The notes under the pieces are model-generated. The model did no database searches. It was not told where the DNA came from and saw only the letters and a program-made list of their open reading frames with translations. A DNA stretch of 64,000 nt from a bacterium (GTDB lineage Bacteria; Verrucomicrobiota; Kiritimatiellia; CAIKKV01; CAITUY01). Positions 1 to 64,000 of this stretch are shown here, piece after piece. The stretch is taken from positions 17,714-81,713 of the forward strand of contig JBAXWB010000011.1 in NCBI GenBank assembly GCA_037128595.1. The letters run 5' to 3'. The translations under genes were made by a program, and so were the position numbers. Numbering within the stretch: the stretch's first letter is position 1; every line of letters starts with the position of its first letter.

Positions 1-2
1 TG

Positions 3-434
3 GCGCACTGGGAGTCGCAACTGACCGGAAAAAAGAAGGAATACCCCATTGAGGCTGAAACACGAGATATCCCCTCTTTAATGTATTACTTGAGAAACCA
101 GACCTTTAATGTCGGGACCCAGCAGCATTTCCGGGTTCAGGCGGACGAAAAAGTCTACGACCTGTGGCTCAACGTCCAAAAGAAAGAAAAGATCGACACC
201 CCGAACTATGGCAAAGTGGCCAGCATCAAGGTGGAACCGGAAGCCGCCTTTAATGGACTCTTTGTCCGCAAGGGGAAACTCTGGATCTGGATATCCGATG
301 ACCCGCGCGCCGTGGGTACCCGGATCGAGGCAAGCATCCCGGTCGCCAATGTGCGGGCGGTGGTCATGCAGGTGGAAGGTCCGGGTACTGATTTCTGGGT
401 AAAACCCAAGGGAACCGACAAAAAAGACCCTTAA
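3..434 (+). CDS. hypothetical protein, C-terminal part (reading frame is open from the window start; gene is 5'-truncated by the window)
   Basis: Frame 3 is open from nt 3 to the stop at 432-434. An internal ATG at 81 is what the ORF track reports. No confident family assignment from sequence alone. Confidence 0.45.
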   Translation, partial: AHWESQLTGKKKEYPIEAETRDIPSLMYYLRNQTFNVGTQQHFRVQADEKVYDLWLNVQKKEKIDTPNYGKVASIKVEPEAAFNGLFVRKGKLWIWISDDPRAVGTRIEASIPVANVRAVVMQVEGPGTDFWVKPKGTDKKDP

Positions 435-517
435 AAACAAGGGGCCGGACAGAATTATTACGTTCTTTGCTAAACGTAGTGGATTTCACCCGAAAAAAAG
501 TTTACTCTTAGGTCGTT

Positions 518-1951
518 ATGAATATTGCGATTCCAAAAATCATTCAAGGCGGGATGGGTACCGGTGTTTCAAACTGGCGTTTGGCGCAGACGGTCTCCAA
601 ACTCGGACAACTCGGCGTCGTTTCCGGCACCGGGCTTGATCACGTGATGGTCCGCCGCCTTCAGGATGGTGACCCGGAAGGACATATTCGTCGTGCCTTG
701 AGCCATTTTCCTTTCCAGAAGATGGTCCAGACCATCCTGAATAATTATTTTATTCCCAACGGGAAGGCCCCCGACGCGCCCTATCGCAATTTCGGTCCGC
801 ACGCCGTGTCAGGCAAACGGGAACCCCAGGAGCTCTGTATCGCCGCCAATTTCGTGGAAGTCTTCCTCGCCCGCGAGGGACACACCAATCCTGTCGGCAT
901 CAATTATCTGGAGAAAATCCAGTTGCCACATCTCCCCTCGATTTACGGGGCCATGCTGGCCGGTGTCAGTGTTGTCATTATGGGCGCCGGCATCCCCATC
1001 GAAATTCCAGGCATTCTGGACGTTCTCGTCAACCACGAAGCCGTCTCCTACCCGATCCATGTAACGACGCAGAAGGCCGGCGGCGAAATGATCCGGCTCG
1101 AGTTTAACCCGCACGATTTCCAGGAAGATACCACCACCCCGTTGGCCGCCCTGCATCGCCCGGCCTTTCTGCCCATCGTGTCCTCCGATACTCTGGCCAC
1201 CATGCTGATTCGGCGTTCCACCGGGAGCATCCAGGGCTTTATCATTGAGGGGCCCCTGGCTGGCGGTCACAATGCCCCTCCCCGCGGCAAACTCCAGTTA
1301 TCCGCGCTTGGCGAACCGATCTATGGCCCGCGTGATACCGTTGATCTGGCGGCCTTCCGTGAGATGAAATTGCCCTTCTGGCTGGCCGGCAACTACGGGT
1401 CCGCCGCTAAACTCGCCGCCGCCCTGGCAGAAGGCGCCTCCGGGGTTCAAGTGGGAACCGCCTTTGCCTTGTGTGTTGAATCCGGAGTGACCCCGGAATT
1501 ACGGCGGGCCCTGGTTCAAAAGGCACTGGATGGCAAGGCGAAAATTTTCACGGATCCCCTGGCTTCACCGACCGGGTTCCCCTTCAAAGTCGCCTGTCTG
1601 GAAGGAACGCTTTCAGAGCCTGAAATATACAATCAGCGAAAACGGGTCTGCGACCTGGGCTTCCTGCGCGAAGTGTATCGCAAGGATGACGGCACCATCG
1701 GCTATCGTTGCCCGGCGGAACCCGTCGCGTCCTATGTGGCCAAAGGCGGCAAAGTCGAGGATACGGTCAACCGGAAATGCCTCTGCAATGGACTGGTCTC
1801 GGACATCGGGTTCCCGCAGCATTTCAGGGGCGGCGGCCACGAATGGCCGATCCTCACCCTGGGCGATGACTACGTCAACATTAGCCAATTCTGCAAGCCC
1901 GGTAGCCTCGATTTCACCGCCGCTGATGTCATTAGAACCATCCTCGGGTAA
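518..1951 (+). CDS. nitronate monooxygenase / 2-nitropropane dioxygenase (NMO) family flavoprotein with a roughly 120-aa Cys-containing C-terminal extension
   Basis: N-terminal IIQGGMG..VS..LA.AVS..G.LG motif and TIM-barrel FMN oxidoreductase pattern. At 477 aa it is longer than typical NMOs. Confidence 0.7.
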   Translation: MNIAIPKIIQGGMGTGVSNWRLAQTVSKLGQLGVVSGTGLDHVMVRRLQDGDPEGHIRRALSHFPFQKMVQTILNNYFIPNGKAPDAPYRNFGPHAVSGKREPQELCIAANFVEVFLAREGHTNPVGINYLEKIQLPHLPSIYGAMLAGVSVVIMGAGIPIEIPGILDVLVNHEAVSYPIHVTTQKAGGEMIRLEFNPHDFQEDTTTPLAALHRPAFLPIVSSDTLATMLIRRSTGSIQGFIIEGPLAGGHNAPPRGKLQLSALGEPIYGPRDTVDLAAFREMKLPFWLAGNYGSAAKLAAALAEGASGVQVGTAFALCVESGVTPELRRALVQKALDGKAKIFTDPLASPTGFPFKVACLEGTLSEPEIYNQRKRVCDLGFLREVYRKDDGTIGYRCPAEPVASYVAKGGKVEDTVNRKCLCNGLVSDIGFPQHFRGGGHEWPILTLGDDYVNISQFCKPGSLDFTAADVIRTILG

Positions 1952-1962
1952 CCCCCCTCCGG

Positions 1963-3246
1963 ATGAACCCGACCGTCTCATTCAAAACCATTGGGTGCCG
2001 GCTGAATCAGGCGGAAACCGCCGCCATGACGGCCAGCTTTACCCGGGCGGGCTACCAGCCTACCCCTTTTGGCACCCCGTGTGATGTCACCATCATTCAC
2101 GGCTGCGCGATCACCGGAAAAGCCGAACACAGCTCCCTTTACGCGGCCCGGCAGGCCAAACGTACCAACCCCGGAACGCTGGTGATTCTCGCCGGATGCC
2201 CCGCCGAAACCCTGGGCCCAACCTTGGAGCATCATCCCAGCGTGGACCTGACGGTCGGCCAAACTGAGAAATTCTCTATTCCGGAGAGGCTCCACCGCCT
2301 CCAGCCGGAACGATTTCCCCGCCCCCCGGCGACATGCCCCGACCCGCCTGTCCCTCACTTCGAAACCCAGCGCGCGCTCATCAAGGTACAGGATGGCTGC
2401 GACTTCCATTGCGCCTATTGCATTGTTCCCACCGCACGGGGTAACCCTGTGAGCCGCCCGTTAGCGGAAATCAGGGATGAAGTTCATCGCGTCGTCGAGG
2501 CCGGGTTCACCGAAATCATCCTGACGGGCGCCAATCTGGGCCGCTATCAGGATGGGCCCCATCCCTTGGTCGACCTGATCCGCACGCTCGAAGCGCTTCC
2601 CGCCCTCAAGCGAATCCGGCTCAGTTCCGTCGAAATCACCACCACAGAAGCGTCCATCATTGATCACATGGCGGCCTCTTCCAAACTCTGTCACTTCCTG
2701 CACATCCCGCTCCAAAGCGGAGACGATCGCACCCTGGCCGCCATGGGGCGCCGGTATGATGCGACGGCCTTTCGCAAAACCATTGACTACGCCGTCAGCC
2801 GGATTCCCGACCTGGGCCTGGGCACGGATATCATTGTGGGGTTCCCGGGCGAAAATGACGGCGCGTTTGACAACACCGTTAAACTGGTGCGCGACCTGCC
2901 GTTCAGTAATCTCCATATTTTCCCGTATAGCCGGCGCTCAGGGACCCGAGCCGATACCATGACGGACCAGATCCCCGATGCCAAAAAGAAGGAGCGCCTG
3001 CAGGCCTTAACCGTCATCGGCGAGACCAAGCGCCAGCTCTACGCCGAAAGCTTTATCGGCAAGCAGGTCAGCGTCTTGATCGAACGGGTCGACAAGGAAG
3101 GAAACGGCCATGGCTGGACGGGGCAATATGTTCAAGCCAGAATCACGGGCGCAGGCTTTGAGCCTCGCCAGATCGTCACCGCCTGCGTTACCCGGGCCGA
3201 AGCCGGGGCAATCGAGGCCCACATCAGGTCTTGTGACGGTAGGTAA
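1963..3246 (+). CDS. mtaB: tRNA methylthiotransferase, MtaB/MiaB-family radical SAM enzyme (MTTase N domain, CxxxCxxC radical-SAM motif, C-terminal TRAM)
   Basis: The protein carries the radical-SAM motif [11 protein letters not shown]. It has an N-terminal MTTase cysteine triad (C..C..C) and a C-terminal TRAM-like region. The ATG lies 11 nt after the upstream stop. Confidence 0.8.
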
Positions 3247-3454
3247 TGCGACCTTTGGTCAGGTCGTAGGGGGAAATTTCCACGGTAACCTTGTCGCCGG
3301 AAGTGATACGGATGAAATGCTTGCGCATTTTCCCGGAGATATGAGCGAGGATTTCGTGCCCGTTCTCCAATTTCACCCGATACATGGTCGCGGGCAAAAC
3401 CTTGGTCACGACTCCATCAACGCGGATCATATCATCTTTTGCTTCTTCGGCCAT
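3224..3454 (-). CDS. infA: translation initiation factor IF-1
   Basis: [21 protein letters not shown]...[13 protein letters not shown] is classic IF-1 (S1-like OB fold). Start chosen at the internal ATG preceded by AGGAG with a 6-nt spacer. The longer ORF-track start lacks an SD. Confidence 0.9.
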
Positions 3455-3622
3455 AGTCTCTCCTGAATATCCCAACCAATTAATTCGGTCGAATAGATAC
3501 CATGCCCTCCCCCTTATTGTCAATATTGAGGAAAATATCTGATTGAATCCAACCCCTCTTGATGGTACTTTCTGCCGCTCATTTCCGGAGCCAGTAACGG
3601 GCTCTCAGCCAGGAGTATTCTC

Positions 3623-6600
3623 GTGTATTTGAAATCCATTCATATGGTCGGGTTCAAGAGTTTCGCGAATCCCACAACCTTAAATTTTGAACCGGGTATG
3701 ACCGCGATTGTCGGTCCCAATGGCTGCGGCAAAAGCAATGTGTCGGACGCCGTGCGCTGGGTACTGGGTGAGACGAGCGCCAAGGCCCTCCGCGGATCCA
3801 AGATGGAAGATGTCATTTTTAACGGAACCGATACCCGCAAACCCGTGGGCATGGCCGAAGTCAGCATCACCTTTACAGATTGCGAACAAACTCTCGGCAC
3901 CGACTACCATGAAGTCACGGTCACCCGCCGGGTCTTCCGCTCAGGCGAAGGCCAGTATTTCATGAATAAAACCGCCTGCCGACTCAAGGACATCCAGCGG
4001 TTGTTCATGGATACCGGGATCGGCACCTCCTCCTACTCGTTGATGGAACAGGGCCGCATCGACCAGGTCTTGAGCTCCCGTCCCGAGGATCGCCGTGAAA
4101 TTTTCGAGGAAGCCAGCGGAATCACCCGCTTCAAGGCGGACAAAAAGGAAGCCCTGCGGAAACTGGAACAAACCGAGGCCAACCTGCTGCGTCTGGATGA
4201 CGTGGTCCGCGAAGTGAAGCGGCAGATCGGATCGCTTCAACGCCAGGCCGGCAAAGCCCGCCGCTATAAGGAACTGCGCGATCAGCTCCGGATGTTCGAT
4301 GTCTACTGGACGGCACGGAAACTGGAGAAAATGGATGGCGACCTTCAGATGCTCGACACCACCATCACCGAATTGGGTCAGAAAATCCAGGAATTGCACG
4401 AGACCCTGCAGCAGGGCGAAGCACGAGGCACCGAGTGGCGGGACGCCATCATGGAAATCGAGCAGCTGATTGGCGAGACCACCGAGGAACGCGCCACGGC
4501 CCAGACCCGGCTTGAACACAATAATGACCTGATCCGGATCAATCGTGACCGTATTGAGGAGCTCCGCAACCTGGCGGAACGCGACCGGCGCGACAGCGTG
4601 CTCGCCGCCTCCCAGGCCGAACAGCAACGGCTGACCCTGACCGCTCTCAAGGAAAACCTGCTGACCACCATTCAGGAACGGAACGACTCCGAGATCGAAT
4701 GGAACAAGAAGAACGCGGATCTGGCCAGTCATGAAGTTCAGGTCGAAGCCGCCCGCAAGGAAATCCAGACGTTACGCGCCAGCGCCATGGCACTGGACCA
4801 TACCCTCTCGCAACTCCAGAACCAGTTGACCCAGCTCGAAGCCAAGCAGCAGGCGACCATTGTCCAACGCGAGCGCATGGCCGCGGAACATGCCCAGATC
4901 GAACGGGGTGCCGCCGAAACGGAATCCCAGCTCGGCCAGATCGCGGAGCACCTTGGCTCCCTGCAGCAGGAACTTGAAACACGGGAAGGCCGCCTCGAAT
5001 CGCTTCAATCGCTCCGGCACGAAAAAACCACGGAAATCGAGGCCTTACGCAAGGAATGCAGCGAGATTCAGGGGCAATTGGCCGTTAAGAAAGCCCAGAT
5101 CGAGATTCTGGAGGCGGACGAACAGTCGGCCAAGGATTTCCCCGAGGGCGCCCGCCTTGTCATGGACGCCACCAATCCCCTCGGCGTCAACGCCAAGGCG
5201 GTGCTGGGTGCACTGGCCAGCCACATTCAAACGGAACCCGAATACCGGACGGCCCTGGAGTCTGTCCTGCGGGCCTGGCTGGATGCCGTGGTCATTGCCG
5301 ATGCCCCGGATGCCCTAGCGATCCTCAAGGAATTGCAAACGCGCAAGGCCGGGGCGATCCGCCTGCTGGCGGCCAACGCCGCCGCCGCCACTCCCGCCGT
5401 GATTCCCGCCCCACCGGGAGCGCGCCGGTTATTTGACGTCATTACCTGTACCCCGTTCGCCAAACCGGCGGTGGCCCGCTTTCTCGCCAATATCTTTGTA
5501 GTGGACTCAACCGAAGCCATTCCCTCTGAAATTCCAGAAGGCAGCGCGGTCGTCACCCTCGGCGGAGTCGTCGCCCGGGCAGATGGCGCGTTCGAATACT
5601 GGGCCACCGATGCGCGCGCCAGCAACCCCCTGACCCGGCGCCACCAATTAACCGACCTGCATCAGGGGTTGGAAGGCCTTGATGAAGGCCTCGCCCGGCG
5701 CAGCCACGCGGTGGCCTCGCTGGCCGCCGAACTGACCGATCTGAACCGCAATATTGAGGAAGCCACCCAGCAGCTCACCGCCCAACGTCGTGCCGTGGCC
5801 CTGAAGGAAGGTGAATTCCAGATTGTCTCCAATGACGCCCGCCAATCGAAGCAAAAGCTGGAAGTCATGGCCTTTGAACTGGATAAACTCCGCCAGCAGT
5901 CCGGAAATGACACCGAGCGCCAGGGACTCAGCGGCCAGATCGCGGAAGGCCGCGCCAAACAGGCTGACATGCTCCGGCGTCTGGAGGAACTCACTCATTT
6001 GCTCCAGGACCTCGAGGGCCAGCGCAGTGCCTTGCAGGCGGCGGCCACCGAAGCCCGCCTCCGGTTCTCCGAAGCCCGCCAGAAAGCCGAGCACATGGAC
6101 TCACAGCTGGAGCCCATCCAACACCGGCTAGCCGAACTGGATTCCGTTATCAAGTCGCGCTCCGAGGGGCTCGTCCAGTACGAAAAGACCATTGAACAGC
6201 TCACCCATGCGACCGCCGAGGCGGAAAGCCAGCTCTCCACCCTGCAGGCCAACGCCTCCGCCCTGGCAGAGAAACTGGAATTGATCAAGCGCCAGCGCAC
6301 CGACAAGGTCAAGGAACTCTCCGTTCTGGAAGCCGAACTCATGGCCAAGCGGGAGCTCATGGACAAAATCCGGGATCAACGCTCCAAGCTGGAGGTCAAT
6401 AACGCCGAGCACAAGATGCGCCGGCAGAACCTGATCGATCGCGTCACCTCGGAGTGGACGCTGACCCTGGAAGATGTGATGCGTGCGCCCGAACCCCGAC
6501 CGGAGGGAGAAGACGCCCCACCGGTCACGGAAACACCGGCTTACGAGCAGGTCATCGCGGAGGTCCGCACCAAAATCGAGGCGATGGGCCCCGTCAATCT

Positions 6601-7237
6601 GGTGGCCATCGAGGAGTATCAGGAACATGAGGAACGCTATGCCTTCCTGACTGGCCAGCAACAGGATTTGATCAACGCCAAGGACCAGCTTATGGAAATG
6701 ATCAAAAAGATCAATCTGACCACCTCCGAACTGTTCGCCACCACCTTCGCGAAAATCAACGAGAACTTCCAGGTCATGTACGAACGTCTATTCAATGGCG
6801 GTTCGGCCAAGCTGGTCATGGTCACGGAGGACGATGTCCTGGAGAGCGGAATTGACATCATCGCCCGCCCGCCCGGGAAGCGCCTCCAAAGCGTATCCCT
6901 CCTGTCGGGTGGCGAGCGCACCATGACCGCCGTGGCCCTGCTGTTCTCTATTTACCTGATCAAGCCGAGCCCGTTCTGCCTGCTGGACGAACTGGATGCC
7001 GCGCTGGATGAATCCAACATCGGCCGATTCGTGACCGTGCTGGGCGACTTCCTCAAGATGTCGCAGTTCATCGTGATCACGCACAACCGGCGTACCATTG
7101 CGGCGGCCAGTGTGATTTACGGGGTCACCATGCAGGAGTCCGGAATTTCCCGCACCGTTTCCATGAAGTTTGCTGAATACGAACAGAGCAAGGACATGCA
7201 GCCCAATTCCAAGCGCATCATCATTCCGGTCAAGTAA
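3623..7237 (+). CDS. smc: chromosome segregation protein SMC
   Basis: N-terminal Walker A (GPNGCGKSN), long coiled-coil arms and a hinge. The C-terminal signature LSGGERTMTAVALLFSIY and a Walker B/D-loop are present. GTG start sits 8 nt downstream of AGGAG. Confidence 0.95.
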   Translation: MYLKSIHMVGFKSFANPTTLNFEPGMTAIVGPNGCGKSNVSDAVRWVLGETSAKALRGSKMEDVIFNGTDTRKPVGMAEVSITFTDCEQTLGTDYHEVTVTRRVFRSGEGQYFMNKTACRLKDIQRLFMDTGIGTSSYSLMEQGRIDQVLSSRPEDRREIFEEASGITRFKADKKEALRKLEQTEANLLRLDDVVREVKRQIGSLQRQAGKARRYKELRDQLRMFDVYWTARKLEKMDGDLQMLDTTITELGQKIQELHETLQQGEARGTEWRDAIMEIEQLIGETTEERATAQTRLEHNNDLIRINRDRIEELRNLAERDRRDSVLAASQAEQQRLTLTALKENLLTTIQERNDSEIEWNKKNADLASHEVQVEAARKEIQTLRASAMALDHTLSQLQNQLTQLEAKQQATIVQRERMAAEHAQIERGAAETESQLGQIAEHLGSLQQELETREGRLESLQSLRHEKTTEIEALRKECSEIQGQLAVKKAQIEILEADEQSAKDFPEGARLVMDATNPLGVNAKAVLGALASHIQTEPEYRTALESVLRAWLDAVVIADAPDALAILKELQTRKAGAIRLLAANAAAATPAVIPAPPGARRLFDVITCTPFAKPAVARFLANIFVVDSTEAIPSEIPEGSAVVTLGGVVARADGAFEYWATDARASNPLTRRHQLTDLHQGLEGLDEGLARRSHAVASLAAELTDLNRNIEEATQQLTAQRRAVALKEGEFQIVSNDARQSKQKLEVMAFELDKLRQQSGNDTERQGLSGQIAEGRAKQADMLRRLEELTHLLQDLEGQRSALQAAATEARLRFSEARQKAEHMDSQLEPIQHRLAELDSVIKSRSEGLVQYEKTIEQLTHATAEAESQLSTLQANASALAEKLELIKRQRTDKVKELSVLEAELMAKRELMDKIRDQRSKLEVNNAEHKMRRQNLIDRVTSEWTLTLEDVMRAPEPRPEGEDAPPVTETPAYEQVIAEVRTKIEAMGPVNLVAIEEYQEHEERYAFLTGQQQDLINAKDQLMEMIKKINLTTSELFATTFAKINENFQVMYERLFNGGSAKLVMVTEDDVLESGIDIIARPPGKRLQSVSLLSGGERTMTAVALLFSIYLIKPSPFCLLDELDAALDESNIGRFVTVLGDFLKMSQFIVITHNRRTIAAASVIYGVTMQESGISRTVSMKFAEYEQSKDMQPNSKRIIIPVK

Positions 7238-7249
7238 GCCGTTCAGATT

Positions 7250-8074
7250 ATGAATACTCCGCACGAAATCGACCCGGCCCGACTCCTTGAAATCGTTGTT
7301 CTGGCTGTACGGACCGCAGGCGATCATGCCAACGCCAACCGGCATCGCAGGATGGACACAATGATGGTGGCGGCCCATGACGTGAAGCTACAGCTCGACC
7401 TGGAATGTCAGAACATCATCTGGAGCCTCGTCCGCAAACATTTCCCGCAGCATGCCATCCTGGCGGAAGAAAGCGCCGATAAAGGACAACCGGCGGATGA
7501 CCCCCACCAGTCTCCCTATACCTGGATCATTGACCCGATCGACGGAACGGTGAATTTTTCACACGGCCTGCCCTGGTGGTGCTGTTCGGTGGCCGTAACC
7601 TATCAGGGCCAGACCGTGGCGGCGGCCGTCTATTCCCCCGCCACCCATGAGCTGTTCACGGCCGCCCGTGGCGGGACCGCCTGCTGCAACGGTCTTCCCC
7701 TCGCCGTCGCCGGGACCAAGGCACTCCGGGACTCCATGGTGCTGACCGGCCTGGATCAGAAGTCCACGGAACTCCCTCAGCGCTTGTCGCGTTTTCAGGC
7801 CATTTCAGACGCGGTTCAAAAAACACGCGTCATCGGGGCCGCCGCATTGGATATGTGCCGCGTGGCCGCCGGCCAGGCGGATGGCTATTTTGAAGCGGGC
7901 ATCTACACCTGGGATGTGGCCGCGGCCGGCCTGATCGTTGAACTCGCAGGCGGGCGCGTTGAAATTCTGGACAACCCCTCCCCCCATCGCCTCGTCTATA
8001 TGGCCACCAATGGCCACATCCACGACGAATTAAAAGCCCTGATTAACGGACTGGATTGCAAACGGAAAACCTGA
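7250..8074 (+). CDS. inositol monophosphatase family protein (SuhB-like)
   Basis: WIIDPIDGTVNFSHGLPWWCCSVAV matches the IMPase motif (DPIDGT). The C-terminal WD..AG motif is present. Confidence 0.8.
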   Translation: MNTPHEIDPARLLEIVVLAVRTAGDHANANRHRRMDTMMVAAHDVKLQLDLECQNIIWSLVRKHFPQHAILAEESADKGQPADDPHQSPYTWIIDPIDGTVNFSHGLPWWCCSVAVTYQGQTVAAAVYSPATHELFTAARGGTACCNGLPLAVAGTKALRDSMVLTGLDQKSTELPQRLSRFQAISDAVQKTRVIGAAALDMCRVAAGQADGYFEAGIYTWDVAAAGLIVELAGGRVEILDNPSPHRLVYMATNGHIHDELKALINGLDCKRKT

Positions 8075-8116
8075 AGTCCGGCCACCGGAGTCAGGAGACA
8101 GGATTCAGGAAACACC

Positions 8117-9625
8117 ATGAGTTTTAGAACACCTTTGATTCATCACACGATCCGGGCCCTGGTGCTGAGCATCATGCTGGGGCTCCCTTTGACCAGCCTG
8201 GCAGGGATTGACCGTCAGCGCCAGTCCGTCGCCAAGATCTACGTCACTGTGCAGCAGGAGGATTTCCGCCAGCCCTGGCAGTCCAGCCCGCCGATGAGCG
8301 GCAATGGCTCGGGCTTCATTATCAAGGGAAAGCGCCTGATGACCAACGCCCACGTCGTCTCTGATGCCCGCTTCATTGAAGTCCAGCGCGAAGGCGACAC
8401 CCGTAAATTTCCGGCGCACGTCCGGTTCATTGCCCACGACTGCGACATTGCCGTACTGGAAGTCAATGATGAAGCGTTCTTCGAAGGAACCAAACCCCTG
8501 ACGTTCGGCACCACCCTCCCCAGCCTGAATGACGCCGTGATCGTGCTGGGCTACCCCATGGGGGGCGGCCGCCTGTCTCTCACCAAAGGCGTGGTTTCCC
8601 GCATTGACTACAACCTCTATGCGCACAGTTCCATCGACTCCCACCTGGTGATGCAGGTGGATGCGGCGATCAATCCCGGCAATAGCGGCGGACCGGTGCT
8701 CTTCGACAACAAAGTCATCGGGATCGCGTTCCAGGGCATCGAGGCCTCGCAAAACATCGGCTATACCATCCCGCTCCCGGTCATCGAGCACTTCCTCAAG
8801 GATATTGACGACGGGACCTACGATGGTTACCCGGAACTGGGCGTGGACCATCTCCGCACCGAAAACCCGGCCTTACGCGTGAACCTCGGGCTCCCTAACG
8901 GGAGCAGCGGGGTGGTCGTCGCCAATGTGGACCCTTATGGGGCGGCGGCGGGACTGCTTAAGCCCCGCGATGTACTGCTGGCCATTGACGGCCACCCCAT
9001 TGCCAATGATGGTTCCGTCCGTCTGGATAACAACACGGTGGAATACACGGAGTTCGTGGAGCGCAAGCAATGCACCGAGAGCATCAATTTCACCATCTGG
9101 CGCGAGGATCAAACGCTCGCGATCGTGGTCCCCTTGAGGCGCAAGCCGGACCCGTTCATCTTCCGCCAAACCTATGACCAGAAGCCGGAGTACTTTATTG
9201 CCGGGGGCCTGATTTTCTCCCCCCTCAGCCGTGGCTATCTGGCCACACTGGGCACCGAACTCAATACCCCGCCGGCCCAGCACCTGCTTTACACCGCCCG
9301 CTACGCCAAACTCGACAACCTGATCAAGGATCGCAGTCAGTTCGTCCTGCTCACCGGACGCCTGCCCCACCCCGTCAACACCTATTGCACCAGTCACTTC
9401 AACCAGATTCTGGCCTCCGTCAATGGCCAGCTGATCCGTTCGATCGGTGACCTGCCTGAAGCCCTGAAAAAACCGGTTCAAGGCTTCCATGTCTTCCGCT
9501 TTGAAGGCCAGGATGACCCCCTGATCATGGATGCAGGGCAGGCCGCCAAAGCTGACTCTGAGATACTGACCCATTATAGCATCCCCTCCCTCTCCCGTAT
9601 TCTCCCAGCCCAGGAGGCCAAATAA
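8117..9625 (+). CDS. secreted trypsin-like serine protease, S1C/HtrA-like (catalytic His-Asp-Ser intact, PDZ domain, roughly 170-aa C-terminal extension)
   Basis: Signal peptide present. Triad motifs are TNAHVV (His), DCDIAVL (Asp) and GNSGGPV (Ser). A PDZ-like segment GSSGVVVANVDPYGAAAGLLKPRDVLLAIDG follows. Confidence 0.8.
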   Translation: MSFRTPLIHHTIRALVLSIMLGLPLTSLAGIDRQRQSVAKIYVTVQQEDFRQPWQSSPPMSGNGSGFIIKGKRLMTNAHVVSDARFIEVQREGDTRKFPAHVRFIAHDCDIAVLEVNDEAFFEGTKPLTFGTTLPSLNDAVIVLGYPMGGGRLSLTKGVVSRIDYNLYAHSSIDSHLVMQVDAAINPGNSGGPVLFDNKVIGIAFQGIEASQNIGYTIPLPVIEHFLKDIDDGTYDGYPELGVDHLRTENPALRVNLGLPNGSSGVVVANVDPYGAAAGLLKPRDVLLAIDGHPIANDGSVRLDNNTVEYTEFVERKQCTESINFTIWREDQTLAIVVPLRRKPDPFIFRQTYDQKPEYFIAGGLIFSPLSRGYLATLGTELNTPPAQHLLYTARYAKLDNLIKDRSQFVLLTGRLPHPVNTYCTSHFNQILASVNGQLIRSIGDLPEALKKPVQGFHVFRFEGQDDPLIMDAGQAAKADSEILTHYSIPSLSRILPAQEAK

Positions 9626-11145
9626 TGAACTGCTCCACACGTTCTGCCCGATTCGCGACGGTGATGCTGCTGGCCGCGACCAGTCTGGGCGCCCTGATCA
9701 GTCAGGCAACCCTCGCTGACACCAATATCCTGTCCGGCTGCGTGGCCGAAGTGCTTGTGACCGCCCAGAAGTTCGACTCCCACTTCCCCTGGAAAAAAGG
9801 GCGGCCGGAATCACGCGCCGGGTACGGAATCGTCATGGAGAACGGCCGCTTGATCACCACGGAGGATCTCGTCCGGAATGCCATGCTCATTGAAATTCAG
9901 CACCCCGGTGGCGCCACCAAAACAACGGCACGGGTGATCGAGGCGGATCCCCGGATCAATGCGGCCCTGCTGGAGGCCGATACCGGTGGATATACCGCCG
10001 CACAATGGGGTGCGCCGGTCGGGACGGGGGCCAAAGTCCAGATTATCCAATTTGACGAGGCCGGTCAGTTGCAAAGCGGTGATGGCCGGATCACCGGCAT
10101 CAAGGTATCCTCCCTCCCCAATGCCCCTCTCAGCATCCTGGCCTTTCAGGCCCTGACAGATCTCAAATTGGAACGGGTTGGCTCACCCGCCTTCCATGAG
10201 GGAAAACTGGCAGGCCTAATTATGGAATATGATGATGCCACGCAAACGAGTCTGGTCCTGCCGACGGCTATCCTCAAACGCTTTATCGAGGATATCAATG
10301 CCGCGCCCTACCGCGGCATTGCGGTGGCCGGAATGACCTGGGCACCCCTGATCGCTCCCGCCAACCGGAAATTTTACGGCCTGGCCGATGATGACCAGGG
10401 CATCTTGGTTCTGCGAACCATCCCCGGCAGCGGCGCCTCTGCGGTCCTGCAGTCTGGCGATGTCATTTTGAAGTGGGACGGGTATGCCATTGATTCCCAA
10501 GGATATTATACTGATCCGGACTTCGGGCGACTGGTTCTAATCCACCAGATTTCAGGCCGGCGCCATCCCGGTGATGTCATCACCATTACCCGCTGGCGCA
10601 ATCAGAAAAGCGAAGACGTGCCTCTCAAACTGGATGCCTACAGCGATTCCCGCTCCCTGGTACCACTGAACATTGAGGGGAACCAGGCGGAATACCTGGT
10701 GGAGGGAGGCTTTATCTTCCGCGAATTATCCGCTGATTATCTGCTCGCCAACGGGGCCCAGTGGATGGTCCGCTCCAATCCACGCCTGGTTGACCTCTAC
10801 CTGACGCGCGCCCAAGCCCCCGCCAAACCCGGCGAGCGGGTGATCATCCTCACCGGGGTCCTGCCGGACCCTATCAACGTGGGATATCAGGAAATTCGGG
10901 ATGAATGGGTCACGCAACTCAACGGTAAACCTGTATCAAACATGCGGGAGGTCTTTGCGATTCGCGATCAGGATGGCGGCCTCACCCGCATCCGCCTGAA
11001 AACACTAGGCCTGGATCTCGTGATGGATAAGGCGCTGCTCCCGGATGCCAATCGCCGGATCGCCATGCTCTACGGCATTCCGAAACGGGAACACCGGAAG
11101 CCACTTCCCGCCCTGGGCCCACTCCGCAGCGGCACCGGAAAATAA
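9625..11145 (+). CDS. HtrA-like pseudoprotease: secreted paralog of the upstream protease with the catalytic triad replaced
   Basis: Same architecture (signal peptide, protease fold, PDZ-like, homologous C-terminal domain EYLVEGGFIF...). The aligned His position reads TTEDLV and the Asp position reads NAALL, with no GNSGGP. Its start ATG overlaps the upstream stop (TAATG). Confidence 0.65.
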   Translation: MNCSTRSARFATVMLLAATSLGALISQATLADTNILSGCVAEVLVTAQKFDSHFPWKKGRPESRAGYGIVMENGRLITTEDLVRNAMLIEIQHPGGATKTTARVIEADPRINAALLEADTGGYTAAQWGAPVGTGAKVQIIQFDEAGQLQSGDGRITGIKVSSLPNAPLSILAFQALTDLKLERVGSPAFHEGKLAGLIMEYDDATQTSLVLPTAILKRFIEDINAAPYRGIAVAGMTWAPLIAPANRKFYGLADDDQGILVLRTIPGSGASAVLQSGDVILKWDGYAIDSQGYYTDPDFGRLVLIHQISGRRHPGDVITITRWRNQKSEDVPLKLDAYSDSRSLVPLNIEGNQAEYLVEGGFIFRELSADYLLANGAQWMVRSNPRLVDLYLTRAQAPAKPGERVIILTGVLPDPINVGYQEIRDEWVTQLNGKPVSNMREVFAIRDQDGGLTRIRLKTLGLDLVMDKALLPDANRRIAMLYGIPKREHRKPLPALGPLRSGTGK

Positions 11146-11245
11146 GAAGGAACGATCAATTCCCGATGACCCGGAAGACAACCCTCTTTACCGTCCCTCT
11201 CCAATCAGGTATAGTTAAAGCCATTTTTAACGGAGGAATATAATT

Positions 11246-12895
11246 ATGCAGGCATTGAAGAAATTAGCTTTCCCGGGACCCAAAGGCCCGGTGGTTCTGG
11301 TGATCATGGATGGCGTGGGCATCGGAAAATACGAAGAGGGCGATGCCGTCCGTTCCGCCCTGACCCCGAATCTCGACTGGCTGAAGGCGAATGCCCTCTC
11401 CAGCCAGCTCAAAGCGCACGGCATTGCCGTCGGCCTTCCCAGTGATGAGGATATGGGAAACAGCGAAGTGGGCCATAATGCCATCGGTTGTGGCCGCGTG
11501 TTTGCCCAGGGGGCCAGCTTGGTCAGCGACGCCATCAGCTCCGGCGCCATGTTCCGCGGCGAAGTCTGGAAAGCCCAGATTGCCAATTGCCTCAAATACA
11601 ACACTCCGCTCCATTTTATCGGCCTGTTTTCCGATGGCAATGTCCATAGCCATGTGGATCATCTCAAGGCCATGCTCACCCGGGCCAAGGCCGAAGGCGT
11701 GAAGTGCGCCCGGATTCATATCCTGTTGGATGGCCGGGATGTCGGCGAGACGTCCGCCCTGGATTATGTCGACCCCTTTGAACAATTCCTGGCAGGTCTC
11801 AATGCGGAGGGGACCGTGGACTACCGGATTGCTTCCGGTGGCGGACGGATGAACATCACGATGGATCGGTATAACGCCAACTGGGATATGGTTAAGCGCG
11901 GCTGGGATACCCATGTGCGCGGTCTGGGGGCCCAGTTCCCCTCGGCACGCACCGCCATCGAATCCCTGCGCCAAGCGACCCCGGGCGTCATTGATCAGGA
12001 TCTCCCGGCCTTCGTCATCGCGGACAAGGGGCACCCGATCGGCACGATTACCGACCACCACAGTGTGATCTTCTTCAACTTCCGCGGTGACCGGTCCATC
12101 GAAATCACCCGGGCATTCGAAGATGACGGCGTGACCGAGTTCGATCGGACCCCGCGTCCGAAGGTGCTGTTCGCCGGCATGATGCAATATGACGGGGATT
12201 TGAAGCTCCCGAAACACTATCTGGTTGAACCCCCGGCCATTGCCGAGACCATGGGCGAATATCTGGCCAAGGCCGGCATTAAGCAAATGGCCATCAGCGA
12301 AACGCAGAAATATGGACATGTCACCTATTTCTTCAATGGCAACCGCTCCGGGAAGTTTGATGCCACCCTGGAAGATTATTACGAAATCACGTCCGATATC
12401 CTCCCCTTTGAACAACGTCCCTGGATGAAGGCGGCGGAGATCACGGATGCCGTCCTGAAGGCCATTGCGGGAAACACGCACCGCTTCATCCGCCTGAACT
12501 TCCCCAATGGTGACATGGTCGGCCACACCGGGGTCTATCAGGCCACCCAGATCGCCGTGGAAACAGTGGATTTGTGCATTGGCCGCATGCTCCCCGCCAT
12601 TCAGGCGGCGGGCGGAATCCTGGTAATTTCAGCGGACCATGGAAATGCCGATGACATGTATGAGCATGACAAGAAATCAGGCAAAACGAAAACGGAGAAC
12701 GGCAAGATCAAAGTCAAGACCGCCCACTCACTGAATCCGGTCCCGGTGATCGTGTATGACCCGACCCACTGCGGAAAACTGAAACTCAGCACCCATCAGG
12801 GGCTCGGCATCAGCAGTCTGGCCGCCACCTGTCTCAACCTGCTCGGATTCGAGGCCCCGGCCAATTATGATCCCAGTGTGATTGAAGTCGGGTGA
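11246..12895 (+). CDS. gpmI: 2,3-bisphosphoglycerate-independent phosphoglycerate mutase
   Basis: VVLVIMDGVGIG... N-terminus and full-length iPGM pattern (Ser phosphatase domain, ADHGN motif). GGAGG RBS present. Confidence 0.93.
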   Translation: MQALKKLAFPGPKGPVVLVIMDGVGIGKYEEGDAVRSALTPNLDWLKANALSSQLKAHGIAVGLPSDEDMGNSEVGHNAIGCGRVFAQGASLVSDAISSGAMFRGEVWKAQIANCLKYNTPLHFIGLFSDGNVHSHVDHLKAMLTRAKAEGVKCARIHILLDGRDVGETSALDYVDPFEQFLAGLNAEGTVDYRIASGGGRMNITMDRYNANWDMVKRGWDTHVRGLGAQFPSARTAIESLRQATPGVIDQDLPAFVIADKGHPIGTITDHHSVIFFNFRGDRSIEITRAFEDDGVTEFDRTPRPKVLFAGMMQYDGDLKLPKHYLVEPPAIAETMGEYLAKAGIKQMAISETQKYGHVTYFFNGNRSGKFDATLEDYYEITSDILPFEQRPWMKAAEITDAVLKAIAGNTHRFIRLNFPNGDMVGHTGVYQATQIAVETVDLCIGRMLPAIQAAGGILVISADHGNADDMYEHDKKSGKTKTENGKIKVKTAHSLNPVPVIVYDPTHCGKLKLSTHQGLGISSLAATCLNLLGFEAPANYDPSVIEVG

Positions 12896-12983
12896 GGCTG
12901 GGGATCTCACGCGGAGGCGCGAAGAGCGCAAAAAACAAAAACATTTCCTTTCGTGCCTTCGCGGCTTCGCGTGAAAATCTGAT

Positions 12984-13385
12984 ATGACTGACCTTTTTCA
13001 ATGTCTCCGCTGTGGCAATTGCTGTCGGCATGAGGGAGAAGTGCGCCTTGACGACGGTGAGGCGGAGACCATTGCCGCGGGATTGGGATTGGATATTGCC
13101 ATCTTCACCGCTCAATTCACCCGGCTCAGGGATGACCGGCGCGGGTTATCCCTGAAGGATCAGCCGGACGGCGCCTGTATTTTTCTGGAAGGCACCCCAC
13201 CCGCCTGCCACATTCAAGCGGATAAGCCCCGCCAATGCCGCGACTTCCCCATGCACTGGAAGTATAGGGATTTGGAGGCGATCTGCCCCGCCGCCCGCGG
13301 ATGTGAAATTACGGGGAAACGCCTCACACCCCCGTCTTGGCAGTCCGCGCAAACGCCCGTTTCTCACGGGGCGTCAGCTGTTTGA
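12984..13385 (+). CDS. YkgJ-family cysteine-cluster protein (UPF0153 / putative Fe-S or Zn binding)
   Basis: CLRCGNCCRHEG ... CIFLEGTPPACHIQADKPRQCRDFP is the typical CxxCxxCC plus second Cys cluster. Confidence 0.65.
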   Translation: MTDLFQCLRCGNCCRHEGEVRLDDGEAETIAAGLGLDIAIFTAQFTRLRDDRRGLSLKDQPDGACIFLEGTPPACHIQADKPRQCRDFPMHWKYRDLEAICPAARGCEITGKRLTPPSWQSAQTPVSHGASAV

Positions 13386-13617
13386 TCTGATACTCCGCCT
13401 GGGAGGCCACCGAGCGGCTGGCAAATTCAACCACCGCCAGGAGTTTCCGGGGAGGGTGGGAACGGGTATAACGGGCCCCCGTCCCCTTCTGGTGTGCCTC
13501 ATAACGGGCGTCCACATCCACTGCAATGCCGGTGTAAATACTCCGGTCCACACATTCAATCAGGTAGAGAAACCAGGGCTTTCGCCCCTTCACCCCCACT
13601 TTTTTATCAACCTTCAT
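13324..13617 (-). CDS. GIY-YIG nuclease family protein (UPF0213/YhbQ-like)
   Basis: WFLYLIECVDRSIYTGIAVDVDARYEAHQKGTGARYTR matches the GIY-YIG core. It is convergent with ykgJ and overlaps its 3' end by 62 nt. Confidence 0.75.
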   Translation of the reverse strand: MKVDKKVGVKGRKPWFLYLIECVDRSIYTGIAVDVDARYEAHQKGTGARYTRSHPPRKLLAVVEFASRSVASQAEYQIKQLTPREKRAFARTAKTGV

Positions 13618-13633
13618 TCTGACTCCTTCACCC

Positions 13634-14854
13634 TCACCCCAATGTCTGATTCAGGGAGATAATCGGGAGAAGAACCGACAAGGTGACCAGCAGGACAAAA
13701 ATACCGATAGCGAGGATCAATATGGGCTCCAGCCAGCTCAAGGTCCGGCTGACATAGCGATTCCATTGATGCTGATAGGCATTGCCGGCCGTATCCAACA
13801 ACCGCTCCAGGGCACCACTGGCCTCACCTGCTTGAATCCAGGCTGGCAGGGAGCGGGCCAGCGGCGGGATACGCCGCATGGCGTCAGCCAGACTGCTTCC
13901 ATGCCGGATGGATTCCGCTTCCGCCTCCATCAAATGCGCCACCCAGACACTGCCGGTCGAACGGCCTGCCAACGCCATGGCATCCACCAACCCCACCCCG
14001 CCCTGGAGCAGAATGGATAATGTTCTGGCGCACCGGAGATTGACCGCAATGGTGTAGCCTCGGCCCACCAAGGGTACTTGAAATAGCCATTGATCCAACC
14101 GGTAACGCAACGCAGGCTCCGTGGCCATGCGCTGCATCAGATAGGACCGGCCAAACAAGCCGGCCAGCAGGGCGACCGGCAAACCGAACAGCAGTCCCCG
14201 TCCGAGCGCCATCATGAACCGGGTCAACAGGGGGAGTTGTAGCTTGTCGGACTGCTCAGAGATCACCGAAGCGGCGGCCGGCACAACAAACCCCAGTAAC
14301 ACCACGGCGACGATAATGGCAAAGGCCAGGATGATGGCCGGGTAAATCATCGCCGAGACAATTTTTTCGCGCAAGTGCTCCTGCTCTTCAAGGAATAACG
14401 CCAACCGCTCGAGCATGGCCTCTAAATTTCCCGACTTTTCGCCCACCTCGAGAATGGCTTTTTCGTATGGCTTGATATAGGGCGCCATTGTCATGAGAGC
14501 CCCCGCCAGGGAGGCCCCTTCGCGAATCCGATCGCGCACACCGGCCAGAAGCGAGGGCGACACACCCAATTCCGGGGACTCCATCAGGATTTCCATGGCG
14601 GCCACCAACGGGAGACCGGCCCCCAGTAGCACCCCCAGCTCGCGATAGAAGGCCACACGGCTTTCGGCCTTGAACGAAATACCGCGCCGGGCAGAAAGCC
14701 GGGAGCCGGCCACCGATTCGGAGGGGGAGACCTGCTGGGGAAGAACCCCGCGGGACATCAGCTTTTCGCGCGCCTCCTTGAGGTCCTGCGCCTCAATCAG
14801 GCCGCGTCTCACCGCGCCGGCACTATCAAAGCCTTTATAAGCAAAGGTGCGCAT
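13634..14854 (-). CDS. gspF: type II secretion system inner-membrane platform protein GspF (PilC/GspF family)
   Basis: Two GspF/T2SSF repeats with 3 TM segments. It sits directly after gspE with no gap. Confidence 0.85.
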   Translation of the reverse strand: MRTFAYKGFDSAGAVRRGLIEAQDLKEAREKLMSRGVLPQQVSPSESVAGSRLSARRGISFKAESRVAFYRELGVLLGAGLPLVAAMEILMESPELGVSPSLLAGVRDRIREGASLAGALMTMAPYIKPYEKAILEVGEKSGNLEAMLERLALFLEEQEHLREKIVSAMIYPAIILAFAIIVAVVLLGFVVPAAASVISEQSDKLQLPLLTRFMMALGRGLLFGLPVALLAGLFGRSYLMQRMATEPALRYRLDQWLFQVPLVGRGYTIAVNLRCARTLSILLQGGVGLVDAMALAGRSTGSVWVAHLMEAEAESIRHGSSLADAMRRIPPLARSLPAWIQAGEASGALERLLDTAGNAYQHQWNRYVSRTLSWLEPILILAIGIFVLLVTLSVLLPIISLNQTLG

Positions 14855-16435
14855 TTACGCTCCTGAAATTCCCAGGGCATACAAAATTTCGGCCAGACTG
14901 GTCCGGCCGGCCAGGACCTTGTCCAGTCCATCATCGAGCATGGTCAACCGGGTCTCACACCCGGGCAGATCGCGCATCTGGCGGGCGGCCGAGGCCCCGC
15001 TACGGATCAGGGCTTCAATTTCGCTATTCATCACCAGCATCTCAAAAATTCCGATTCGACCCCGATAGCCACCCAGACATTGGGGACATCCGGCCGGGGC
15101 ATAGAGGGTGGCTCCCTGTAACCGCTCGCCTGCCGCCCCCAGGAGTGACAGCTCGCGAGGCGAGACCGTGACCGGCTTGCGGCAATGGGGACATAACTGC
15201 CGTACCAACCGTTGGGCCAATACACCGCGCAAGGCAGCGGCCAGCAAATACGGTTCTACCGACATATCCATCATGCGGATCACGGCGCTGGCCGCATCAT
15301 TGGTGTGCAACGTGGTAAACACAAGATGTCCGGTCAAAGATGCCCGAACGGCAATTTCGGCCGTTTCGCTATCCCGGGTTTCCCCGACCAGCACCACATC
15401 GGGATCCTGCCGCAGGATATGTCGTAAACTACGGGCGAAGGTCAGTCCGATTTTGGGTTTCACCTGCATCTGCCCGATATCCTGCAATTGGTATTCAATG
15501 GGATCCTCAATAGTCATCACATTGCGGCCCCGGGTATCGAGTTTCTGGATGGCGGCATACAGGGTGGTCGTTTTACCGCTTCCCGTGGGACCACACACAA
15601 TGATCAAGCCGTTCGCCTCATGAAGCAGGGCGTCAAACGAATGGATCATCCCTTCAGGCATTCCCAGATCACCCAGTGTCATGACGGAAGAATCCCGGTT
15701 CAATAAACGCAAGACGACCCGTTCGCCTTCGGCCACCGGCACCGTGGAAACGCGGATATCGATTTCACGTTCCCCTACCCGCACGCGTGCCATGCCATCC
15801 TGAGGCAGCCGTTTCTCTGAAATATCCAAATGAGCCATCACCTTGATGCGGGACACCAACGTCCGCTCCAGGTGCTTGGGAGGGCTGGCCTGCTCATAGA
15901 GCACGCCATCCACCCGGTACCGGACCCGCAGACGCGAATGGAACGGTTCAAAATGGATGTCCGAAGCACGGGCCTTGACTGCTTCCAGCAGGATCACGTT
16001 GACCAATTGGGTGACAGGGGCTTCTTCCGCCGTTTTCAGGAGATCATCCGAACGCGCCTCCCCCGCCTTTTCCCCGCCATCCACCGGCTGGTCCATGTCG
16101 CGCAAAAAGTCTTCAGTCGATTCCTTTCGACTGACGTAACACCGCTCGATGGCCTTGAGGATCACTTCGGCGGGCGCGACGACGGGTCGTAATTCATTCC
16201 CTACCAACAGGGCAATATCCTGATGCTTCCCCACCTCGGCGGGATCCGTGACCAGCAGGCACAATTCGCCATCCAGACGCACCGGGAGCAACCCATGCGT
16301 ACGCGCCCATTCCACAGGAATGCCTCGCACGAGGACGGGGTCAAGCGACTCGTCACCAATCTCGGAAATGAAAACGAGACCGAATTCAAGGGCCCGTGCC
16401 CTCAACGCCTCGATGTTGTCTCTAGAATCGCTCAT
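14855..16435 (-). CDS. gspE: type II secretion system ATPase GspE
   Basis: Walker A VCGPTGSGKTTTLYA. Asp and His boxes and a tetracysteine CPHC...CPQC motif are present, with an N-terminal GspE_N domain. Confidence 0.9.
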   Translation of the reverse strand: MSDSRDNIEALRARALEFGLVFISEIGDESLDPVLVRGIPVEWARTHGLLPVRLDGELCLLVTDPAEVGKHQDIALLVGNELRPVVAPAEVILKAIERCYVSRKESTEDFLRDMDQPVDGGEKAGEARSDDLLKTAEEAPVTQLVNVILLEAVKARASDIHFEPFHSRLRVRYRVDGVLYEQASPPKHLERTLVSRIKVMAHLDISEKRLPQDGMARVRVGEREIDIRVSTVPVAEGERVVLRLLNRDSSVMTLGDLGMPEGMIHSFDALLHEANGLIIVCGPTGSGKTTTLYAAIQKLDTRGRNVMTIEDPIEYQLQDIGQMQVKPKIGLTFARSLRHILRQDPDVVLVGETRDSETAEIAVRASLTGHLVFTTLHTNDAASAVIRMMDMSVEPYLLAAALRGVLAQRLVRQLCPHCRKPVTVSPRELSLLGAAGERLQGATLYAPAGCPQCLGGYRGRIGIFEMLVMNSEIEALIRSGASAARQMRDLPGCETRLTMLDDGLDKVLAGRTSLAEILYALGISGA

Positions 16436-18363
16436 TGCGGACTAATGGCCGACGCTTCCGAATTGGTGATATTCAAACCGGTTTTCTGACTCCAGCGGTC
16501 AGTGGCCGCTTTGGCTGTCACTTCCGTTGACATCACATGCGGCGTCACAAAGATGATCAGATTTGTCCGTTGTTTGGCTTCCACCGTGCGGCGGAACAAA
16601 AACCCGATAAGCGGAATGGACCCCAACACCGGAATTTTACGGATGACATTCGACCGGTCTTCCCGGATCAGGCCGCTGATGACAATCGTGCGGCCATCCG
16701 GAACGGTCACCGTCGTTGACACTTCGCGCCTGGCAATCGTCGGGGCAAACTGAGTATCTGATGGCCCCGAATCAATGATGGCCTCTATACTGGGATTCAA
16801 GGTCATGCAGACCTCATTGGAGGGATTGATCCGCGGCGTCAGCTTGAGTTTGATGCCGACATCCAACCGGTCAATATTCTGAATGACATCACGTGACGTT
16901 CCGGAGCCGCCCTGGATGGTAGACTTGAGAATCGGGATGTTATTCACCACACTGACGCTGGCCTCCTTGTTATTCTGCGCCACCAGCGGGACACTCGAGA
17001 GGATTTTGACCTTCCCATTGGACTGCAAGGCATTGATGTTAATCATCCCCGGGAAGCTGGATACCATGTTGCCGCTACTGTCCAAGCGGGTCCCGCGCAC
17101 CACCCCCATCATGATGCCCTTGGGAAAGATCCCATTCTGGACCACGTCGTTAATACTCTTCGAATTGTCACTCAACCGGGTACTCCCCTGAATCACGGAA
17201 TCCCCCACCTTGGACGGCGCGTTCAGCGCTGTCAATTCAACGCCCACATCCAGCGAATCATCGGCGCTGACCTCGGCAATCACGACTTCAATCAGGACCT
17301 GATCCTGGAGCTGATCCAACTCGGACACGAGTGACTTCAACAACTCGAAATCCATCGGGGACGCATCCACCAACAAGGCGTTATTTGCCGTACTGGCCTC
17401 GACCGACAGTTTTTTCCGTTCACCGGCTTTGGGCGGGTCTTTGCCCATCGACCGCTCCAGCAAGGCATTCAGGCTTTTGGCCGCCTCATCGGCACTGATA
17501 TATTTCAGAAAGATGGCATGCAAATTACCGCGCCCCGTCGCAGTCTCCACATCCACGAGCGCCAGCAGTTTTTTAACCTCGGCAATTTCAGAAGCCGGCC
17601 CGATCAGGATCAGACTATTGGACTGCGGCGTGGAGACCATGACCAGTTCATTCCCGCGCGGGGCAGCCACGCCATCCCGGATCATCGGGCGCGGCCCAAT
17701 GGCTTGATTGTATTGCCGGACAAATTCCGCCGCATCCGCATTCTTGAGGAACACCACCTCACTCGTCGTTCCAACACCCGCCTTGTCAATCTCGGCAATG
17801 ATTTGTTCAAAACGCCGCACGTTATTCGCCGTATCGGTCAGGATAATGTGATTCGAGGACTCCAGAATGGCCGCCGTAGCGCCCTTTTCCCGCCCCGTCA
17901 GGGTATCAAGAATCTTCCTCAGATCCGCCACATTCGTATGCTTGAGGCGAATCACACGGGTAATGACCCCGTTCCCCTCGATGCGGCCATCCTCCCCGAT
18001 CACCGGAGCTGAGACAAGGGTCCGGGTCGGCATCACCACAATGCGGTTCAAATTGGGTTCCTCAATGACCGCACAGCCAACCGATTCCAGGATGCGCGTA
18101 AACAAGGGATAGGCCTCAGCCACGGGCACGCGGGGTGCCACCACGGTGATCTGGCCCTTCACGGCCTCATCCACAATGAACCGGCGCCCGGTCAGCTCCC
18201 CGATGATCTTCACAAAGGAGCGGATATCCACCTGACTGAAGGAGAAATTAACCGACGACTGCGGAGTGGTGATGGCTACCGGGCGTTCCTCGGCAGCAGG
18301 AAGGAAACTCCCTGACAGTGTCAGGGAGAGTCCCAGGCAAATCATTGGCAGTGATCGGTGCAT
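16432..18363 (-). CDS. gspD: type II secretion system secretin GspD
   Basis: N0/N1 domains (FSFSQVDIRSFVKIIGELTGRRFIV) and a C-terminal secretin domain. The start is placed at MHRSLPMICLGL... (signal peptide) with a GGGAGGA SD. The ORF-track start 18393 is 10 codons longer. Confidence 0.85.
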   Translation of the reverse strand: MHRSLPMICLGLSLTLSGSFLPAAEERPVAITTPQSSVNFSFSQVDIRSFVKIIGELTGRRFIVDEAVKGQITVVAPRVPVAEAYPLFTRILESVGCAVIEEPNLNRIVVMPTRTLVSAPVIGEDGRIEGNGVITRVIRLKHTNVADLRKILDTLTGREKGATAAILESSNHIILTDTANNVRRFEQIIAEIDKAGVGTTSEVVFLKNADAAEFVRQYNQAIGPRPMIRDGVAAPRGNELVMVSTPQSNSLILIGPASEIAEVKKLLALVDVETATGRGNLHAIFLKYISADEAAKSLNALLERSMGKDPPKAGERKKLSVEASTANNALLVDASPMDFELLKSLVSELDQLQDQVLIEVVIAEVSADDSLDVGVELTALNAPSKVGDSVIQGSTRLSDNSKSINDVVQNGIFPKGIMMGVVRGTRLDSSGNMVSSFPGMININALQSNGKVKILSSVPLVAQNNKEASVSVVNNIPILKSTIQGGSGTSRDVIQNIDRLDVGIKLKLTPRINPSNEVCMTLNPSIEAIIDSGPSDTQFAPTIARREVSTTVTVPDGRTIVISGLIREDRSNVIRKIPVLGSIPLIGFLFRRTVEAKQRTNLIIFVTPHVMSTEVTAKAATDRWSQKTGLNITNSEASAISPQ

Positions 18364-18389
18364 AGTCCTCCCTGCCCCGGGACAGACGG

Positions 18390-19166
18390 TCACTTAAGGA
18401 TGCCCCGCTCCGAGGTCTCAATAAACTTGATCAGATGCTCAATCTCAGGAACCTTCGGCAATTCAGCATGAATCCGCTCCATCGCCTGCCGGGTGGACAA
18501 CCCCTCCCGATAGAGAAGCTTGAAAGCTTTCTTGACGAGCGCCACGGTCTCGACCGAAACGTTCAGTCGCTGTAACTTCACTGAATTGATGCCATGCACT
18601 CCGGACGGATTGCCGTCCACGAGCATGTAGGGAGGAACATCCTGGGTGATTTTCGCCAGACCGCCAATCATCGCACAGGTGCCAATGCGGGTGAATTGGT
18701 GGATCCCGGACATGCCGCCAATCACGACATCATCCTCCACCAAAACGTCGCCCGACAGCGAGGCGTTATTCGCCATGATCACGCGATTGCCGACCTTGCA
18801 CCCATGCGCCACATGGCAATACGCCATAATGAGGGAGCCGGAACCGACCTTGGTGACTTCACCATCCATCGTGCCGGAATTGATGGTCACATACTCACGA
18901 ACCGTCGTCCGATCCCCGATCTCGACGTAGGTCTTGTTCCCGACCTTGTACTTCAGGTCCTGGGTCTGACTGCCGATACTGGCAAATGGAAAGACAATGC
19001 ATTCAGCGCCCATGCTGGTATGTCCATCAAGAAAGACCTGTGGCATCACCTTGGTCCGGTCCCCGAGTTTCACATTCGGGCCGATGATGCTATACGGGCC
19101 AATCTCAACGTCCACCCCGAGCAAAGCCCCTTCATGCACGATGGCTGAAGGATGAATCTTGGTCAT
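18390..19166 (-). CDS. lpxA: acyl-ACP--UDP-N-acetylglucosamine O-acyltransferase
   Basis: Left-handed beta-helix hexapeptide repeats with an LpxA C-terminal helical domain. Start MTKIHPSAIVHEGA overlaps the fabZ stop (ATGA). Confidence 0.9.
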   Translation of the reverse strand: MTKIHPSAIVHEGALLGVDVEIGPYSIIGPNVKLGDRTKVMPQVFLDGHTSMGAECIVFPFASIGSQTQDLKYKVGNKTYVEIGDRTTVREYVTINSGTMDGEVTKVGSGSLIMAYCHVAHGCKVGNRVIMANNASLSGDVLVEDDVVIGGMSGIHQFTRIGTCAMIGGLAKITQDVPPYMLVDGNPSGVHGINSVKLQRLNVSVETVALVKKAFKLLYREGLSTRQAMERIHAELPKVPEIEHLIKFIETSERGILK

Positions 19167-19609
19167 GCCGGCACCTTCTGATCCGCCAGCATACACATCA
19201 ATTCGGCTTCCGAGGCGAGTTCCCCGTCAACCAGAATCCGTCCAGCGAACCGGGCGATCTTGGTCTTATGCGTGATGATATCAATCTCAATGCGCAACTG
19301 GTCACCGGGCTTCACCACACGCCGGAACTTGGCTTTGTCAATGGACATAAAGAACGGAACCCGGTCGCCCGCCTTGGCCATCCGGTTGATCAGGATCCCA
19401 CCCGTCTGCGCCATGGCCTCAATCTGCAAGACCCCTGGCATCACCGGCACGCCGGGAAAATGGCCCTGGAAATAGGGCTCATTCATGGTCACGTTTTTGA
19501 TTCCCACGATGCGCTTCTGCTCATCGCACTCAATGATTTTATCCACCAGCAGGAAAGGATACCGGTGGGGTAACAACCTCATGATTTCCTGAATGTCCAT
19601 CGTCGCCAT
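19163..19609 (-). CDS. fabZ: 3-hydroxyacyl-ACP dehydratase FabZ
   Basis: LLPHRYPFLLVDKI...EPYFQGHFPGVPVMPGVL is the hot-dog fold FabZ signature. Confidence 0.93.
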   Translation of the reverse strand: MATMDIQEIMRLLPHRYPFLLVDKIIECDEQKRIVGIKNVTMNEPYFQGHFPGVPVMPGVLQIEAMAQTGGILINRMAKAGDRVPFFMSIDKAKFRRVVKPGDQLRIEIDIITHKTKIARFAGRILVDGELASEAELMCMLADQKVPA

Positions 19610-19627
19610 AAAACTCAGCCCTTCCTG

Positions 19628-20791
19628 TTAAATTGCGGCCAACAACGCCTCAACCTTGTCCACACGCTCCCAGGTAAACGACTTCAGGTTCTCCGTACGC
19701 CCGAAGTGCCCGTAGGAAGAGGTCGCCTCATAAATCGGACGAAGCAGATCCAGCGTCCGGATGATCTCGGCCGGCTTCAGGCCAAACACGGCCTTGACGG
19801 CCTTGACAATCGCCGCATCACTGACCGTACCGGTGCCGAAGGTATCAATGTGAACCGAGACAGGATCGGGATACCCGATGGCATAAGCCAACTGGAGTTC
19901 GCAACGCTGCGCCAGTTTCGCCGCCACGACATTCTTGGCCACATAGCGGGCCATATACGCCGCGCTGCGGTCGACTTTGGACGGATCCTTGCCGGAGAAC
20001 GCACCGCCCCCGTGGCGGCCCATGCCCCCGTAAGTGTCGACAATAATCTTACGTCCCGTCAACCCGCTGTCCCCGTGTGGGCCCCCAATGACAAAACGCC
20101 CGGTGGGATTGATCAGGAACTTTGTTTTTTTGAGAAGTTTCTCGGGGATTTGTTTACGGACAATCTCCTCGATGATCCCCTCCTTGAGCGCCTTGTAGGA
20201 CACATCCGGGCTGTGCTGGGAGGACACCACCACGGTATCCACACTGACCGGGCGGCCGTTTTCGTACACCACCGTCACCTGGGATTTCCCATCCGGACGG
20301 AGGAAGGGAAGGGTTCCGTCGCGACGCGCTTTCGCCAGCGCCTTGGTCAGGCGATGGGCGAACATGATCGGCATGGGCATCAGTTCACGGGTCTCATCAC
20401 AGGCATACCCGAACATCATCCCCTGGTCGCCGGCCCCCTGCTCCTTGAAAAGTCCCTGCCCCGAAGTCACCCCCTGGGAAATGTCCGGAGATTGGCGATC
20501 GATCGAAACCATGACCGCACAGCTGTCCGCAGAAAACCCGAGATCAGGATCCGTATAGCCGATCTTCCGGATCTTTTCGCGGGCAATGTCGGCAAAATTG
20601 ACAATCGCCTTGGTAGTGATTTCACCCGCAACCACCACAAGACCGGTACTCACCAGCGTCTCGCAAGCGACACGGGCCTTGGGATCCTGCTTGAGATTGG
20701 CATCCAGAATAGCGTCGGAAATGCCGTCGGCAACTTTATCAGGATGGCCTTCGGAAACTGACTCTGATGTAAACAAGTAACGATCGCTCAT
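19628..20791 (-). CDS. metK: S-adenosylmethionine synthetase
   Basis: [24 protein letters not shown] and [19 protein letters not shown] signatures are present. Confidence 0.95.
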
Positions 20792-20857
20792 ATTATTCCC
20801 CTTGGTTTAGTATTGCTCCGGCCTTTTCCAGCCACGAAATGCTTATTGTTACCTGAA

Positions 20858-22642
20858 TCACTTCACTAATTCAAGTATTTCAGGAGAGACTTTCGCAATC
20901 AACGCACGGCAATGCTTGAGGACTTCCGCCGCGGTCTCGCAGGAAAGGGCCGTCTGCGCCAGTTCGATGGCCTGGGCGCGGGTGACACTGCGAATGAGCT
21001 CCTTGACGGCCGGTACAGAGGCGGGCACCATGCTCAACTCATCGATCCCCAACCCCATCAGCAGCAGCGTCATCAGCGGGTCGCCCCCCATCTGGCCGCA
21101 GACCCCCACCCAGATCCCCCGGGCATGCCCCGCTTCCACGGTGTGCCGAATCAGCCGTAGCACCGCCGGATGCGTGGGCTCATAGAGATGGGCCACCCGG
21201 TCGTTCACGCGGTCCACGGCCAGGGTGTATTGCGCCAGGTCATTGGTCCCGATACTGAAAAACGAGACGTGCTTGGCGATAATGTCTGCCGTCAGCGCGG
21301 CCGAAGGGATCTCGATCATGACACCCACTTCAATCAGGGCATCAAAGGCGATATTTTCCTGCCGCAACTCCGCCTTGCACTCCTCCAGAATCGCATTGGC
21401 CCGGATGACCTCCCCGACGTTACTGATCATGGGGTACATGATCCTGACCTTTCCGAAAGCGCTCGCCCGCAAAATGGCCCGCAACTGGGTTTTAAACATT
21501 TCCGGCTGGGCCAGGCAGAACCGGATTGCCCGGAAACCAAGAAAGGGATTCATCTCGGGCGGCATCCTGACCGAGGAGGCGAACTTATCCCCGCCAAGGT
21601 CAACGGTCCGGATAATCACCGGCTCCGGCGCCAGTAATGAGGTCACCCCTTTATACGCGGCCAACTGCTCCGCCTCGGTCGGTAGCTCGTCGTGGGCGAT
21701 ATACAGGTACTCCGAACGCAACAGGCCCACGCCGTGGGCACCATATTTCCGGATTTCCCTGGCTTCCTCCAGAAACTCGATATTGGCCGAGAGGATCACG
21801 CGATGATGATCCAGCGTCTCGGCCGGCAGATCACACAGCTGCGTCAGCCGGGCTTCGATCATCTTGCGTTGCTGCGCCAGCTTATTATATTTCTTAAGGG
21901 TGGCCTCAGAAGGCCGCAGAATCACGACCCCTTCGGTGCCATCCATCAGGATCCAGTCACCCGGGGAAAGCTTGTGGGTCACATCGCCCAACCCGACCAC
22001 CGCCGGTATTCCCATCGCCCGGGCCATAATGGCGGAATGCGAGGTCCGGCTCCCCATGTCGGTCGCAAACCCCAGCACCAGGCTCCGTCGCAGCGTGGCC
22101 GTTTCAGAAGGAGAAAGATCGGGGGAGACCACGACGCTTTTTTCTTTCAGGCCATCCAGCGCATGGGATTTTTCACCCGTGAGATTGCGCAACACCCGGC
22201 GGGCCACATCCTTGAAGTCAGAAACACGTTCCCGGAGGTATTCGTCTTCCACGGCCGAAAGCGCTTCCACATACCGGCTCGTCACGGCGCGCACCGCAGA
22301 TTCGGCATTCAGATGATCGGATTCAATCAGCCGGATCGTTTCATCAAAAAACGCGGCATCGTCCAAAATCAATTTATGAACGTCAAAAATGGTGGCATCC
22401 TGATGGCCGATGGCACGTTTAACATTATTCTGGATGACGGTAATCTGACGCCGGGTCACCACGACGGCCGCTTTGAACCGCGCCAGTTCAGCGGCAATCT
22501 CTTCGGGCTTGAGGGTTCGTTCGGAGAATTCAGTTTCTTCGGGACTGACCTTGTAGACGGGACCGATGACCACACCTGGGGAGACCCCCACGCCATGCAG
22601 GATGATGTCTGCCAGCCCACTGGGCCCCTGCACATTCGTCAT
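20858..22642 (-). CDS. ptsI: phosphoenolpyruvate-protein phosphotransferase (PTS Enzyme I)
   Basis: EI N-terminal domain and a phospho-His region (GSRTSHSAIMARAMGIPAVVG). PEP-utilising C-terminal TIM barrel. Confidence 0.93.
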   Translation of the reverse strand: MTNVQGPSGLADIILHGVGVSPGVVIGPVYKVSPEETEFSERTLKPEEIAAELARFKAAVVVTRRQITVIQNNVKRAIGHQDATIFDVHKLILDDAAFFDETIRLIESDHLNAESAVRAVTSRYVEALSAVEDEYLRERVSDFKDVARRVLRNLTGEKSHALDGLKEKSVVVSPDLSPSETATLRRSLVLGFATDMGSRTSHSAIMARAMGIPAVVGLGDVTHKLSPGDWILMDGTEGVVILRPSEATLKKYNKLAQQRKMIEARLTQLCDLPAETLDHHRVILSANIEFLEEAREIRKYGAHGVGLLRSEYLYIAHDELPTEAEQLAAYKGVTSLLAPEPVIIRTVDLGGDKFASSVRMPPEMNPFLGFRAIRFCLAQPEMFKTQLRAILRASAFGKVRIMYPMISNVGEVIRANAILEECKAELRQENIAFDALIEVGVMIEIPSAALTADIIAKHVSFFSIGTNDLAQYTLAVDRVNDRVAHLYEPTHPAVLRLIRHTVEAGHARGIWVGVCGQMGGDPLMTLLLMGLGIDELSMVPASVPAVKELIRSVTRAQAIELAQTALSCETAAEVLKHCRALIAKVSPEILELVK

Positions 22643-22647
22643 GGTGG

Positions 22648-22965
22648 TTATCCCTCGAAGAACTTGCTGTCCATCAGCGACTGGATTTCATCAAGGGCGG
22701 CCTCGGCGTCGACTCCGTCAGCAATGATCCGCAAGACGGTCCCGAAGCCAGCCTCAAGGGTCATGAGGCCCATGATGCTTTTACCGGACACCTTGTTGCA
22801 GCCCTTCTCAACGGTGACATCGGCCATGAAGCGGTTCGCGGCCTTTACAAAAAGAGCCGCCGGCCGTGCATGAAGCCCGAGCTTATTCTGGATCTTCAGT
22901 TCACGAACCAGAATCCGTTCGGACGCTTCGCGTTTTTGGCCCGCGTTACTCATCGTGTTTGTCAT
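22648..22965 (-). CDS. ptsH: phosphocarrier protein HPr
   Basis: GLHARPAALFVKAANRF (His15 region) and KVSGKSIMGLMTL (Ser46 region). The start may be the internal MSNAG. Confidence 0.88.
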   Translation of the reverse strand: MTNTMSNAGQKREASERILVRELKIQNKLGLHARPAALFVKAANRFMADVTVEKGCNKVSGKSIMGLMTLEAGFGTVLRIIADGVDAEAALDEIQSLMDSKFFEG

Positions 22966-23920
22966 CCTTCGCCAACACGGATATCAATTTATCGTCCAAT
23001 TCCTTGGCGGCATCGTGACCCAGCCGTTTCAGCATCTGATCCAAGGCCGCCACTTCCACGATGTTGGCGACATCCCGCCCGGGGGCAACCGGAATTTCAA
23101 TGCTGGGGATATCCACCCCCAGAATGGTGCGCTTCTGGGTGATCTGGCCGCTCCGGTCCTCTGCGGAAATCATTTCCGGACTACACAAATTAATCACCAG
23201 GTCCAGTTGTTTTTCGTTGCGGACCGAAGCTACCCCGAAAAGACTGGGCACATGGATGATGCCCAGACCCCGAATCTCCATATGATAGCGGATCACCCCG
23301 ACGGGCGAACCGATCACATCATTGGAACTATCGACCCGGAGCGACGTCACATCATCCGACACCAGGCAATGACCCTTCTTGATCAGCGCCAACGCCGTTT
23401 CGCTTTTTCCCACGCCGGGTTTCCCCACAAGCAGCACCCCCACGCCCAGGATCTCCACCATCGTGCCTTGCAGCACCATGTGGGGCGCCAGCAGATTCCC
23501 CATGATGACGGTGGCGCCATTGATAAAATTCTTGGTGATCGCAGGCGTACGCAGGAGGCACGTCTTGTACTCCTCGGACAATTCGATGAGTTCCGGCAGG
23601 ATCCGATGGCGCCGGGTGACCACAATACAGGGAATGTGGCGCATGAACACCTGCTTCAACCGCTCACGACGATCCCCCTCGCTCAGGGAGGCCAGATACG
23701 CCATTTCAGCGTGCCCGAGCGTTTGAATACGGCGGGGAGCAAAATACTGGAAGAAACCCGTTAATGCCAGACCTGGCCGGTTGATGGCGGATTCTTCAAT
23801 CCGCCGGTTCAAACCGGACGCGCCTGCCACCAGGTCAAGATCCAGACGGTCTTTCGCCGCCTTTAAAAAATCCTCGACCGTCGCGAAAGACTTCTCCACC
23901 GCCGCATCGCTCATACTCAT
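22946..23920 (-). CDS. hprK: HPr kinase/phosphorylase
   Basis: Walker A GVLLVGKPGVGKSETALALIKKGHCLVSDD and the C-terminal HprK signature are present. Confidence 0.9.
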   Translation of the reverse strand: MSMSDAAVEKSFATVEDFLKAAKDRLDLDLVAGASGLNRRIEESAINRPGLALTGFFQYFAPRRIQTLGHAEMAYLASLSEGDRRERLKQVFMRHIPCIVVTRRHRILPELIELSEEYKTCLLRTPAITKNFINGATVIMGNLLAPHMVLQGTMVEILGVGVLLVGKPGVGKSETALALIKKGHCLVSDDVTSLRVDSSNDVIGSPVGVIRYHMEIRGLGIIHVPSLFGVASVRNEKQLDLVINLCSPEMISAEDRSGQITQKRTILGVDIPSIEIPVAPGRDVANIVEVAALDQMLKRLGHDAAKELDDKLISVLAKDDKHDE

Positions 23921-24255
23921 TCCACTTCCACAACTGGCTCAAGGTCACGGAGCTTGCTATTCCCCTTGTGCTCATGACGCTTGTCCAACGTCTTCCGCAG
24001 CTGGGCCTCCACTTTATCTACGGCTTCGTCAATCGAGGCATACATATTCTCGGAGGTGGCCGTCCCTTCCAGTTGAATATGACGCGCCGCATGGACAATC
24101 ACCTCGGCGAGATGGGTGAATTTCTGGATATCCAGAATCATATGGATTTTATCAATCCGCGGGAATTCAGCCACCAGCTTGTCAAGACGCTTGCCGGCGT
24201 AATCCCGCATGCTGTTACTCACATCCACATTTCTGCCTGTTATTTCGATTGTCAT
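23917..24255 (-). CDS. hpf: ribosome hibernation-promoting factor (HPF/RaiA family)
   Basis: MTIEITGRNVDVS...DYAGKRLDKL is an HPF start. Start is chosen at the ATG preceded by AGGAC. The ORF-track start is 22 codons longer. Confidence 0.85.
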   Translation of the reverse strand: MTIEITGRNVDVSNSMRDYAGKRLDKLVAEFPRIDKIHMILDIQKFTHLAEVIVHAARHIQLEGTATSENMYASIDEAVDKVEAQLRKTLDKRHEHKGNSKLRDLEPVVEVE

Positions 24256-24274
24256 AATTTTGTCCTCCCGGTAC

Positions 24275-25030
24275 TTACATACTGAATCGCGGCCCCAAAT
24301 ACAACTCCCGACTAACATCATCGTTAATCAGAAATTCACGAGGTCCCTCTCTTAATACCCGGCCTTCGCAAATCAGGTAGGCCCGATCCACAATCGCCAG
24401 TGTTTCCCTCACACTATGATCCGTAATCAGAATGCCCAGCCCCCGCTTGCGTAGACTTTTAATAATCTCCTGGACATCATAAACCGCCAGGGGATCAACG
24501 CCGCTGAAGGGCTCATCCAGCAGAATCATCGCCGGATCCGTGACCAACGCCCGGGCGATTTCCAGACGTCTCCGCTCCCCCCCACTCAACGTGAACGCCA
24601 TCTGGTTGGCCAGGCCGGAGATCCCCAGGTCCTCCATGAGTTCCCCCATCCGTTGCTTCCGCTGCCGGGAGCTGAGATTCCGGGTTTCCAGAATGGCCAT
24701 AATATTATCAGCAACGGTCAATTTGCGAAAAATAGAGGGTTCCTGGGCCAGGTACCCCATGCCCATGCGCGCCCGCTGAAACATGGGCTTGGCGGAGACA
24801 TCTTTTCCCTTGAAAAAGATTTTACCCCGGGTTGGGCGAATCAGGCCCACAATCATATAAAACGTGGTGGTTTTTCCCGCCCCGTTCGGCCCCAGCAGCC
24901 CGACAATCTCGCCCGCATTGACGTTCACACTGACGCCATGTACCACGGTTTTTCCGCGATAGGCCTTGACCAGTTCCTCGGTTCTGATTAACGGATCCAC
25001 AACATCCTCATTTCTGGGGCTTAGCCGCAC
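24275..25030 (-). CDS. lptB: LPS export ABC transporter ATP-binding protein LptB
   Basis: LVKAYRGKTVVHGVSVNVNAGEIVGLLGPNGAGKTTTFYMIVG plus LSGGERRRLEIARAL. The true start may be a GTG about 10 codons downstream. Confidence 0.88.
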   Translation of the reverse strand: MRLSPRNEDVVDPLIRTEELVKAYRGKTVVHGVSVNVNAGEIVGLLGPNGAGKTTTFYMIVGLIRPTRGKIFFKGKDVSAKPMFQRARMGMGYLAQEPSIFRKLTVADNIMAILETRNLSSRQRKQRMGELMEDLGISGLANQMAFTLSGGERRRLEIARALVTDPAMILLDEPFSGVDPLAVYDVQEIIKSLRKRGLGILITDHSVRETLAIVDRAYLICEGRVLREGPREFLINDDVSRELYLGPRFSM

Positions 25031-25604
25031 TCTTGGACTTCATCATGTCGCCGAGATCGCTTTTCCCTTCACCGGGCATAAAGGAGCCTGATGAATTGTC
25101 AATATGAACCTTGTCCTCATCACGGCTGTAAATGATACGCGAGCCGCGCAAGGTCATACCCTCCTGGGTAATCACCGGCTTATCGGTCAACACCGTGATG
25201 CCCGAGCGGACACTATACACCGCACGGCCACAAGTGGCCCGGCGGAACCCCTTGACGGGAGTCGCCTTCTTGCTGGACACGGCCGCCGGACTCAAATCCT
25301 GCTCAATGTCAACCGAACCGACGGCGGTCACCATTTCCGGTTCCCGGTTGGTCGTCATCAACATGGTAATCTGATCCGCCTTGATCGTCACCCGGGGATC
25401 ACTCACCACAACCGACCCATCCAACACCAGCACATTGCGTGAAATATCATAGTCCGCCCGTTTGGCCGAAATATGGGTTTCACTCGCGCCACTACCCATC
25501 GTCATCCCTGCTGCAGCCGAAGACTCACGCTCCTGAGCACGGGCCAGAATTGCCCCCGAAAAAATCAGGCAACCCGCCGCCATCGTTATCCATACCTTCT
25601 TCAT
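25008..25604 (-). CDS. lptA: LptA (OstA N-terminal domain) periplasmic LPS transport protein
   Basis: Signal peptide, OstA-like beta-jellyroll and position between lptC and lptB. Confidence 0.75.
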   Translation of the reverse strand: MKKVWITMAAGCLIFSGAILARAQERESSAAAGMTMGSGASETHISAKRADYDISRNVLVLDGSVVVSDPRVTIKADQITMLMTTNREPEMVTAVGSVDIEQDLSPAAVSSKKATPVKGFRRATCGRAVYSVRSGITVLTDKPVITQEGMTLRGSRIIYSRDEDKVHIDNSSGSFMPGEGKSDLGDMMKSKSAAKPQK

Positions 25605-25605
25605 G

Positions 25606-26097
25606 TCACTTTTTCTCCTTCAGCAGGGGCCACACCTTGACACGTCCTGACATCACCATATGAAAGTTATTCAGAATTTCAATCCGCTGCTTTTCGGCGG
25701 ACCATCGAAATCCCTTCCCTGTAATCTCCACATTATCCCTCACAATTTTCATGTCGGCATTGGAGAAGGCATCCTTGGTCTTCTGATCCACCGTGCAGTG
25801 CTCAGAGGTCAGGACGGCATCCACCTCATTGGTGGTACTCGTCACCAGCCGCTTCTTGTACATGATAATCTGCAACCCGGTAATCCGGATCTTGCTGTCC
25901 GCAAGCATTTTGGCTTTTTTGCCGAAAATCTCGGATTTCAGCATTCCGTTTGCATCGAATTCAGGGATGCGGAAGTCATCGATCTCCCGGTCTTCCATGC
26001 CGGCCAGCTGCTGGGAATACGCCACCGTCCCGCAGGCGAGCCACGCCAGCAGCAGAAGTCCGGTCACCCGATTACGCAAGACGCACGACATCATCAA
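25606..26097 (-). CDS. lptC: LptC-like LPS export protein
   Basis: N-terminal membrane anchor with an LptC-fold periplasmic domain. Conserved position upstream of lptA. Confidence 0.6.
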   Translation of the reverse strand: MMMSCVLRNRVTGLLLLAWLACGTVAYSQQLAGMEDREIDDFRIPEFDANGMLKSEIFGKKAKMLADSKIRITGLQIIMYKKRLVTSTTNEVDAVLTSEHCTVDQKTKDAFSNADMKIVRDNVEITGKGFRWSAEKQRIEILNNFHMVMSGRVKVWPLLKEKK

Positions 26098-26911
26098 TTT
26101 TCCTTAACGTCCGCCAGAGTTGCCCCATGGCTGAAAACGCGATTGTATTATCTTTATCGGACAGTGCCTCCTCGGGCTTGACATGGGTTTCAATAAACAC
26201 CCCGTCACATCCCGTGGCCACCGCAGCCCGCGCCAACGCCGGCGCCCAGCAGCCATCTCCACCCGTCCGGTCCCCGGCTCCCCCGGGTCGCTGCACGCTG
26301 TGGGTGGCGTCAAATATGACCGGATAGCCGAACTCACGCATTACCAAAAGACTCCGCATGTCGGCTACTAAATTATTATAACCGAATGAGACCCCGCGTT
26401 CCGTCAGGATAATCTTCCGGTTCCCGGTCGACTCGATTTTCTGGATCACGTTGCGCATATCCCCGGGCGCCATGAACTGGGCTTTCTTCACATTGACCGG
26501 AATACCCGTATTTCCGGCCGCCACCACCAGGTCGGTCTGGCGGCAGAGAAAGGCGGGAATCTGGATGATGTCGACCACTTTGGCGGCCCGGGCCGCCTCT
26601 TCCGCCGTATGGATGTCTGTCAATACCGGGACGCCATACCGGGCCTTGACCTCAGCCAGAATCTCAAGCCCACGCTCAATTCCCGGTCCACGATACGAGC
26701 GCACGGACGACCGGTTGGCCTTGTCGTATGAGGCCTTGAAGATCAGTGAAATTTTCTGAGTCTTGGCCAGGCGCACCAGTTTGCCGGCAATCTCCAGACA
26801 CCCCTCGCGACTCTCAATCACACAGGGACCTGCAATCAAGACCAACGGGCGTTTCGCCCCTACGCTCACATTCCCGACATCCACCGCTTTACTCATGGTT
26901 CCCGCTCTCAT
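26072..26911 (-). CDS. kdsA: 3-deoxy-8-phosphooctulonate synthase (Kdo-8-P synthase)
   Basis: PLVLIAGPCVIESRE and the DAHP-synthase-like TIM barrel. Confidence 0.93.
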   Translation of the reverse strand: MRAGTMSKAVDVGNVSVGAKRPLVLIAGPCVIESREGCLEIAGKLVRLAKTQKISLIFKASYDKANRSSVRSYRGPGIERGLEILAEVKARYGVPVLTDIHTAEEAARAAKVVDIIQIPAFLCRQTDLVVAAGNTGIPVNVKKAQFMAPGDMRNVIQKIESTGNRKIILTERGVSFGYNNLVADMRSLLVMREFGYPVIFDATHSVQRPGGAGDRTGGDGCWAPALARAAVATGCDGVFIETHVKPEEALSDKDNTIAFSAMGQLWRTLRKIDDVVRLA

Positions 26912-26912
26912 T

Positions 26913-27674
26913 CTATTTAAGTGTCAATCCCGCACGCCTCAAAGCCGCTTCCGCCAGCGCCACATCCTCAGGGGTATCCACCCCCAAGCCAATTTCCTGC
27001 GTCTCGACCACCTTCATCCGCGCCCCCAGATGCAACGCGCGCAGCTGCTCCAGTTTTTCCGACAACTCCAATACACAGGGAGGCGTCGCCACCAACCGAT
27101 CCAGAAAGGCGCGCCGATAGGCATAAATCCCCACATGCCGCCAATGGATCAAGCCGGCCGGCGCCGCATCCCGCACAAAGGGAATCACTGATCTCGAAAA
27201 ATATAAAGCCTGACCCTCTGCCCCAGATACCACTTTCACCACCGAGGGCTTGTTCAACTCCTCCGGCGAATGAATGGGCGTGGCGGCCGTGGCCATATCC
27301 CAGTCCCGAGCTTTCAGCATAACCTCCGCCAGTCCATTGATCAATCCCGGATCAATGAGCGGCTCATCCCCCTGAATATTGATCACAATCCCGGCGTCCC
27401 GGCCGGCCACCGCTTCGGCCACCCGGTCCGTACCTGAGGGGTGATCCACCCGCGTCATCACGGCCGTCCCGCCCAGTGACGCCACCACCGAGCGGATCCG
27501 CTCGTCATCGGTCGCGACCAACACCTCGTCCAACCGGTCCGCCTGGCGAACCCGCTCCAACACCCATTGGATCAGCGGTTTCCCGCAAATCGGGGCCAGT
27601 GCTTTGCCGGGCAACCGCGTAGAAGCCCACCGCGCAGGAATCACCCCCACCACTCGTTCGCGTTTAGAGTTCAT
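26913..27674 (-). CDS. kdsB: 3-deoxy-manno-octulosonate cytidylyltransferase (CMP-Kdo synthetase)
   Basis: VVGVIPARWASTRLPGKALAPICGKPLIQWV. Start is placed at MNSKRER. The longer ORF-track start overlaps the upstream gene by over 100 nt. Confidence 0.9.
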   Translation of the reverse strand: MNSKRERVVGVIPARWASTRLPGKALAPICGKPLIQWVLERVRQADRLDEVLVATDDERIRSVVASLGGTAVMTRVDHPSGTDRVAEAVAGRDAGIVINIQGDEPLIDPGLINGLAEVMLKARDWDMATAATPIHSPEELNKPSVVKVVSGAEGQALYFSRSVIPFVRDAAPAGLIHWRHVGIYAYRRAFLDRLVATPPCVLELSEKLEQLRALHLGARMKVVETQEIGLGVDTPEDVALAEAALRRAGLTLK

Positions 27675-28674
27675 TGGCCTCCACACTGGCGATGAGTTCT
27701 TCCGGCGAACAGGTGGCCGTCCCCAGCTTCCCCACCACCACGCCGGCGGCATTGTTGCCAAGCACCGCGGCTTCATCATAGGTCGCGCCAGCCGCCAGGG
27801 CCATCACGCAAGTGGCGATGACGGTATCCCCTGCCCCGCTGACGTCATACACTTCCCGTGCCCGGGTGGGGATCACGCGGGGAGCGCCGTGCCGGGCCAT
27901 CATGTACATTCCATTGGAACCCAGCGTCACGAGCAGCTGCTCCGGCTCCCAGATCTTCATCAGGGCTTCGGCCGCTTTCCGCAATGCCACATCATCCATG
28001 GGATTCCCGGGCGGCGGGGCCTTGGCGGGCAGACCGGCGCAGACCTGCGCCTCCTTATAGTTCGGCGTGGCCAGCGTAATACCCTTGATGGTCAGATTCA
28101 AATTGTCTTTGGGATCGAGCCCGACCGGGATCCCCTTCTTTTTGGCCGCGCGCAACACCGTGTCCATCACTTCCTGACACACAATGCCCTTGCTGTAATC
28201 TTCGATCACCACCCCGTCGCAGGTCTCCATTTCGAGGGCAATCAGCTCACAGAAGGCGTGAATATCATCCGCAGGCAGCTGGGGATCACTCTCCCAGTCC
28301 ACCCGGACCACCTGCTGGCGGTCTGCCAGCACGCGCATCTTCACGGTGGTCTGCAGGCCGGCCACGGCACGCACCGCATGGGTGCAGATTCCCTGGCCGC
28401 TCATCAGCGCCAGCAGCTCATGCCCGGCCATGTCATTCCCGACAATCCCGGCAATGACCGCCTGTCCGCCGAACGCGCAAATATTACTGGCCACATTGGC
28501 TGCGCCCCCCGGCACCTGCCGTTCCCGGCCCACCCGCACCACCGGAACCGGGGCCTCGGGGGAAATGCGATCCACCGAACCGTGAATATATTTGTCCAGC
28601 ATCAAATCCCCGACGACCAGTATCCGCTGCCGTCCGAGCCTCTTTGCCAACTGCTTTACGCGTGCGATATTCAT
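27664..28674 (-). CDS. hldE: D-glycero-beta-D-manno-heptose-7-phosphate kinase (HldE domain I / RfaE1, PfkB fold)
   Basis: ILVVGDLMLDKYIHGSVDRISPEAPVPVV with a C-terminal PfkB GAGD motif. No adenylyltransferase domain is present. Start at MNIARVKQL overlaps the upstream stop (ATGA). Confidence 0.85.
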   Translation of the reverse strand: MNIARVKQLAKRLGRQRILVVGDLMLDKYIHGSVDRISPEAPVPVVRVGRERQVPGGAANVASNICAFGGQAVIAGIVGNDMAGHELLALMSGQGICTHAVRAVAGLQTTVKMRVLADRQQVVRVDWESDPQLPADDIHAFCELIALEMETCDGVVIEDYSKGIVCQEVMDTVLRAAKKKGIPVGLDPKDNLNLTIKGITLATPNYKEAQVCAGLPAKAPPPGNPMDDVALRKAAEALMKIWEPEQLLVTLGSNGMYMMARHGAPRVIPTRAREVYDVSGAGDTVIATCVMALAAGATYDEAAVLGNNAAGVVVGKLGTATCSPEELIASVEANEL

Positions 28675-29468
28675 TTTGTTTTTCCTTGCTTGCCGGGCTC
28701 GGCGGGAATCGACCACCAATCCCTGACCGTGGAGTCGTCCCCTTCCCACACCCCGCGGTAGTCGACCTCCAGATAAGGGCTTTCCTGCGTCGTCACCCAC
28801 ATCCGGCGCAACAGTCGCCCCTTGACGCCGCCAGTCCGGAAAACACTTCGCGCGGACACCTCAAACAGCCTCACCTGCCGCTCACCCAACGATACCGGCC
28901 GCATGCTCAGGCTCAATCCGTCGACCGCCGAAAGCCGCTCCCCATCAGGAGTGCTCCACACCACCCCGCTGTCCGTAATATCCAGGCTCACCAACTTAGG
29001 GTCCTCGGCCAACAGGGCCACCGTATCGCGAACATCCGCCAGCACCGCCAGCCGGGCGAACGGGGCGGGTACCCAACCGTCCGCAATCTTGACTAATTCC
29101 AGACGCAGACCGCGAAGCACCAGATGCCACTCCCCACCCCAGCGCCACCCTATCTGGATTTCCCGGACCTTGAAATTGCCAAGGGGCGTGGTACTCGGCT
29201 TGGTCTGCACATCGGTCAGAACCAGATCCAACGGTGCGACCAGTTGTGCCCCGCCCACGGATAAATCCAGGCCGGTCTGTTTTTTCAGGGAGTTGGCCAC
29301 CAGATCGCTTCCCACTTTGGTCTGGATCCCGAAGACCGCCAGGGCAATCACAATGGCCGCACTCAACCCGGTCACGATCAGGCATCCGGCCGCCCGCGGG
29401 GGAGGGCGGTCGTTATGCGGCGATGCGGGCTTGGCTACCTCATCCCAATCAGTCGTTGCCGGACTCAT
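28671..29468 (-). CDS. hypothetical membrane-anchored (single TM) periplasmic protein embedded in the LPS core operon
   Basis: Start MSPATTDWDE is preceded by AAAGGA with a 6-nt spacer. One TM helix (CLIVTGLSAAIVIALAVFGI). No recognisable family. Confidence 0.5.
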   Translation of the reverse strand: MSPATTDWDEVAKPASPHNDRPPPRAAGCLIVTGLSAAIVIALAVFGIQTKVGSDLVANSLKKQTGLDLSVGGAQLVAPLDLVLTDVQTKPSTTPLGNFKVREIQIGWRWGGEWHLVLRGLRLELVKIADGWVPAPFARLAVLADVRDTVALLAEDPKLVSLDITDSGVVWSTPDGERLSAVDGLSLSMRPVSLGERQVRLFEVSARSVFRTGGVKGRLLRRMWVTTQESPYLEVDYRGVWEGDDSTVRDWWSIPAEPGKQGKTK

Positions 29469-30165
29469 CGATTTCCTTTCGTTTACGGGGGCCGAACAGC
29501 AGGCTGCCCACCCGGATCCAGGTCGCCCCTTCCTCAATCGCCACTTCGAAATCCTGCGACATCCCCATGGAAAGCTCGGGCATCATCACGCCAGACTCCC
29601 CCTGCATCCGGTCCCTGAGCTCCCGCAGCGCCCGGAAAAACGGACGCGCTTCCTGCGGATCTTCGGCGGCGGGAGGAATGGTCATCAGCCCGACGACCTT
29701 CACCCGGAACAACCGGTTGGCGGCCTCCAGAGCCCCAGCCACGTGCTCCGGCGCCATGCCGAATTTGCTGCGCTCCCCCGACACGTTGACCTCAAGACAG
29801 ACCGGCAGTGAACGCCCCTCCTCCCCGGCCACCCGGTCGAGCGTCTCCAGCATACGAACCGAATCCACGGAATGGATCATCTCGAACAGGCGGGCCGCCT
29901 CCCTCGCCTTATTCGATTGCAAATGACCGATTAAATGCCAGTGCAGGCGACCGGGGCACAAGGAAATCTTGCCGTGAGCCTCCTGGACCCGGTTCTCACC
30001 AAACGTCTCCACCCCCAGCGCCGCCACCGCCGCGATATCATCGGGGTGCTGCGTCTTCGACACCGCCATCAATTGCACCGAAGCCGGATCCCGCCCTGCC
30101 CTGCCGCAAGCCGCCTGCATCCGCCTCACAATATCGTCATACCGGTTTTTCAGTTCCGAACTCAT
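29449..30165 (-). CDS. yggS: YggS-family pyridoxal-phosphate homeostasis protein (alanine racemase N-terminal fold)
   Basis: MAVSKTQHPDDI...HLIGHLQSNK and the other YggS/PLPHP signatures are present. Confidence 0.88.
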   Translation of the reverse strand: MSSELKNRYDDIVRRMQAACGRAGRDPASVQLMAVSKTQHPDDIAAVAALGVETFGENRVQEAHGKISLCPGRLHWHLIGHLQSNKAREAARLFEMIHSVDSVRMLETLDRVAGEEGRSLPVCLEVNVSGERSKFGMAPEHVAGALEAANRLFRVKVVGLMTIPPAAEDPQEARPFFRALRELRDRMQGESGVMMPELSMGMSQDFEVAIEEGATWIRVGSLLFGPRKRKEIDESGND

Positions 30166-30276
30166 AGGGGGGTTATCCTTACTATTTTCAGCCGCTCATC
30201 ACAAGGTGATTCAGAGGCCGGAACGACTCGGAATTCAAACGCCATGCCCCCTCATCCAGGGGTTTCCCGGAAATGT

Positions 30277-32232
30277 TCATTTTGCCAGCTGGCGGACCTT
30301 GTCCCGATAGTCACACACGGCCGTAACATAGGCCGCGTGGCTCCAGGTCAGGGGTGAGACCGACAGCGGGGTCCCCGTCCGGGGATCAAGCTGTTCCGCA
30401 AGAACCCCGCTGGGTAGCGCATGGGCCGCCGTCCATTCAAGCAAGCTCAACGCCGGCGCCAGATCAGCCGTACCCTTTGCCCGGGCAATAAGGTACTGGG
30501 CGTACCAGAGGGTGGTGACAAACCATGGATTCCCTGGAAAATGAGGTTGAGTCCGGTAGTAAGGATCATGCTCATAGCGCGCCAATCCTCCCACCGGTGT
30601 TCCGCACCACAATTTCTGATGGAGGGAATTGAGGGTGCTGGCGACAACAGGATCGTCTGCCGGAAGCATGCCGTACGCAAATATCCCGCAAATACTGGCG
30701 TCCATAATCCGGTCCATTTCAGGAGGCCCACCCGGCGGGAACACCATGCCACGGGCAAAACAGCGGGATTCCGGCAGAACCAGATGGCGCAAGGCCGCCT
30801 CACGCATGAGTTCGGCGCCCTTCTTATAATCCCGGGCCAGCTCATGTTCACCGAAGGACGCCACAAACTGCGCCGCCGCCATCAACCCACCATATACGGC
30901 CGACACCGTGAACGTCTGCACCGACTGTCGCTCCTCCCACAGGTCATAACTGGCCAGCGGCAGTCCCGTGGATACGTCGCGGTAGTTCATCAGGAAATTG
31001 GCCCCGTTCTTGATCAATGGCCGGTACAACGGGGTGATGAATTCAATATCCCGGCAGCGGCGATAATGCTCCCAAAGTGCCCAGATCACCAAGGCAGTCT
31101 CATCCTCCTGGATCGGCAGTTGCCCGCGGCTGTTTTTGACCCAGGGATGCCAGCTGCTGGCGGGCATGCCGGACGGGGTGTACTTATGCAGGAAATACCC
31201 CTCAGGTTCGACCACCGAGGCGCAAAACTGAAAAAAGGCCCTGCTGGTCTCGGGATAACCGGCCCGATCCATCGCATGGGCCACTATGGCCCCGTCACGG
31301 GGCCATACATAGCTGTAGGTATCCCGATTATATTGGACGTTATCGGAATCATTCGCCGCCAGAATCGCCCCGTTCCGGTCGGTCTGGGTCCGGATAATCA
31401 GGAGACTCCGGCGATACAGGCGCATGACGGCTTCAGGTAACCCCACCCCATCGTCCGGCTCTTTGCGCACCCACAAACGCCAGTAGTCGTGAGTTCTCCG
31501 GAACAGCCGGACGGGGCCACGCTTAAGCACCATCCGGTTCAGGTCACGGACCTCACTCAAGTCGGTCCCCATCGCAATCCACACCCACGCCGTCTCTGTC
31601 GCCCCTGGCTCCACCGTCAGATGCAGCGCGACCACTGAATCCACGGAGCCCTGGGCAATGGCATTGCCGCTCAACTCACCATCTTCCGCATCTTTCCAGG
31701 TCCCCTCAAACTCATTCCGCCGCTTGTTGCCGGTGGCGACCTGATCAAAGCCATGCCGCCCGCATAGCAGGGCGTTCACCATGAAATAGCGGTCATTTTT
31801 ATAATGAAGCAGGCCTTCAAGCTCCGGACGAAGGGCCGCCGTATCGCCGATGTCGTTGCCCGCGATGCTGAAATCAAATCCCAGAAAAAGCCTTAGATGG
31901 CGGACGGTGGCCCCGGAATTAATGAGGGTGATCCGCCGGAGGAAAAGAGGATCATGAAAATCCACCAGATCATTGAAGGTGAGGCTGAGCCCGCGGGCGG
32001 TACTCGACCAGGTCAGTTCGGTAACCAGCGTATCAGGCAGGTAGTCAAGACGACGCTCCCAGCCAGCGGGCAACCATTCAAAAACCCCATCCTCCCAAAG
32101 ACCGACCCGGAAGCAAGCCCCGTTCACGTGATTCTCCTGCCCGATGTGGGGGTAATAGAGATCACGAACCAGCCCCTCCTGATCGTACGCCACCAGAATC
32201 TGTCCATTTGCTACGGGGATATCGCGTGCCAT
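30277..32232 (-). CDS. glycoside hydrolase family 15 protein (glucoamylase / trehalase-like (alpha/alpha)6 barrel)
   Basis: N-terminal beta-sandwich plus C-terminal GH15 catalytic barrel pattern. Roughly 650 aa, which is typical of bacterial GH15 trehalase/glucodextranase. Confidence 0.7.
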   Translation of the reverse strand: MARDIPVANGQILVAYDQEGLVRDLYYPHIGQENHVNGACFRVGLWEDGVFEWLPAGWERRLDYLPDTLVTELTWSSTARGLSLTFNDLVDFHDPLFLRRITLINSGATVRHLRLFLGFDFSIAGNDIGDTAALRPELEGLLHYKNDRYFMVNALLCGRHGFDQVATGNKRRNEFEGTWKDAEDGELSGNAIAQGSVDSVVALHLTVEPGATETAWVWIAMGTDLSEVRDLNRMVLKRGPVRLFRRTHDYWRLWVRKEPDDGVGLPEAVMRLYRRSLLIIRTQTDRNGAILAANDSDNVQYNRDTYSYVWPRDGAIVAHAMDRAGYPETSRAFFQFCASVVEPEGYFLHKYTPSGMPASSWHPWVKNSRGQLPIQEDETALVIWALWEHYRRCRDIEFITPLYRPLIKNGANFLMNYRDVSTGLPLASYDLWEERQSVQTFTVSAVYGGLMAAAQFVASFGEHELARDYKKGAELMREAALRHLVLPESRCFARGMVFPPGGPPEMDRIMDASICGIFAYGMLPADDPVVASTLNSLHQKLWCGTPVGGLARYEHDPYYRTQPHFPGNPWFVTTLWYAQYLIARAKGTADLAPALSLLEWTAAHALPSGVLAEQLDPRTGTPLSVSPLTWSHAAYVTAVCDYRDKVRQLAK

Positions 32233-32241
32233 GGCGCCTCC

Positions 32242-32874
32242 TTACCTGCTAATCCATTCTGCCGCCTCACGTGCCTTGCCCCGGGCGGCCTCAATGGTGT
32301 CTTCGACGGCCTTTGCGGAAACCCCATCCAGCGGCTCGACTTTAACGAACCGAACGTCTGTGATTCCCACAAATCCGAAAACGGCCCTCAGATGGGGTTC
32401 CACATGATCAAACAGGAGATCGGCGGGCGAGGTATACTCCCCGCCGCGGGAGGAGATCACCACCATACGCCGTCCCGTGAGAAGTCCCTCCGGGCGGCCC
32501 TTCACATAACGGAATAAGTACCGGGGCTGGATCAGGATGTCGATGTATTGCTTCAAGATGTATGGCACACCGAAATTCCACATGGGAGTACTGATCAGGT
32601 AAGCTTCAGCCGCCTTGAACCGCTCGATCTGGTGCTCGATCTCTTCCCATGTTTCACGCAACTCCCCATAGAGCTCCCGGCCGCCCAGAAGCACATATTT
32701 TCCATCCACCTGACGGGCAGTAAGGGGCGGAAGCGGTTCGTGGAACAAGTTGATCTCGTCGACCAGCCAGTCGGGATGGATCTCCCGGAACTGCCGGAGA
32801 AAAGCGGTGGCGACCTGAAGGGTTCTGGACGTCTCGCCACGTGGACTCGCGATCACATGCAGAAGCTTTTTCAT
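32242..32874 (-). CDS. azoR: FMN-dependent NADH-azoreductase (flavodoxin-like fold, AzoR/ACPD family)
   Basis: MKKLLHVIASPRGETSRT...LISTPMWNFGVPYILKQYID is typical AzoR. Confidence 0.82.
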   Translation of the reverse strand: MKKLLHVIASPRGETSRTLQVATAFLRQFREIHPDWLVDEINLFHEPLPPLTARQVDGKYVLLGGRELYGELRETWEEIEHQIERFKAAEAYLISTPMWNFGVPYILKQYIDILIQPRYLFRYVKGRPEGLLTGRRMVVISSRGGEYTSPADLLFDHVEPHLRAVFGFVGITDVRFVKVEPLDGVSAKAVEDTIEAARGKAREAAEWISR

Positions 32875-32958
32875 ACACCTCCCTTTCTGGGTGGCAGTTT
32901 ACTCCCGCGCCCTTCTTCATCCAAGAGGTTTTTGCCCCACACGTAACTGACATTCTCC

Positions 32959-32987
32959 TTGAGAAGGGAGCGAATGGAGGGTATATT
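32959..32987 (+). promoter_or_regulatory. sigma-70-type promoter candidate for rpoN (TTGAGA-N17-TATATT)
   Basis: The -35 and -10 hexamers have a 17-nt spacer and lie about 25 nt upstream of the rpoN ATG. Confidence 0.3.
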
Positions 32988-33011
32988 CGCGCCTGACACA
33001 GAGAGCATAAA

Positions 33012-34445
33012 ATGGCGGAACAAGGTTTACATTTAAGTCAGGAAATGCGCCTGCATATGGTGCTGGCGCCCCAATTGCGCCAATCCCTTGAGATGCTCCA
33101 GGCGCCCGTACTTGAGCTACGTGCCATGATCCAGGCCGAGCTGAACAGTAACCCCACGCTCGAGGAATTGCCCGCCGATGCCCCCCAAATCGAAGTGGAG
33201 AAAATCAATACGGAGCTGGAAGACCATAAGTCCATGGATTTCCGGAAAGAGTTCGAAATCCTGACGCGGCTGGACGATGAGTGGAAAGATTACTTTTTCC
33301 AGGAGCGGGAACGGAATTCCTATTCCGCCCACAGCGAGGAAAAGCGCGATTACCTCTACGAGTCCATCACCCAGACCCAGTCGCTTCAGGAGCACCTGCT
33401 CCATCAGCTGGCCCTGGCCGAATTCGGCGAGACCGACCGGGCCCTGGGGGAACTCATTATCGGCAGTATCAGTGATGATGGCTATCTCGCCTCATCCATT
33501 GAGGAACTGGCCGCCACGTGTAACGCCGATTTAGGCCACATGCAGGATATCCTCGCCATCATCCAGGACTTTGACCCGCTGGGCGTCGGCTCCCGCGACC
33601 TGCGTGAATGCCTGCTGTTCCAGTTGGAACGTCTAGGCAAGGCGGAAAGCACGGCCGGACGAATCGTCTCCGGCCATCTGGAACGGCTCGCCTCGCATAA
33701 ATTGCAGGAGATTGCCAAGGCGCTGAAGCTCCCGATCGAAGAGATTCAGGCAGCCGCCAATTTCATTGCCACCCTGGAACCCAAGCCCGGCCGCGCCTAT
33801 GGCTCTGAGTCTTCCCCCTACGTCACGCCGGAAGTGGTGGTTCAAAAGGTGGAAGGCGTTTATGTCGTCCTGATGAATGACGATGACCTCCCCCGGTTGC
33901 GGATCAGCAAGCATTACCGTTCACTGATGAATAACGAAGGCACGGGCGCCGAGGTGCGGGACTACATCCAGGACCGCGTCCGGTCCAGCGCGTTTCTCAT
34001 CAAAAGCATCCACCAGCGCCAGCAGACGATCTTCAAGATCGCGACCGAAATCGTGAAGGTGCAGCAGGACTTTTTTGATCAGGGCATCGCCCATCTCAAA
34101 CCCCTGACCATGTCCGAGGTGGCCACGGTGGTCGGTCTGCACGAGACCACGGTCAGCCGCGCCGTGGCGGGCAAACATATCCAGACCCCGCAGGGGATTT
34201 TCGAGATGAAGTATTTCTTTACGCCCGGCCTCAAAACCGATGCCGGCGGCGTCGTCTCCAATAAGACGGTCAAGGACAGCCTGGCCTCACTCGTCGCCTC
34301 GGAAGACCCGGAACACCCCCTGTCCGACCAGGAACTCCTTGAAATCCTGAATGAGCGGGGTATCCAGATCGCGCGCCGCACTGTCGCGAAATACCGGATT
34401 GCCTTGAAAATCGCCCCGTCGCATATGCGGAAGAAATACGGATAA
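33012..34445 (+). CDS. rpoN: RNA polymerase sigma-54 factor
   Basis: N-terminal activator-interacting region (LSQEMRLHMVLAPQLRQSLEMLQ), core-binding domain and C-terminal RpoN box (ARRTVAKYR). Confidence 0.95.
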   Translation: MAEQGLHLSQEMRLHMVLAPQLRQSLEMLQAPVLELRAMIQAELNSNPTLEELPADAPQIEVEKINTELEDHKSMDFRKEFEILTRLDDEWKDYFFQERERNSYSAHSEEKRDYLYESITQTQSLQEHLLHQLALAEFGETDRALGELIIGSISDDGYLASSIEELAATCNADLGHMQDILAIIQDFDPLGVGSRDLRECLLFQLERLGKAESTAGRIVSGHLERLASHKLQEIAKALKLPIEEIQAAANFIATLEPKPGRAYGSESSPYVTPEVVVQKVEGVYVVLMNDDDLPRLRISKHYRSLMNNEGTGAEVRDYIQDRVRSSAFLIKSIHQRQQTIFKIATEIVKVQQDFFDQGIAHLKPLTMSEVATVVGLHETTVSRAVAGKHIQTPQGIFEMKYFFTPGLKTDAGGVVSNKTVKDSLASLVASEDPEHPLSDQELLEILNERGIQIARRTVAKYRIALKIAPSHMRKKYG

Positions 34446-34448
34446 ATC

Positions 34449-35675
34449 ATGTGGGCGCGCCTATCGCTGGCGGTACTGGTATGGGGATTCCCGCTGATGG
34501 CCAAGGCGGTTCTGTTCGATGCCACGGGCGATCCCGGTTACAACACCAATGCACCTGCCGGCCCGCTGGAGGGAAGCGGCTGGCAGTTCGAGGGGCAGTT
34601 CGGCGGCTTTCTGGGCACCGCGGTCGACCCGCATTTCTTCCTGACCGCCAAGCACATTAATGGCGACACTAACACCCCGTTTGTTTTTGAAGGGTCCAAC
34701 TACTACCCGATCGCTTCGTTCGTAGATCCCAATCCGGACGTTGACCTCCGTCTCTGGCAGGTCGCAGACCGGCTTCCCCGTTATGCCCCCTGCTATACCG
34801 GGTCAAATGAAGTTGGGAGGGCCCTGATGGTGATTGGGCGGGGCACCCAACGCGGCAGTGAGATCATCACCGAGGGGGTGACCAATGGGTGGCACTGGGG
34901 CCCAGTCGACAGCGTCATGCGGTGGGGAGTGAATCAGGTCGACGCCATCCGGCTTGCCGGCGACGCTCCCTATTTATACGCCACCTTCACTCATGGGGCC
35001 GGTTCCAATGAATGCCACCTGTCAAGCGGTGACTCCGGCGGCGCCGCCTTCATTCAGGAAAATGGCGTCTGGCAATTAGCCGGCATCCATTACTCCGTGG
35101 ATGGCTCGTTCAACACCACCAACATCAGTGACGGAAAGTTCGACGCCAGTCTCTATGATGAGTACGGGCTCTACGTCGAAGACGGGGCTCAGTGGACAGC
35201 GGTTACCAATCATGTCGCCAGCGGATTCTACTCATCACAGGTCTCGGCTCACTATGCCTGGATGGCCAGCGTCATACCCGACTTCGACAGCGACGCCGAC
35301 GGACTTCCTGACTGGTGGGAACAACGGTATACCGGCCAGATCCATGGATTATCTGCCACCAACGATAACGACAACGATGGTCTCAGCAACTACCAGGAAT
35401 GGGTGGCCCGTACCGATCCCACCAATGCCGCCTCGGTGTTTCGTGTTGATGCCTTGCAGTGGTCAAACGGCGTAGCGGTACTGACCTTTCAAGGCTGGTC
35501 AAACCGCCTGTATGGCGTCGAGGCCCGTGAAATTCCGCTCAACACGACTGATATCTGGACCAACATGACCCCCTCCCCATTTGCAGGCGCCGAGGGGCCC
35601 ACCTCATGGAGCGACCCCCATTCCCCCACTTCCCTCACAGGCCGATGCTACAGGTTATGGGTGATTGGGTATTAG
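34449..35675 (+). CDS. secreted trypsin-like (S1 family) serine peptidase with C-terminal Ca-binding-like D-x-D-x-D-G repeats and a beta-rich C-terminal domain
   Basis: Signal peptide. Triad motifs are LTAKHI (His), DVDLRLW (Asp) and GDSGGAAF (Ser). DSDADGLPDWWE and DNDNDGLSNYQEW resemble TSP3/dockerin-type repeats. Start lies 3 nt after the rpoN stop. Confidence 0.7.
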   Translation: MWARLSLAVLVWGFPLMAKAVLFDATGDPGYNTNAPAGPLEGSGWQFEGQFGGFLGTAVDPHFFLTAKHINGDTNTPFVFEGSNYYPIASFVDPNPDVDLRLWQVADRLPRYAPCYTGSNEVGRALMVIGRGTQRGSEIITEGVTNGWHWGPVDSVMRWGVNQVDAIRLAGDAPYLYATFTHGAGSNECHLSSGDSGGAAFIQENGVWQLAGIHYSVDGSFNTTNISDGKFDASLYDEYGLYVEDGAQWTAVTNHVASGFYSSQVSAHYAWMASVIPDFDSDADGLPDWWEQRYTGQIHGLSATNDNDNDGLSNYQEWVARTDPTNAASVFRVDALQWSNGVAVLTFQGWSNRLYGVEAREIPLNTTDIWTNMTPSPFAGAEGPTSWSDPHSPTSLTGRCYRLWVIGY

Positions 35676-35684
35676 GGATGGGGA

Positions 35685-36695
35685 TTATGAACCCTGCGTC
35701 TTGCGGATCAACCCTTCAAGCACATGCCAGGCCGCCCCGCTGTCAATCGTCTTCTGAGCCAAGCGGAAGCCCTCTGCGAAGTCCCGAGCTTTCCCGCCGG
35801 CGATCAGCCCGGCCGCGGCATTCAGGCAGACAATATCCCGCCGGGGGCCCTTCTCACCCTTCAGAATCGCACTCGTGATCACCGCATTCTGTTTAGGATC
35901 CCCGCCGGCCAGGGTTGAAAGATCGGCATAGTCCTCCATCACCGTCAGGGGGTCGAAATTATAGGTCCGGACAGCCCCATCGCGTAGCTCACTGATCCGG
36001 GTCGTACCGGTCACCGTGATTTCATCCATCCCATCCTGCCCATGCACCACAAACACACGCTGACTTCCGAGATGTTTTAGGACTTCGGCAAACATCTCGG
36101 TCAATTGCGGCGCGAACACCCCCAGCACCTGACAACGAGCACCCGCTGGATTGGCCAGCGGCCCCAACAGGTTGAAAATCGTCCTGAAGCCCAGCTCCCT
36201 GCGCGGACCCATGGCATGCTTCATGGCTGGATGCAGTTTCGGCGCAAACAGGAATCCGATCCCCACCTCATGGATACATTCCTCCATGACATCGGGCGAT
36301 ACCTCCAGATTCACGCCCAACTCCGCCAACACATCCGCCGAACCGCATTTGCTGGTGATGGAGCGGTTCCCGTGCTTGGCCACGGGCACCCCGGCCCCGG
36401 CGACCACAAAGGCGGCGGTGGTTGAAATATTGAAGGTGCCCAAAGCGTCTCCGCCCGTCCCGCAGGTATCCACCACCGTCTTGCCGCGGGGATCAATAAA
36501 GACCGCATGCCGTCGCATGGAGGCGCAGGCCCCCGTCAATTCCTCAATGGTTTCGCCCTTGATCCGCAAAGCAGTGAGAAAGGCTCCCAATTGGGCCGGG
36601 GTCGCGTCCCCATCCATGATCCGGTCAAAGGCCGCCACCGTTTCCGGGGTGCTCAGGTTCTGGCCTGCGATCAACTTCTGCAGGACCTCTTTCAC
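35685..36695 (-). CDS. trpD: anthranilate phosphoribosyltransferase
   Basis: GAFLTALRIKGET...VDTCGTGGD signature. Confidence 0.93.
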   Translation of the reverse strand: MKEVLQKLIAGQNLSTPETVAAFDRIMDGDATPAQLGAFLTALRIKGETIEELTGACASMRRHAVFIDPRGKTVVDTCGTGGDALGTFNISTTAAFVVAGAGVPVAKHGNRSITSKCGSADVLAELGVNLEVSPDVMEECIHEVGIGFLFAPKLHPAMKHAMGPRRELGFRTIFNLLGPLANPAGARCQVLGVFAPQLTEMFAEVLKHLGSQRVFVVHGQDGMDEITVTGTTRISELRDGAVRTYNFDPLTVMEDYADLSTLAGGDPKQNAVITSAILKGEKGPRRDIVCLNAAAGLIAGGKARDFAEGFRLAQKTIDSGAAWHVLEGLIRKTQGS

Positions 36696-37279
36696 GACAC
36701 GGCTTTCTTTTCGGCCACAATATCCAGAAAATTCCGCAACAACCGTTTCCCGGTCGGCGTCAAAACGGACTCAGGATGGAACTGGACCCCGTAGGTCGGG
36801 TGCGTCACATGCTGCATCCCCATGATCTCATCGTCCTCACTGAAGGCATTGGCAATCAGTTCAGGCGGCAGCGTCTCTTTCAGAACCGCCAGCGAGTGGT
36901 ACCGCCCCGCCTGAAAGGGGTTGCTCATCCCTTTGAACAGACCCTGTCCATCGTGACGCACTTGCGATACCTTGCCGTGCATAATGCGCTTGGCATTGGA
37001 AACGGTCGCCCCGAAGGCGACCCCCAGCGACTGGTGGCCCAGGCAGACCCCCAGGACCGGGATCCGTCCACTCATCCGCTTGATCAACTCCACGGAAATT
37101 CCGGCCTCTTTGGGCGTACAGGGTCCGGGCGAGACGACCACGGCCTCCGGCTTCAGCGCTTCCACGGCATCCACCGTGATGGCATCGTTCCGGAACACCC
37201 GGATATCCGCACCAATGGCCGCCATCATCTGGACCAGGTTGTAGGTAAAGGAATCGTAATTATCGATTAATATAATCAT
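36692..37279 (-). CDS. trpG: anthranilate synthase component II / glutamine amidotransferase
   Basis: MIILIDNYDSFTYNL and the class I GATase triad region. 4-nt overlaps on both sides. Confidence 0.9.
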   Translation of the reverse strand: MIILIDNYDSFTYNLVQMMAAIGADIRVFRNDAITVDAVEALKPEAVVVSPGPCTPKEAGISVELIKRMSGRIPVLGVCLGHQSLGVAFGATVSNAKRIMHGKVSQVRHDGQGLFKGMSNPFQAGRYHSLAVLKETLPPELIANAFSEDDEIMGMQHVTHPTYGVQFHPESVLTPTGKRLLRNFLDIVAEKKAVS

Positions 37280-38730
37280 ACCACCTCTCCCTCCAGCTCA
37301 AGCGCCCGGGCCGCCAGTTGCACGGCCTTCTGCATGCCCCGCGCCTTGTGGCAGGTTTCCTGATATTCCTTCACCGGGTCAGAATCATGGACAATGCCGG
37401 CACCCGACTGAATCGCGACGGTCCCTCCCTCCAGCTCCAAGGTCCGGATGGTGATCGCCAGGTCCATATTGCCATCATACCCCACATACCCCACGGCCCC
37501 ACCATACGCCCCGCGCGGCCCGGGCTCCAACTCATGGATGATCTCCATGGCGCGGATCTTCGGGGCACCGGACAGGGTCCCCGCCGGGAACGTGGCTCGA
37601 ATCACATCGTAGGCGTCGAATTCCTTCCGCAATACTCCCTGGACGTGCGACACCAGATGCATCACATGGCTGTAACGCTCGATGACCATATAATCCGTCA
37701 CCTGCACGCTGCCCATCTCCGAAAGCCGGCCGATATCATTACGCCCGAGATCCACCAGCATGACATGTTCCGCCCGTTCTTTCTCGTCCGAGAGCAATTC
37801 ATCCGCCAGGGCCCGATCCTCGGCATCGTCCTTCCCGCGGGGACGCGTTCCGGCAATGGGTCGCAACTCCACGCGACTGCCGGTCAGGCGTACCATGACT
37901 TCAGGAGATGACCCCACCAGGGTCTGGCTTCCCAGTTTCAGGAAAAACGTATAGGGCGAAGGATTCAACAGCCGCAGAGCGCGATACAGATCCAGGGGCG
38001 GCAGGTCGACCGTGGCGCAGAACCGCTGGCTTAGGACGACCTGAATGATGTCGCCGGCCGTGATATACTCCTTTGCCCGCTTGACCATCCCGCAAAACTG
38101 ATCCTGCGTCAGGTTCGATTCAAAGGCCACTTCGCCCGCACTCCGCCGGCTCACCGGCCGTGCCATCGGCTGGTTCAGGGTATGTTCAATCCCTTCAATT
38201 TCCGAAACGGCACGCCGATAGGCCGCCTCCGGCGTAGGAGATTCGGACGGTCGGGTGCAGACAACGATCTTGATCGTGTGGCGGATATTATCGAATACAA
38301 TCATCCGGTCCGCCTGAACGAACCGGCTGCGCAGCCGCATTCCCGGCCGGCCTTCCTTGGGCGCGGGCATGCGTTCAAACTCCCCCATCGCCTCGTAGCC
38401 GATGAATCCCACGGCCCCCCCGATAAAGCGGGGAAGCCCCGGAACCGCCGCCACCCGGACCCCCTTGAAGATCCGCCGGATCTCCTCCAGCCCTTTTCCC
38501 GGTTGCCGGTGGTCCACTTCCAGGAACGGACGCGGATCAATCCCGACAAAGGAATACCGTCCCCATTTTTCGCCGCCCTCCATACTTTCCAGGAGAAAGA
38601 CGTTCTCCCGGTTCATGAAACGCTGCAGCACGGAGACCGGAGTCTCCGTGTCAGCGAGGACTTCCTTGTACACCGGCACGATGTCATAGGCCCGCGCCAG
38701 TCCGGCATAATCTTTTTCATTGGGATACAT
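37276..38730 (-). CDS. trpE: anthranilate synthase component I
   Basis: Chorismate-binding enzyme signatures are present. Start is chosen at MYPNEKDYAGLA. The ORF-track start is 34 codons longer and would run into the leader repeats. Confidence 0.9.
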   Translation of the reverse strand: MYPNEKDYAGLARAYDIVPVYKEVLADTETPVSVLQRFMNRENVFLLESMEGGEKWGRYSFVGIDPRPFLEVDHRQPGKGLEEIRRIFKGVRVAAVPGLPRFIGGAVGFIGYEAMGEFERMPAPKEGRPGMRLRSRFVQADRMIVFDNIRHTIKIVVCTRPSESPTPEAAYRRAVSEIEGIEHTLNQPMARPVSRRSAGEVAFESNLTQDQFCGMVKRAKEYITAGDIIQVVLSQRFCATVDLPPLDLYRALRLLNPSPYTFFLKLGSQTLVGSSPEVMVRLTGSRVELRPIAGTRPRGKDDAEDRALADELLSDEKERAEHVMLVDLGRNDIGRLSEMGSVQVTDYMVIERYSHVMHLVSHVQGVLRKEFDAYDVIRATFPAGTLSGAPKIRAMEIIHELEPGPRGAYGGAVGYVGYDGNMDLAITIRTLELEGGTVAIQSGAGIVHDSDPVKEYQETCHKARGMQKAVQLAARALELEGEVV

Positions 38731-38733
38731 AAT

Positions 38734-38751
38734 GTTTCTATGTATAGAAAC
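38734..38751. promoter_or_regulatory. 18-bp perfect palindrome GTTTCTATgtATAGAAAC lying between -4 and -21 of the trpE start codon (candidate operator / RBS-sequestering hairpin)
   Basis: Seen directly: 8-bp arms with a 2-nt centre, covering the position where the trpE SD should be. Confidence 0.5.
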
Positions 38752-38824
38752 AACCGCGAGGAAAGTCAAAGAAAAAATCAGCACCCCCTGCCCACCCTGG
38801 CCTCCATAGCCTTGGCGACGGAGG

Positions 38825-38860
38825 CTGCTCACTGCCTACTGCCCACTGCCCACTGGCTTC
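38825..38860 (-). repeat. tandem heptad repeat array (CAGTGGG-CAGTGGG-CAGTAGG-CAGTGAG-CAG) in the trp leader; same family as 62186-62267
   Basis: Direct reading of the minus strand. It shares the flanking GAAGC (plus cactggcttc) with the second locus. Confidence 0.7.
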
Positions 38861-38862
38861 CC

Positions 38863-39282
38863 TCACGGCTCCTTCATGGAGGCCACCCGGCCGGGGAAAT
38901 TCTGGGACAACGCGTCAACCAAAGCGCGATGGAACTGCTGGTAATATTCCCGGCTGTCCAGACCGCGGGTTAACGGCATCAAATGCACCGCGATTCTGCC
39001 GCTGGTCCGCTTGGCATAAAAGGCGATGGTCAAACTCGGGGTCGGCTGATAATAGCGGATGATATCCAGATCGCTCGGCTTGGTTTTGGACATTTGGTAG
39101 GTGGTGGCCACCCGATCCAGCACCTCCTTGAGGCGCGTCTCATCCGCATCCGTCACCTTGGGCTCGCCCGCCGCAGGATAGATGAGATAATAGGCGATTT
39201 TCGGCCTTTCGCCGCATCCGGCAAGCAGCGCCAACGCGCACACCACCACACTCAGTCTAGCCAGTTTAGAAAAAAGACGCAT
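38863..39282 (-). CDS. hypothetical lipoprotein
   Basis: Start at MRLFSKLARLSVVVCALALLAGC (lipobox LAGC). No family recognised. Confidence 0.55.
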   Translation of the reverse strand: MRLFSKLARLSVVVCALALLAGCGERPKIAYYLIYPAAGEPKVTDADETRLKEVLDRVATTYQMSKTKPSDLDIIRYYQPTPSLTIAFYAKRTSGRIAVHLMPLTRGLDSREYYQQFHRALVDALSQNFPGRVASMKEP

Positions 39283-39457
39283 GCTCAGCCTCCTCTGCAT
39301 CCCGGATTCAGTCCACCACCCTTCGCGGTGATCCATCCGGTATTACGGGCCCGATGCTAACAACCCACCGGAAAGAAAGAAATGCCATTTATTGACAACA
39401 ACCGATTCCGCAATAGAGCGAAGCACAGGTGGCGGCCGACGTCCCGGCGGCTGCAGG

Positions 39458-39877
39458 CTAATAAGCAGCCTTTTGGGCGCTTTTCTCATCCGGTGAGTTG
39501 GCTTCAATTTTATGAAAGCATTCAGGACACATCGCGTGGCTGGCCTTAAGCATATGCTCTTGTAACAAGTATTCTTCAAAGGGAACCCAACGGTCGCCCA
39601 CCCACACTTTTCTGCACCATGCACATACTCGCAGGTACTTCTCCAACCGGTCTATGCGCCGTAATATCATGACAGTGCCTATGATGATCACAACCCCAAC
39701 CACCGCGCACGAAGCCGTTTCAATAATGTACTCCGCCAATCGATATGGAGTCGGCGGCGCCCCAAACAGGCGATAGGGTATATCCATGAACTCGTCCAAC
39801 CAGATGACGGCCATCATTGCCGCGAATATCAATATTTCCGCCATGACGATACTTGGGGTTCGGAAAAATCGTTTCAT
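39458..39877 (-). CDS. hypothetical two-TM membrane protein with a C-terminal Cys/His zinc-ribbon-like motif (CxxC...HxMCPxC)
   Basis: Two hydrophobic helices, then RVCAWCRKV...SHAMCPECF. It lies in the low-GC islet. Confidence 0.5.
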   Translation of the reverse strand: MKRFFRTPSIVMAEILIFAAMMAVIWLDEFMDIPYRLFGAPPTPYRLAEYIIETASCAVVGVVIIIGTVMILRRIDRLEKYLRVCAWCRKVWVGDRWVPFEEYLLQEHMLKASHAMCPECFHKIEANSPDEKSAQKAAY

Positions 39878-39890
39878 GAGACAACTCCAA

Positions 39891-40064
39891 TTATTTATTA
39901 GATCTTGTTCCGCGGGGTGGCATTAGCCCCCCGGCGGAAAACATCCGCTCGATTTCCGGATTCGCCGCATTAAAATCATCTAACACTACAAATTTTTCCT
40001 TGGCAATTCCGATGCGCTTAGCCATGGCTTTCGGGCGATTAGCGGGTGTATTTGAAAGTGACAT
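39891..40064 (-). CDS. small ORF (57 aa from MSLSN; start uncertain) with a C-terminal RIGIAKEKFVVLDDFNAANPEIERMF segment resembling the C-terminal motif of DUF2281-type antitoxin-like proteins
   Basis: The ORF track shows a 92-aa frame. There is no good SD for any start. The motif resemblance is from memory of the family, and the N-terminal part is not similar. Confidence 0.25.
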   Translation of the reverse strand: MSLSNTPANRPKAMAKRIGIAKEKFVVLDDFNAANPEIERMFSAGGLMPPRGTRSNK

Positions 40065-40265
40065 TCGGAGCAATGTACCGAAGATGAACCGGAGGGGAAA
40101 GCGGAAAGAAAGCGAAGTTATTGGTAATGGGTAATGGGTGATTTGCAACAGGGAGATGAGTTTTATCAAGAACTGAAAAGGCCCACGTACGTATGCGCGC
40201 GGGGTTTCCGGTGTCGGCAGTGGTGGCGCGGGCTCGATGACGGCTGAGGGGGCGGTTCAGTAAAT

Positions 40266-41915
40266 TCAACCTTCACGGCAGGCATCGGCACAAAGAATCC
40301 GGGCGTCGTGCTGGATCTGATGGAGATGCTCGAGGCCTTTGAAACTCTCGGCGTACAGTTTGCACACGTCCTCCGTGCCGGACGGGCGGGAGGCGAACCA
40401 GCCACTGGCCGTGGTGACCTTGAGCCCGCCAATGGGAGCACCATTTCCGGGGGCGGTAGTGAAGACACCTGTGATCGCTTCGCCCGCGAGCGTTTTCGCT
40501 GTGACGGCGGCCGGGGTCAATTTCAACAAGGCCGCTTTCTCGACGGCATTGGCCGGCGCATCAATCCGTTCATAGGCAGGTGCCCCGTATTTCTTTGTCA
40601 GATCCTGATAATGGAGCCCAGGATCGCGCCCCGTAACGGCCGTGATCTCGGCGGCCAGCAGGGCCAGGATGATGCCATCCTTGTCGGTCGTCCAGACGGA
40701 GCCGTCATGGCGGAGGAAGGAGGCACCCGCACTCTCTTCACCACCGAATCCGAACGAGCCGTCGACCAGCCCTGAGACAAACCACTTAAACCCGACCGGC
40801 ACCTCACAGAGCTTTCGTCCAAGCCCGGCCGCCACCCGATCAATCATGGAACTGCTCACCAGGGTCTTGCCCACGGCGGCATCACTCCGCCATCCCGGTC
40901 GGTTCCGATAGAGGTAATCAATGGCCACAGCCAGATAGTGATTGGGGTTCATCAGGCCGGCAGACGGCGTGACAATCCCATGCCGGTCGAAATCGGGGTC
41001 ATTGGCAAAGGCGATATCAAACCGATCCTTCAAGGCAATCAACCCGGCCATGGCGTAAGGGGATGAACAATCCATCCGGATCTTGCCATCCCAGTCCAGG
41101 GTCATGAATCCAAAGGTGAAATCAGGAATCGTGTTGAAGGTTTCGATGTTCAATTTATACAGGTCGGCAATCACCTCCCAATAGGCGGCGCCCGCCCCCC
41201 CTAGCCCGTCAGCCCCCAACTTCAGTTTGGCCCCGGCAACGGCCTCCAAGTTCACGACATTCGCGAGATCCTGCACATACGGGGTGACATAGTCGTACAT
41301 CACCGTGCTAGCGGCCTTCAACGCGCGTTCATAGGAGATGCGCTTGACGCCGTTCAACCCGTTCAGCAGGTAGTCATTGGCCCCCTTGGCGATAACCCCG
41401 GTAATCGTGGTGTCAGCCGGGCCGCCATCAGGGGGATTGTACTTGATCCCGCCATTGTCGGGTGGATTGTGCGACGGGGTGATCACCAGCCCATCGGCCA
41501 CCCCGCCGGTCCCGGCCCGGTTATGGGTAAGGATCGCATGGGAGATCACGGGCGTAGGCGTATACTGGAGCCCCTTGTGCACCATGACCGTCACCCCATT
41601 GGCCGCCAGCACCTCGATGGCGGTGATGTGGGCAGGCTCGGAAAGCGCATGGGTGTCCATGCCTAAAAAGAGCGGCCCCTGGATCCCCTTGGCTTTACGG
41701 AAATCACAGACGGCCTGAACAATCGCCAGGATATGGTCTTCGTTGAAACTCACCTTCAACGAATTACCGCGGTGCCCGGACGTCCCGAAGCTGACCTCCT
41801 GCCCGGGTATACGGACATCCGGTTTGGTTGAATAGTAGGCGGAGACAAGACGGGGGATGTTGGCAAGAAGGGTGCGGGGAACCGGTTTCCCGGCGAGAGG
41901 ATGAATGTTACTCAT
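40266..41915 (-). CDS. pgm: phosphoglucomutase (alpha-D-glucose-phosphate specific)
   Basis: GTSGHRG catalytic Ser loop, GMDTHA Mg-binding-like loop and a 549-aa Pgm architecture. Confidence 0.92.
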
Positions 41916-41949
41916 AGTGATTGACTCCTTAGCTTCTTAATCATTCAGT

Positions 41950-42786
41950 TTATCTCTGGAATTCGCGCGGATCGAGCGGCTGGATCGTGAAGTCCGGCTT
42001 CCAGTTGGGCGATTGACTGTAAAAGGCCATCGCATTGTCACAGGTCAGCCGCCGGATATCCGCATCGGGAAAACCATCCAGGCGGAGCCGCTCCACCACC
42101 TTGACCAGACTCAAGGGATCGGAGACGCCCCAATCGGCGGACCCGTTCACGATCATCCGTTCGCTGCCATACTCGCCGATAATCGCCGCGACACGCTCCG
42201 GATTGAGTTTGGAAATGGGATAGACCGTCATCCCGCAATAGCAGCCGCTCTCGCGGGCCAGCAGGATTGTCTCCTCGGTGTTGTGATCAATCACCACCCA
42301 GTCCGGATTGATCCGTTCCGCCCTGATGATTTCAATGGTCCGCTTGGTTCCCCTCAGTTTATCCACATGCGGCAGATGCACAATCACCGGCATGTGATGC
42401 TCATTCGCCAGATGAAGCTGACGGACAAAGGCGACTTCCTCATTGGGCGTGATGGCGTTGAACCCGATTTCCCCGATGGCCACACAACGCGGATGCATGA
42501 GATACGGCTCCAGGCCATCCATCACCTCTTTGGCCAAAACCATATCCTCGGCCTCTTTGGGATTGAGCGACACGGCGGCATAATGATCGATGCCAAACCG
42601 CCGCGCCCGGACCGTTTCAAACTCGAGAATCAGATCAAAGTAATCGAAGAACGTTCCTGCATACCGGCGATTGCGCCCCATCCAGAAGGAGGGCTCCACA
42701 CAAGCCCTGATACCGGCCAGGTACATGTTGATGTAATCATCGGTCGTCCGCGAATACATGTGAATATGCGGTTCAATAATGGTCAT
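41950..42786 (-). CDS. metal-dependent TIM-barrel hydrolase (TatD / amidohydrolase-2 superfamily)
   Basis: IEPHIHM N-terminal metal-ligand motif and later His/Asp ligands. The exact family is not certain. Confidence 0.5.
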   Translation of the reverse strand: MTIIEPHIHMYSRTTDDYINMYLAGIRACVEPSFWMGRNRRYAGTFFDYFDLILEFETVRARRFGIDHYAAVSLNPKEAEDMVLAKEVMDGLEPYLMHPRCVAIGEIGFNAITPNEEVAFVRQLHLANEHHMPVIVHLPHVDKLRGTKRTIEIIRAERINPDWVVIDHNTEETILLARESGCYCGMTVYPISKLNPERVAAIIGEYGSERMIVNGSADWGVSDPLSLVKVVERLRLDGFPDADIRRLTCDNAMAFYSQSPNWKPDFTIQPLDPREFQR

Positions 42787-42794
42787 AGCAGCCC

Positions 42795-43835
42795 CTATTT
42801 GGAAAAAGTTATCCTTGGATCAATCAACGTATAACAAAAATCCGAAATAATGTTACCGAGAAGTCCCAGAATGGAGGTCAGGGCCAGGATGCCCATGAAC
42901 ACCGGATAGTCACGTCCGACAATCGCCTCCAGACTCAGCCGGCCCATCCCGGGTATCTCGAAAATCTGTTCAATGATGACGGAGCCGGCAAACATGACGC
43001 CCAGAATGCCGCCGATCCCAGTCGCAATTGGAATCAACGCATTGCGCAAAGCGTGGCCCCACACCGCCCGCCGGGCTGACCCGCCCTTGGCCAGGACCGT
43101 TCGCAGATAATCCTTACCGATCTGATCCAGGAGTGAATTTTTCATCAGCAGGGTCAACACCGCAAATCCCCCGATGACATAGCAGAGCACCGGCAGCACC
43201 ATATGCCAGATCGCATCACCCACCTGCCCCAGCCAGGAGAGGGATTGATAGGACTCCGAATGAACCCCGGAGAGCGGAAAGAGATCCCATAGATTTTCCG
43301 CCGTACCGCAGAGCAGCATCTTCAGCACCATTCCAAAAGCCACGGTGGGAATCGCATAGCCGGTCAGCACGATCACACTGGACCCCAGGTCAAAGGCGCT
43401 GCCATTCTTCAGTGCCTTGCTGATTCCCAGCGGGATACAGATCAAGTAACTCAGGACCACGCCGGTCAGCCCGAAAACCAGCGACACCGGCATCCGCTCC
43501 CGGATCAATTGCCAGGCGGTCTTATTGGGATACTTGAAGGAGTCCTGCTGCATCCCCAGCCGGTCGTGGACCAGCCACTTCCAATATTGGGTAAGAAACG
43601 GCTTATCGAAGCCAAAATGCTTTTCCAGCGCCTTGCGCTGTTCCGCCGTAATGGTCCCCGAGGCGCCCGCCGCCATCTTCCCTTCCCCGGCGTTGATGCC
43701 TTTCATCTGCATGATGATCTGCTCCACCGGCCCGCCGGGCACCACCTGAACCAGGCCATAGCACATGAGGGTAATTCCCAGAAACGTGGGAATCACCAGC
43801 AACAACCGCCTGATAAAATAAGTGGTCCGCTCCAT
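42795..43835 (-). CDS. ABC transporter permease, YejB/OppB-like (long periplasmic loop between TM1 and TM2)
   Basis: BPD transport-system inner-membrane signature in the C-terminal half. Start at MERTTYFIRRLL. No partner ABC genes are adjacent. Confidence 0.7.
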   Translation of the reverse strand: MERTTYFIRRLLLVIPTFLGITLMCYGLVQVVPGGPVEQIIMQMKGINAGEGKMAAGASGTITAEQRKALEKHFGFDKPFLTQYWKWLVHDRLGMQQDSFKYPNKTAWQLIRERMPVSLVFGLTGVVLSYLICIPLGISKALKNGSAFDLGSSVIVLTGYAIPTVAFGMVLKMLLCGTAENLWDLFPLSGVHSESYQSLSWLGQVGDAIWHMVLPVLCYVIGGFAVLTLLMKNSLLDQIGKDYLRTVLAKGGSARRAVWGHALRNALIPIATGIGGILGVMFAGSVIIEQIFEIPGMGRLSLEAIVGRDYPVFMGILALTSILGLLGNIISDFCYTLIDPRITFSK

Positions 43836-43930
43836 AAAAAAACTCCGTGCCTCCCAAAAACCGGAGACACGGAGAATACTACACGCGATTAGCCCCAAGA
43901 AGAAAAATTTAACCGCGAAACACGCTAAAA

Positions 43931-43961
43931 ACGCGAAAAAGTATTAATCCCCCTTTCGCGT
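43931..43961 (-). terminator. candidate intrinsic terminator for gnd (minus strand): ACGCGAAA-15 nt loop-TTTCGCGT followed by UUUUAG
   Basis: 8-bp perfect stem seen in sequence, followed on the minus strand by TTTTAGCGTG. It lies 32-62 nt downstream of the gnd stop. Confidence 0.35.
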
Positions 43962-43992
43962 GTTTCGTAGTCGACCCCCTCCTGAATCTGAT

Positions 43993-45447
43993 TTAGACCA
44001 CGTAGGTGGTCGCCACGGTCGAGCCACCGGATCCTGTCCAATTGGTATGGAAGGCTTCCCCGCGCGGCTTGTCCACGCGCTCATACGTATGGGCGCCGAA
44101 GTAGTCGCGCTGCGCCTGCAGCAGGTTCGCCGGCAACCGCTCACAGCGGTACCCGTCATAATAATTCAGGGCCGCACTCATCGAAGGCATCGGGATTCCC
44201 AGCTTGATCGCCATGGAAAGCGTTTTCCGCCAGGAAGTCTGGGACCGCGCCGTCGCCTTCTGGAAGAAGGGATCCATCAGCAGATTATCGAGACCCGGGT
44301 TCTTGGTGAACGCCGTCTTGATCTTGCCCAGGAAGGCGGAGCGGATGATACAGCCACCGCGCCACATCAAGGCGATCCCGCCATAGTTCAGATCCCAGCC
44401 ATTTTCCTTGGCCGCCGCCCGCATTACCTGATAGCCCTGGGCATAGGACACAATCTTCGAGGCATACAACGCCTTGCGCAGATCCTTGATCATGGCCGCC
44501 TTGTTCCCCTTGAACACGGCCTTGGGGCCCACCAGCACCTTCGAGGCGGCAACGCGCTCGGACTTGATGGCTGAAATGCAGCGAGCAAACACGGCCTCGG
44601 CAATCAAGGTCAGCGGCATTCCGGAATCCAGGGCCGCAATCACGGTCCACTTACCGGTTCCCTTCTGGCCGGCTGCATCGAGGATCAGATCCACCACTTC
44701 CTGGCCCTGTTCATTCTTGTAGCCCAGGATGTCACGGGTGATCTCGATCAGATAGCTATCCAGTTCGCCCTGATTCCATTCGGTAAACACCTGATGCATT
44801 TCGGCATTGGTCATGCCCAGACCATTTTTCATCATGTGGTAGGTTTCGCAGATCATCTGCATATCACCATACTCAATCCCGTTGTGAACCATCTTCACAA
44901 AATGGCCGGCACCGTCCTGACCCACCCAGTCGCAACAGGGTTCGCCTTTGTCCGTCATGGCGCAGATCTTCTGGAAAATGGGCTTCACATGGGGCCAGGC
45001 CGCAGGCGAGCCGCCGGGCATGATGGACGGGCCCAGCAGGGCGCCTTCTTCACCGCCGCTGACGCCGGTGCCGATGTAGAGCAAGCCCTTGCTTTCAACA
45101 TATTTCGTCCGGCGCGTGGTGTCCGGGAAATGGCTGTTTCCGCCATCAATGATGATATCGCCCGCTGACAGATGAGGAATCAACTGCTCGATGAACTCAT
45201 CCACCGGCTTGCCAGCCTTGACCATCAACATGATTTTCCGGGGACTCTTGAGCTGGCTGACCAACTCGGGGATACTGTGGGCGCCGAGAAGATTCTTTCC
45301 CTTACCGCGGCCGGCGATAAATTCATCCACCTTGCTGGTGGTCCGGTTATAACACGCCACGGTGAAACCCTTGCTCTCCATATTGAGCACCAGGTTTTCG
45401 CCCATTACCGCCAACCCGATCAATCCGATATCTGCTTTTTGCATCAT
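43993..45447 (-). CDS. gnd: 6-phosphogluconate dehydrogenase (decarboxylating)
   Basis: IGLIGLAVMGENLVLNM Rossmann N-terminus and a full-length 484-aa Gnd pattern. Confidence 0.95.
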   Translation of the reverse strand: MMQKADIGLIGLAVMGENLVLNMESKGFTVACYNRTTSKVDEFIAGRGKGKNLLGAHSIPELVSQLKSPRKIMLMVKAGKPVDEFIEQLIPHLSAGDIIIDGGNSHFPDTTRRTKYVESKGLLYIGTGVSGGEEGALLGPSIMPGGSPAAWPHVKPIFQKICAMTDKGEPCCDWVGQDGAGHFVKMVHNGIEYGDMQMICETYHMMKNGLGMTNAEMHQVFTEWNQGELDSYLIEITRDILGYKNEQGQEVVDLILDAAGQKGTGKWTVIAALDSGMPLTLIAEAVFARCISAIKSERVAASKVLVGPKAVFKGNKAAMIKDLRKALYASKIVSYAQGYQVMRAAAKENGWDLNYGGIALMWRGGCIIRSAFLGKIKTAFTKNPGLDNLLMDPFFQKATARSQTSWRKTLSMAIKLGIPMPSMSAALNYYDGYRCERLPANLLQAQRDYFGAHTYERVDKPRGEAFHTNWTGSGGSTVATTYVV

Positions 45448-45469
45448 TATTTCTCCATTTAGTAATTAT

Positions 45470-46315
45470 TTATACGCCACTGAATGCGCTGAACCCGCCA
45501 TCCACGGGAATCACCGTCCCTGTCACAAATCCCGCGGCTTCCGCACTCACCAGCCACAAGAGGACCCCGACCAGATCTTCGGACGAGCCGAATTTTCCCA
45601 TGGGGGTGTGGGCAATGATCGTGTTCCCGCGCGCCGTTAAACTTCCATCCGGCTTGGTCAGCAACGCCCGGTTCTGATCCGTCAGGAAAAAGCCGGGGGC
45701 AATCGCGTTGACCCGGACCCCGACCTTCGAGAAATGAACGGCCAGCCATTGCGTGAAATTGCTCACCGCCGCCTTCGCGCCGCTATACGCCGGAATCTTC
45801 GTCAGGGGGGTAAAGGCATTCATCGAGGAAATGTTGATGACCACCCCTGCCCCGGCTTTCGCCATGGACTTGGTGAACACCTGGGTCGGCAGAAGCGTGC
45901 CCAGGAAATTCAGATTGAACACAAACTCGATGCCCTTGGGATCGAGATCATAAAACGTGGTGATCCCCTCGACCGCCTGGTTCAGATCCTCAGGCATCAG
46001 GTACTCGCGTGAGGTCGTGCCTTTGGGATGATTGCCGCCAGCGCCATTGACCAGGATCGATACCGCGCCCAGCTCTTTTTCGACGAGAACATTCGCCTGC
46101 TCCAGGCTGGCCTTGTCGAGGACATTGCACGCCACGCCGATGGCCTGGCCGCCGGCGGCCTTGATCTCGGCCGCAACCCGGTCCGCATTCTCCTGCTTGA
46201 GGTCGGCCACCGCCACCTTAGCGCCACATTGGGCCAATGCCTTGGCCATCGTACTGCACAACACTCCGCCGCCGCCGGTCACCAGCGCGACTTGTCCCTT
46301 AAGATTCACGGTCAT
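45470..46315 (-). CDS. SDR family oxidoreductase (sugar/sugar-acid dehydrogenase-like)
   Basis: TGGGGVLCSTMAKAL Rossmann motif and a YSGAK catalytic motif. Start at MTVNLKGQVALVTGG. Confidence 0.8.
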   Translation of the reverse strand: MTVNLKGQVALVTGGGGVLCSTMAKALAQCGAKVAVADLKQENADRVAAEIKAAGGQAIGVACNVLDKASLEQANVLVEKELGAVSILVNGAGGNHPKGTTSREYLMPEDLNQAVEGITTFYDLDPKGIEFVFNLNFLGTLLPTQVFTKSMAKAGAGVVINISSMNAFTPLTKIPAYSGAKAAVSNFTQWLAVHFSKVGVRVNAIAPGFFLTDQNRALLTKPDGSLTARGNTIIAHTPMGKFGSSEDLVGVLLWLVSAEAAGFVTGTVIPVDGGFSAFSGV

Positions 46316-46334
46316 CGGTACTTTCACACACACC

Positions 46335-47621
46335 TCATTTAGTTGTTTCCAAGCCACCCAGTTCCGCCGGCGCATGTTTCAGCCGGTACAGAATTTCGCC
46401 CGCTTTGGGCACATACAGAATTCCCTCATCCTCACGTCCGACATAATCTGCAGGGTTGATGGTCCGGTAATCCATCCAGCCCATATTGATCTTCCGGCAA
46501 ATGGCTTCCGGGATCCCCGTCGCCAGCACCACGTTCACACGCCCTTTTTCCACGCCATTTTCATACGTGCCAATCCCACGCACATGGGTCGAATGGGCCA
46601 GCACGCCCCAAGGGTAATTTTTAAACTTATCCCACTGTTTCAGGAAATAATCACGGGTATGATAACCCAACTCCTCAATCAACCGGCCGTGGGAGACCGA
46701 TACCTCGGTGATGTGCGGGGCATAAATAATCAGGGTCCCGCCATCCGCGACGACGGGTTCCAGTTTATACATGCACTTGGCGCCCACCCACAGGTCGTCA
46801 TACATCTTCGGCGCACAGGAGAGCACCGTATGGAACGGCTTATCCTTGAATTCAATGTGGATCTTCCGGGAGAGATCGGAAGCCTCTTCCCAGGCGCCTT
46901 CAGGCGTGCCGGCATACAGCCCGGCCAGATCATGCCCCTTCACCACCATGCATAACGCCTTGCGTTCCACCTTCAGCAGGGACGCCGCCCGGTCCACGAC
47001 CTTGCGCACCGGGGTCCATTTGCTGCCAATGATCATCGGATTGGTGATCACCGCGCCCAGCCAGTGGAAGAAATTCAGGATTTCCTCACCCGCAATGCCG
47101 GGGAACAAATATTTGTTTCCGCCGGAGAAACCGACGACTTCATGGGGGAACACCGGCCCCAGAATCACCAGCAGGTCGTAATTCTGCACCATCCGGTTGA
47201 TCGAGACGCCCACGTCCATTTCAAACAGGCCCCCCGTTAACTCCCGGACATCGGCCTTGGACAGGCGGCCGACCTCGAACAGCGCCTCCGGATTGTTCCA
47301 CTCATGATTGAAAAAGCGGGTGCGGGCATATTTCGAGCGGTGCTCTTCCTCGGTGATCTCCACGCGGGCATAGATCTGATCCATCGGCATAGGCGGATGC
47401 GTTCCCAGGGCGACCATGAAATCCAATTGCGCCGCATCCCCGGCCGCCTCCTGGACCAGCCGGAACATCATGCCCAGCGGACAGGACCGCGTGGCATCCG
47501 GAATAACAACCAGTACTTTGCGGCCGCGCACCTTCCAGGAGGCAAACGCCTCCTGACAAATCCGCCTGGCCTCCACCTCAGTGACCGCCTTATCCGAAAA
47601 TCCTAATCCGATGGTTTTCAT
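46335..47621 (-). CDS. LarA-family protein (nickel-pincer-nucleotide-dependent 2-hydroxyacid racemase/epimerase homolog, DUF2088)
   Basis: GTHPPMP and GFSGGNKYLFPG (the Lys aligns with the NPN-tethering Lys of LarA), plus His-rich C-terminal motifs. Start at MKTIGLGF. Confidence 0.65.
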   Translation of the reverse strand: MKTIGLGFSDKAVTEVEARRICQEAFASWKVRGRKVLVVIPDATRSCPLGMMFRLVQEAAGDAAQLDFMVALGTHPPMPMDQIYARVEITEEEHRSKYARTRFFNHEWNNPEALFEVGRLSKADVRELTGGLFEMDVGVSINRMVQNYDLLVILGPVFPHEVVGFSGGNKYLFPGIAGEEILNFFHWLGAVITNPMIIGSKWTPVRKVVDRAASLLKVERKALCMVVKGHDLAGLYAGTPEGAWEEASDLSRKIHIEFKDKPFHTVLSCAPKMYDDLWVGAKCMYKLEPVVADGGTLIIYAPHITEVSVSHGRLIEELGYHTRDYFLKQWDKFKNYPWGVLAHSTHVRGIGTYENGVEKGRVNVVLATGIPEAICRKINMGWMDYRTINPADYVGREDEGILYVPKAGEILYRLKHAPAELGGLETTK

Positions 47622-47672
47622 GGGAGAAATCCTATCCATTCACCTGCAAATCATGCAAGTCATATCACGATC

Positions 47673-48590
47673 TCATACGTTTGAGGTGGCTCTGAGGCCC
47701 TCTTCCAACCCGAACTTGGGGACATACCCCAGGGCCTCACGAATCTTGGAGATATCCGCGAGGGAATGTTTGATGTCCCCGGCACGTGCCTCCTTGAATT
47801 GGGGGGTGACCTGAACGCCTATGATGGTTTTCAGGGCATCCAGCAGTTGCAGCAATGACACCGTCTTGCCGGTCGCCACATTGAATACCTCACCGTGCCC
47901 CACTTTCGCCGACCGCATAGCCAGGAGATTGGCCTGCACCACATCTTTGACATACACAAAGTCACGGGTCTGCTGGCCATCGCCGAAGATGGTGGGAATC
48001 CGGCCACTCCGGAGGTCATCCGTAAACCGCGAGATCACCCCTGAGTACATCGACTTCCCGTCCTGCCGGGGGCCAAACACATTGAAATAGCGCAAGGCCA
48101 CGGTTTCGACCCCATACAGGCTGCTGTACAGTTTCAGGTAATACTCACCTGTCAATTTTCCCAGGGCATAGGGGGATTCCGGTTCAGGCAACATATCCTC
48201 GCGCTTGGGGAGCACGGGATTATTGCCATACACCGCCGCCGAGGTGGCGAACACCACGCGTTTGACCTTGGCCTCACGGGCAGCCTGCAGCACATTCAAC
48301 GTGCCGCGAATGTTGATCGAGTCATTGTCGATGGGCTTTTCAACGGAAACGCCTACGGACACCAGGGCCGCCTCATGAAACACCCGCGACACGCCCTTCA
48401 TGGCGGCACGCAACGCCTCAGGATCACAGACATCGCCGCGGATGACCTCAATCCCCTCACCAAAGCCCTTGAGGTTTTCCAGTTTTCCGCTGGAGAAATT
48501 ATCAAAGACCCGGACCTTCGTTCCCTCTGCCACTAACGCTTCAGCGATGTGCGAGCCAATAAATCCACAACCACCTGTAATTAATATCAT
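47673..48590 (-). CDS. NAD-dependent epimerase/dehydratase family protein (UDP-sugar 4-epimerase-like)
   Basis: ILITGGCGFIGSH and YALGKLTGEYY (YxxxK). Start at MILITGG, because the longer ORF-track start would overlap the upstream gene by 50 nt. Confidence 0.8.
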   Translation of the reverse strand: MILITGGCGFIGSHIAEALVAEGTKVRVFDNFSSGKLENLKGFGEGIEVIRGDVCDPEALRAAMKGVSRVFHEAALVSVGVSVEKPIDNDSINIRGTLNVLQAAREAKVKRVVFATSAAVYGNNPVLPKREDMLPEPESPYALGKLTGEYYLKLYSSLYGVETVALRYFNVFGPRQDGKSMYSGVISRFTDDLRSGRIPTIFGDGQQTRDFVYVKDVVQANLLAMRSAKVGHGEVFNVATGKTVSLLQLLDALKTIIGVQVTPQFKEARAGDIKHSLADISKIREALGYVPKFGLEEGLRATSNV

Positions 48591-48642
48591 GGCCGTACTG
48601 TTCCATTTAGAACGTTTATGCGCAAATACAATGTCATCCAGG

Positions 48643-49722
48643 TCAGCGTTTAACGCGCGCGTTACCCTGCCAGATACTCCAGATCTGTTCTTCATCCGCC
48701 GGTTGCCCGTAGTCCGTCAGAACCGTCGTGGCAAAGGCCCCGCTAGCCCAGCCGAACTCGATCCACTTCTGCGGCGCCCACCCCTTGAGGATGGCATACA
48801 GCATTCCGCCCACAAAGCCATCACCGCCGCCAATCCGGTCCAATACCCCGATTTCACGCGGCTCGACGACATGCCAGTCATCCCCGGCCAGCATGACGGC
48901 CCCCCACAGATGCTGCTGGGCACTGATGACCTCACGCAACGTCGTGGCAAAAACGGAGGCATTCGGGTAGGCCACTCTGACGCGTTCGATCATCCCCTTA
49001 AATCCCGCCATCTTGGCGGCCAGCCCTTTACCCCCGGCTTCCGGGCCCTCAATCCCCAAGCAAAGCTGGAAGTCCTCTTCGTTCCCGACCAGGATATCGG
49101 AAACACTGGCGATTTCGCTGAAGATCCCGCGGAGTTCCTTCTCCCGGTTCTTCCAGAACGAGGCGCGGTAGTTCAAGTCAAAGGAGATGCGGGTGCCATG
49201 CTTTTTCGCGGCACGGGCCAGCGCCAGACAGAAGGCACCGGTTTCCGGCGACAAGGCTCCGACCAATCCGGACAAATGCACGATCTGCACCCCCTCTTTA
49301 CCGAAGATCCGGTCCAGATCGAAATCTTTCACATTCAGCGTGCGACCGACTTCACCCGCGCGATCATTGTACACGCGCGGTCCACGGGACCCGTACCCGC
49401 TATCGGCGATGTTGATCTGGTGCCGGTAGCCCCAGGGTCCGTCCTGCACCACTTCTTTGCCTTCGTAAAGCATATGCCGGCTGGCCAGGTTGTCCTTGAT
49501 GATCTGGGCCATCGGGCTGTCCTTGACAAAGGTCGTCAGGATTTTGACCGGAAGCCCGAGATAGGAGGCCACGCTGGCCACATTGGTCTCGGCACTGGTG
49601 GCCTGAAGGGTGAAGGTGTTACTGCAATGCACCGGCTGGCCGTTGATCGGGGTCAGGCGGAGCCCCATGCTGGTGGGGACAAGAAGTGAATACTTGAACT
49701 CTTTTTTCAACTCGATCTTCAT
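48643..49722 (-). CDS. PfkB-family sugar kinase (2-dehydro-3-deoxygluconokinase-like)
   Basis: Ribokinase-like fold with a C-terminal GGGDGFVGGMLYA anion-hole/GAGD-type motif. Confidence 0.75.
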   Translation of the reverse strand: MKIELKKEFKYSLLVPTSMGLRLTPINGQPVHCSNTFTLQATSAETNVASVASYLGLPVKILTTFVKDSPMAQIIKDNLASRHMLYEGKEVVQDGPWGYRHQINIADSGYGSRGPRVYNDRAGEVGRTLNVKDFDLDRIFGKEGVQIVHLSGLVGALSPETGAFCLALARAAKKHGTRISFDLNYRASFWKNREKELRGIFSEIASVSDILVGNEEDFQLCLGIEGPEAGGKGLAAKMAGFKGMIERVRVAYPNASVFATTLREVISAQQHLWGAVMLAGDDWHVVEPREIGVLDRIGGGDGFVGGMLYAILKGWAPQKWIEFGWASGAFATTVLTDYGQPADEEQIWSIWQGNARVKR

Positions 49723-49741
49723 GATGGGAACCTTTCTCTAA

Positions 49742-51001
49742 TTACTTCGTTACCGGGAAAACAAGTTTAATATGCCGTCCGTAAAAGTTGGCTTCCACAT
49801 TGCGTGCCACACTGCCCCGGTGCGTCTCCAACGCATTCAGGAACCGGTCGCCCATTTCCGCCGCCACCTTATAACCGACATGCAACAGCTGCCTGAGATT
49901 GGGGTTATAGCCGGGCACCATCTTGTTGTGACGCAACGCCGCCACAAACGCGGCACTGTTCCATTGCGCCACCTGTTCAGCCGAAGGCAGTGCCTTACGG
50001 TCAATATCAATCACTTCGGCATAAGGCCCGCACAGTTCATCAAACCGGCCGAGCGCCGCCGTGTAGACCTCCTTGGCAATCACCAGCCCATCGCCGCCCG
50101 CCTCCGCCAGCCCGATCACTTCCTCAAGCCAGGTCGTACCGGCCGTCTTCAGGTGCAGTCCGGCGCCGGTTTTCTGCAAGATTTCCCGGATCGGGCCATA
50201 AATCTCGAATTTATCACTTCCCGAATGGACACTCAGCTTCAGGTTGGCCGGCAGGTTGAACCGCTGACAGGCGAGCCGGATCACGGCCACATCCGCCTCA
50301 AACTCACGGGCGAACTGCGTCACGTCCCCGACATAGTCCACCCCCTTGTTAAAACGACCGGAGAAACGCGGCGCGATCGTCTGGGCCGGAATCCCCTCAT
50401 CCGCGATGGCCGCGAGAATCAGAAGCAACTCGGGCGGCGTCTGCGGCGTCATGGTTTCATCCATGGACACTTCCGTCACAAATTTGCCAGCCCCTTTCTG
50501 CGCCTCGATTTTACGGTAAATCCGGCCGGCCTCCTGGATGGCAAACAGATATTTCCCGGCCACCCGTTCGAGCAGGTCACGGGTAATGACCAGCGGCTCG
50601 GCGAGCCCTTCGACCGGCAACTCCCCGCACCAGCTGCTGTATTTTTCCACGAACGCCTTGACTGCGGCGGGCTCGGCGGCCGTCCCGATCGCGCTGGCGA
50701 CGTCAAGGGTGAAAAAATCGCTGGAGGAGATAAACCCGTCCACCGTTTTAAAGTTGATGTGGTCGGCATCGACAAAGTAAGGGAAAGACCAGCCCATGGC
50801 CGCCACGGCCGCATCGGCCGCCTTGCGCACACTCGGAGGCTCGGTATGGATGATGGAGTGTTCGCGGAATGACTTGTTCCAGACCGGCGAGACTTCAATC
50901 CCCTCTTCCCGGGCGCGGAGTAAGGCCGTCAACTGGGCATTCCCCTCCCGCGCGAAACGATCGCCCACACCCATGGTAAATTTCGGTAGTTTCATCTGCA
51001 T
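49742..51001 (-). CDS. putative sugar-acid epimerase/isomerase, TIM-barrel (possibly UxaE tagaturonate/fructuronate epimerase family)
   Basis: 419 aa, DADHI metal-ligand-like motif, and hexuronate/gluconate-type neighbours. The family call is tentative. Confidence 0.35.
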   Translation of the reverse strand: MQMKLPKFTMGVGDRFAREGNAQLTALLRAREEGIEVSPVWNKSFREHSIIHTEPPSVRKAADAAVAAMGWSFPYFVDADHINFKTVDGFISSSDFFTLDVASAIGTAAEPAAVKAFVEKYSSWCGELPVEGLAEPLVITRDLLERVAGKYLFAIQEAGRIYRKIEAQKGAGKFVTEVSMDETMTPQTPPELLLILAAIADEGIPAQTIAPRFSGRFNKGVDYVGDVTQFAREFEADVAVIRLACQRFNLPANLKLSVHSGSDKFEIYGPIREILQKTGAGLHLKTAGTTWLEEVIGLAEAGGDGLVIAKEVYTAALGRFDELCGPYAEVIDIDRKALPSAEQVAQWNSAAFVAALRHNKMVPGYNPNLRQLLHVGYKVAAEMGDRFLNALETHRGSVARNVEANFYGRHIKLVFPVTK

Positions 51002-51089
51002 TGCGCTCTCCCTTTTAATCGCATCTGTTAGAAATTAAAAACTGTTTCTGAATATTTTTTGCGCCCTTCGCCGTCTTTCGCACAAAATC

Positions 51090-52019
51090 CTATCTCCCGA
51101 GAAACCGAAGCGGGTTGTCCCGCCCAAGCCGGAGCATGTTTGCCTCAGACAAATCGCTCCATGATCGTAACCAGGCGATACAGTCCGCCATAGTGGCAGA
51201 GGAGCCGGCCAGGGAAGACCCATTTGCCAAAGCGATCCGGCCTGATGGTTCACTGACAAGCTCAGTCCCCATCCAGTTATAGCGGCCGGGCGGAAGTCCC
51301 GCAATCGGCGCCGCATCGCTGGTCACAATGCACCGGTCAAGCCCTTTGGCGCGCAACGCCACGGACACAAACTCCTTGGGCAAGTGGTGGCCATCCGTGA
51401 TCAACAGTGCGGATAACCGGTCCTCGGCCAACTGGCACCAGATCGGGTTCGGATGCCGGGGCAACGTGTTCGGGATACCGTTCCCCAGATGGGTACAACC
51501 GCGGGCGCCCGCCCGGACCGCCCGGTCAATACTCGCCCCATCTGCAACATGATGTCCAAGCAGAACCACCACGCCACGGGTCACCGCGTGCCTGATCAGC
51601 GTTTCGGCCCCTTCAATTTCCGGGGCCACCGTCAGTAAGGCAATGTGCCCCTTTGCCAGCGTCAGCCAATGGTCCAGCAGCTGCACATCGGGCTTCTTCA
51701 GCAGTGCCGCCTGATGGGCACCCCGGCCGTCGAGCGATAAAAAAGGCCCTTCCAGATGAACCCCGAGCAGGTGGGGCTGGAGATCCGGCTCCTCCATCGC
51801 AGCGGCCAGAACGGGCAGATTTTCCTCATACCGCGCCAGCTCGGCGGTCACGATCGTAGGGCAATACGCGGCCGTCCCACGCTTCACCAGATCCACGGTC
51901 GCCCGGCGAACATCCGCCACCGTCAGGCCGGGGGAGGAAAAATCCACCCCGACATGACCGTTAACCTGGAGGTCAACCCAGCCATCCGGCACCACACGGT
52001 TCATCGGCAGGTTGCTCAT
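51090..52019 (-). CDS. amidohydrolase, N-acetylglucosamine-6-phosphate deacetylase (NagA)-like but short (309 aa, lacks the N-terminal beta-sandwich)
   Basis: VDLQVNGHVGVDF matches the NagA HxH/GxDF region. 4-nt overlap with the upstream aminotransferase. Confidence 0.55.
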   Translation of the reverse strand: MSNLPMNRVVPDGWVDLQVNGHVGVDFSSPGLTVADVRRATVDLVKRGTAAYCPTIVTAELARYEENLPVLAAAMEEPDLQPHLLGVHLEGPFLSLDGRGAHQAALLKKPDVQLLDHWLTLAKGHIALLTVAPEIEGAETLIRHAVTRGVVVLLGHHVADGASIDRAVRAGARGCTHLGNGIPNTLPRHPNPIWCQLAEDRLSALLITDGHHLPKEFVSVALRAKGLDRCIVTSDAAPIAGLPPGRYNWMGTELVSEPSGRIALANGSSLAGSSATMADCIAWLRSWSDLSEANMLRLGRDNPLRFLGR

Positions 52020-53392
52020 GAGTGACTTTTCATCACCTCGTCAACCGCCGCTTCAAACACCACCAGGGACTCACGCAAGGCCTCTTCATCAATGCTGAGC
52101 GGAGGCGCAATCTTGATGCACTCCCCTGCAATTCCCACCGGGGCGAACATCATCAGCCCGCGGTACAGACAGGCGAGGTTGATCTTCAGTGCCAGAGCCG
52201 GATCCGGCGTCCGGGTTCCCGCCTTGACCGCCTGGATACCGGCGACCATGCCCTTGCCCTGACAGCAGCCCAACACGGACGGATAGCGCCCCTGGATGCG
52301 GCGCAGTTCGGCCACAAACCAGGTGCCCAACCGCTCCGCACGCTCCACCAGTTTCTCGTCCTTGAGCACCTTCAGGTTGGCAATGGCCGCAGCGACGGCC
52401 AGCGGCGACGCGGAATGGGTGGAGGTCATGGAGCCCGGAGGATAGAGGGACATGATGTCCTTGCGCCCGATCACCGCCGAGATCGCCAGCGAAGAGGAGA
52501 TGCCCTTACCGCAGGCAATCAGGTCGGGGGTGATCCCGTAATGCTGGAAGCAGAATAGTTTGCCCGTCCGGCCAAACCCGGCCTGAACCTCATCCATCGT
52601 GAGGACGATATCGTGTTCGCGACAGAAGGCGGCCATTTTCTGGGCATACTCCACCGGCAGGAAATCAGGGCCAATCCCCTGATAACTCTCCACCATCACG
52701 CCGGCGATCTCTTTCGGGGTGACGCCCTTCTCTTTCAACGTCTTCAGGAACAGGTCAAAGGAGACATCCTGGTTCTTATACCCATCCGGGAAAGGCACCT
52801 GCACAAACGACGCATCCGGCTCGCCCATCCAGATTTTCAACTTCGCCATGCCGCCCGCCAACTGGGCGCCCATCGTGCGGCCATGGAAGGCATTGTTGAA
52901 GGTAACCATGTACTTCTTGCCCGGCCCGTGCTTCTCGAGGGCATAGGTCTTGGACAGCTTGATGCAGTTTTCCGTGGCTTCGCTACCCGTGCTGAGCAGG
53001 AAGGCCAGGTAATTATCCGGATCCGGGGCCAGATCGCTCAGCATCTTGACCAGGGTGGCCCGCCCTTCATGAGGAAACACGTAGGTGGCCAGCAGGGGGC
53101 GGTCCAGCACTTCACGGATGGCCTTACAGATCGCGGGATGCCCATGCCCCGCGTTGGTGATCAAGACCCCTGACGACCAGTCAATCCACCGGTTCCCCCA
53201 GCGGTCCGAGATGGTGGCGCCTTCGGCCTTGTGCCAGACAATCGGCGGTTGACCGGCCATCGATCGCGGCTCGGAGATGCGCAACGCCTCGAAGACCGGT
53301 AACGATTCCGGCACCGGAATCGCCGTGCAAATCGTGCGGAACTTTGTGTTTACATGCGGAACAACAACTGGAGTCAGACTATATTCAGCCAT
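52016..53392 (-). CDS. class-III (PLP fold type I) aminotransferase
   Basis: GSEATENCIKL and DEVQAGFGRTGKLF (PLP-Lys) motifs. Confidence 0.8.
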   Translation of the reverse strand: MAEYSLTPVVVPHVNTKFRTICTAIPVPESLPVFEALRISEPRSMAGQPPIVWHKAEGATISDRWGNRWIDWSSGVLITNAGHGHPAICKAIREVLDRPLLATYVFPHEGRATLVKMLSDLAPDPDNYLAFLLSTGSEATENCIKLSKTYALEKHGPGKKYMVTFNNAFHGRTMGAQLAGGMAKLKIWMGEPDASFVQVPFPDGYKNQDVSFDLFLKTLKEKGVTPKEIAGVMVESYQGIGPDFLPVEYAQKMAAFCREHDIVLTMDEVQAGFGRTGKLFCFQHYGITPDLIACGKGISSSLAISAVIGRKDIMSLYPPGSMTSTHSASPLAVAAAIANLKVLKDEKLVERAERLGTWFVAELRRIQGRYPSVLGCCQGKGMVAGIQAVKAGTRTPDPALALKINLACLYRGLMMFAPVGIAGECIKIAPPLSIDEEALRESLVVFEAAVDEVMKSHS

Positions 53393-53394
53393 AA

Positions 53395-54666
53395 TTACTT
53401 CCTTCTTGCTTCAACGTGCGGTTGATCACCATAGACAATATTTACCCATTCCCCATCGGCCACAATCGATAGACGTGCCGCCTCAACGACCAGTTCATTG
53501 ATGTAACTGTTGGCCGGAGTGGCGAGCAACCCGGCCGCATCGACCTCACGAATGAGCTCGCGGCGTTTCGGCAAGGCGGTTTTTTCAGGGAGACTCACGG
53601 TCTCATTTTCAATCCGGCTCATGGTCTCGATGCTGGCGGCCACCGACGCATATCCGTAACCGACCGGCTTGTATCCCGCCCCTTCCCAGGGCACCAGCCG
53701 ATAGAAGTCCGGGCTGACATAGTTGTAGCGTGTCCCTGCGCATCCGATCTCCTCAAGGTAATTGTGGCGCACCCCGCGATCCTGGTCATTATGCTGGATC
53801 ATGCCCGTCCGGTCTTTCCCTTCGCAGTACATCAGCAGCCCCTGATCATTGCTGCCCGCGGCGGAATCCGGATAACCCAGCCCGTCACTCACCGTCAGGA
53901 GGGCCCCATTCTCATACCGGATCCGGCCATTGGCCCAGAGATAGCCCTCTTTCCCGTTGGGGAACAGGCCCTTGACACCCGAGACGGACACCGAGACCGG
54001 CTTGAGCCCGGTGATGAAATAGACCAGGTCAACATAGTGGCAGCCCACATAAACAAAGGGATCGGTCTTGTCGCAGGTGAACCAGTTCTGGAAATTGGAA
54101 TGCCGGTAATAGTAGGGCTCATACAATTTGGCATCGCCCATTTTGAACTCGCCGAACTGCCCCAACGCATACTGGCGCTTGGCCATCAGCGAGCGGACAT
54201 CGAACCGCTTGTGATACTCAACGCCTACAAACAATCCCCGCTCCAGGGCCAGCTTCTCAATCTCCACCGCCTGAATATAGGACAGGACCAGCGGCTTGAC
54301 GCAGAGCACATGCTGACCTTTCAGGATGGCCGCCTTCACAATCTCATAATGGAACTGGTCCGGCACCGCCACAATGACGGCCTGGCGGGGCGCCAGCGCG
54401 GCCAACCGCTCATTAAAGAGCGCAGGGAACATCCGGTCCGGCGGCTCGGTCAGGGGTGGATACGCCTCAAAATCCTGACCCGGAAACGCCTCCTTGAGTT
54501 CGCGACTGTCTTTGAGCGCCTTCAGCGGAGCGCTGTTCAACGCACAAACCTCGATCCGTCCAACGACCCCCACCCGTTGCAGATGGTACACCGAAGGGAG
54601 GATCAGATCATTGGTGATCATGCCCCCGCCCACAATCATGACATCCAACTTCACGCGCTCACTCAT
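53395..54666 (-). CDS. Gfo/Idh/MocA family NAD(P)-dependent oxidoreductase
   Basis: MIVGGGMITNDLILPS Rossmann N-terminus and a GFIM-type C-terminal domain. Confidence 0.8.
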   Translation of the reverse strand: MSERVKLDVMIVGGGMITNDLILPSVYHLQRVGVVGRIEVCALNSAPLKALKDSRELKEAFPGQDFEAYPPLTEPPDRMFPALFNERLAALAPRQAVIVAVPDQFHYEIVKAAILKGQHVLCVKPLVLSYIQAVEIEKLALERGLFVGVEYHKRFDVRSLMAKRQYALGQFGEFKMGDAKLYEPYYYRHSNFQNWFTCDKTDPFVYVGCHYVDLVYFITGLKPVSVSVSGVKGLFPNGKEGYLWANGRIRYENGALLTVSDGLGYPDSAAGSNDQGLLMYCEGKDRTGMIQHNDQDRGVRHNYLEEIGCAGTRYNYVSPDFYRLVPWEGAGYKPVGYGYASVAASIETMSRIENETVSLPEKTALPKRRELIREVDAAGLLATPANSYINELVVEAARLSIVADGEWVNIVYGDQPHVEARRK

Positions 54667-54766
54667 TCATTAACTCCTTTTTTCAAACTGATGGCCGCAC
54701 TACATCAAATCGCCGCCAACACGTCAACCTCATTCGTATGAGATATGCAAAAGGATTAAATCAACC

Positions 54767-55645
54767 TCATCCAGCCGAGGTGATGACCACCCGCCAGTCA
54801 CAGGCAAACGAGGTCCCTGGCTCCAGCATGATCAGGCCGGGTTTATTCATCAGTTCGCCATCGTGGCTGGCCGGATCGGCATGGCCATACCAGGGCTCAA
54901 TGCACACAAACGGGGCGCCGGGCTTGGCCCAGATGCCCAGATCGGGATAACCGGAAAATTCAACCGTCACCCGGCGCGGGTGCCGGCGCGAGCACAAGCT
55001 GACCTTCCGGGATTTGATTTTCAGAAAAATCAAGGCATCGCGGTCAAACAGGTCGCGCCGGAGCGGCAGCACGCTCTTATTCGACAACACCCGCTCCGTT
55101 TTACCGGATAGCAGGCCATTGGCATCGAGCAAATGGGTATCCAGCCGTTCCGCCTTTTCAAACTTCAAGGCGTAGTCCTCCACCTTGTCCCCGGCCCCCC
55201 AGGTCAACGCAAACCCCGGATGCTCGCCAATGGAAAACGGCATGACGGTGGTCCCGGTATTGGTCACCTCCGTGGTGACCTCCACCGTGCCCCCCGACAG
55301 GCGATAGTGGCGGACGAGCGAGAAATCGAAGGGATACTGCTTCCGGGTGGCAGGCGATGCCTGGAGCCGGTACGACAGGGAACTATCCGAGGCGTCCAAC
55401 AACTCGAAGTCCGTATCCCGGGCAAAGCCGTGCGGGGCCATCTCGTAGTCACGCCCCTCGAAACGATAACGCCCGCCGGCGAGTTTGCCGACAATGGGGA
55501 ACAGCAGCGGGGCATGCCGGGGCCAGATGGCCGGATCCGCCTGCCACAGGTATTCCGTGCCATCCGCCGCTTTCAACCCGCACAACTCCGCGCCATGACG
55601 TTTGACCGTCACCGACAACAGTGAATTTTTAATCGTATTCTGCAT
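54767..55645 (-). CDS. aldose 1-epimerase (galactose mutarotase-like) family protein
   Basis: YLWQADP...PLLFPIVG...HGFAR...EPW motifs of the mutarotase superfamily. Confidence 0.75.
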   Translation of the reverse strand: MQNTIKNSLLSVTVKRHGAELCGLKAADGTEYLWQADPAIWPRHAPLLFPIVGKLAGGRYRFEGRDYEMAPHGFARDTDFELLDASDSSLSYRLQASPATRKQYPFDFSLVRHYRLSGGTVEVTTEVTNTGTTVMPFSIGEHPGFALTWGAGDKVEDYALKFEKAERLDTHLLDANGLLSGKTERVLSNKSVLPLRRDLFDRDALIFLKIKSRKVSLCSRRHPRRVTVEFSGYPDLGIWAKPGAPFVCIEPWYGHADPASHDGELMNKPGLIMLEPGTSFACDWRVVITSAG

Positions 55646-55791
55646 ATTTCACTCCTCAGCTCCGTTTTGAAACCAAAGGGGTTAATTGACTCTATTTTGA
55701 AACCAACGTCGAGCCAGAACCTAGGACAGGCGAATCCAAATACTGTAAAAGTGGAATTTCGCTTATTCGCACTGACGGGAAAAGAAGGAAC

Positions 55792-56101
55792 TTTACCACG
55801 GAGGAGCGGAGATTTAGAGAGAGAGCAGGAAATGCAAATGTGGCGTTTATTTCGCCCCCATGAGTACATGTGGCCGAAATAAACGCCACGGTTTCCTTGA
55901 GGAATACAGGAGTGCCTTTCGATACCTCAAATAACTCACTGCAGGTAAACTCGCGGCACAGCACGTCATCTTTAGCTCCACTCACTTGGTATTACTCCAG
56001 AAAAACCGGTGCGGGATTTGTAATTCGGGTACTCCGGAATTACAAATCCCGCACCATTATATTTGTATTCTCTCCCTAAATCTCCGCTCCTCCGTGGTAA
56101 A
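55792..56101. mobile_element. MITE-like non-coding element, roughly 310 bp, bounded by 32-bp terminal inverted repeats (TTTACCACGGAGGAGCGGAGATTTAG[A/G]GAGAGA, 31/32 match) and containing two long perfect internal hairpins
   Basis: Seen in sequence. Left TIR 55792-55823, right TIR 56070-56101. Hairpin A has a 15-bp stem (55840-55854 / 55875-55889). Hairpin B has a 19-bp stem (56008-56026 / 56037-56055). No ORF, and lower GC than the flanks. Confidence 0.55.
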
Positions 56102-56165
56102 CGTTCTCTTTATTTTGTGCGTTTTATTGGCCCGGTTTTGCGCTATGCTTTGCGCCCTCATGACC

Positions 56166-57086
56166 ATGAAGGCTCAAATCAAGGCGCTGGCCACGGATCT
56201 CGGATACCATGCCTGCGGAATCACCGGGATGCAGCCGTTTGATGACTATCAGACGGCGCTCACCCAGCTATCCGCCCGCTTCCCGGATGCCGCCGCCCTC
56301 TATCAGGGAATGGAGCGCCGCATCAATCCCTCCACCTTTGCGCCCTGGGCAAAATCGATTGTCGTCGCCATCCGGCGCTACGGGAAATATGATGTCCCCA
56401 ATGCCATCACCCGCCATATCGGCCGCAACTATCTCTGTGACCGCCGCATCAAGGCCTGTCCGGACACTACCCTGCCCAAACGCATGAAGCAGGGACTCAG
56501 CGCACTGGGCCATCGCGTCAAAGTCGGAGGGATTCCCTGCCGCGAAGCCGCGGTGCGGGCAGGGCTGGTTCAGATTGGCCGTAACGGGTTCGCCTATGCC
56601 GAAGGGTGCGGCTCATGGTTGAATATCGAGGCGTGGTTGATAGATGCCGAAATTGAGCCCGACGCCCCTTCCGCACTGGCGGCCCCCTGCCCGCCCGGTT
56701 GCCGGGCCTGTCTGGACGCCTGCCGGACCTGCGCCCTGAGTGAACCCTATGTGGTGGACATGAAGCGCTGCATCGCTTACCTGACCTATGAGGAAGACCA
56801 GCCGATCCCCGATGAATTGTGGAATAAAATGGGGCCCTGGGTCTATGGCTGTGATGACTGCCAGAATGCCTGCCCGATGAACCGGGGGAAATGGGAGCGC
56901 CTTGAGCCGGCCTCCTGGATTGAGTCCGTCGCCAACCAGCTGACGCCGGAATCGCTCGCCAGCATGGATGCGGAGACCTACCAGAAGCTCGTCTATCCGC
57001 TCTTCTGGTACATTTCCGAAACTGACCTGGAACGATGGCACCGCAATGCCCGCCGGGCGTTACAGGCCGTTCGCGCGCCGGGCTGA
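56166..57086 (+). CDS. queG: epoxyqueuosine reductase QueG-like (4Fe-4S, DUF1730-type)
   Basis: CPPGCRACLDACRTCAL and CDDCQNACPMN ferredoxin-type clusters. N-terminal domain with IKALATDLGYHACGIT. Start uncertain (ATG 56145, 56160 or 56166) and no clear SD. Confidence 0.6.
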   Translation: MKAQIKALATDLGYHACGITGMQPFDDYQTALTQLSARFPDAAALYQGMERRINPSTFAPWAKSIVVAIRRYGKYDVPNAITRHIGRNYLCDRRIKACPDTTLPKRMKQGLSALGHRVKVGGIPCREAAVRAGLVQIGRNGFAYAEGCGSWLNIEAWLIDAEIEPDAPSALAAPCPPGCRACLDACRTCALSEPYVVDMKRCIAYLTYEEDQPIPDELWNKMGPWVYGCDDCQNACPMNRGKWERLEPASWIESVANQLTPESLASMDAETYQKLVYPLFWYISETDLERWHRNARRALQAVRAPG

Positions 57087-57944
57087 TTCGACGGTGTTAT
57101 AGAGCAGCATGGTAATCGTCATGGGCCCCACCCCGCCGGGCACCGGCGTGATCATGCTCGCCTTGGCCATGCAGCCTTCAAAGTCGGCATCGCCAACCAA
57201 CCGGAAGCCCGCCTTCTTGGTGGCGTCTTCAATGCGGTTCACCCCGACATCAATCACCACGGCGCCCTCACGGATCATATCCGCAGTCACCGTATTCGGA
57301 CGCCCCGCCGCCGCAATGACGATATCCGCCTGCCGCGTATAGTGCGCGATGTTCCTGGTCTTGGTATGACAGACCGTCACCGTCGCATTGCCCAACGGCC
57401 CCTTGGCCATCAGCATATTGGCCAACGGCTTGCCAACGATATTGCTGCGCCCGACAATGACCGCATGCGCGCCCTCGACCTTTACGCCGCTCCGGAGCAG
57501 CATCTGTAACACCCCATGCGGGGTGCAGGGCAAAAAGGCTTTTTCGCCCACGACCATCCGCCCGACATTGGTGGGGTGGAACCCGTCCACATCCTTATCC
57601 GGATCGATGGTGACCAGGACTTCACTCTCATTTAACTGCTTGGGCAGCGGCAACTGCACCAGGATGCCATTGATTTTCGGGTCGGCATTCATCTTCCGGA
57701 TCAAGGCCAGCAGTTCGGCCTGGGTGGCATCAGCCGGGAGCCGATTGTCATCCGAGAAGATCCCGATCTCATGGCAGGCTTTTTCCTTGGCTGTCACATA
57801 GGACCGCGAGGCAGGATCATCGCCGACCAGAATCACGCCCAACCCGGGCACAATCCCTTTTTCCTTCAGCTGCCTGATCTCAACCGCCAGTTCTTCACGA
57901 ATCTGCCGGGCAATCTCTTTTCCATCGATAATTTTTGCGGTCAT
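57060..57944 (-). CDS. folD: bifunctional methylenetetrahydrofolate dehydrogenase / methenyl-THF cyclohydrolase
   Basis: MTAKIIDGKEIARQIREEL and VGDDPASRSYV with a GRSNIVGKP NAD(P) motif. Its 3' end overlaps queG convergently by 27 nt. Confidence 0.93.
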   Translation of the reverse strand: MTAKIIDGKEIARQIREELAVEIRQLKEKGIVPGLGVILVGDDPASRSYVTAKEKACHEIGIFSDDNRLPADATQAELLALIRKMNADPKINGILVQLPLPKQLNESEVLVTIDPDKDVDGFHPTNVGRMVVGEKAFLPCTPHGVLQMLLRSGVKVEGAHAVIVGRSNIVGKPLANMLMAKGPLGNATVTVCHTKTRNIAHYTRQADIVIAAAGRPNTVTADMIREGAVVIDVGVNRIEDATKKAGFRLVGDADFEGCMAKASMITPVPGGVGPMTITMLLYNTVESARRANGL

Positions 57945-57957
57945 GGTTTCCTTGGAC

Positions 57958-59730
57958 TTAAAACAGGCCCTTTACCCGGCCGGACTCCACATCGATATCA
58001 ATATTATTGAAGGCTGGCTCCGATGCCGTTCCCGGCATCAGCTTGATCTCGCCCGCCACCGGCACCACAAAGCCGGCGCCCCGATAGACCAGCATGTCGC
58101 GGATCGGCAGGGTCCAGCCCTTGGGCCGTCCCTTGAGGTTGGGATCATGCGAGAGGCTGAGATGCGTCTTCACCATGCAGGTGCCCATCGCCGCCGTGGC
58201 GGGATCTGCCTCGAACTTCAACACCTTCTCCATCGCCACATCGCTGAACGTCACGCCATCAGCCCCGTAGATTTCCTTGGCGATCAACTCAATCCGCTGA
58301 CGGTGCGGGGTGGTGAGATCGTACAGGAATTTGAAGTCATTCTTTTCATTGGCCGCCGTCACCACCACTTCCGCCAGCTCGCGGGCCCCTTCGCCCCCCT
58401 TGAGCCAATGCTGGGAAAGCGCCGCATAGGCCCCATGCTGCTGAGCGATCTTCTTCACTAACGCCACTTCGGCCGGCGTGTCCGTGTAAAAGCCATTGAT
58501 GCAGACCACCGGACGGACCCCGGACTTTTTAATGATTTCAATGTGGGCAATGAGGTTCTCGCACCCCTTCTCAAGCAGCCCGAGATTCTCCCGGGTATAG
58601 GCCTCATCGAGCTTGGCGCCGGGTTTGACGGCGGGTCCCCCGCCATGCATCTTGAGCGCGCGGATCGTCGCCACCAACACCACCGCACTCGGCTTCAGGC
58701 CGGAGAACCGGCATTTCAGGTTCCAGAATTTCTCATACCCGATGTCCGCCGCAAACCCGCTTTCGGTGACATGATAGTCCGCCAGCCGGGTCCCGATTTC
58801 ATCGGCGATAATGGAGCTCTGCCCGATGGCGATATTCGCGAATGGACCGGCATGCACAAAGATCGGCTGCCCCTCAACGGTTTGCACCAGCGTGGGATGA
58901 ATGGCCTCGACCATCCAGGCCGCCATCGCCCCGTCCACCTTGAGGTCAGCGGTGGTGATTTCATTGCCATCCTTATCGCAGGCCAGGACCATCTTCGCCA
59001 GGCGCTGCCTCAAATCCTTGAGATCCTTGGAGACCGCCAGAATGGCCATGACTTCGCTGCCCACGGAAATCTGGAAGCCGGACTCCATCTCAAAGCCGTC
59101 CATCTTACTGCCCCGGCCGATGGTGATGTTGCGCAGACTCTGGGCACAGAAGTCCATACACCACTTCACGCTCACCCGCGCGGGGTCCACGTTCAGGCGG
59201 CGGATGCCGGTCCTGGCCAGACGGGCATCATCATAGTTCTGCTCGTGCTGCATGCGGGAGGTCAAGGCCACCAGCGCCAGATTGTGCGCGTTGGTGATGG
59301 AGTCGATATCCCCCGTCATGCGAATCGAAAAAGGAGCCAATGGAATACACTGAGCCAGGCCACCGCCCGCCGCAGAGCCCTTGATATTGAACGTCGGGCC
59401 CCCGCTGGGCTGGCGGATGGCGCCCGTCACACTCTTGCCCAGCACCGACAACCCCTCAATCAGCCCGATGGTGGTGGTGGTCTTGCCCTCGCCGAGCGGC
59501 GTGGGGGTAATGGCCGTGACATCGATATACTTGCCCACGGGCCTGGAGCCGATGCGCTCCATCACCGCGCGCTGGTCCACTTTGGCCAGTTGCCGGCCCA
59601 TCATGATCACTTCGCTTTCGTGAAGTCCCAACTCCGAGGCCAACTGCATGACCGGCTTCATGGTCTGCTCGGCGGCTTCGGCAATCTGCCAGTCCTTCAT
59701 CTTTGTCGGATCCAAAATCGGTCGTGTCAT
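57958..59730 (-). CDS. fhs: formate--tetrahydrofolate ligase
   Basis: [18 protein letters not shown]-loop and full-length FTHFS. Start 59730 has an AAAGGA SD with a 6-nt spacer. Confidence 0.92.
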
Positions 59731-59749
59731 AAATAGTCCTTTATTCCGC

Positions 59750-60769
59750 TCACTCCACTAATTTGCCTTCGCGATGCGCCATGATGAATTCCACCCCGAA
59801 CATATCCTCGCCCGTCAACAGCGCCCGTGCCAACGTGAACGACTCGGAGGTGGTATCCACGGCCGACAGGATTTTTGCATTCATTTGCAGGGGGTCCAAA
59901 ATCCCGCTGTCACCACCCGCCTCCACCACCATCCAGGTGAACACCTGATTGATGAGCTTACGGGCCGGCATCCCGAACGACACATTGCTCAAGCCGCCGG
60001 AGATGTGAATCTCAGGGCCATAGGCCTTCCGGATGGCGGCCACGGATTCCAGAAAGGACTGGGCGTTGTTCGAGTCCGTCGCCACCGGAAAGACCAGGGG
60101 ATCCACGTACACATCCGAACCGCGAATGCCCACGGCATCGAGGAGCGGCATGAGGCGGCTGATGTTCGCCAGCCTCTGCTCCGTGTTGCCGGGCAGGTCC
60201 TTCTCTCCTGCCGCCGAGGCAATGACCACCGCCTTGAATTCGGCCGCAACCGGAATGGACTCCTGCCGCTCGAGCGACACCGAGTTCACCATGGGCCGGC
60301 CCCGCCGGGAATCACAGGCCTGCAGACCCGCACGCAGAATCGCGGGATTGGAGGAATCAATACTCAGTGGAATCGACGCCGTGGCCTGCACCACCTCCGC
60401 CACCCACTGGATCGCACGGCACCGCTCGGCAATATCAGTGCTGAACTCGTCCACATTCACATCCAGGAATGAGGCATCGGCCCGCTCCTGCCGCATGGCC
60501 AGGTAACGGAGATAATCCACGGCCGCCGCCTTGCCGGCCGCATCCCCATACAACCCCTGCCAGACCGCCACGGCACAATGCTTGATTTTGCCGGCCTCCC
60601 AATCCGCCGTCTTTAAAAAATGCTCAGGAATGGGCAACGCGCGCGCGTCCGCCTTGCCCCCGTAGACCACCGCGAACCGGCCGTCGTCCAACTGCTTTAC
60701 AAAATTACCACCCACTTTATAAATACGGGTACAATGGATATTCTCACCCACCACAATTAATGTTTTCAA
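59750..60769 (-). CDS. pterin-binding (dihydropteroate-synthase-like TIM barrel) methyltetrahydrofolate methyltransferase, AcsE/MtrH/MetH-domain-like
   Basis: Pterin-binding barrel pattern and C1 context. TTG start preceded by GGAGGGG. Confidence 0.55.
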
Positions 60770-60797
60770 ATGCCCCTCCTGACTCGTTCTTCAAAAC

Positions 60798-60811
60798 GTG
60801 CCTAATATGGC
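60798..60811. promoter_or_regulatory. inverted repeat TGCC-TAATAT-GGCA abutting the AraC-family regulator ATG in a 42-nt divergent intergenic region (candidate autoregulatory operator)
   Basis: Seen in sequence. It occupies the place of an SD for the regulator gene. Confidence 0.3.
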
Positions 60812-62203
60812 ATGCACCTCCCCGATATTCTTGGACAAACAGGCGTGATTATTGCACAATCTGGCATTGTGAAATTAAGACCCGAGACCTCTGAGCTCAC
60901 CCATCTGCTGCAGGAAATCGAAGAGATTGCCGGACAAGGGGCCGTTTATCACGCCCTTTACGAGCGGCAGGTGCTTCTGAACAAAAAAGTCTGCACCTTC
61001 TGCCGACAGGCACTGGCCCATCCGGTCGCCGCCTCGTTATGCCGGGTGGCCTGCTGTAATGGGACCTTGCAATCAATGAGCGCGGGGGAGCCGTATTATT
61101 TCCGATGCTGGGCCAATCTGCTGGTGATCGCCATTCCGGTGGCGCCCCATGGCAAGTGCATCGGCGGCATTACGCTGGGCGGCTTCTGTGTGAGTGGCGA
61201 AAAACCGGACATCCGGGAGGCCGTTACCCAGTTGGCCCGGTCATGGCCTGACGCCCATCCCGCCACCTTCCTGAAGCAATTGGAGTCGGTGAAACTCATC
61301 ACTCCCGCCGCCTTGAGAGGCCTGGGGGCCCTGGCGATGGAGACCACCTTTTCCAATGGCATTAATTCGAGTGAGTTTTTCCGCAGGCAAAATGGGAAAT
61401 ATCTCCAGCAACGCCGGATCGCCGAGGCGGCCGCCGAGATCCGGGAGAACCCTGAGGCCACGCCGGACATCCCGGGCAATACCTATCAGCTCATTACATT
61501 TCTGAATAAGGGCAATAAGCCTGAGGCCCACACCTTCATTTCGCAATATCTCGCAAAACTCCTGCTGGCGAGTAATTGGGACCCGCTAAAATTGAAGGCC
61601 CATCTTCGCGTCCTGCTGGCCGTCATGACGAGTCAGGATATTCTGCGGGGCACCCCCTGGGCGGTCGCCACCAGCCGGGAACTGCGCAACATGGTCCGGC
61701 TGGAGCAGGCCCGCACGACGGAGGAAAGCTGTTACGAGGTGACGGAATGGATCCAGCAGTTTTTTGTCGGACAGAACACCCTGACTCACGACGGGCGCAG
61801 CCTGGCCGAGCGGGTCACCCACTGGCTTCAATCCCATTATCCGGAGAGCGTCACGCTTGACCTGGCATCAAAGGCCGTGGGGGTGAGTTCCTCAACGCTC
61901 GTGCACCGCTTACGGCAGGAAGTGGGAAAAACCTTCAAGGAAATCCTCACCGAGATCCGTATTTCAGAGGCCAAGAAATTCCTCGCCACCACCTCGCTGG
62001 ACATCAGCGGTATCGGGGACGCCTGCGGTTTCTTCGACCAGAGCCATTTTACGCGGGAATTCAAGAAAGCCATCAATCTCACCCCGGGCGCATTCCGGAA
62101 ACTGCTCCGCGTGCCCGACGAAGCCCTGAACCGGCCCGGCAGCGGAAATCTCGATGAAACCGCGCCTTTGAGAAAACGGAAGACAGTTAGCAGTAAGCAG
62201 TAG
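60812..62203 (+). CDS. AraC-family transcriptional regulator with an N-terminal Cys-rich sensory (PocR-like) domain
   Basis: C-terminal dual HTH_AraC (LASKAVGVSSSTLVHRLRQ ... ISGIGDACGFFDQSHFTREFKK). The last five codons (VSSKQ) are encoded by the heptad repeat. Confidence 0.8.
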   Translation: MHLPDILGQTGVIIAQSGIVKLRPETSELTHLLQEIEEIAGQGAVYHALYERQVLLNKKVCTFCRQALAHPVAASLCRVACCNGTLQSMSAGEPYYFRCWANLLVIAIPVAPHGKCIGGITLGGFCVSGEKPDIREAVTQLARSWPDAHPATFLKQLESVKLITPAALRGLGALAMETTFSNGINSSEFFRRQNGKYLQQRRIAEAAAEIRENPEATPDIPGNTYQLITFLNKGNKPEAHTFISQYLAKLLLASNWDPLKLKAHLRVLLAVMTSQDILRGTPWAVATSRELRNMVRLEQARTTEESCYEVTEWIQQFFVGQNTLTHDGRSLAERVTHWLQSHYPESVTLDLASKAVGVSSSTLVHRLRQEVGKTFKEILTEIRISEAKKFLATTSLDISGIGDACGFFDQSHFTREFKKAINLTPGAFRKLLRVPDEALNRPGSGNLDETAPLRKRKTVSSKQ

Positions 62204-62267
62204 GCAGATACCAAATTCTACCCACTGTCTACTGCCCACTGCTTACTGCCCACTGCTCACTGGCTTC
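62186..62267. repeat. heptad-repeat element: 2.4 CAGTRRG units on the plus strand (62190-62207) facing 6 units on the minus strand (62221-62262); forms a 17/18-bp hairpin between convergent genes
   Basis: Direct reading. Plus 62190-62207 pairs with 62232-62249. It shares cactggcttc with the 38825-38860 locus. Confidence 0.7.
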
Positions 62268-62862
62268 AATTCTTCCCGTGCGCCTGCTCATAACGCTTGA
62301 TCTCATCCCGGAGTTTGGCGGCCTCTTCGTAGTCTTCTTTGGCGATCGCCTTTTCCTGTTTGGCCTTCAACTGCTCGAGCGGAGAGCCCTTCGATTTGGC
62401 GGATTTGGCGGGTTCGCCGGCCTGCGCCTTGCCGGACGCTTCCGCCTTCGCGTCGGCCTCCTTCTCTTCCGCAATCACGACCCCCGCCTTATTCATCACC
62501 TGCGCGGTCACATAGAGCGGGGAGGAGCACCGCAACCCAAGGGCGATCGCATCACTCGGCCGGGCGTCAATCTCGGTTTCAACCCCGTCATGTTCCAACA
62601 CCAGTACCGCAAAAAAAGTATTATCCACCACATCCTTGATCACCACCCGCATTAAGCGACACTCCATGCAATCCAGTACGTTTTTGAACAGATCATGGGT
62701 CAGGGGACGGGGAATTTGAACCTTTTCAAGCCACAAGGCAATCGACTGGGCTTCCGCCCCGCCAATGAATATGGGCAGCGTCCGGGGATCGGGATCCCCC
62801 TTGAGCAGAACCACAAATCCCAGATTGGACAACGATAACCCGGCTACTTTGACATGAATCAT
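62266..62862 (-). CDS. bifunctional-nuclease (BFN/DUF151) domain protein with a C-terminal UVR (UvrB/UvrC-type) motif
   Basis: DUF151 core (VVLLKGD...PIFIGGAEAQSIA) and a C-terminal AKEDYEEAAKLRDEI UVR-like helix. Confidence 0.65.
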   Translation of the reverse strand: MIHVKVAGLSLSNLGFVVLLKGDPDPRTLPIFIGGAEAQSIALWLEKVQIPRPLTHDLFKNVLDCMECRLMRVVIKDVVDNTFFAVLVLEHDGVETEIDARPSDAIALGLRCSSPLYVTAQVMNKAGVVIAEEKEADAKAEASGKAQAGEPAKSAKSKGSPLEQLKAKQEKAIAKEDYEEAAKLRDEIKRYEQAHGKN

Positions 62863-62919
62863 AAATTACCTCGTATGGCTGCACTCTATCACCCTTTCGC
62901 GTGCCGTGAAAAGGTTCTA

Positions 62920-62948
62920 TTGAAGAGATCCACCGTAACGACTATATA
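62920..62948 (+). promoter_or_regulatory. sigma-70-type promoter candidate (TTGAAG-N17-TATATA) giving a near-leaderless GNAT transcript
   Basis: Hexamers with a 17-nt spacer. The -10 ends 10 nt before the ATG at 62959. Confidence 0.3.
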
Positions 62949-62958
62949 TAAGCCCCTG

Positions 62959-63477
62959 ATGAAACTCATTTCATGTGACGCACGCCACCTGCCGGCCATC
63001 ATGGCTATTTTTAATGAGGCCATTCTCCATTCCACCGCCCTCTGGGACGACACTACCAGATCCCTTGAAACAGTGTCAGCCTGGTTTGAGGCCAAAGCCA
63101 AGGACGGCTTTCCCGTCGTTGTAATTGAAAATGACGCCCGTGAGCTCATGGGCTTTGCCACCTACGGAGTCTTTCGCAACAAGCCGGGATACAAATATAC
63201 CGTTGAGCATTCCATCTATGTTGACGCCCGGTTCCGGGGGAAGGGCATTGGCACCCACCTGATGCAGGAGTTGATCCGCCTCGCCCAAGCCCAGCAGTTC
63301 CACACCCTGGTCGGGGCCATCGATACGACCAACGAAGCCAGCATGGCCCTCCATCGCCGCCTCGGGTTTGAGTACTGCGGCACCATCAAACAGGCGGGCT
63401 TCAAGTTCGGCCGCTGGCTTGACATGGCCTTCTATCAGCTCCTCCTCCCCACCCCCACCGCGCCGGTCAGCAGATAA
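62959..63477 (+). CDS. GNAT family N-acetyltransferase (phosphinothricin/YncA-like)
   Basis: MGFATYGVFRNKPGYKYTVEHSIYVDARFRGKGIGTHLM (acetyl-CoA-binding motif A). Start at MKLISCDARHL. Confidence 0.8.
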   Translation: MKLISCDARHLPAIMAIFNEAILHSTALWDDTTRSLETVSAWFEAKAKDGFPVVVIENDARELMGFATYGVFRNKPGYKYTVEHSIYVDARFRGKGIGTHLMQELIRLAQAQQFHTLVGAIDTTNEASMALHRRLGFEYCGTIKQAGFKFGRWLDMAFYQLLLPTPTAPVSR

Positions 63478-63528
63478 TTTGTAATATCTCATCTTTTCCG
63501 CGTAATACGGACTAGAGGGTAAGATCCA

Positions 63529-64000
63529 GTGAACGAAACCGAACTCGACCAACTCATAGAACGGATCCAAAACGGGGATCGGGATGCCTTTGGCGACGTG
63601 GTGTTCGCCATCCGCAAGGAGTTACGGATCTTCCTCTCCGCCCACGCCTGTTCCATTGATATGGTCGAAGAAGTGCTCCAGCACACGCTCGTGGTCTGTT
63701 ACGAAAACATCGCGAAATATGAACGACGCGGCACCTTCCTCTCCTGGACCAAGGGCATTGCCCGGAATCTGATGCTCAAAGAGTTGAAGGCACGCTCCCG
63801 ATACGTTGCCCCCGGCGAAGATGAACTCGACCGGATCGTACTGGATGCCGCCGTGCATTCCGTGCAGGCCCAAGACCGCGAAGAGGAGTATGTGGAACGC
63901 CTCCGCCATTGTCTCACCAAACTGCCCGAAGACTCCCGCAAGCTGGTCGAACAACGTTATTTCAACCGCTTGTCCATCCGGGAACTGGCCGCCCTCACCC
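63529..64000 (+). CDS. RNA polymerase sigma-70 family ECF sigma factor (N-terminal 157 aa; runs off the window)
   Basis: GTG start after AGAGGG. Region 2 (GDRDAFGDVV...FLSWTKGIARNL) and region 4 (LPEDSRKLVEQRYFNRLSIRELA). Confidence 0.8.
   Translation, partial: MNETELDQLIERIQNGDRDAFGDVVFAIRKELRIFLSAHACSIDMVEEVLQHTLVVCYENIAKYERRGTFLSWTKGIARNLMLKELKARSRYVAPGEDELDRIVLDAAVHSVQAQDREEEYVERLRHCLTKLPEDSRKLVEQRYFNRLSIRELAALT

Follow-up and report, generated by a model that had tools for sequence, protein, structure and literature searches.

The window, a 64-kb stretch of DNA from an uncultured Kiritimatiellia-like bacterium, carries a cluster of six genes on the minus strand. The order proposed in an earlier note—UxaE-family protein, PfkB kinase, GalE-like epimerase, LarA homolog, SDR, and gnd—is borne out by the open reading frames and their Pfam and NCBIfam matches. 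The gnd gene indeed belongs to the cluster but lies just beyond the span of 45470–51001 given in the earlier note. In the direction of transcription, the cluster features:

49742–51001, minus strand: UxaE-family (tagaturonate/fructuronate epimerase) protein in a short form of 419 aa; Pfam UxaE, 168.5 bits (gathering score 27.1)
48643–49722, minus strand: PfkB-family sugar-acid kinase; Pfam PfkB, 59 bits
47673–48695, minus strand: GalE-like NAD-dependent nucleotide-sugar 4-epimerase; Pfam Epimerase, 203 bits
46335–47639, minus strand: LarA homolog of group 19 (GntE1 type); Pfam Lar_N, 73 bits (gathering score 23.3)
45470–46375, minus strand: SDR of the D-mannonate oxidoreductase (fructuronate reductase, UxaD-like) type; NCBIfam NF006132, 425 bits (cut-off 281)
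43993–45447, minus strand: gnd, the NADP-dependent decarboxylating 6-phosphogluconate dehydrogenase and last gene of the operon; TIGR00873, 767 bits (cut-off 427)
43843–43874, minus strand: intrinsic-terminator-like hairpin with a 12-bp stem of which 8 pairs are G–C, followed by seven T's

The likely starts are M36 (at 48590) for the GalE-like epimerase, M7 (at 47621) for the LarA homolog, and M21 (at 46315) for the SDR. The hairpin is located approximately 120 bp past the stop codon of gnd, within the gap between gnd and a permease gene, and probably marks where the operon ends. It is by far the strongest site in a scan based on consensus only, in which terminator-like sites of the region are no more numerous than in shuffled sequence. 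Upstream of the UxaE-family gene, Pfam and NCBIfam identify four further genes:

54767–55645, minus strand: aldose 1-epimerase
53395–54666, minus strand: Gfo/Idh/MocA oxidoreductase
52016–53392, minus strand: class-III aminotransferase
51090–52019, minus strand: NagA-like amidohydrolase

The genes at 51090–55645 are probably a separate module, which may be cotranscribed with the LarA operon. The oxidoreductase–aminotransferase pair is conserved in 66 of 80 metagenome loci, none of which carries a LarA homolog, an SDR–gnd pair, or a UxaE-like gene; the only two places where the pair occurs together with the LarA homolog are the window and the Armatimonadota locus L043.

The LarA homolog was compared with the group reference sequences of Dataset S2 of PMC7583248. 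It shares a BLASTP identity of 49 to 60% with the nonactinobacterial members of group 19, 40.5% with GntE1 of C. glutamicum, 34 to 35% with group 20 (35% with GntE2), and 26 to 27% with group 18. It is hence closer to seven group-19 members (40–60% identity) than to groups 18 or 20. The closest match in the PDB is GntE2 of T. maritima (4NAR, E = 1e-61), followed by 2YJG (2e-7), 6D6Z (1e-6), and 5HUQ (7e-5). The signature of the group-19 pocket consists of E and V after the catalytic His, W-(T/V)-x-(A/G)-K in helix α-11, and (L/I)-A-H-S-T-H-x-R in helix α-14, and is present in the window as H166-E167-V168, W284-V-G-A-K288, and L347-A-H-S-T-H-V-R354. The overall pattern D-R-H-H-E-V-K-H...W..K...A-H-S-T-H agrees with group 19 and shows little or no variation among 118 relatives. 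The GFSGGNK motif noted earlier is present; in alignments, its Lys176 takes the place of the Lys that tethers the NPN in LarA and GntE2. Together with H192 (in FFHW) as the Ni-ligand His and R51 as the phosphate-binding Arg, K176 aligns to K164, H180, and R41 of GntE2. A loss of the tethering Lys and His ligands, which would have spoken against the earlier assignment, is not seen on alignment: K176 and H192 are kept, and D48, R51, H81, H166, E167, K176, H192, W284, and K288 are invariant in the 118 relatives of 63 to 98% identity. This invariance points to purifying selection. The best NCBIfam model, NF052594 for the putative hexonate epimerase of group 18, yields 178.5 bits against a cut-off of 500, so that the LarA homolog is not a member of that family, and the NCBIfam scan found no equivalog covering it. 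On its sequence, the LarA homolog is a predicted nickel-pincer-nucleotide-dependent D-mannonate/D-gluconate 2-epimerase.

The cofactor genes larB, larC, and larE had been reported as missing from the window, and both approaches used here agree on this: AIRC, Ni_insertion, and LarE-like domains have zero Pfam matches across the 50 long open reading frames of the window, and tblastn with LarE, LarB, and LarC of the related locus L014 gave nothing in the window at E <= 1e-4; the same queries do recover lar genes in L014, L055, and L041. Among 80 related genome loci, lar genes occur within 10 kb of the LarA homolog in three—larE-larB-larC in L014 and L055, larB and larC in L041. They were not found in the flanks of approximately 10 kb around the closest relatives of the LarA homolog. 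For group 19 as a whole, they are close by for only 19 to 33% of the genes (Table S1, PMC7583248). Since lar genes are thus nearby for at most about one third of group-19 genes and in three of the 80 loci, their absence from 64 kb carries little weight.

The remaining genes of the operon are assigned with differing specificity. The UxaE-family protein matches UxaE of Cohnella laeviribosi (PDB 6IL9, E = 3e-27). The PfkB protein resembles the KDG kinase of T. maritima (PDB 2AFB, E = 2e-30) and is matched by the NCBIfam models for KDG kinases, all under their cut-offs; it could be a 6-kinase for gluconate or mannonate, or else a KdgK serving a parallel Ashwell branch. In close relatives, an APH-family kinase replaces it at the same position. 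The best PDB matches of the GalE-like protein are UDP-GlcNAc and UDP-Glc 4-epimerases (6WJB, E = 1e-72; WbpP; WbgU). In all close relatives, its gene immediately precedes that of the LarA homolog, yet it does so in only four of the 80 loci. The NAD-epimerase of the earlier note is a cotranscribed homolog of UDP-hexose/UDP-HexNAc 4-epimerases that probably stands outside the sugar-acid steps.

Relatives of the LarA homolog are flanked by genes for mannonate oxidoreductase, gluconokinase, Gnd, UxaC, and UxaE. An SDR of the mannonate-oxidoreductase type adjoins the LarA homolog in 54 of the 80 related genome loci, a clustering not due to chance; a more distant SDR type in Verrucomicrobiota still reaches 308 bits with NF006132, above the cut-off of 281. 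The gnd gene is adjacent to LarA homolog and SDR in 10 of the 80 loci and in all close relatives. A P-loop gluconokinase (TIGR01313, 180 bits, cut-off 114) accompanies the LarA homolog in 12 loci, UxaC (NF002794, 630 bits, cut-off 387) in nine, and an FGGY kinase in six. UxaE-like orthologs of 53 to 67% identity are located upstream of the SDR–LarA homolog pair in eight loci from Planctomycetota, Armatimonadota, and Verrucomicrobiota, several of which also carry UxaC and gluconokinase; the closest relatives of the LarA homolog are devoid of a UxaE-like gene. The window is set apart by three features: the lack of UxaC and GntK; the KDG-kinase-like PfkB protein; and the oxidoreductase/aminotransferase module upstream. 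Scans of Pfam domains and open reading frames detected neither UxaC nor GntK nor an FGGY gluconokinase in the 64 kb, so that the entry and kinase steps have no canonical gene there; genes for UxaC and gluconokinase could lie in other parts of the genome.

Family membership, residue conservation, and gene context together favor one explanation: the LarA homolog is probably a group-19 NPN epimerase that converts D-mannonate to D-gluconate in a hexuronate-to-pentose-phosphate shunt of the T. maritima type. The substrate, the action of the epimerase ahead of the kinase, and the supply of the cofactor by lar genes elsewhere in the genome are what we infer from these observations. A UxaE-family enzyme would convert tagaturonate to fructuronate, the SDR would reduce fructuronate to D-mannonate, and the LarA homolog would epimerize D-mannonate to D-gluconate. 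A kinase, which may be the PfkB enzyme or else the product of a gene located elsewhere, would then yield 6-phosphogluconate, from which Gnd would release ribulose 5-phosphate and CO2. Judged by the conserved residues and the established mechanism of LarA, the NPN would be tethered to Lys176 and its nickel ligated by His192. A hydride would move from C2 of the hexonate to the cofactor, with His81 and His166 as the acid/base pair, and would come back on the opposite face of the 2-keto intermediate, thereby inverting C2. Epimerization of D-mannonate/D-gluconate with NPN is known for GntE1, GntE2, and LarAH15 (PMC7583248; PMC11770544). The suggestion of a gluconate/mannonate-type 2-epimerase feeding 6-phosphogluconate, made in the earlier note, thus gains support from group-19 membership, signature residues, and the neighbors in relatives.

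A different order of steps would have the kinase act first: the PfkB protein, or the APH-family protein in close relatives, would phosphorylate D-mannonate, and the LarA homolog would turn 6-phospho-D-mannonate into 6-phosphogluconate for Gnd. Extracts of Lactobacillus suebicus convert mannonate only with ATP, via 6-phosphomannonate and by two orphan activities (PMC6978723), and both the window and the close relatives tie the LarA homolog to gnd and to a different kinase in place of a GntK-type gluconokinase. The Km of GntE enzymes for free mannonate is, moreover, high (9–120 mM; PMC7583248; PMC11770544). If true for gnd-linked operons without a GntK, of which the window has one, this order would give genes to the L. 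suebicus route and explain the very poor mannonate Km of GntE1. It is nevertheless rather improbable: GntE1, GntE2, and LarAH15 use unphosphorylated mannonate (PMC7583248; PMC11770544), 12 related loci have the LarA homolog next to a genuine gluconokinase of the GntK/IdnK type, no phosphate-binding feature was identified in the LarA homolog, and the PfkB protein, which is closest to KDG kinases, could act in the Ashwell branch. Also unlikely is a different hexonate or aldarate pair as native substrate, such as D-glucarate/D-mannarate, put forward for group 19 by Desguin et al. (PMC7583248), or L-gulonate/L-idonate, a candidate pair of C2 epimers that leads via 5-keto-D-gluconate to D-gluconate. 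The Km of the sole assayed group-19 enzyme, GntE1, is 120 mM for D-mannonate, and its authors doubt that mannonate is native (PMC7583248); the 2024 survey does not mention gulonate, idonate, or altronate in its main text. In the loci L040, L045, and L054, an open reading frame assigned by eye to a putative Zn-dependent alcohol dehydrogenase is located between the UxaE-like gene and the SDR gene, beside an IdnK-type kinase. This arrangement resembles idnD-idnO-idnK of E. coli. The SDR itself, however, scores 425 bits (308 bits for the distant type) as D-mannonate oxidoreductase, above the cut-off of 281, and only 167 to 173 bits as gluconate 5-dehydrogenase, below the cut-off of 279; the neighboring UxaE and UxaC indicate tagaturonate and fructuronate, and no aldarate genes were seen.

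The upstream genes allow for a third arrangement, in which aldose epimerase, oxidoreductase, aminotransferase, and NagA-like deacetylase would turn an N-acetylated amino sugar or amino-uronic acid into a keto-uronate, replacing UxaC, and would pass it on to the UxaE-like enzyme, SDR, LarA homolog, and Gnd within one pathway. The genes of the window are located on one strand with short gaps, L043 features an apparent operon of oxidoreductase, aminotransferase, a distant UxaE-like protein, SDR, LarA homolog, gnd, NagA-like protein, and Glu dehydrogenase, and UxaC is absent from both. Both the conversion and its onward route are very doubtful, though, as the oxidoreductase–aminotransferase pair behaves as an independent, widespread module that never meets a LarA homolog in its 66 metagenome loci, the module is missing around the closest relatives of the LarA homolog, and the chemistry would be without a precedent found in the literature. 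Among the novel readings, such an amino-uronic feed is less likely than phosphorylation ahead of epimerization. It is extremely unlikely that the LarA homolog is a nonfunctional or cofactor-less relic in an organism unable to make NPN. The missing larB, larC, and larE in the 64 kb and in the flanks of the closest relatives would fit such a relic, but lar genes are usually unlinked in group 19 (PMC7583248) and adjoin the same family in L014, L055, and L041, and all catalytic and NPN-binding residues are kept throughout the 118 relatives.

With D-mannonate/D-gluconate epimerization as the preferred reading, the cluster is one more, ordinary instance of a sugar-acid pathway already described in the literature: mannonate derived from plant or microbial uronic acids would be channeled via a nickel-cofactor enzyme to gluconate and into the pentose phosphate pathway. 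This extends the GntE-type nickel-pincer shunt—a redox-neutral connection from hexuronates to the pentose phosphate pathway—to Kiritimatiellia-like bacteria. The shunt is very common in the PVC group and Armatimonadota, as seen in over 8000 proteins in databases and 441 genome loci. What group 19 natively catalyzes was left open by its discoverers (PMC7583248); mannonate/gluconate is supported here because SDR and gluconokinase pass curated cut-offs and UxaC and UxaE are nearby. Public annotation of the relatives reads only "lactate racemase domain-containing protein," and a curated group-19 model would correct many database records.

LarA of Lactiplantibacillus plantarum (5HUQ) has its fold and its catalytic and cofactor residues in common with the window homolog. 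D72, R75, H108, H174, K184, H200, and K298 of LarA correspond to D48, R51, H81, H166, K176, H192, and K288, the catalytic residues among them being D72, H108, H174, and K298. The match is very distant (E = 7e-5) and covers part of the protein only, and the pockets differ: E-V in the window in place of F-F in LarA, and S-T in place of W-T. The window homolog is no lactate racemase. The group around LarAH19/GntE1 ("G2E2," group 19; Desguin et al. 2020, PMC7583248) fits at all 20 signature positions, including the E-V loop after the catalytic His, the Trp in helix α-11, and A-H-S-T-H in helix α-14. Its members at 49 to 60% identity come from Planctomycetes, Deinococcus-Thermus, Chloroflexi, and cyanobacteria, whereas the Kiritimatiellia-like lineage of the window is unsampled in the 2020 set. 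The published context of group 19 already has UxaC and an SDR (PMC7583248); the window homolog, in contrast, is linked to gnd—a context given there for group 18, not group 19—and lacks the adjacent lar genes of part of group 19. The route of L. suebicus (PMC6978723) shares its endpoints with the window, from mannonate to 6-phosphogluconate and Gnd, and likewise pairs the epimerase with a kinase that is not of the classical gluconokinase type. It comprises activities without assigned genes, and its epimerase acts on 6-phosphomannonate, an action that is conjecture for the window enzyme.

Among the closest known systems is the T. maritima operon aldH-pelB-gnd-uxaR-uxaE-uxaD-gntE-gntK, which leads through tagaturonate, fructuronate, mannonate, and gluconate to 6-phosphogluconate (PMC3750489) and whose GntE activity has been demonstrated biochemically (PMC7583248). 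The earlier note did not know a pathway combining a UxaE-like enzyme with a LarA homolog; this operon, with the same gene set, had already been published. It differs from the window in four respects: its epimerase GntE2 (TM0442, PDB 4NAR) belongs to group 20 and is only 35% identical to the window homolog; its GntK is of the FGGY type as opposed to the PfkB kinase; its UxaE has approximately 480 aa compared with 419; and its GntR-type regulator and pectinase genes have no counterpart in the window. Both systems encode UxaE, an SDR mannonate oxidoreductase, a LarA-family 2-epimerase, and Gnd together, and both follow the same logic from hexuronate via mannonate and gluconate to 6-phosphogluconate.

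The LarA homolog (46335–47639, minus strand) belongs, as judged by its sequence, to group 19 of the LarA-homolog groups (PMC7583248). Among solved structures, 4NAR (E = 1e-61) is nearest: the D-gluconate 2-epimerase GntE2 of T. maritima (PMC7583248), a group-20 protein. Compared with the group 18, 19, and 20 reference sequences (Dataset S2 of PMC7583248), it features 49–60% identity to group-19 members of Planctomycetes, Truepera, Roseiflexus, and Nostoc, 44% to an actinobacterial member (Kribbella), and 40.5% to the assayed C. glutamicum LarAH19/GntE1; identities to group 20 (GntE2) and group 18 amount to 34–35% and 26–27%. With residues assigned through the GntE2 numbering of PMC7583248, the protein carries D48, R51, H81, H166 followed by E167-V168, W284, and K288, and every signature position agrees with the group-19 rows; the assignment follows from these residues and the identities. 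The GFSGGNK motif described in the earlier note is present, and the lysine and histidine ligands on which its reading depended are kept: by alignment, K176 would tether the nickel-pincer nucleotide (NPN) and H192 would ligate nickel. These and all other catalytic and cofactor-binding residues are invariant across 118 full-length database relatives (63–98% identity). No NCBIfam equivalog captures the protein (the best-scoring one, the group-18 model, gives 178 bits, whereas its cut-off is 500), and hence the relatives' public records read merely "lactate racemase domain-containing protein". LarAH23 of Isosphaera, assayed with a negative outcome, was rejected as an ortholog since it bears an L,Q-loop signature and belongs to a different group.

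The gene lies within ten tightly packed minus-strand genes spanning 43993–55645, given below in the order in which they would be transcribed.

Features of the cluster (coordinates, strand, description)
54767–55645, minus, aldose 1-epimerase (Pfam Aldose_epim)
53395–54666, minus, Gfo/Idh/MocA oxidoreductase (Pfam GFO_IDH_MocA)
52016–53392, minus, class-III aminotransferase (Pfam Aminotran_3)
51090–52019, minus, NagA-like amidohydrolase (TIGR00221 169 bits, below the cut-off of 226)
49742–51001, minus, UxaE-family protein (Pfam UxaE 168.5 bits)
48643–49722, minus, PfkB kinase (Pfam PfkB)
47673–48695, minus, GalE-like epimerase (Pfam Epimerase)
46335–47639, minus, LarA homolog (Pfam Lar_N 73 bits)
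45470–46375, minus, short-chain oxidoreductase, SDR (NF006132 "D-mannonate oxidoreductase" 425 bits, cut-off 281)
43993–45447, minus, gnd (TIGR00873 767 bits)

Pfam and NCBIfam bear out the gene list read earlier, namely UxaE-like protein, PfkB kinase, NAD-epimerase, LarA homolog, SDR, and gnd, all on the minus strand; gnd is indeed part of the cluster but falls just outside the interval of 45470–51001 that had been drawn for it. Apparent gene overlaps vanish if translation is taken to begin at internal start codons (M7 in the LarA homolog, M21 in the SDR, and M36 in the GalE-like protein), which match homolog lengths. Approximately 120 bp past the gnd stop, at 43874–43843, a 12-bp stem precedes a run of seven T's; no other terminator-like hairpin in the region is as strong, and it points to gnd as most likely the last gene of the operon. 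Rfam and tRNA scans of the whole window gave no matches. Divergent from the cluster, 55986–60769 encodes a 4Fe-4S protein followed by FolD, formate–tetrahydrofolate ligase, and a pterin-binding protein; this block serves C1/folate metabolism and is unrelated to the LarA-homolog cluster. A PocR/AraC regulator lies beyond it at 60812–62203.

More than 8000 database proteins match the LarA homolog, and its relatives are encoded at 441 genome loci, mainly of Verrucomicrobiota, Kiritimatiellia, Lentisphaerae, Planctomycetota, and Armatimonadota; the nearest are a MAG at 95% identity and a Kiritimatiellia MAG at 89%. Among the best 80 of these 441 loci, neighbors comprise an SDR of the mannonate-oxidoreductase family (54 loci; the more distant Verrucomicrobiota type scores 308 bits, cut-off 281), P-loop gluconokinase (12; representative TIGR01313 180 bits, cut-off 114), gnd (10; 62–97% identity to the window gnd), UxaC (9; representative NF002794 630 bits, cut-off 387), UxaE-like orthologs (8; 53–67% identity to the window protein), and an FGGY kinase (6; the representative's best match is FGGY gluconokinase TIGR01314 at 229 bits, below the cut-off of 649). 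The whole route is strung together at several loci: locus L029 reads UxaE, SDR, LarA homolog, GntK, UxaC, and L014 and L059 both hold UxaE, UxaC, SDR, and LarA homolog, with the FGGY kinase immediately preceding the LarA homolog in L014 and following it in L059. This arrangement supports mannonate/gluconate as the probable physiological reaction of this group-19 branch. The function proposed before, a gluconate/mannonate-type 2-epimerase feeding 6-phosphogluconate, thus agrees with both group-19 membership and the neighbors of relatives.

The window carries no larB, larC, or larE, as had been noted: Pfam on 50 long ORFs gave no hit for LarB (AIR-carboxylase-like), LarC (Ni_insertion), or LarE, and tblastn with LarE, LarB, and LarC of L014 gave no match in the 64 kb. 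This absence is confirmed yet says little, since lar genes lie nearby for only 19–33% of group-19 genes in the published set (PMC7583248 Table S1). The same tblastn search retrieved all three genes in L014 and L055, and larB and larC in a third locus, L041 (2841–5022). In the two former, Capsulimonadaceae (Armatimonadota) MAGs, larE, larB, and larC directly adjoin a UxaE-UxaC-SDR-FGGY kinase-LarA homolog cluster (L014 11389–14893, L055 13837–16744; in L014 located by motif scan and then Pfam, LarC scoring 457 bits on Ni_insertion), so that the entire hexuronate shunt and its cofactor genes are found at one locus.

Kinases vary between the window and its relatives. PfkB is the sole kinase of the window operon and is closest to 2-keto-3-deoxygluconate kinases (2AFB, 2e-30); Pfam scans found no UxaC, GntK, or FGGY kinase in the window. 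The closest relatives (L001, L002, L081–L085) feature a unit of APH-family kinase, GalE-like protein, LarA homolog, SDR, and gnd, with a permease of the Opp/Nik family and a TatD-like protein after it. Their APH kinase (PF01636; L001 7903–9033, L002 7943–9076, L081 1742–2872, L083 7937–9061), by eye resembling N-acetylhexosamine 1-kinases, occupies the PfkB position directly upstream of the GalE-like protein and LarA homolog; in the window, the UxaE-like gene and PfkB stand at this place. One kinase has thus replaced another at this position within a single lineage. A broader "kinase slot" of five kinase families lost its PFK-like part, because in L013, L015, and L043 this neighbor proves to be a true PPi-phosphofructokinase (378 bits on NF010675, cut-off 273). 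The GalE-like protein is clearly homologous to UDP-hexose/UDP-HexNAc 4-epimerases (6WJB 1e-72, WbpP, WbgU) and has no evident part in the sugar-acid route. The window also encodes (41950–43898, minus strand) a solitary ABC permease of the Opp/Dpp/Nik family and a TatD-like protein with the amidohydrolase fold, as do L001, L002, and L081–L083. In the close relatives, the two invariably lie downstream of LarA homolog-SDR-gnd; in the window, the strong terminator-like hairpin separates them from gnd. The permease is not claimed as a nickel importer: none of its NCBIfam scores reaches the cut-off, YejB is matched best (292 bits; nickel permease Opp2B 194 bits), and the gene is located past the terminator; a part in nickel supply can be imagined, but nothing supports it.

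The upstream genes were followed in 80 metagenome loci retrieved by their match to the aminotransferase (L086–L165). The oxidoreductase–aminotransferase pair is kept in 66 of the 80, with the NagA-like gene next in 14 of these 66. None of the 66, nor any other of the 80, holds a LarA homolog; the window and the Armatimonadota locus L043 are the only places where the pair is joined to LarA homolog, SDR, and gnd. Because the pair is widespread without it, 51090–55645 is treated as an adjacent, separate unit, which may be cotranscribed with the LarA-homolog operon; a coupling of the LarA-homolog pathway to this amino-sugar module is accordingly very unlikely. Frequent companions of the pair are a truncated NagA-like amidohydrolase, a Glu/Leu/Phe/Val dehydrogenase, and a LacI regulator, a composition suggesting that the amine of an amino sugar or aminocyclitol is removed in catabolism; the literature searched for amino-sugar pathways of the oxidoreductase/aminotransferase/deacetylase kind offered no precedent. 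In L102 (5911–6729, Pfam AIRC), L104, and L110, a larB homolog lies 3–4 kb upstream of the pair. This was rejected as a link to LarA: in L102 the gene order is LeuA, LarB, TauE, Glu dehydrogenase, oxidoreductase, aminotransferase, with no LarA homolog among them, and the proximity is probably coincidental.

Three further readings concern the LarA homolog itself. That it is a cofactor-less relic is scarcely credible because its residues are strictly conserved in relatives. The native substrate could be another C2-epimer pair, e.g., L-gulonate/L-idonate or glucarate/mannarate: in the Spartobacteria loci L040, L045 (7756–9129), and L054, the UxaE-like gene is separated from SDR-LarA homolog-GntK by an ORF that by eye resembles medium-chain alcohol dehydrogenases of the Zn-dependent type. 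This arrangement recalls idnD-idnO-idnK, the L-idonate pathway genes of E. coli, and prompted the L-gulonate/L-idonate reading. The 2024 survey does not mention the gulonate/idonate pair in its main text; overall, a different native pair is considered unlikely. Quite unlikely, too, is the order of L. suebicus, in which the kinase acts first and the epimerase then works on 6-phosphomannonate, a route reported without assigned genes (PMC6978723).

The window operon thus probably encodes the known hexuronate shunt to the pentose phosphate pathway. The UxaE-like enzyme would convert tagaturonate to fructuronate, which the SDR would reduce to D-mannonate; the LarA homolog would epimerize D-mannonate to D-gluconate by NPN-mediated hydride transfer at C2; D-gluconate would be phosphorylated to 6-phosphogluconate, possibly by PfkB or else by a kinase encoded elsewhere; and Gnd would yield ribulose 5-phosphate. 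GntE1, GntE2, and an oomycete enzyme, LarAH15, have been demonstrated to act as 2-epimerases with NPN (PMC7583248, PMC11770544); because GntE1 has a Km of 120 mM, the authors of the 2020 study left the physiological reaction of group 19 open (PMC7583248). Typical neighbors are glucuronate isomerase, SDR, LarB, LarE, and LarC for group 19, and SDR, 6-phosphogluconate dehydrogenase, a ribokinase-family kinase, and glucuronate isomerase for group 18 (Table S1 of PMC7583248). The original proposal, as relayed in PMC6978723 and PMC7583248, has GntE join mannonate to gluconate and the pentose phosphate/phosphoketolase pathway. The pathway is hence not new: the combination of UxaE with a LarA homolog, unfamiliar to the earlier note, is already published as galacturonate catabolism by the T. 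maritima operon aldH-pelB-gnd-uxaR-uxaE-uxaD-gntE-gntK in the Rodionov group's later paper (PMC3750489).

Follow-up and report, generated by a model that had tools for sequence, protein, structure and literature searches.

A MITE mobilized by a DDE transposase is defined by terminal repeats together with target duplications, and the mobility of Correia elements was inferred from insertion polymorphism between close strains; Correia units also contain functional promoters (PMC3184786). SPRITEs are terminator-like palindromic repeats that spread through a genome (PMC3184786). The ends of the REP super-families are imperfect palindromes of 20 to 40 nt tagged with GTAG or CGTC (PMC3733652), and in REPINs a hairpin that forms in single-stranded DNA or in mRNA is kept by compensatory changes (PMC3116915).

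Here we compare with these systems a segment at positions 55792-56101 of the window, by which we mean the whole 64-kb stretch of DNA that was analyzed. The segment is an inserted, noncoding, repeat-bounded element and not native promoter DNA. In the best explanation, to which we assign a probability of roughly 70%, it is the core of an ~395-nt nonautonomous, noncoding palindromic mobile element that was inserted in the short divergent control region between an epimerase operon and queG.

The insertion and its empty sites in relatives

The window is ordinary core chromosome, and no transposase or recombinase domain or gene was found in its 64 kb. A long sugar operon led by an aldose 1-epimerase gene runs on the minus strand, and the divergent gene on the plus strand encodes a Fer4_16 protein given in the sources as epoxyqueuosine reductase (queG); these are the neighbors that the sequence-only reading had named. 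The epimerase (NCBI MEI6167259.1) and QueG (MEI6167260.1) are encoded on the same 131,939-bp MAG contig, and because their accessions are consecutive, no annotated gene lies between them. The first in-frame ATG of queG is at 56145, with further in-frame ATGs at 56160 and 56166. The nearest species representative is a Kiritimatiellia MAG with 78% amino acid identity, which is not syntenic at the epimerase/queG locus. Elsewhere in the window, other heptamer-repeat hairpins stand at places where terminators are expected, for example at 62184-62255 between convergent genes.

By exact-protein look-ups, we recovered four related lineages, R95, E110, E012, and O104. R95 is a strain with 95%-identical proteins, present in two samples (L005, L097, and L098), E110 comprises L110-L115, and the widespread E012 comprises L012-L015 and L099-L103. 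O104 (L104-L109) has a DUF4160/DUF2442 gene pair upstream of queG instead. E012 and E110, both Kiritimatiellia-like, have the gene order of the window, with the epimerase divergent from queG, followed by folD and fhs; only 103 to 119 nt separate their epimerase and queG start codons, and this is the entire divergent control region. Their empty sites (L012/L099-L103 and L110-L115) read ...AACCTT(G/C)GA-TTTCC-ATT(G/A)G....

Compared with these empty sites, the window and R95 carry an insertion of ~395 nt that follows GGA and spans 55727-56121, with boundaries good to ~1 to 5 nt. The insertion consists of 65 nt of outer DNA (55727-55791), the 310-nt repeat-bounded unit, and ~20 nt of outer DNA on the right (56102-56121), and both outer segments are absent from the empty sites. 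It leaves 81 nt of native sequence on the operon side and 23 nt on the queG side. The former, the epimerase-proximal control region (55646-55726, minus strand), is found in all syntenic relatives, filled or empty, and contains two conserved direct repeats, CTC(C/T)(G/A)TTTTGAAACCAA; the latter (56122-56144, plus strand) is the sole native DNA remaining upstream of queG. A sigma-54 promoter reading of TTGGC(A/C)CGGTTTT upstream of queG was dropped because the spacing proved inconsistent among the relatives when checked by hand. This accounts for the unusual 500-nt distance between the sugar operon and queG: the native control region is only ~100 nt long and is split by selfish DNA. For regulatory models of the sugar operon and queG, the compact relatives are the proper reference.

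The presence of the element does not follow the genome tree. In the flanking genes, R95 (filled) is sister to E110 (empty), with 95.6 to 96.5% nucleotide identity, the window is 92 to 93% identical to both, and E012 lies further out. Comparison of the window with R95 gave 2 differences in 144 positions (1.4%) for the assembled part of the repeat-bounded unit and 17 in 189 (9%) for its surroundings, among which we counted the outer segments of the inserted DNA (Fisher P = 0.003). This step in divergence coincides exactly with the ends of the arms, the closest differences being 4 nt beyond the left arm and 1 nt beyond the right one. The outer-left segment differs between the filled strains at 5 of 65 positions, which is the flank rate, and the outer-right segment differs at 3 of 20. 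The unit is therefore either more recent in its common ancestry than the DNA around it or much more strongly constrained.

Contigs that reach these elements mostly end inside them, which is a practical nuisance. Eight of the ten fetched contigs, from independent assemblies, that reach either copy of the element (the second copy is described below) end within it, with ends at 55821 (in the left arm), 55857, and 56024. We set these breaks aside as proof of repeats, since we would not expect exact arms of 19 to 26 nt to collapse a k=31 graph. They could reflect other copies, population variants, or hairpin-induced loss of coverage, and they are compatible with repeats without proving them.

Anatomy and folding of two copies

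The arms of the long inverted repeat lie at 55792-55824 (plus strand) and 56069-56101 (minus strand) with 244 nt between them. They are 33 nt long and 97% complementary, so that the 32-bp inverted repeats described from the sequence alone (31/32) were recovered with a slightly longer extent (32/33), and the sole mismatch is 55818 A versus 56075 C. A search for the arm that allowed up to three mismatches returned these two sites only in the 64 kb and none in 100 dinucleotide shuffles. The left arm is built of degenerate tandem heptads and octads (CACGGAGG AGCGGAGA TTTAGAGA), and its pattern TTTACCACGGAG-NNN-CGGAGA is common to the second copy and to the consensus of a wider family.

Two hairpins stand between the arms, and their perfect stems of 15 and 19 bp are as previously described. 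Hairpin A (55831-55898) has imperfect 32-nt arms (55831-55862 and 55867-55898) around a perfect 15-bp core (55840-55854 and 55875-55889), with an apical CATG/CATG stem and the tip GAGTAC at 55862-55867. Hairpin B (56008-56055) has 22-nt arms that are 95% complementary, including the perfect 19-bp stem (56008-56026 and 56037-56055), and its tip at 56029-56034, GTACTC, is the complement of the tip of hairpin A. Each hairpin is followed by a motif that is kept in four of four end modules of the two copies, CGGTTTCCTTGAGGAATAC at 55889-55907 on the plus strand for the left module and CGGTTTTTCTGGAGTAATACC at 55988-56008 on the minus strand for the right. Between these motifs lies a poorly conserved, variable center (55908-55987), which shows gaps of 27 and 11 nt against the second copy and gave no blastn match anywhere in the fetched DNA.

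The minus strand following hairpin B reads GGTTTTTCTGGAG and does contain the U-run that had been pointed out. However, because each of the four hairpins in the two known copies is followed by the same motif, CGGTTTC(T)..GGAG, the run is a family feature and not a bespoke terminator. Simple scans called no sigma-70-type promoter and no canonical terminator in either copy and thus do not support the suggestion that the segment supplies promoter or terminator function. The segment had also been called ORF-less and lower in GC than its neighbors. ORFs of 44 to 97 amino acids in fact overlap it, but none is conserved in the second copy; its GC content of 47% is below that of the coding neighbors (58% for the window) but not below that of the flanking intergenic DNA (43 to 44%).

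A sensitive blastn search of the unit against all fetched DNA identified the second, diverged copy in the E110 lineage (L110:1581-2000). At 420 nt, compared with 395 nt in the window, it has no transposase and shares no conserved ORF with the window copy; the gapped alignment with the window unit spans 278 nt at 63% identity. Oriented the other way round, it separates the stop codon of the epimerase from the next operon gene, 1 kb from the queG-side site, and its arms form a perfect 32-nt repeat (AAGATTTACCACGGAGACACGGAGACACAAAG). This second site is empty in the window (54748/54749, with GAGATATGC on one side of the junction and AAAAGGATT on the other), in R95, and in E012. Insertion polymorphism is thus seen at two sites, with an element in some lineages and none in others. 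The sisters R95 and E110 are two gain/loss events apart within 1 kb.

The insert at site 2 is likewise larger than its repeat-bounded part. The outer-left segment of the window is homologous to the matching end of the second copy (ACAGGCGAATCCAAATAC... versus ACAGGGCGCAAATAAC...), and the outer-right segment is partly alignable, although it is 20 nt long in the window and ~60 nt, or ~40 nt longer, in the second copy. Such ragged outer ends could mean that fragments were transferred by recombination. The true ends of the insertion show weak inverted similarity only, and 65 and ~20 nt of inserted DNA lie outside the 33-nt repeat. No target-site duplication was found at site 1, and site 2 shows only a doubtful 4/5 match (GAAAG/AAAAG).

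In each copy, one end module occurs twice in inverted orientation, and the four modules can be aligned with one another. Every module combines a leader rich in purines, tandem CACGGAG-type heptads that form the arm (TTTACCACGGAG-NNN-CGGAGA), a variable spacer, a hairpin whose GAGTAC tip is invariant, and the post-hairpin motif CGGTTTCT-NGGAG-NAATACC. Because this invariant tip recurs in inverted modules, hairpins A and B have complementary tips. Across the copies, hairpin A matches A (L110:1814-1874) and hairpin B matches B (L110:1694-1740), in both cases with compensatory changes and, for hairpin A, with the GAGTAC tip unchanged. The long arms of a copy match each other exactly or nearly so, whereas 7 of 28 positions distinguish the arms of one copy from those of the other. 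These two independent copies are the known members of the hairpin-module subfamily.

RNAalifold, run on the two copies, returned 74 consensus pairs, 16 of which are kept through changes on both sides, including pairs of the hairpin A apical stem (CATG/CATG in the window versus CTGCG/CGCAG in L110). Each of the three helices is preserved through compensatory changes. The predicted fold energies of the two strands are -158 and -168 kcal/mol for the window copy and -167.5 and -166.5 kcal/mol for the second copy. Our attempt to assign a strand from folding energies and G-U pairs failed because both strands fold equally well; neither copy has an asymmetry beyond the effect of the conserved tetraloops. 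The folded state matters, and there is no sign of an RNA made from one strand. Against Rfam 15, the window element gave no match at an E value of ≤10, and the second copy gave sub-threshold noise only.

A family of arms in phage-like contigs and an RNA-level alternative

A scan of IMG/VR with TTTACCACGGAGNNNCGGAGA returned one coincidental phage coding sequence (8 hits) and four genuine inverted-repeat elements, the latter on contigs of 39 to 69% GC. The pattern ACCACGGAGRCACGGAG occurs in at least 120 IMG/VR contig stretches, with at least 254 arms and up to 7 per locus of ≤14 kb, and these stretches form at least 73 groups without nucleotide-level relatedness. The arm consists of degenerate CACGGAG(R) units in tandem and is represented at the family level by the patterns ACCACGGAGNNNCGGAG and TTTACCACGGAG. 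Its consensus, (A-rich)TTC-ACCACGGAG-R-CACGGAG-RN-CACGGAG-A(A-rich), is neither palindromic nor tagged with GTAG or CGTC, and similarity at noncore positions is 0.56 within a pair versus 0.42 between pairs. The motif was not found in Rfam or in a full-text search of 8 million papers. Arm-rich loci likewise matched no arm-related Rfam family, and a match to Acido-Lenti-1 RNA in L140 is unrelated to the arms.

The ends of the element belong to this widespread, apparently undescribed repeat family, which is also common in phage-like contigs. We tie the window element to the family because the arms of the second copy match the family core exactly and its modules match those of the window; the link runs through the arms, as the GAGTAC hairpin modules occur in none of the IMG/VR family members listed. 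The window-specific 20-mer ACGGAGGAGCGGAGATTTAG had no match in GTDB representatives or IMG/VR; this pattern is subfamily-specific, and a single match in JGI metagenomes is a chance one in an unrelated, apparently eukaryote-like contig. A blastn search of the element against plasmid and phage records found no match. The arm motif marks a large family of palindromic elements that spans at least 73 unrelated groups of phage-like contigs and a bacterial chromosome.

Among the matches listed, 68 adjacent plus/minus arm pairs were found, most with an outer size of 57 to 310 nt and eight larger (450 to 6,000 nt); many members have spacers as short as ~20 to 40 nt. Short pairs are bare hairpins. Pairs 220 to 480 nt apart usually hold one small ORF, which starts right after the plus arm and fills 75 to 89% of the interval, and the largest pairs (1.3 to 6 kb) enclose phage genes. 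Compared with random positions, the arms among the matches listed are depleted inside long ORFs (62% versus 90%) and enriched just upstream of ORF starts (21% versus 12%). One 160-nt member, in L124, is read through in frame inside a 689-aa ORF. Direct repeats flanking the 59 family pairs listed are at chance level (5 of 2 nt versus 3.7 expected, and none of 4 nt or more). No enzyme recurs near the arms in the at least 120 loci, where only phage structural proteins recur, and neither there nor among the genes of the 64-kb window did we find an autonomous IS with the same ends. We abandoned a filled/empty comparison among related phage contigs as a way to define the family ends, as the intergenic regions are too fluid; these contigs carry different heptamer arms, or nothing, at orthologous positions.

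The element is selfish DNA and not a purpose-built regulator or RNA gene. It may move or be copied as a folded single strand. Mobility would probably depend on a structure-specific enzyme supplied in trans, as for REPINs and IS200/IS605-type elements and not as for DDE MITEs. Locally, it is most likely mainly a passenger that splits the 103- to 119-nt bidirectional control region. Any transcript crossing it would be expected to form a 33-bp stem closing two long hairpins, which could block or process read-through.

On a broader scale, we tentatively offer a proposal that we hold to be possible but doubtful. The CACGGAG-heptad arms may constitute an undescribed "bracket" mobility system of phages and PVC-type bacteria, in which folded inverted arrays and their cargo would be copied to new sites by a putative hairpin-specific enzyme without target duplication. 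The cargo might be nothing, a small ORF, or structured modules such as the GAGTAC-tipped hairpins, and the Kiritimatiellia copies would be a cargo-carrying branch. If the spread of the family is enzyme driven, it points to an uncharacterized hairpin-dependent mobility mechanism in phages of high-GC hosts.

The main rival places the function of the arms in RNA. CACGGAG/CTCCGTG arms would form a terminator-like or ribosome-binding-site-sequestering stem around a cargo, which may be nothing, a small ORF, or, in the window, two hairpins. The cassette would be spread between phage and host by recombination and not by transposition, and at this locus it would insulate or attenuate transcription and be a substrate of RNase III. 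The bracketing of single ORFs by phage arm pairs and the enrichment of arms upstream of ORF starts agree with this explanation, as do the three GGAG motifs of the plus arm and the flanks, where A predominates upstream and T downstream, a pattern seen in bidirectional terminators. The window also has heptamer-repeat hairpins at terminator places (e.g., 62184-62255), the variable extent of the outer segments fits recombination, and no target-site duplication is present. However, identical arms of 17 to 25 nt occur in at least 73 unrelated contig groups of 39 to 68% GC, a distribution that requires the sequence itself to have spread horizontally. The two strands fold equally well, no G-U asymmetry marks a transcribed strand, and simple scans call no promoter or terminator. 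The sister-lineage copy lies inside an operon, where a strong terminator would be costly, and the L124 member is read through in frame. In short, ORF bracketing and ragged outer ends favor the RNA-level explanation, while the spread of identical arms and the missing strand signal speak against it, and we judge it unlikely.

Weaker alternatives and comparison with described systems

Three further readings are contradicted by tests specific to each. Very little probability remains for an inverton, in which the 244-nt stretch enclosed by the 33-nt repeats would be inverted by a site-specific recombinase, switching the operon or queG on and off. The window element is presumably similar to known invertons in size, repeat length, and location between divergent genes, and the contig that ends in the left arm at 55821 could be read in this sense. 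Yet the interior faces the same way relative to the flanks in every assembly that includes part of it: for this copy, the window, L097/L098, and L002/L005, which come from three samples, and for the second copy, L110/L111/L114. Close relatives lack the element here, and it is found at a different site as well; many family spacers are just ~20 to 40 nt long, the 64-kb window has no recombinase gene, and no promoter-like site lies inside.

A further reading is a locus-specific structured noncoding RNA, or a cis-regulatory leader of queG or the sugar operon, with paired 5' and 3' ends; the sequence-only reading had offered a structured noncoding RNA with such pairing as its alternative. Its very stable predicted fold (-158 to -168 kcal/mol), its covarying helices, and the far better conservation of the unit than of the flanks between the two filled strains are all features such an RNA would share. 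This reading is largely refuted by the empty sites, as sister and outgroup lineages have the same genes without the element, and the other copy sits in a different context, inside the operon. The two strands do not differ in how well they fold, and no match to Rfam was obtained even at an E value of ≤10. Perfect stems of 15 to 33 bp without G-U pairs are, moreover, atypical of functional RNAs, and we regard a locus-specific RNA as highly improbable. A type I toxin-antitoxin-like module, in which long-range 5'-3' pairing would lock the mRNA of a small toxic peptide, is barely credible and was rejected for want of a conserved ORF: the element presumably resembles hok/sok-type loci in size, long-range pairing, and patchy distribution, and ORFs of 24 to 86 amino acids are present, but none is common to both copies, the frames are broken differently in each, and a six-frame peptide search against a 5.8-billion-protein collection scored nothing among the candidates listed, a weak negative.

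We return to the mobile palindromic element as the preferred reading. The description of the segment as MITE-like holds insofar as it is inserted, noncoding, and repeat-bounded, is missing at this position from two related lineages with the same gene order, has a diverged copy at a second site, and shares its arm motif with many unrelated contigs. Classical MITE status fails in that there is no target-site duplication, the repeats appear to be subterminal, and no related transposase was found in the window or near the arms. The 64-kb window holds one copy; across genomes, the element is not the single, syntenic, conserved copy with a repeat found nowhere else that would have indicated a locus-specific region.

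Like the bacterial MITEs Correia/CREE, ERIC, RUP, and Nezha, the element is small, has no transposase, carries inverted repeats around a core, has a stable predicted fold, is intergenic, and shows insertion polymorphism. Unlike them, it lacks a flanking target-site duplication and has repeats that appear to be subterminal; no parent IS with the same ends is known, and no promoter was detected, in contrast to Correia units. The likeness to REPINs, which are REP doublets mobilized by RAYTs, extends to two conserved inverted ends, a variable spacer, folding of the whole unit into a long hairpin, compensatory changes, and an intergenic, multicopy distribution, here without a classical target-site duplication. 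In contrast to REPINs, its ends are tandem CACGGAG heptads and not short palindromes, and they bear no GTAG or CGTC tag. The unit, at 300 to 420 nt, exceeds the ~70 to 110 nt of REPINs and carries two hairpin modules in addition, members of the family are found in phage-like contigs and may flank ORFs, and no RAYT was found in the 64-kb window. The family therefore departs from MITEs in target duplication and from REPs in the tag, and shows REPIN-like compensatory evolution.

More distant parallels concern single features. SPRITEs share the spread of terminator-like palindromic repeats, and RPEs are palindromic elements tolerated in frame inside coding genes, as in the L124 case. Both differ from the element in being of unrelated sequence and in different hosts, whereas its arms are heptad arrays with variable cargo and its family occurs in many phage-like contigs. 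The PeSL cassettes of T4-type phages are promoter-plus-stem-loop direct repeats of one phage group that flank small ORFs and promote modular shuffling. The arm family resembles them as repeated stem-loop sequences flanking small ORFs in phage genomes; unlike PeSL cassettes, its brackets are inverted arms that occur in many unrelated contigs and in a bacterial chromosome. Set beside these systems, the element is a new MITE/REPIN-like palindromic mobile element; it is neither an invertible switch nor a locus-specific RNA, and it does not qualify as a classical MITE.

Direct repeats and the junction upstream of queG

Immediately upstream of the epimerase start lie two direct repeats, CTCCGTTTTGAAACCAA (55660-55676) and CTCTATTTTGAAACCAA (55690-55706), placed 30 nt apart. 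Both are kept in all syntenic relatives, whether filled or empty at the epimerase-queG site, and they probably act as the sugar operon's operator or promoter element. On the other side, the sequence TTGGC(A/C)CGGTTTT(C/G)CGC immediately upstream of queG bears a superficial likeness to a -24/-12 element, and the window carries an rpoN (sigma-54) gene at 33012-34445. The -24/-12 reading was rejected, as the spacing was found by hand to vary inconsistently among relatives.

In a more distant relative (L104-L109, e.g., L104:1-1983), whose queG is 79% identical at the nucleotide level, queG is preceded by a DUF4160/DUF2442 gene pair together with an HTH/Peptidase_M78 gene. Homology of these stretches to the compact relatives restarts at the GGATTTCC junction, which is the site of the window's insertion. 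This junction looks like a recurrent breakpoint.

Contig ends within the element

In independent assemblies, contigs break off within the element, and this is true of both known copies. One contig (L001) ends in the left arm at 55821, and two of the R95 strain (L097 and L098) end in hairpin A at 55857. L002 and L005, which come from two different strains and samples, share their end point, 56024 in hairpin B. In the sister lineage, L111, L114, and L115 all end inside that lineage's own copy (L110:1581-2000). The breaks could come from other copies of the element, from coverage loss induced by the hairpins, or from variation within the population, for instance (AG)n slippage at 55816-55825. The exact arm lengths are 19 to 26 nt, below k=31.

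Other heptamer-repeat hairpins

The window also holds a palindrome of a second heptamer-repeat kind at 62184-62255, CAGTTAGCAGTAAGCAGTAGGCAG ... CTGCCCACTGCTTACTGCCCACTG, with 24-nt arms that are 88% complementary. The palindrome sits between the stops of two convergent genes, one AraC/PocR-like (end 62203) and one encoding BFN/UVR domains (end 62266), a position where a bidirectional terminator would be expected. A lone arm of the same CACTGCC type is found immediately upstream of trpE (38825-38860), and a short hairpin of CGCGAAA/CACGCTA type lies between gnd and an ABC permease gene (43914-43967). Arm-bearing phage contigs show the heptamer variants CACAGAG, CACGAAG, and CGCGGAG. Having several sequence types of heptamer-repeat hairpin seems to be a habit of both the source genome and these contigs.

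Upstream of the epimerase orthologue in the Kiritimatiellia GTDB representative, we observed an unrelated-looking element (L017:2690-2860) with a 16-bp perfect inverted repeat, TTTGAACAGAAGCACG ... CGTGCTTCTGTTCAAA, and a spacer of about 115 nt. Its inner arm runs on into CGCGAAG-type repeats, as in some phage variants.

CACGGAG arms in phage-like contigs

In the phage-like contigs, CACGGAG arms bracket single small ORFs (66 to 129 aa) almost exactly (L216:6429-6673, L207:966-1268, L158:8103-8368, and L187:4920-5369). The + arm is followed by the start codon after a gap of 0 to 3 nt, and in L216 and L207 the - arm comes directly after the stop. Another arm-bearing IMG/VR contig contains an Acido-Lenti-1 RNA (RF01687; L140:3218-3263; 54 bits versus a threshold of 37), with a CTCCGCG-type arm following roughly 50 nt downstream. 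This RNA is unrelated to the arms but gives a hint that the host is of an Acidobacteria or Lentisphaerae type. One family member, 160 nt long and with 25-nt arms that are perfect (L124:2246-2405), lies on a contig of 69% GC. It is read through in frame within a 689-aa phage ORF, recalling the Rickettsia palindromic elements found inside genes.

Follow-up and report, generated by a model that had tools for sequence, protein, structure and literature searches.

Since 1990 heptanucleotide repeats have been known from bacteria, and we know of no function or origin that has been established for them. The cyanobacterial STRR sequences that Mazel et al. are said to have reported in that year were STRR1 (CCCCAGT), STRR2 (TTGGTCA) and STRR3 (CAACAGT). 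Heptamers are the most abundant long simple sequence repeats (SSRs) in many bacteria, according to the work of Mrazek (2007) as it is cited in a later paper (PMC4679880). The G-rich arrays of Xanthomonas (GGGAATC) and Nostoc (GGGGA(C/T)T) lie on the coding strand no more than 50 bp from a stop codon, which they sometimes overlap; their length varies between close relatives, they sometimes form inverted repeats, and few are found between divergent genes (Rehm et al., 2015; PMC4692102). As a rule, these G-rich heptamers are reported on the coding strand after the stop and on the non-coding strand before the start (PMC4692102). Direct repeats of TAACTGA occur in marine Beggiatoaceae, cyanobacteria and Bacteroidetes (MacGregor, 2015; PMC4679880). 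Apart from the papers of 2015 and one Nostoc preprint, our search for more recent mechanistic work on heptamer repeats yielded nothing.

The stretch of DNA analyzed here, 64 kb in length and referred to below as the window, contains arrays of the unit CAGTRRG, which belong to this known class as a further member. They show the features by which heptameric SSRs and STRR-like repeats are recognized: at least 3–4 copies, dispersed loci, copy-number variation and non-coding placement at gene ends. Neither the CAGTRRG unit nor its distribution in many phyla was found in the heptamer-repeat literature searched, and queries with the heptamer strings returned only primer and sequence noise. As in the cyanobacterial STRR, tandem 7-nt units number from a few up to tens, lie mostly in intergenic regions and recur at many loci per genome, copy number varies among close strains, and no function is established for either. 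The tetranucleotide CAGT is shared with STRR1 and STRR3. However, the purine-rich strand reads CAGT-RRG here, whereas the G-rich strand of STRR1 reads ACTGGGG, and the host is a non-cyanobacterial MAG.

The resemblance to the Xanthomonas and Nostoc repeats extends to placement, with the G-rich strand being the coding strand 0–50 bp after the stop, and to the variation of length and sequence at the same site and the presence of inverted, stem-loop copies (PMC4692102). In contrast to the units of those repeats, which are stop-free, three of the four CAGTRRG variants (CAGTAAG, CAGTAGG and CAGTGAG) carry stop codons. The Xanthomonas and Nostoc repeats also form G-quadruplexes and prefer four units (PMC4692102). 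A quadruplex, which takes at least four tracts of at least three G separated by short loops, is not expected in the window, where no array has more than three GGG tracts: the right array described below has three, 11 nt apart, locus 1 has two and the left array none. TAACTGA is similar in that its rotated reverse complement, CAGTTAT, has the CAGT core, its occurrence across phyla is patchy, and stops occur in just one of its orientations, a restriction on how far it can overlap gene ends; in Beggiatoaceae it lies for the most part a few nucleotides before start codons, whereas CAGTRRG arrays are found at stops (PMC4679880).

Heptad arrays at the ends of three genes

An initial annotation of this DNA described plus-strand units CAGTAAG-CAGTAGG-CAG facing six minus-strand units between the convergent ends of an AraC regulator gene and a bifunctional nuclease (BFN) gene. 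The sequence is as it was described, and the two gene ends do converge there, with stops at 62201–62203 (+) and 62268–62266 (−). With TRF, a period of 7 was obtained for both arrays (3.4 copies at 62184–62207 and 6.0 at 62221–62262) and for a third at 38825–38855 (4.4 copies), and a regex scan agreed. At one mismatch or fewer, CAGTRRGCAGTRRG was matched 10 times in the window against 0.17 expected, always at this site, called locus 2, or at 38828–38855, called locus 1. The window thus holds two loci and three arrays of the unit family in 64 kb; unrelated metagenome contigs have about one array per 210 kb.

Table 1. Genes, stop codons and heptad arrays in the window
Feature	Position	Strand	Sequence or remark
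PocR-sensor/AraC-type HTH regulator gene	60812..62203	+	Longest ORF, 463 aa; Pfam PocR, HTH_18, HTH_AraC
Left heptad array	62184..62207	+	CAGTTAG CAGTAAG CAGTAGG CAG; 3.4 units
Regulator stop TAG	62201..62203	+	Within third heptad unit of left array
Spacer between arrays (hairpin loop)	62208..62220		13 nt, ATACCAAATTCTA
Right heptad array	62221..62262	-	CAGTGAG CAGTGGG CAGTAAG CAGTGGG CAGTAGA CAGTGGG; six units
BFN stop/array junction	62263..62268	-	TGA-AGC, then first CAGTGAG unit
Bifunctional-nuclease (BFN) + UVR-motif gene	62266..62862	-	Convergent with regulator gene
Locus-1 heptad array	38828..38855	-	CAGTGGG CAGTGGG CAGTAGG CAGTGAG

All three arrays lie 0–7 nt from the stop codon of a gene and are in sense orientation for that gene (Table 1). 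The left array runs in the sense direction of the regulator gene, forming the 5′ arm of a hairpin in plus-strand RNA. The right array, which reads CCCACTG TCTACTG CCCACTG CTTACTG CCCACTG CTCACTG on the plus strand (62221–62262), is in sense orientation for the BFN gene, begins 3 nt after its TGA and closes all three reading frames. At locus 1 a lone array without a partner arm begins 7 nt past the TGA (38865–38863) of a lipoprotein-like gene of 139–157 aa. A GAAG(A/C) “head” precedes all arrays of the window lineage: GAAGA directly precedes the left array (62179–62183), GAAGC overlaps the BFN stop, and GGGAAGC precedes the locus-1 array. The sense strand of the units contains TAA, TAG and TGA; the antisense strand is stop-free in the right and locus-1 arrays and has one stop in the left array. 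Readings of the arrays as CRISPR, as tRNA-like or as protein-coding sequence were set aside, given the absence of spacers, the 7-nt units and the sense stops in two or three frames.

We think it probable that locus 2 is a pair of STRR-like arrays of the CAGTRRG heptanucleotide, one for each convergent gene 3′ end, which change fast by slippage and yield the hairpin as a by-product. Each array would be attached to the 3′ end of its own gene, in that gene’s sense orientation, and the 17–24-bp hairpin would be a consequence of the gene arrangement rather than a designed palindrome. Units would be gained, lost and mutated quickly, presumably by slipped-strand mispairing, and the left array would have overrun the variable C-terminal tail of the regulator, with the result that the repeat now codes for TVSSKQ and the stop.

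Turnover at locus 2 and the end of the regulator gene

Five contigs (L001–L005) come from the same strain, are identical to the window and are uninformative for comparison; samples with this strain include those of SRR12676973, ERZ4201038 and ERR12084920. Among other relatives, the 3 + 6 units of the window correspond to 4 + 2 units in L126 (96% regulator identity), a single AAGTGGGCAG remnant of about one unit in L253 (same 90%-identity cluster), degenerate units in L128 (83%), and no heptads in L250 (80% ortholog) or L251 (73% ortholog), the last of which carries an unrelated hairpin there instead. At a given site, both unit number and unit sequence change rapidly among close relatives. The 13-nt spacer has related counterparts in L126 (ATGCTAAATC) and L128 (ATACAAAC). 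Locus 1 behaves similarly. Orthologous arrays are present right after the conserved stop in L255 and L256, with other units (CAGTGGA, CAGTTGT), and at sites of 75–100% identity the CAGT core persists through turnover of the other three bases.

The initial annotation also stated that the C-terminal VSSKQ and stop of the regulator are encoded by the repeat, and this is correct: the end of the ORF (GTT AGC AGT AAG CAG TAG, 62186–62203) coincides with the left array, within which the last six codons and the stop of the tail …TVSSKQ-TAG fall. In 157 regulator homologs conservation extends as far as ..LDETAPLRK(R)K; the tails diverge at the point where the repeat begins. The tail is TVSSKQ in the window, TVSSRQ in L126 and PVSSWQ in P0123. 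In L253, from which the arrays are gone, it is KVGSRLNSSRAPAHSA, and the ORF enters the antisense of the nuclease gene, extending 35 nt into it. It is KGKDP in L250, where the regulator and BFN genes overlap by 4 nt and the overlap includes both stops, and NPESRIRNSES in L251, where it is coded by the unrelated hairpin. The BFN C-terminus, ..HGKN, is the same in relatives with or without the repeat.

It had been suggested that insertion of the element remodelled the 3′ end of the regulator gene, which predicted that orthologs lacking the repeat would end differently. They do, and the tails vary with the state of the repeat, which supports a repeat-driven remodelling of the 3′ end. The insertion part of the suggestion is not demonstrated, there being neither a visible target-site duplication nor a conserved body. 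Locus 2 is thus a natural series in close relatives (3 + 6 units, 4 + 2 units, a collapsed remnant, none, and another hairpin), in which the repeats rewrite the regulator’s C-terminus and stop codon and decide whether the two convergent genes overlap. For annotation, it is a warning that protein C-termini beside such arrays are unstable and repeat-encoded.

The dependence of the tail on a unit number and sequence that differ between close strains is what would be seen if this were a phase-variable contingency repeat, switching or diversifying the regulator by C-terminal frameshifts. That is barely credible here. The array comes after the conserved HTH domain, at the very 3′ end of the gene, and in the window array the other two frames stop even earlier (two of the three frames being closed within three units); because they close early, only a few terminal residues change and the regulator is not switched off. 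Toggling of expression by repeat number through frame or spacing, which defines phase variation, does not apply, and the same arrays follow unrelated genes (BFN, lipoprotein) without entering them.

About 80 nt of the window clade are missing from the otherwise alignable junctions of L250 and L253, as would be the case if a small mobile palindrome with heptad-built arms had been inserted between the genes and the changes in repeat number were secondary. Inverted termini can be discerned (GAAGACAGT…ACTGTCTTC in L126, GAAGACAGT…ACTGGCTTC in the window), the GAAG(A/C)CAGT head is seen again at locus 1, the spacers are related in three relatives, and inverted pairs of the same polarity recur in other phyla. 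Palindromes of the REP/BIME and MITE types have proposed roles in mRNA stabilization and termination, and like them locus 2 is an imperfect palindrome, foldable in mRNA, between convergent genes. We nevertheless regard a mobile origin as improbable. Unlike those elements, locus 2 has no conserved element sequence and its arms are tandem arrays of variable length; nothing is conserved beyond the heptad units, and the two loci have different spacers and flanks. No target-site duplication is visible against the L250 and L253 junctions, and the one-unit remnant in L253 resembles a collapsed array, not a clean empty site. The locus-1 copy in the window is single-armed, and no transposase or RAYT gene was seen adjoining the loci in the 64-kb window and the short contigs.

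The hairpin between the convergent genes

Bases 62190–62207 (GCAGTAAGCAGTAGGCAG) pair with 62232–62249 (CTGCCCACTGCTTACTGC) at 17 of 18 positions, as had been claimed; the one mismatch is A/C, which turns into G-U on minus-strand RNA. The arrays pair in several registers, from 17/18 up to 21/24, and an inverted-repeat search gave five alternative registers with arms of up to 29 nt, 76–88% complementarity and loops of 8–38 nt. The predicted fold of 62170–62285 has an energy of −38.8 kcal/mol (z −4.9) for plus-strand RNA and −49.6 kcal/mol (z −4.5) for minus-strand RNA, and on either strand none of 200 shuffles folded as stably. Rfam 15 at gathering thresholds gave no matches in the whole window; at locus 2 the sub-threshold matches were only miRNA-precursor look-alikes, that is, generic hairpins.

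With such a strong predicted stem in both transcripts, the role of bidirectional terminator or mRNA stabilizer proposed in the initial annotation is plausible. Convergent transcripts that reach 60–80 nt past their own stops would fold the hairpin, which as a 3′-end structure may slow 3′–5′ decay and read-through into the opposing gene. A different proposition is that the hairpin itself has been selected as a dedicated bidirectional factor-independent terminator or mRNA-stabilizing stem, for which the heptads are mere building material. Its folds are very stable on both strands, and L126, at 96% identity, retains a stem of about 17–19 bp despite its changed unit numbers. At the L251 junction (73%) an unrelated, perfect hairpin of 16–18 bp is followed by AUUUUUCC on the BFN transcript, which suggests that a structure is repeatedly required between the two convergent genes. 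A strong stem-loop common to two convergent transcripts, with pyrimidine- or U-rich sequence on both sides, is also typical of bidirectional intrinsic terminators. The earlier statement that there is no U-tract holds for a canonical tract, and a strict scan flags nothing, but minus-strand RNA has UCUUCCGUUUUCUC right after the stem, and interrupted U/C-rich runs lie beyond it both ways (UCUUCCGUUUUCUC and CUUCAAUUCUUCCC).

Selection of the hairpin as such is unlikely, on several grounds. The terminator consensus (a GC-rich stem, a loop of 3–8 nt, and at least five U in 8 nt starting 0–2 nt past the stem) gave no call at 62180–62270 in a scan of 61000–64000, and strict terminator scans gave nothing at either locus. 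The U-tract is absent from the 0–2 nt position, the loop in the best registers is 13–24 nt, and, unlike in such terminators, the register is slippery and the structure is missing in close relatives. L253 and L250 are hairpin-free, with genes that overlap. Units in one arm do not correspond one to one with units in the other, and there is therefore no sign of compensatory maintenance. In other genomes 82 of 101 arrays of this family stand alone, and at locus 1 the array is still present in relatives at 88% and 75% identity in which the hairpin is weak or absent.

To return to the paired-array reading, the hairpin arises because convergent genes each carry one sense-oriented array; it is a by-product of a polarity rule, by which an array lies in sense at the stop of its own gene. 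Termination or stabilization is weakened as the element’s raison d’être because the hairpin is automatic, close relatives lack it, and locus-1 arrays persist in relatives whose hairpin is weak or absent. Since close relatives do without it, the hairpin is evidently dispensable, and any effect at the 3′ end would be a useful but dispensable by-product.

Polarity of CAGTRRG arrays across phyla

A genome scan for (CAGTRRG)x4 gave at least 120 loci in many phyla. Culturable carriers include Mesorhizobium loti DSM 2626 and Hymenobacter arizonensis (loci L083 and L042), Algoriphagus kandeliae and Algivirga pacifica. As in the window, the arrays are mostly intergenic (112/126 in the cross-phylum sample). 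By gene calls that are longest-ORF heuristics and not curated annotation, the co-oriented ORF upstream has its stop within or right against the array in 32 of 72 cases, compared with 4 of 60 on the antisense side (Fisher p 6e-7), an asymmetry that is partly built in because stops are present on the sense strand and none on the antisense. In the 10 “inside antisense” cases, an antisense array in the end of an ORF is read through and does not end the ORF. Stops just ahead of a perfect array are in phase with the repeat in 12/24 cases against an expected 1/7 (p 4e-5). Inverted pairs in the sample always face each other, 19 being of the form “-> <-” and none “<- ->”. Arrays composed only of the stop-free unit CAGTGGG are too few (n = 7) to test the need of stops for stop-proximal placement. 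Off-target arrays in the sampled loci are predominantly of period 7 (n = 42, against at most 7 for each of the periods 5, 6, 8 and 9).

GAAG was rejected as a cross-phylum 5′ head motif. It precedes 20 of 114 arrays, and the GAAG(A/C)CAGT head is for this reason taken to be lineage-specific. The flanking position matrices are flat save for purine richness, and no conserved head or tail was found across 114–121 arrays, which also counts against a mobile palindrome.

Slippage alone does not account for arrays that sit exactly at stops, nor for a CAGT core that recurs across phyla and persists at orthologous sites as the other three bases change. The GAAG(A/C) head on all arrays of the window lineage is a further hint of something more specific than random slippage. 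It is thus conceivable, if quite unlikely, that CAGTRRG arrays, and perhaps CAGT-core heptads generally, are a polar element of gene boundaries that is shared across phyla and serves a dedicated function, and not a neutral product of slippage. Such an element could possibly be a directional barrier that distinguishes outgoing G-rich from incoming C-rich transcripts, or a multivalent site for a conserved binding protein.

That the arrays are cis-elements of this kind, read by a factor as a multivalent RNA- or DNA-binding site or as a directional insulator, is highly improbable. It would agree with the strict polarity relative to gene ends, with the persistence of locus-1 arrays and with the many phyla in which the family is found, and the same rule has been reported for other G-rich heptamers (PMC4692102). 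As an insulator, the array would give outgoing transcripts that are purine- and G-rich (CAGURRG), and incoming ones that are C-rich and G-poor (CYYACUG), on which Rho could be loaded; stops in all frames would be another trait favored by selection. Against Rho loading, cyanobacteria, though rich in heptamer repeats, to our knowledge lack Rho, and at locus 2 the hairpin would tie up the C-rich arm. There is no known candidate factor, close relatives have lost the arrays without obvious consequence, and the literature in which a function for heptamers was sought reports none. The polarity rule itself, if confirmed in many phyla with proper annotation, constrains models of the origin and action of these repeats.

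A 30-nt CCTCC..GGAGG module is found beside locus 1 and in the L128 spacer. In the metagenome scan at least 120 copies of this module were recovered from unrelated contexts, and heptads were nearby in 0 of 121; its adjacency to the heptads is incidental.

Heptad arrays and hairpin at the regulator/BFN junction

Two arrays of a heptad, consensus CAGTRRG, face one another between the convergent genes for a PocR/AraC regulator and a BFN nuclease. The initial annotation had described plus-strand units opposite six minus-strand units at this site, which a re-reading of the sequence bears out, and Tandem Repeats Finder returned period 7 for both arrays. Matches to a two-unit pattern with at most one mismatch numbered 10 in the whole window against 0.17 expected, all at this junction or in the locus-1 array, the third of the same family in the window. 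The regulator's 3' end at 62186-62203 reads GTT AGC AGT AAG CAG TAG, so its C-terminal VSSKQ-stop is encoded by the repeat, as had been proposed; the left array supplies the last six codons plus the stop. Two further period-7 repeats found by Tandem Repeats Finder, GGAGTCA x3.4 at 8087-8114 and GGTAATG x2.4 at 40123-40139, have unrelated units.

Features of the two heptad loci (window positions)
Feature	Position	Strand	Sequence or start
PocR-sensor/AraC-HTH regulator ORF	60812..62203	+	
Left array	62184-62207	+	CAGTTAG CAGTAAG CAGTAGG CAG; starts within regulator's last codons, sense
Spacer	62208-62220		13 nt, ATACCAAATTCTA
Right array, plus-strand reading	62221-62262		six units, CCCACTG TCTACTG CCCACTG CTTACTG CCCACTG CTCACTG
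Right array, minus-strand reading	62221-62262	-	CAGTGAG CAGTGGG CAGTAAG CAGTGGG CAGTAGA CAGTGGG; starts 3 nt past BFN TGA (TGA-AGC-CAGTGAG...)
BFN-domain + UVR-motif protein ORF	62266..62862	-	
Locus-1 array	38828-38855	-	CAGTGGG CAGTGGG CAGTAGG CAGTGAG; starts 7 nt past lipoprotein-like-gene TGA (TGA-GGGAAGC-CAGTGGG...)
Palindromic module	38796-38825		30 nt, CCTGGCCTCCATAGCCTTGGCGACGGAGGC (minus strand GCCTCCGTCGCCAAGGCTATGGAGGCCAGGG)
T-run	38777-38768		
Perfect inverted repeat	38734-38751		GTTTCTAT-GT-ATAGAAAC
trpE-like start codon	38730-38728	-	ATG

The pairing of 62190-62207 with 62232-62249, annotated with one mismatch, was recovered at 17/18 positions, and in minus-strand RNA the sole A/C mismatch is replaced by a G-U pair. 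An inverted-repeat search gave five alternative registers with arms of up to 29 nt and 76-88% complementarity, which makes the stem "slippery." Folding of the 116-nt junction region yielded -38.8 kcal/mol (z -4.9) for plus RNA and -49.6 kcal/mol (z -4.5) for minus RNA, and 0/200 shuffles folded as well for either. The element fails the intrinsic-terminator consensus in a consensus scan and has no Rfam match at gathering score; a terminator role is plausible for the predicted hairpin.

Regulator tails in orthologous junctions

Junctions were aligned for graded orthologs of the regulator. Conserved regulator sequence ends at ...LDETAPLRK, beyond which the tails of 60 homologs are unrelated, and the BFN C-terminus, HGKN-stop, is constant across all junctions compared. 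The spacer is identical in contigs with identical BFN protein.

Junctions of the regulator series (L, loci on other contigs; P0123, a regulator protein)
Junction	Regulator identity	Arrays	Tail
Window	reference	3 units left, 6 right	TVSSKQ-stop
L126	96%	4 units left, 2 right	TVSSRQ-stop
P0123	same 90% cluster	variant units	PVSSWQ-stop
L253	same 90% cluster	GGAAGA-AAGTGGGCAG-CCGCC-TCA, arrays gone	KVGSRLNSSRAPAHSA-stop
L128	83%	decayed heptads and unrelated 30-nt module	
L250	80%	no repeat; two stop codons overlap (CCCTTAATTTTT)	KGKDP-stop
L251	73%	no heptads; other hairpin instead	NPESRIRNSES-stop

The tail tracks the repeat state, and the orthologs end differently rather than identically, which supports the earlier suggestion that the element remodelled the regulator's 3' end. 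Where arrays are lacking, the ends of the regulator ORF and of the nuclease gene overlap, and in L253 the ORF extends 35 nt into the antisense strand of that gene. Within these alignments the junction arrays are shown to change unit number and sequence quickly; slipped-strand mispairing probably causes these changes, and the L253 collapse is probably a deletion between the facing arrays.

That the hairpin itself is the selected unit is unlikely. The strong predicted fold would suit it, as would L251, where a perfect 16-18-bp hairpin at 9452-9492 (CCGGAATCCAGGATTCG...CGAATCCTGAATTCCGG, z about -4), unrelated to the heptads, encodes the regulator tail and has AUUUUUCC after it in the BFN transcript, so that a different structure fills the same place. 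However, the relatives' junctions show that the predicted junction hairpin can be lost and is not essential. Two convergent genes, each with a sense-oriented array, moreover make facing arrays inevitable, so the hairpin calls for no explanation of its own.

The regulator is always divergent from a one-carbon cluster and always convergent with the BFN gene (window 57000-62203; L001, L128, L250, L251, L253). The conserved cluster holds a pterin-binding methyltransferase-like gene, formate-tetrahydrofolate ligase and FolD, and is probably controlled by the regulator.

Placement of arrays at stop codons

Each of the three window arrays is sense-oriented to a gene, starts at or just past the stop of that gene and has GAAG(A/C) in front of it. 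Units of the types CAG-TAA-G, CAG-TAG-G and CAG-TGA-G carry stops, and with period 7 consecutive units fall in different reading frames. Stops close three of three frames in the right array and two in the left; on the antisense strand there are none in the right and locus-1 arrays and one in the left.

All relatives at locus 1 share the lipoprotein C-terminus, MKEP-stop, and in each a sense-oriented array directly follows the stop with different units: CAGTGGG/TAGG/TGAG in the window, CAGTGGG CAGTGGA CAGTGGG and then an inverted array of other units in L255 (88%), and CAGTTGT CAGTTAC ... CAGTTGG in L256 (75%). Folding is weak in L255 (z -1.7), and L256 shows none (z +0.5). What these relatives retain is the post-stop array, not a hairpin.

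A scan for (CAGTRRG)x4, one genome per species, found at least 120 loci. The matches listed include Acidobacteriota, Bacteroidota, Planctomycetota, Verrucomicrobiota, Chloroflexota, Cyanobacteria, Gemmatimonadota, Alphaproteobacteria (with Mesorhizobium isolates), Streptomyces, Sulfurovum, Desulfobacca, a spirochaete and a Firmicute MAG, with arrays of 4-25 units, some at contig ends. By our own heuristic gene calls (longest ORF), an upstream ORF in the array's own orientation, 150 aa or longer, stops inside or against the array in 32/72 cases among the matches listed, vs 4/60 on the antisense side (Fisher p 6e-7). This contrast is partly built in: an ORF can be ended by the sense strand only, and ten arrays lie inside antisense ORFs. 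At 10-100 nt from the array the two sides are similar among these matches, so the excess is specific to arrays touching or supplying the stop. Again among the matches listed, 12/24 stops ahead of a perfect array share the phase of the repeat vs 1/7 expected (p 4e-5), and 19/101 arrays have an inverted partner within 150 nt, these 19 pairs being always "-> <-" and never "<- ->". Off-target repeats in the scanned loci comprised 42 period-7 arrays vs at most 7 each for periods 5, 6, 8 and 9 (matches listed).

In several MAGs and draft genomes (L019, L035, L058, L076, L085, L098, L104) the contig ends inside an array, of which up to 13 or more units can be seen. Short-read assemblies thus break at long arrays and underestimate the true copy numbers. 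Some genomes carry many arrays with differing triplets on a CAGT core (L047 5108-5300; L117, several sites), such as CAGTTTG x16 facing CAGTGGG, and CAGTTAT, CAGTGAA and CAGTAAA. Adjacent arrays there have diverged by single bases (CATTGGG, CAATAAG, CAGAGGG), a pattern suggestive of units that mutate and are then homogenised.

Relation to known heptamer repeats

Mrazek (2007), as cited in PMC4679880, found that in many bacterial genomes heptamers outnumber all other long simple repeats, and proposed polymerase slippage as their cause. The heptamers of Rehm et al., GGGAATC in Xanthomonas and GGGGAYT in Nostoc, lie on the coding strand up to 50 bp past the stop, stop overlap included, or before starts on the non-coding strand; they are under-represented between divergent genes, differ in length between close relatives, and could form stem-loops from inverted copies, and no function was identified (PMC4692102). 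Their placement at stops is that of the window arrays. MacGregor reported TAACTGA repeats, CAGTTAT when read on the opposite strand, across phyla, with stop codons in one orientation limiting overlap with gene ends (PMC4679880). A Nostoc preprint goes no further than speculation about regulation. Neither the CAGTRRG unit nor its cross-phylum spread was found in the papers searched.

The window element has every defining feature of the heptameric-repeat (STRR-like) class. It does not qualify as a G-quadruplex repeat. A mobile element, a factor-binding or insulator element, or phase variation each seems less likely still than a selected hairpin. Compared with MITE/REP elements, the window element lacks a conserved body and shows no target duplication against the repeat-free junctions L250 and L253, and it does not qualify as a contingency locus. 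We lean toward an STRR-like repeat pair whose hairpin is a dispensable, possibly helpful by-product. The stem would fold in transcripts passing both arrays and could impede both 3'-5' exonucleases and transcription running on into the opposing gene, aided by U/C-rich runs past it, which would come from each gene's Lys/Arg codons read on the other strand. Most useful are the polarity rule and the natural allelic series, directly testable in culturable carriers.

The palindromic module directly downstream of the locus-1 array is followed by the T-run and recurs at L128 4388-4417. At least 120 metagenome contigs contain its 21-nt core, which falls into several sub-families and sits in widely differing flanks. 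Rfam gives no match to the module at gathering score, and heptads do not generally accompany it (0/121 among the matches listed). The inverted array of L255 (1650-1692; TAACTGA TTACTGC TAACTGT AAACCGC AAACTGC TTACTGA) occupies the non-coding strand upstream of the trpE-like start and contains the exact TAACTGA unit known from Beggiatoaceae. The perfect inverted repeat, separated by 3 nt from the downstream start codon of the anthranilate synthase (trpE-like) gene, is conserved in L255 and L256, and may be an operator or translational element.
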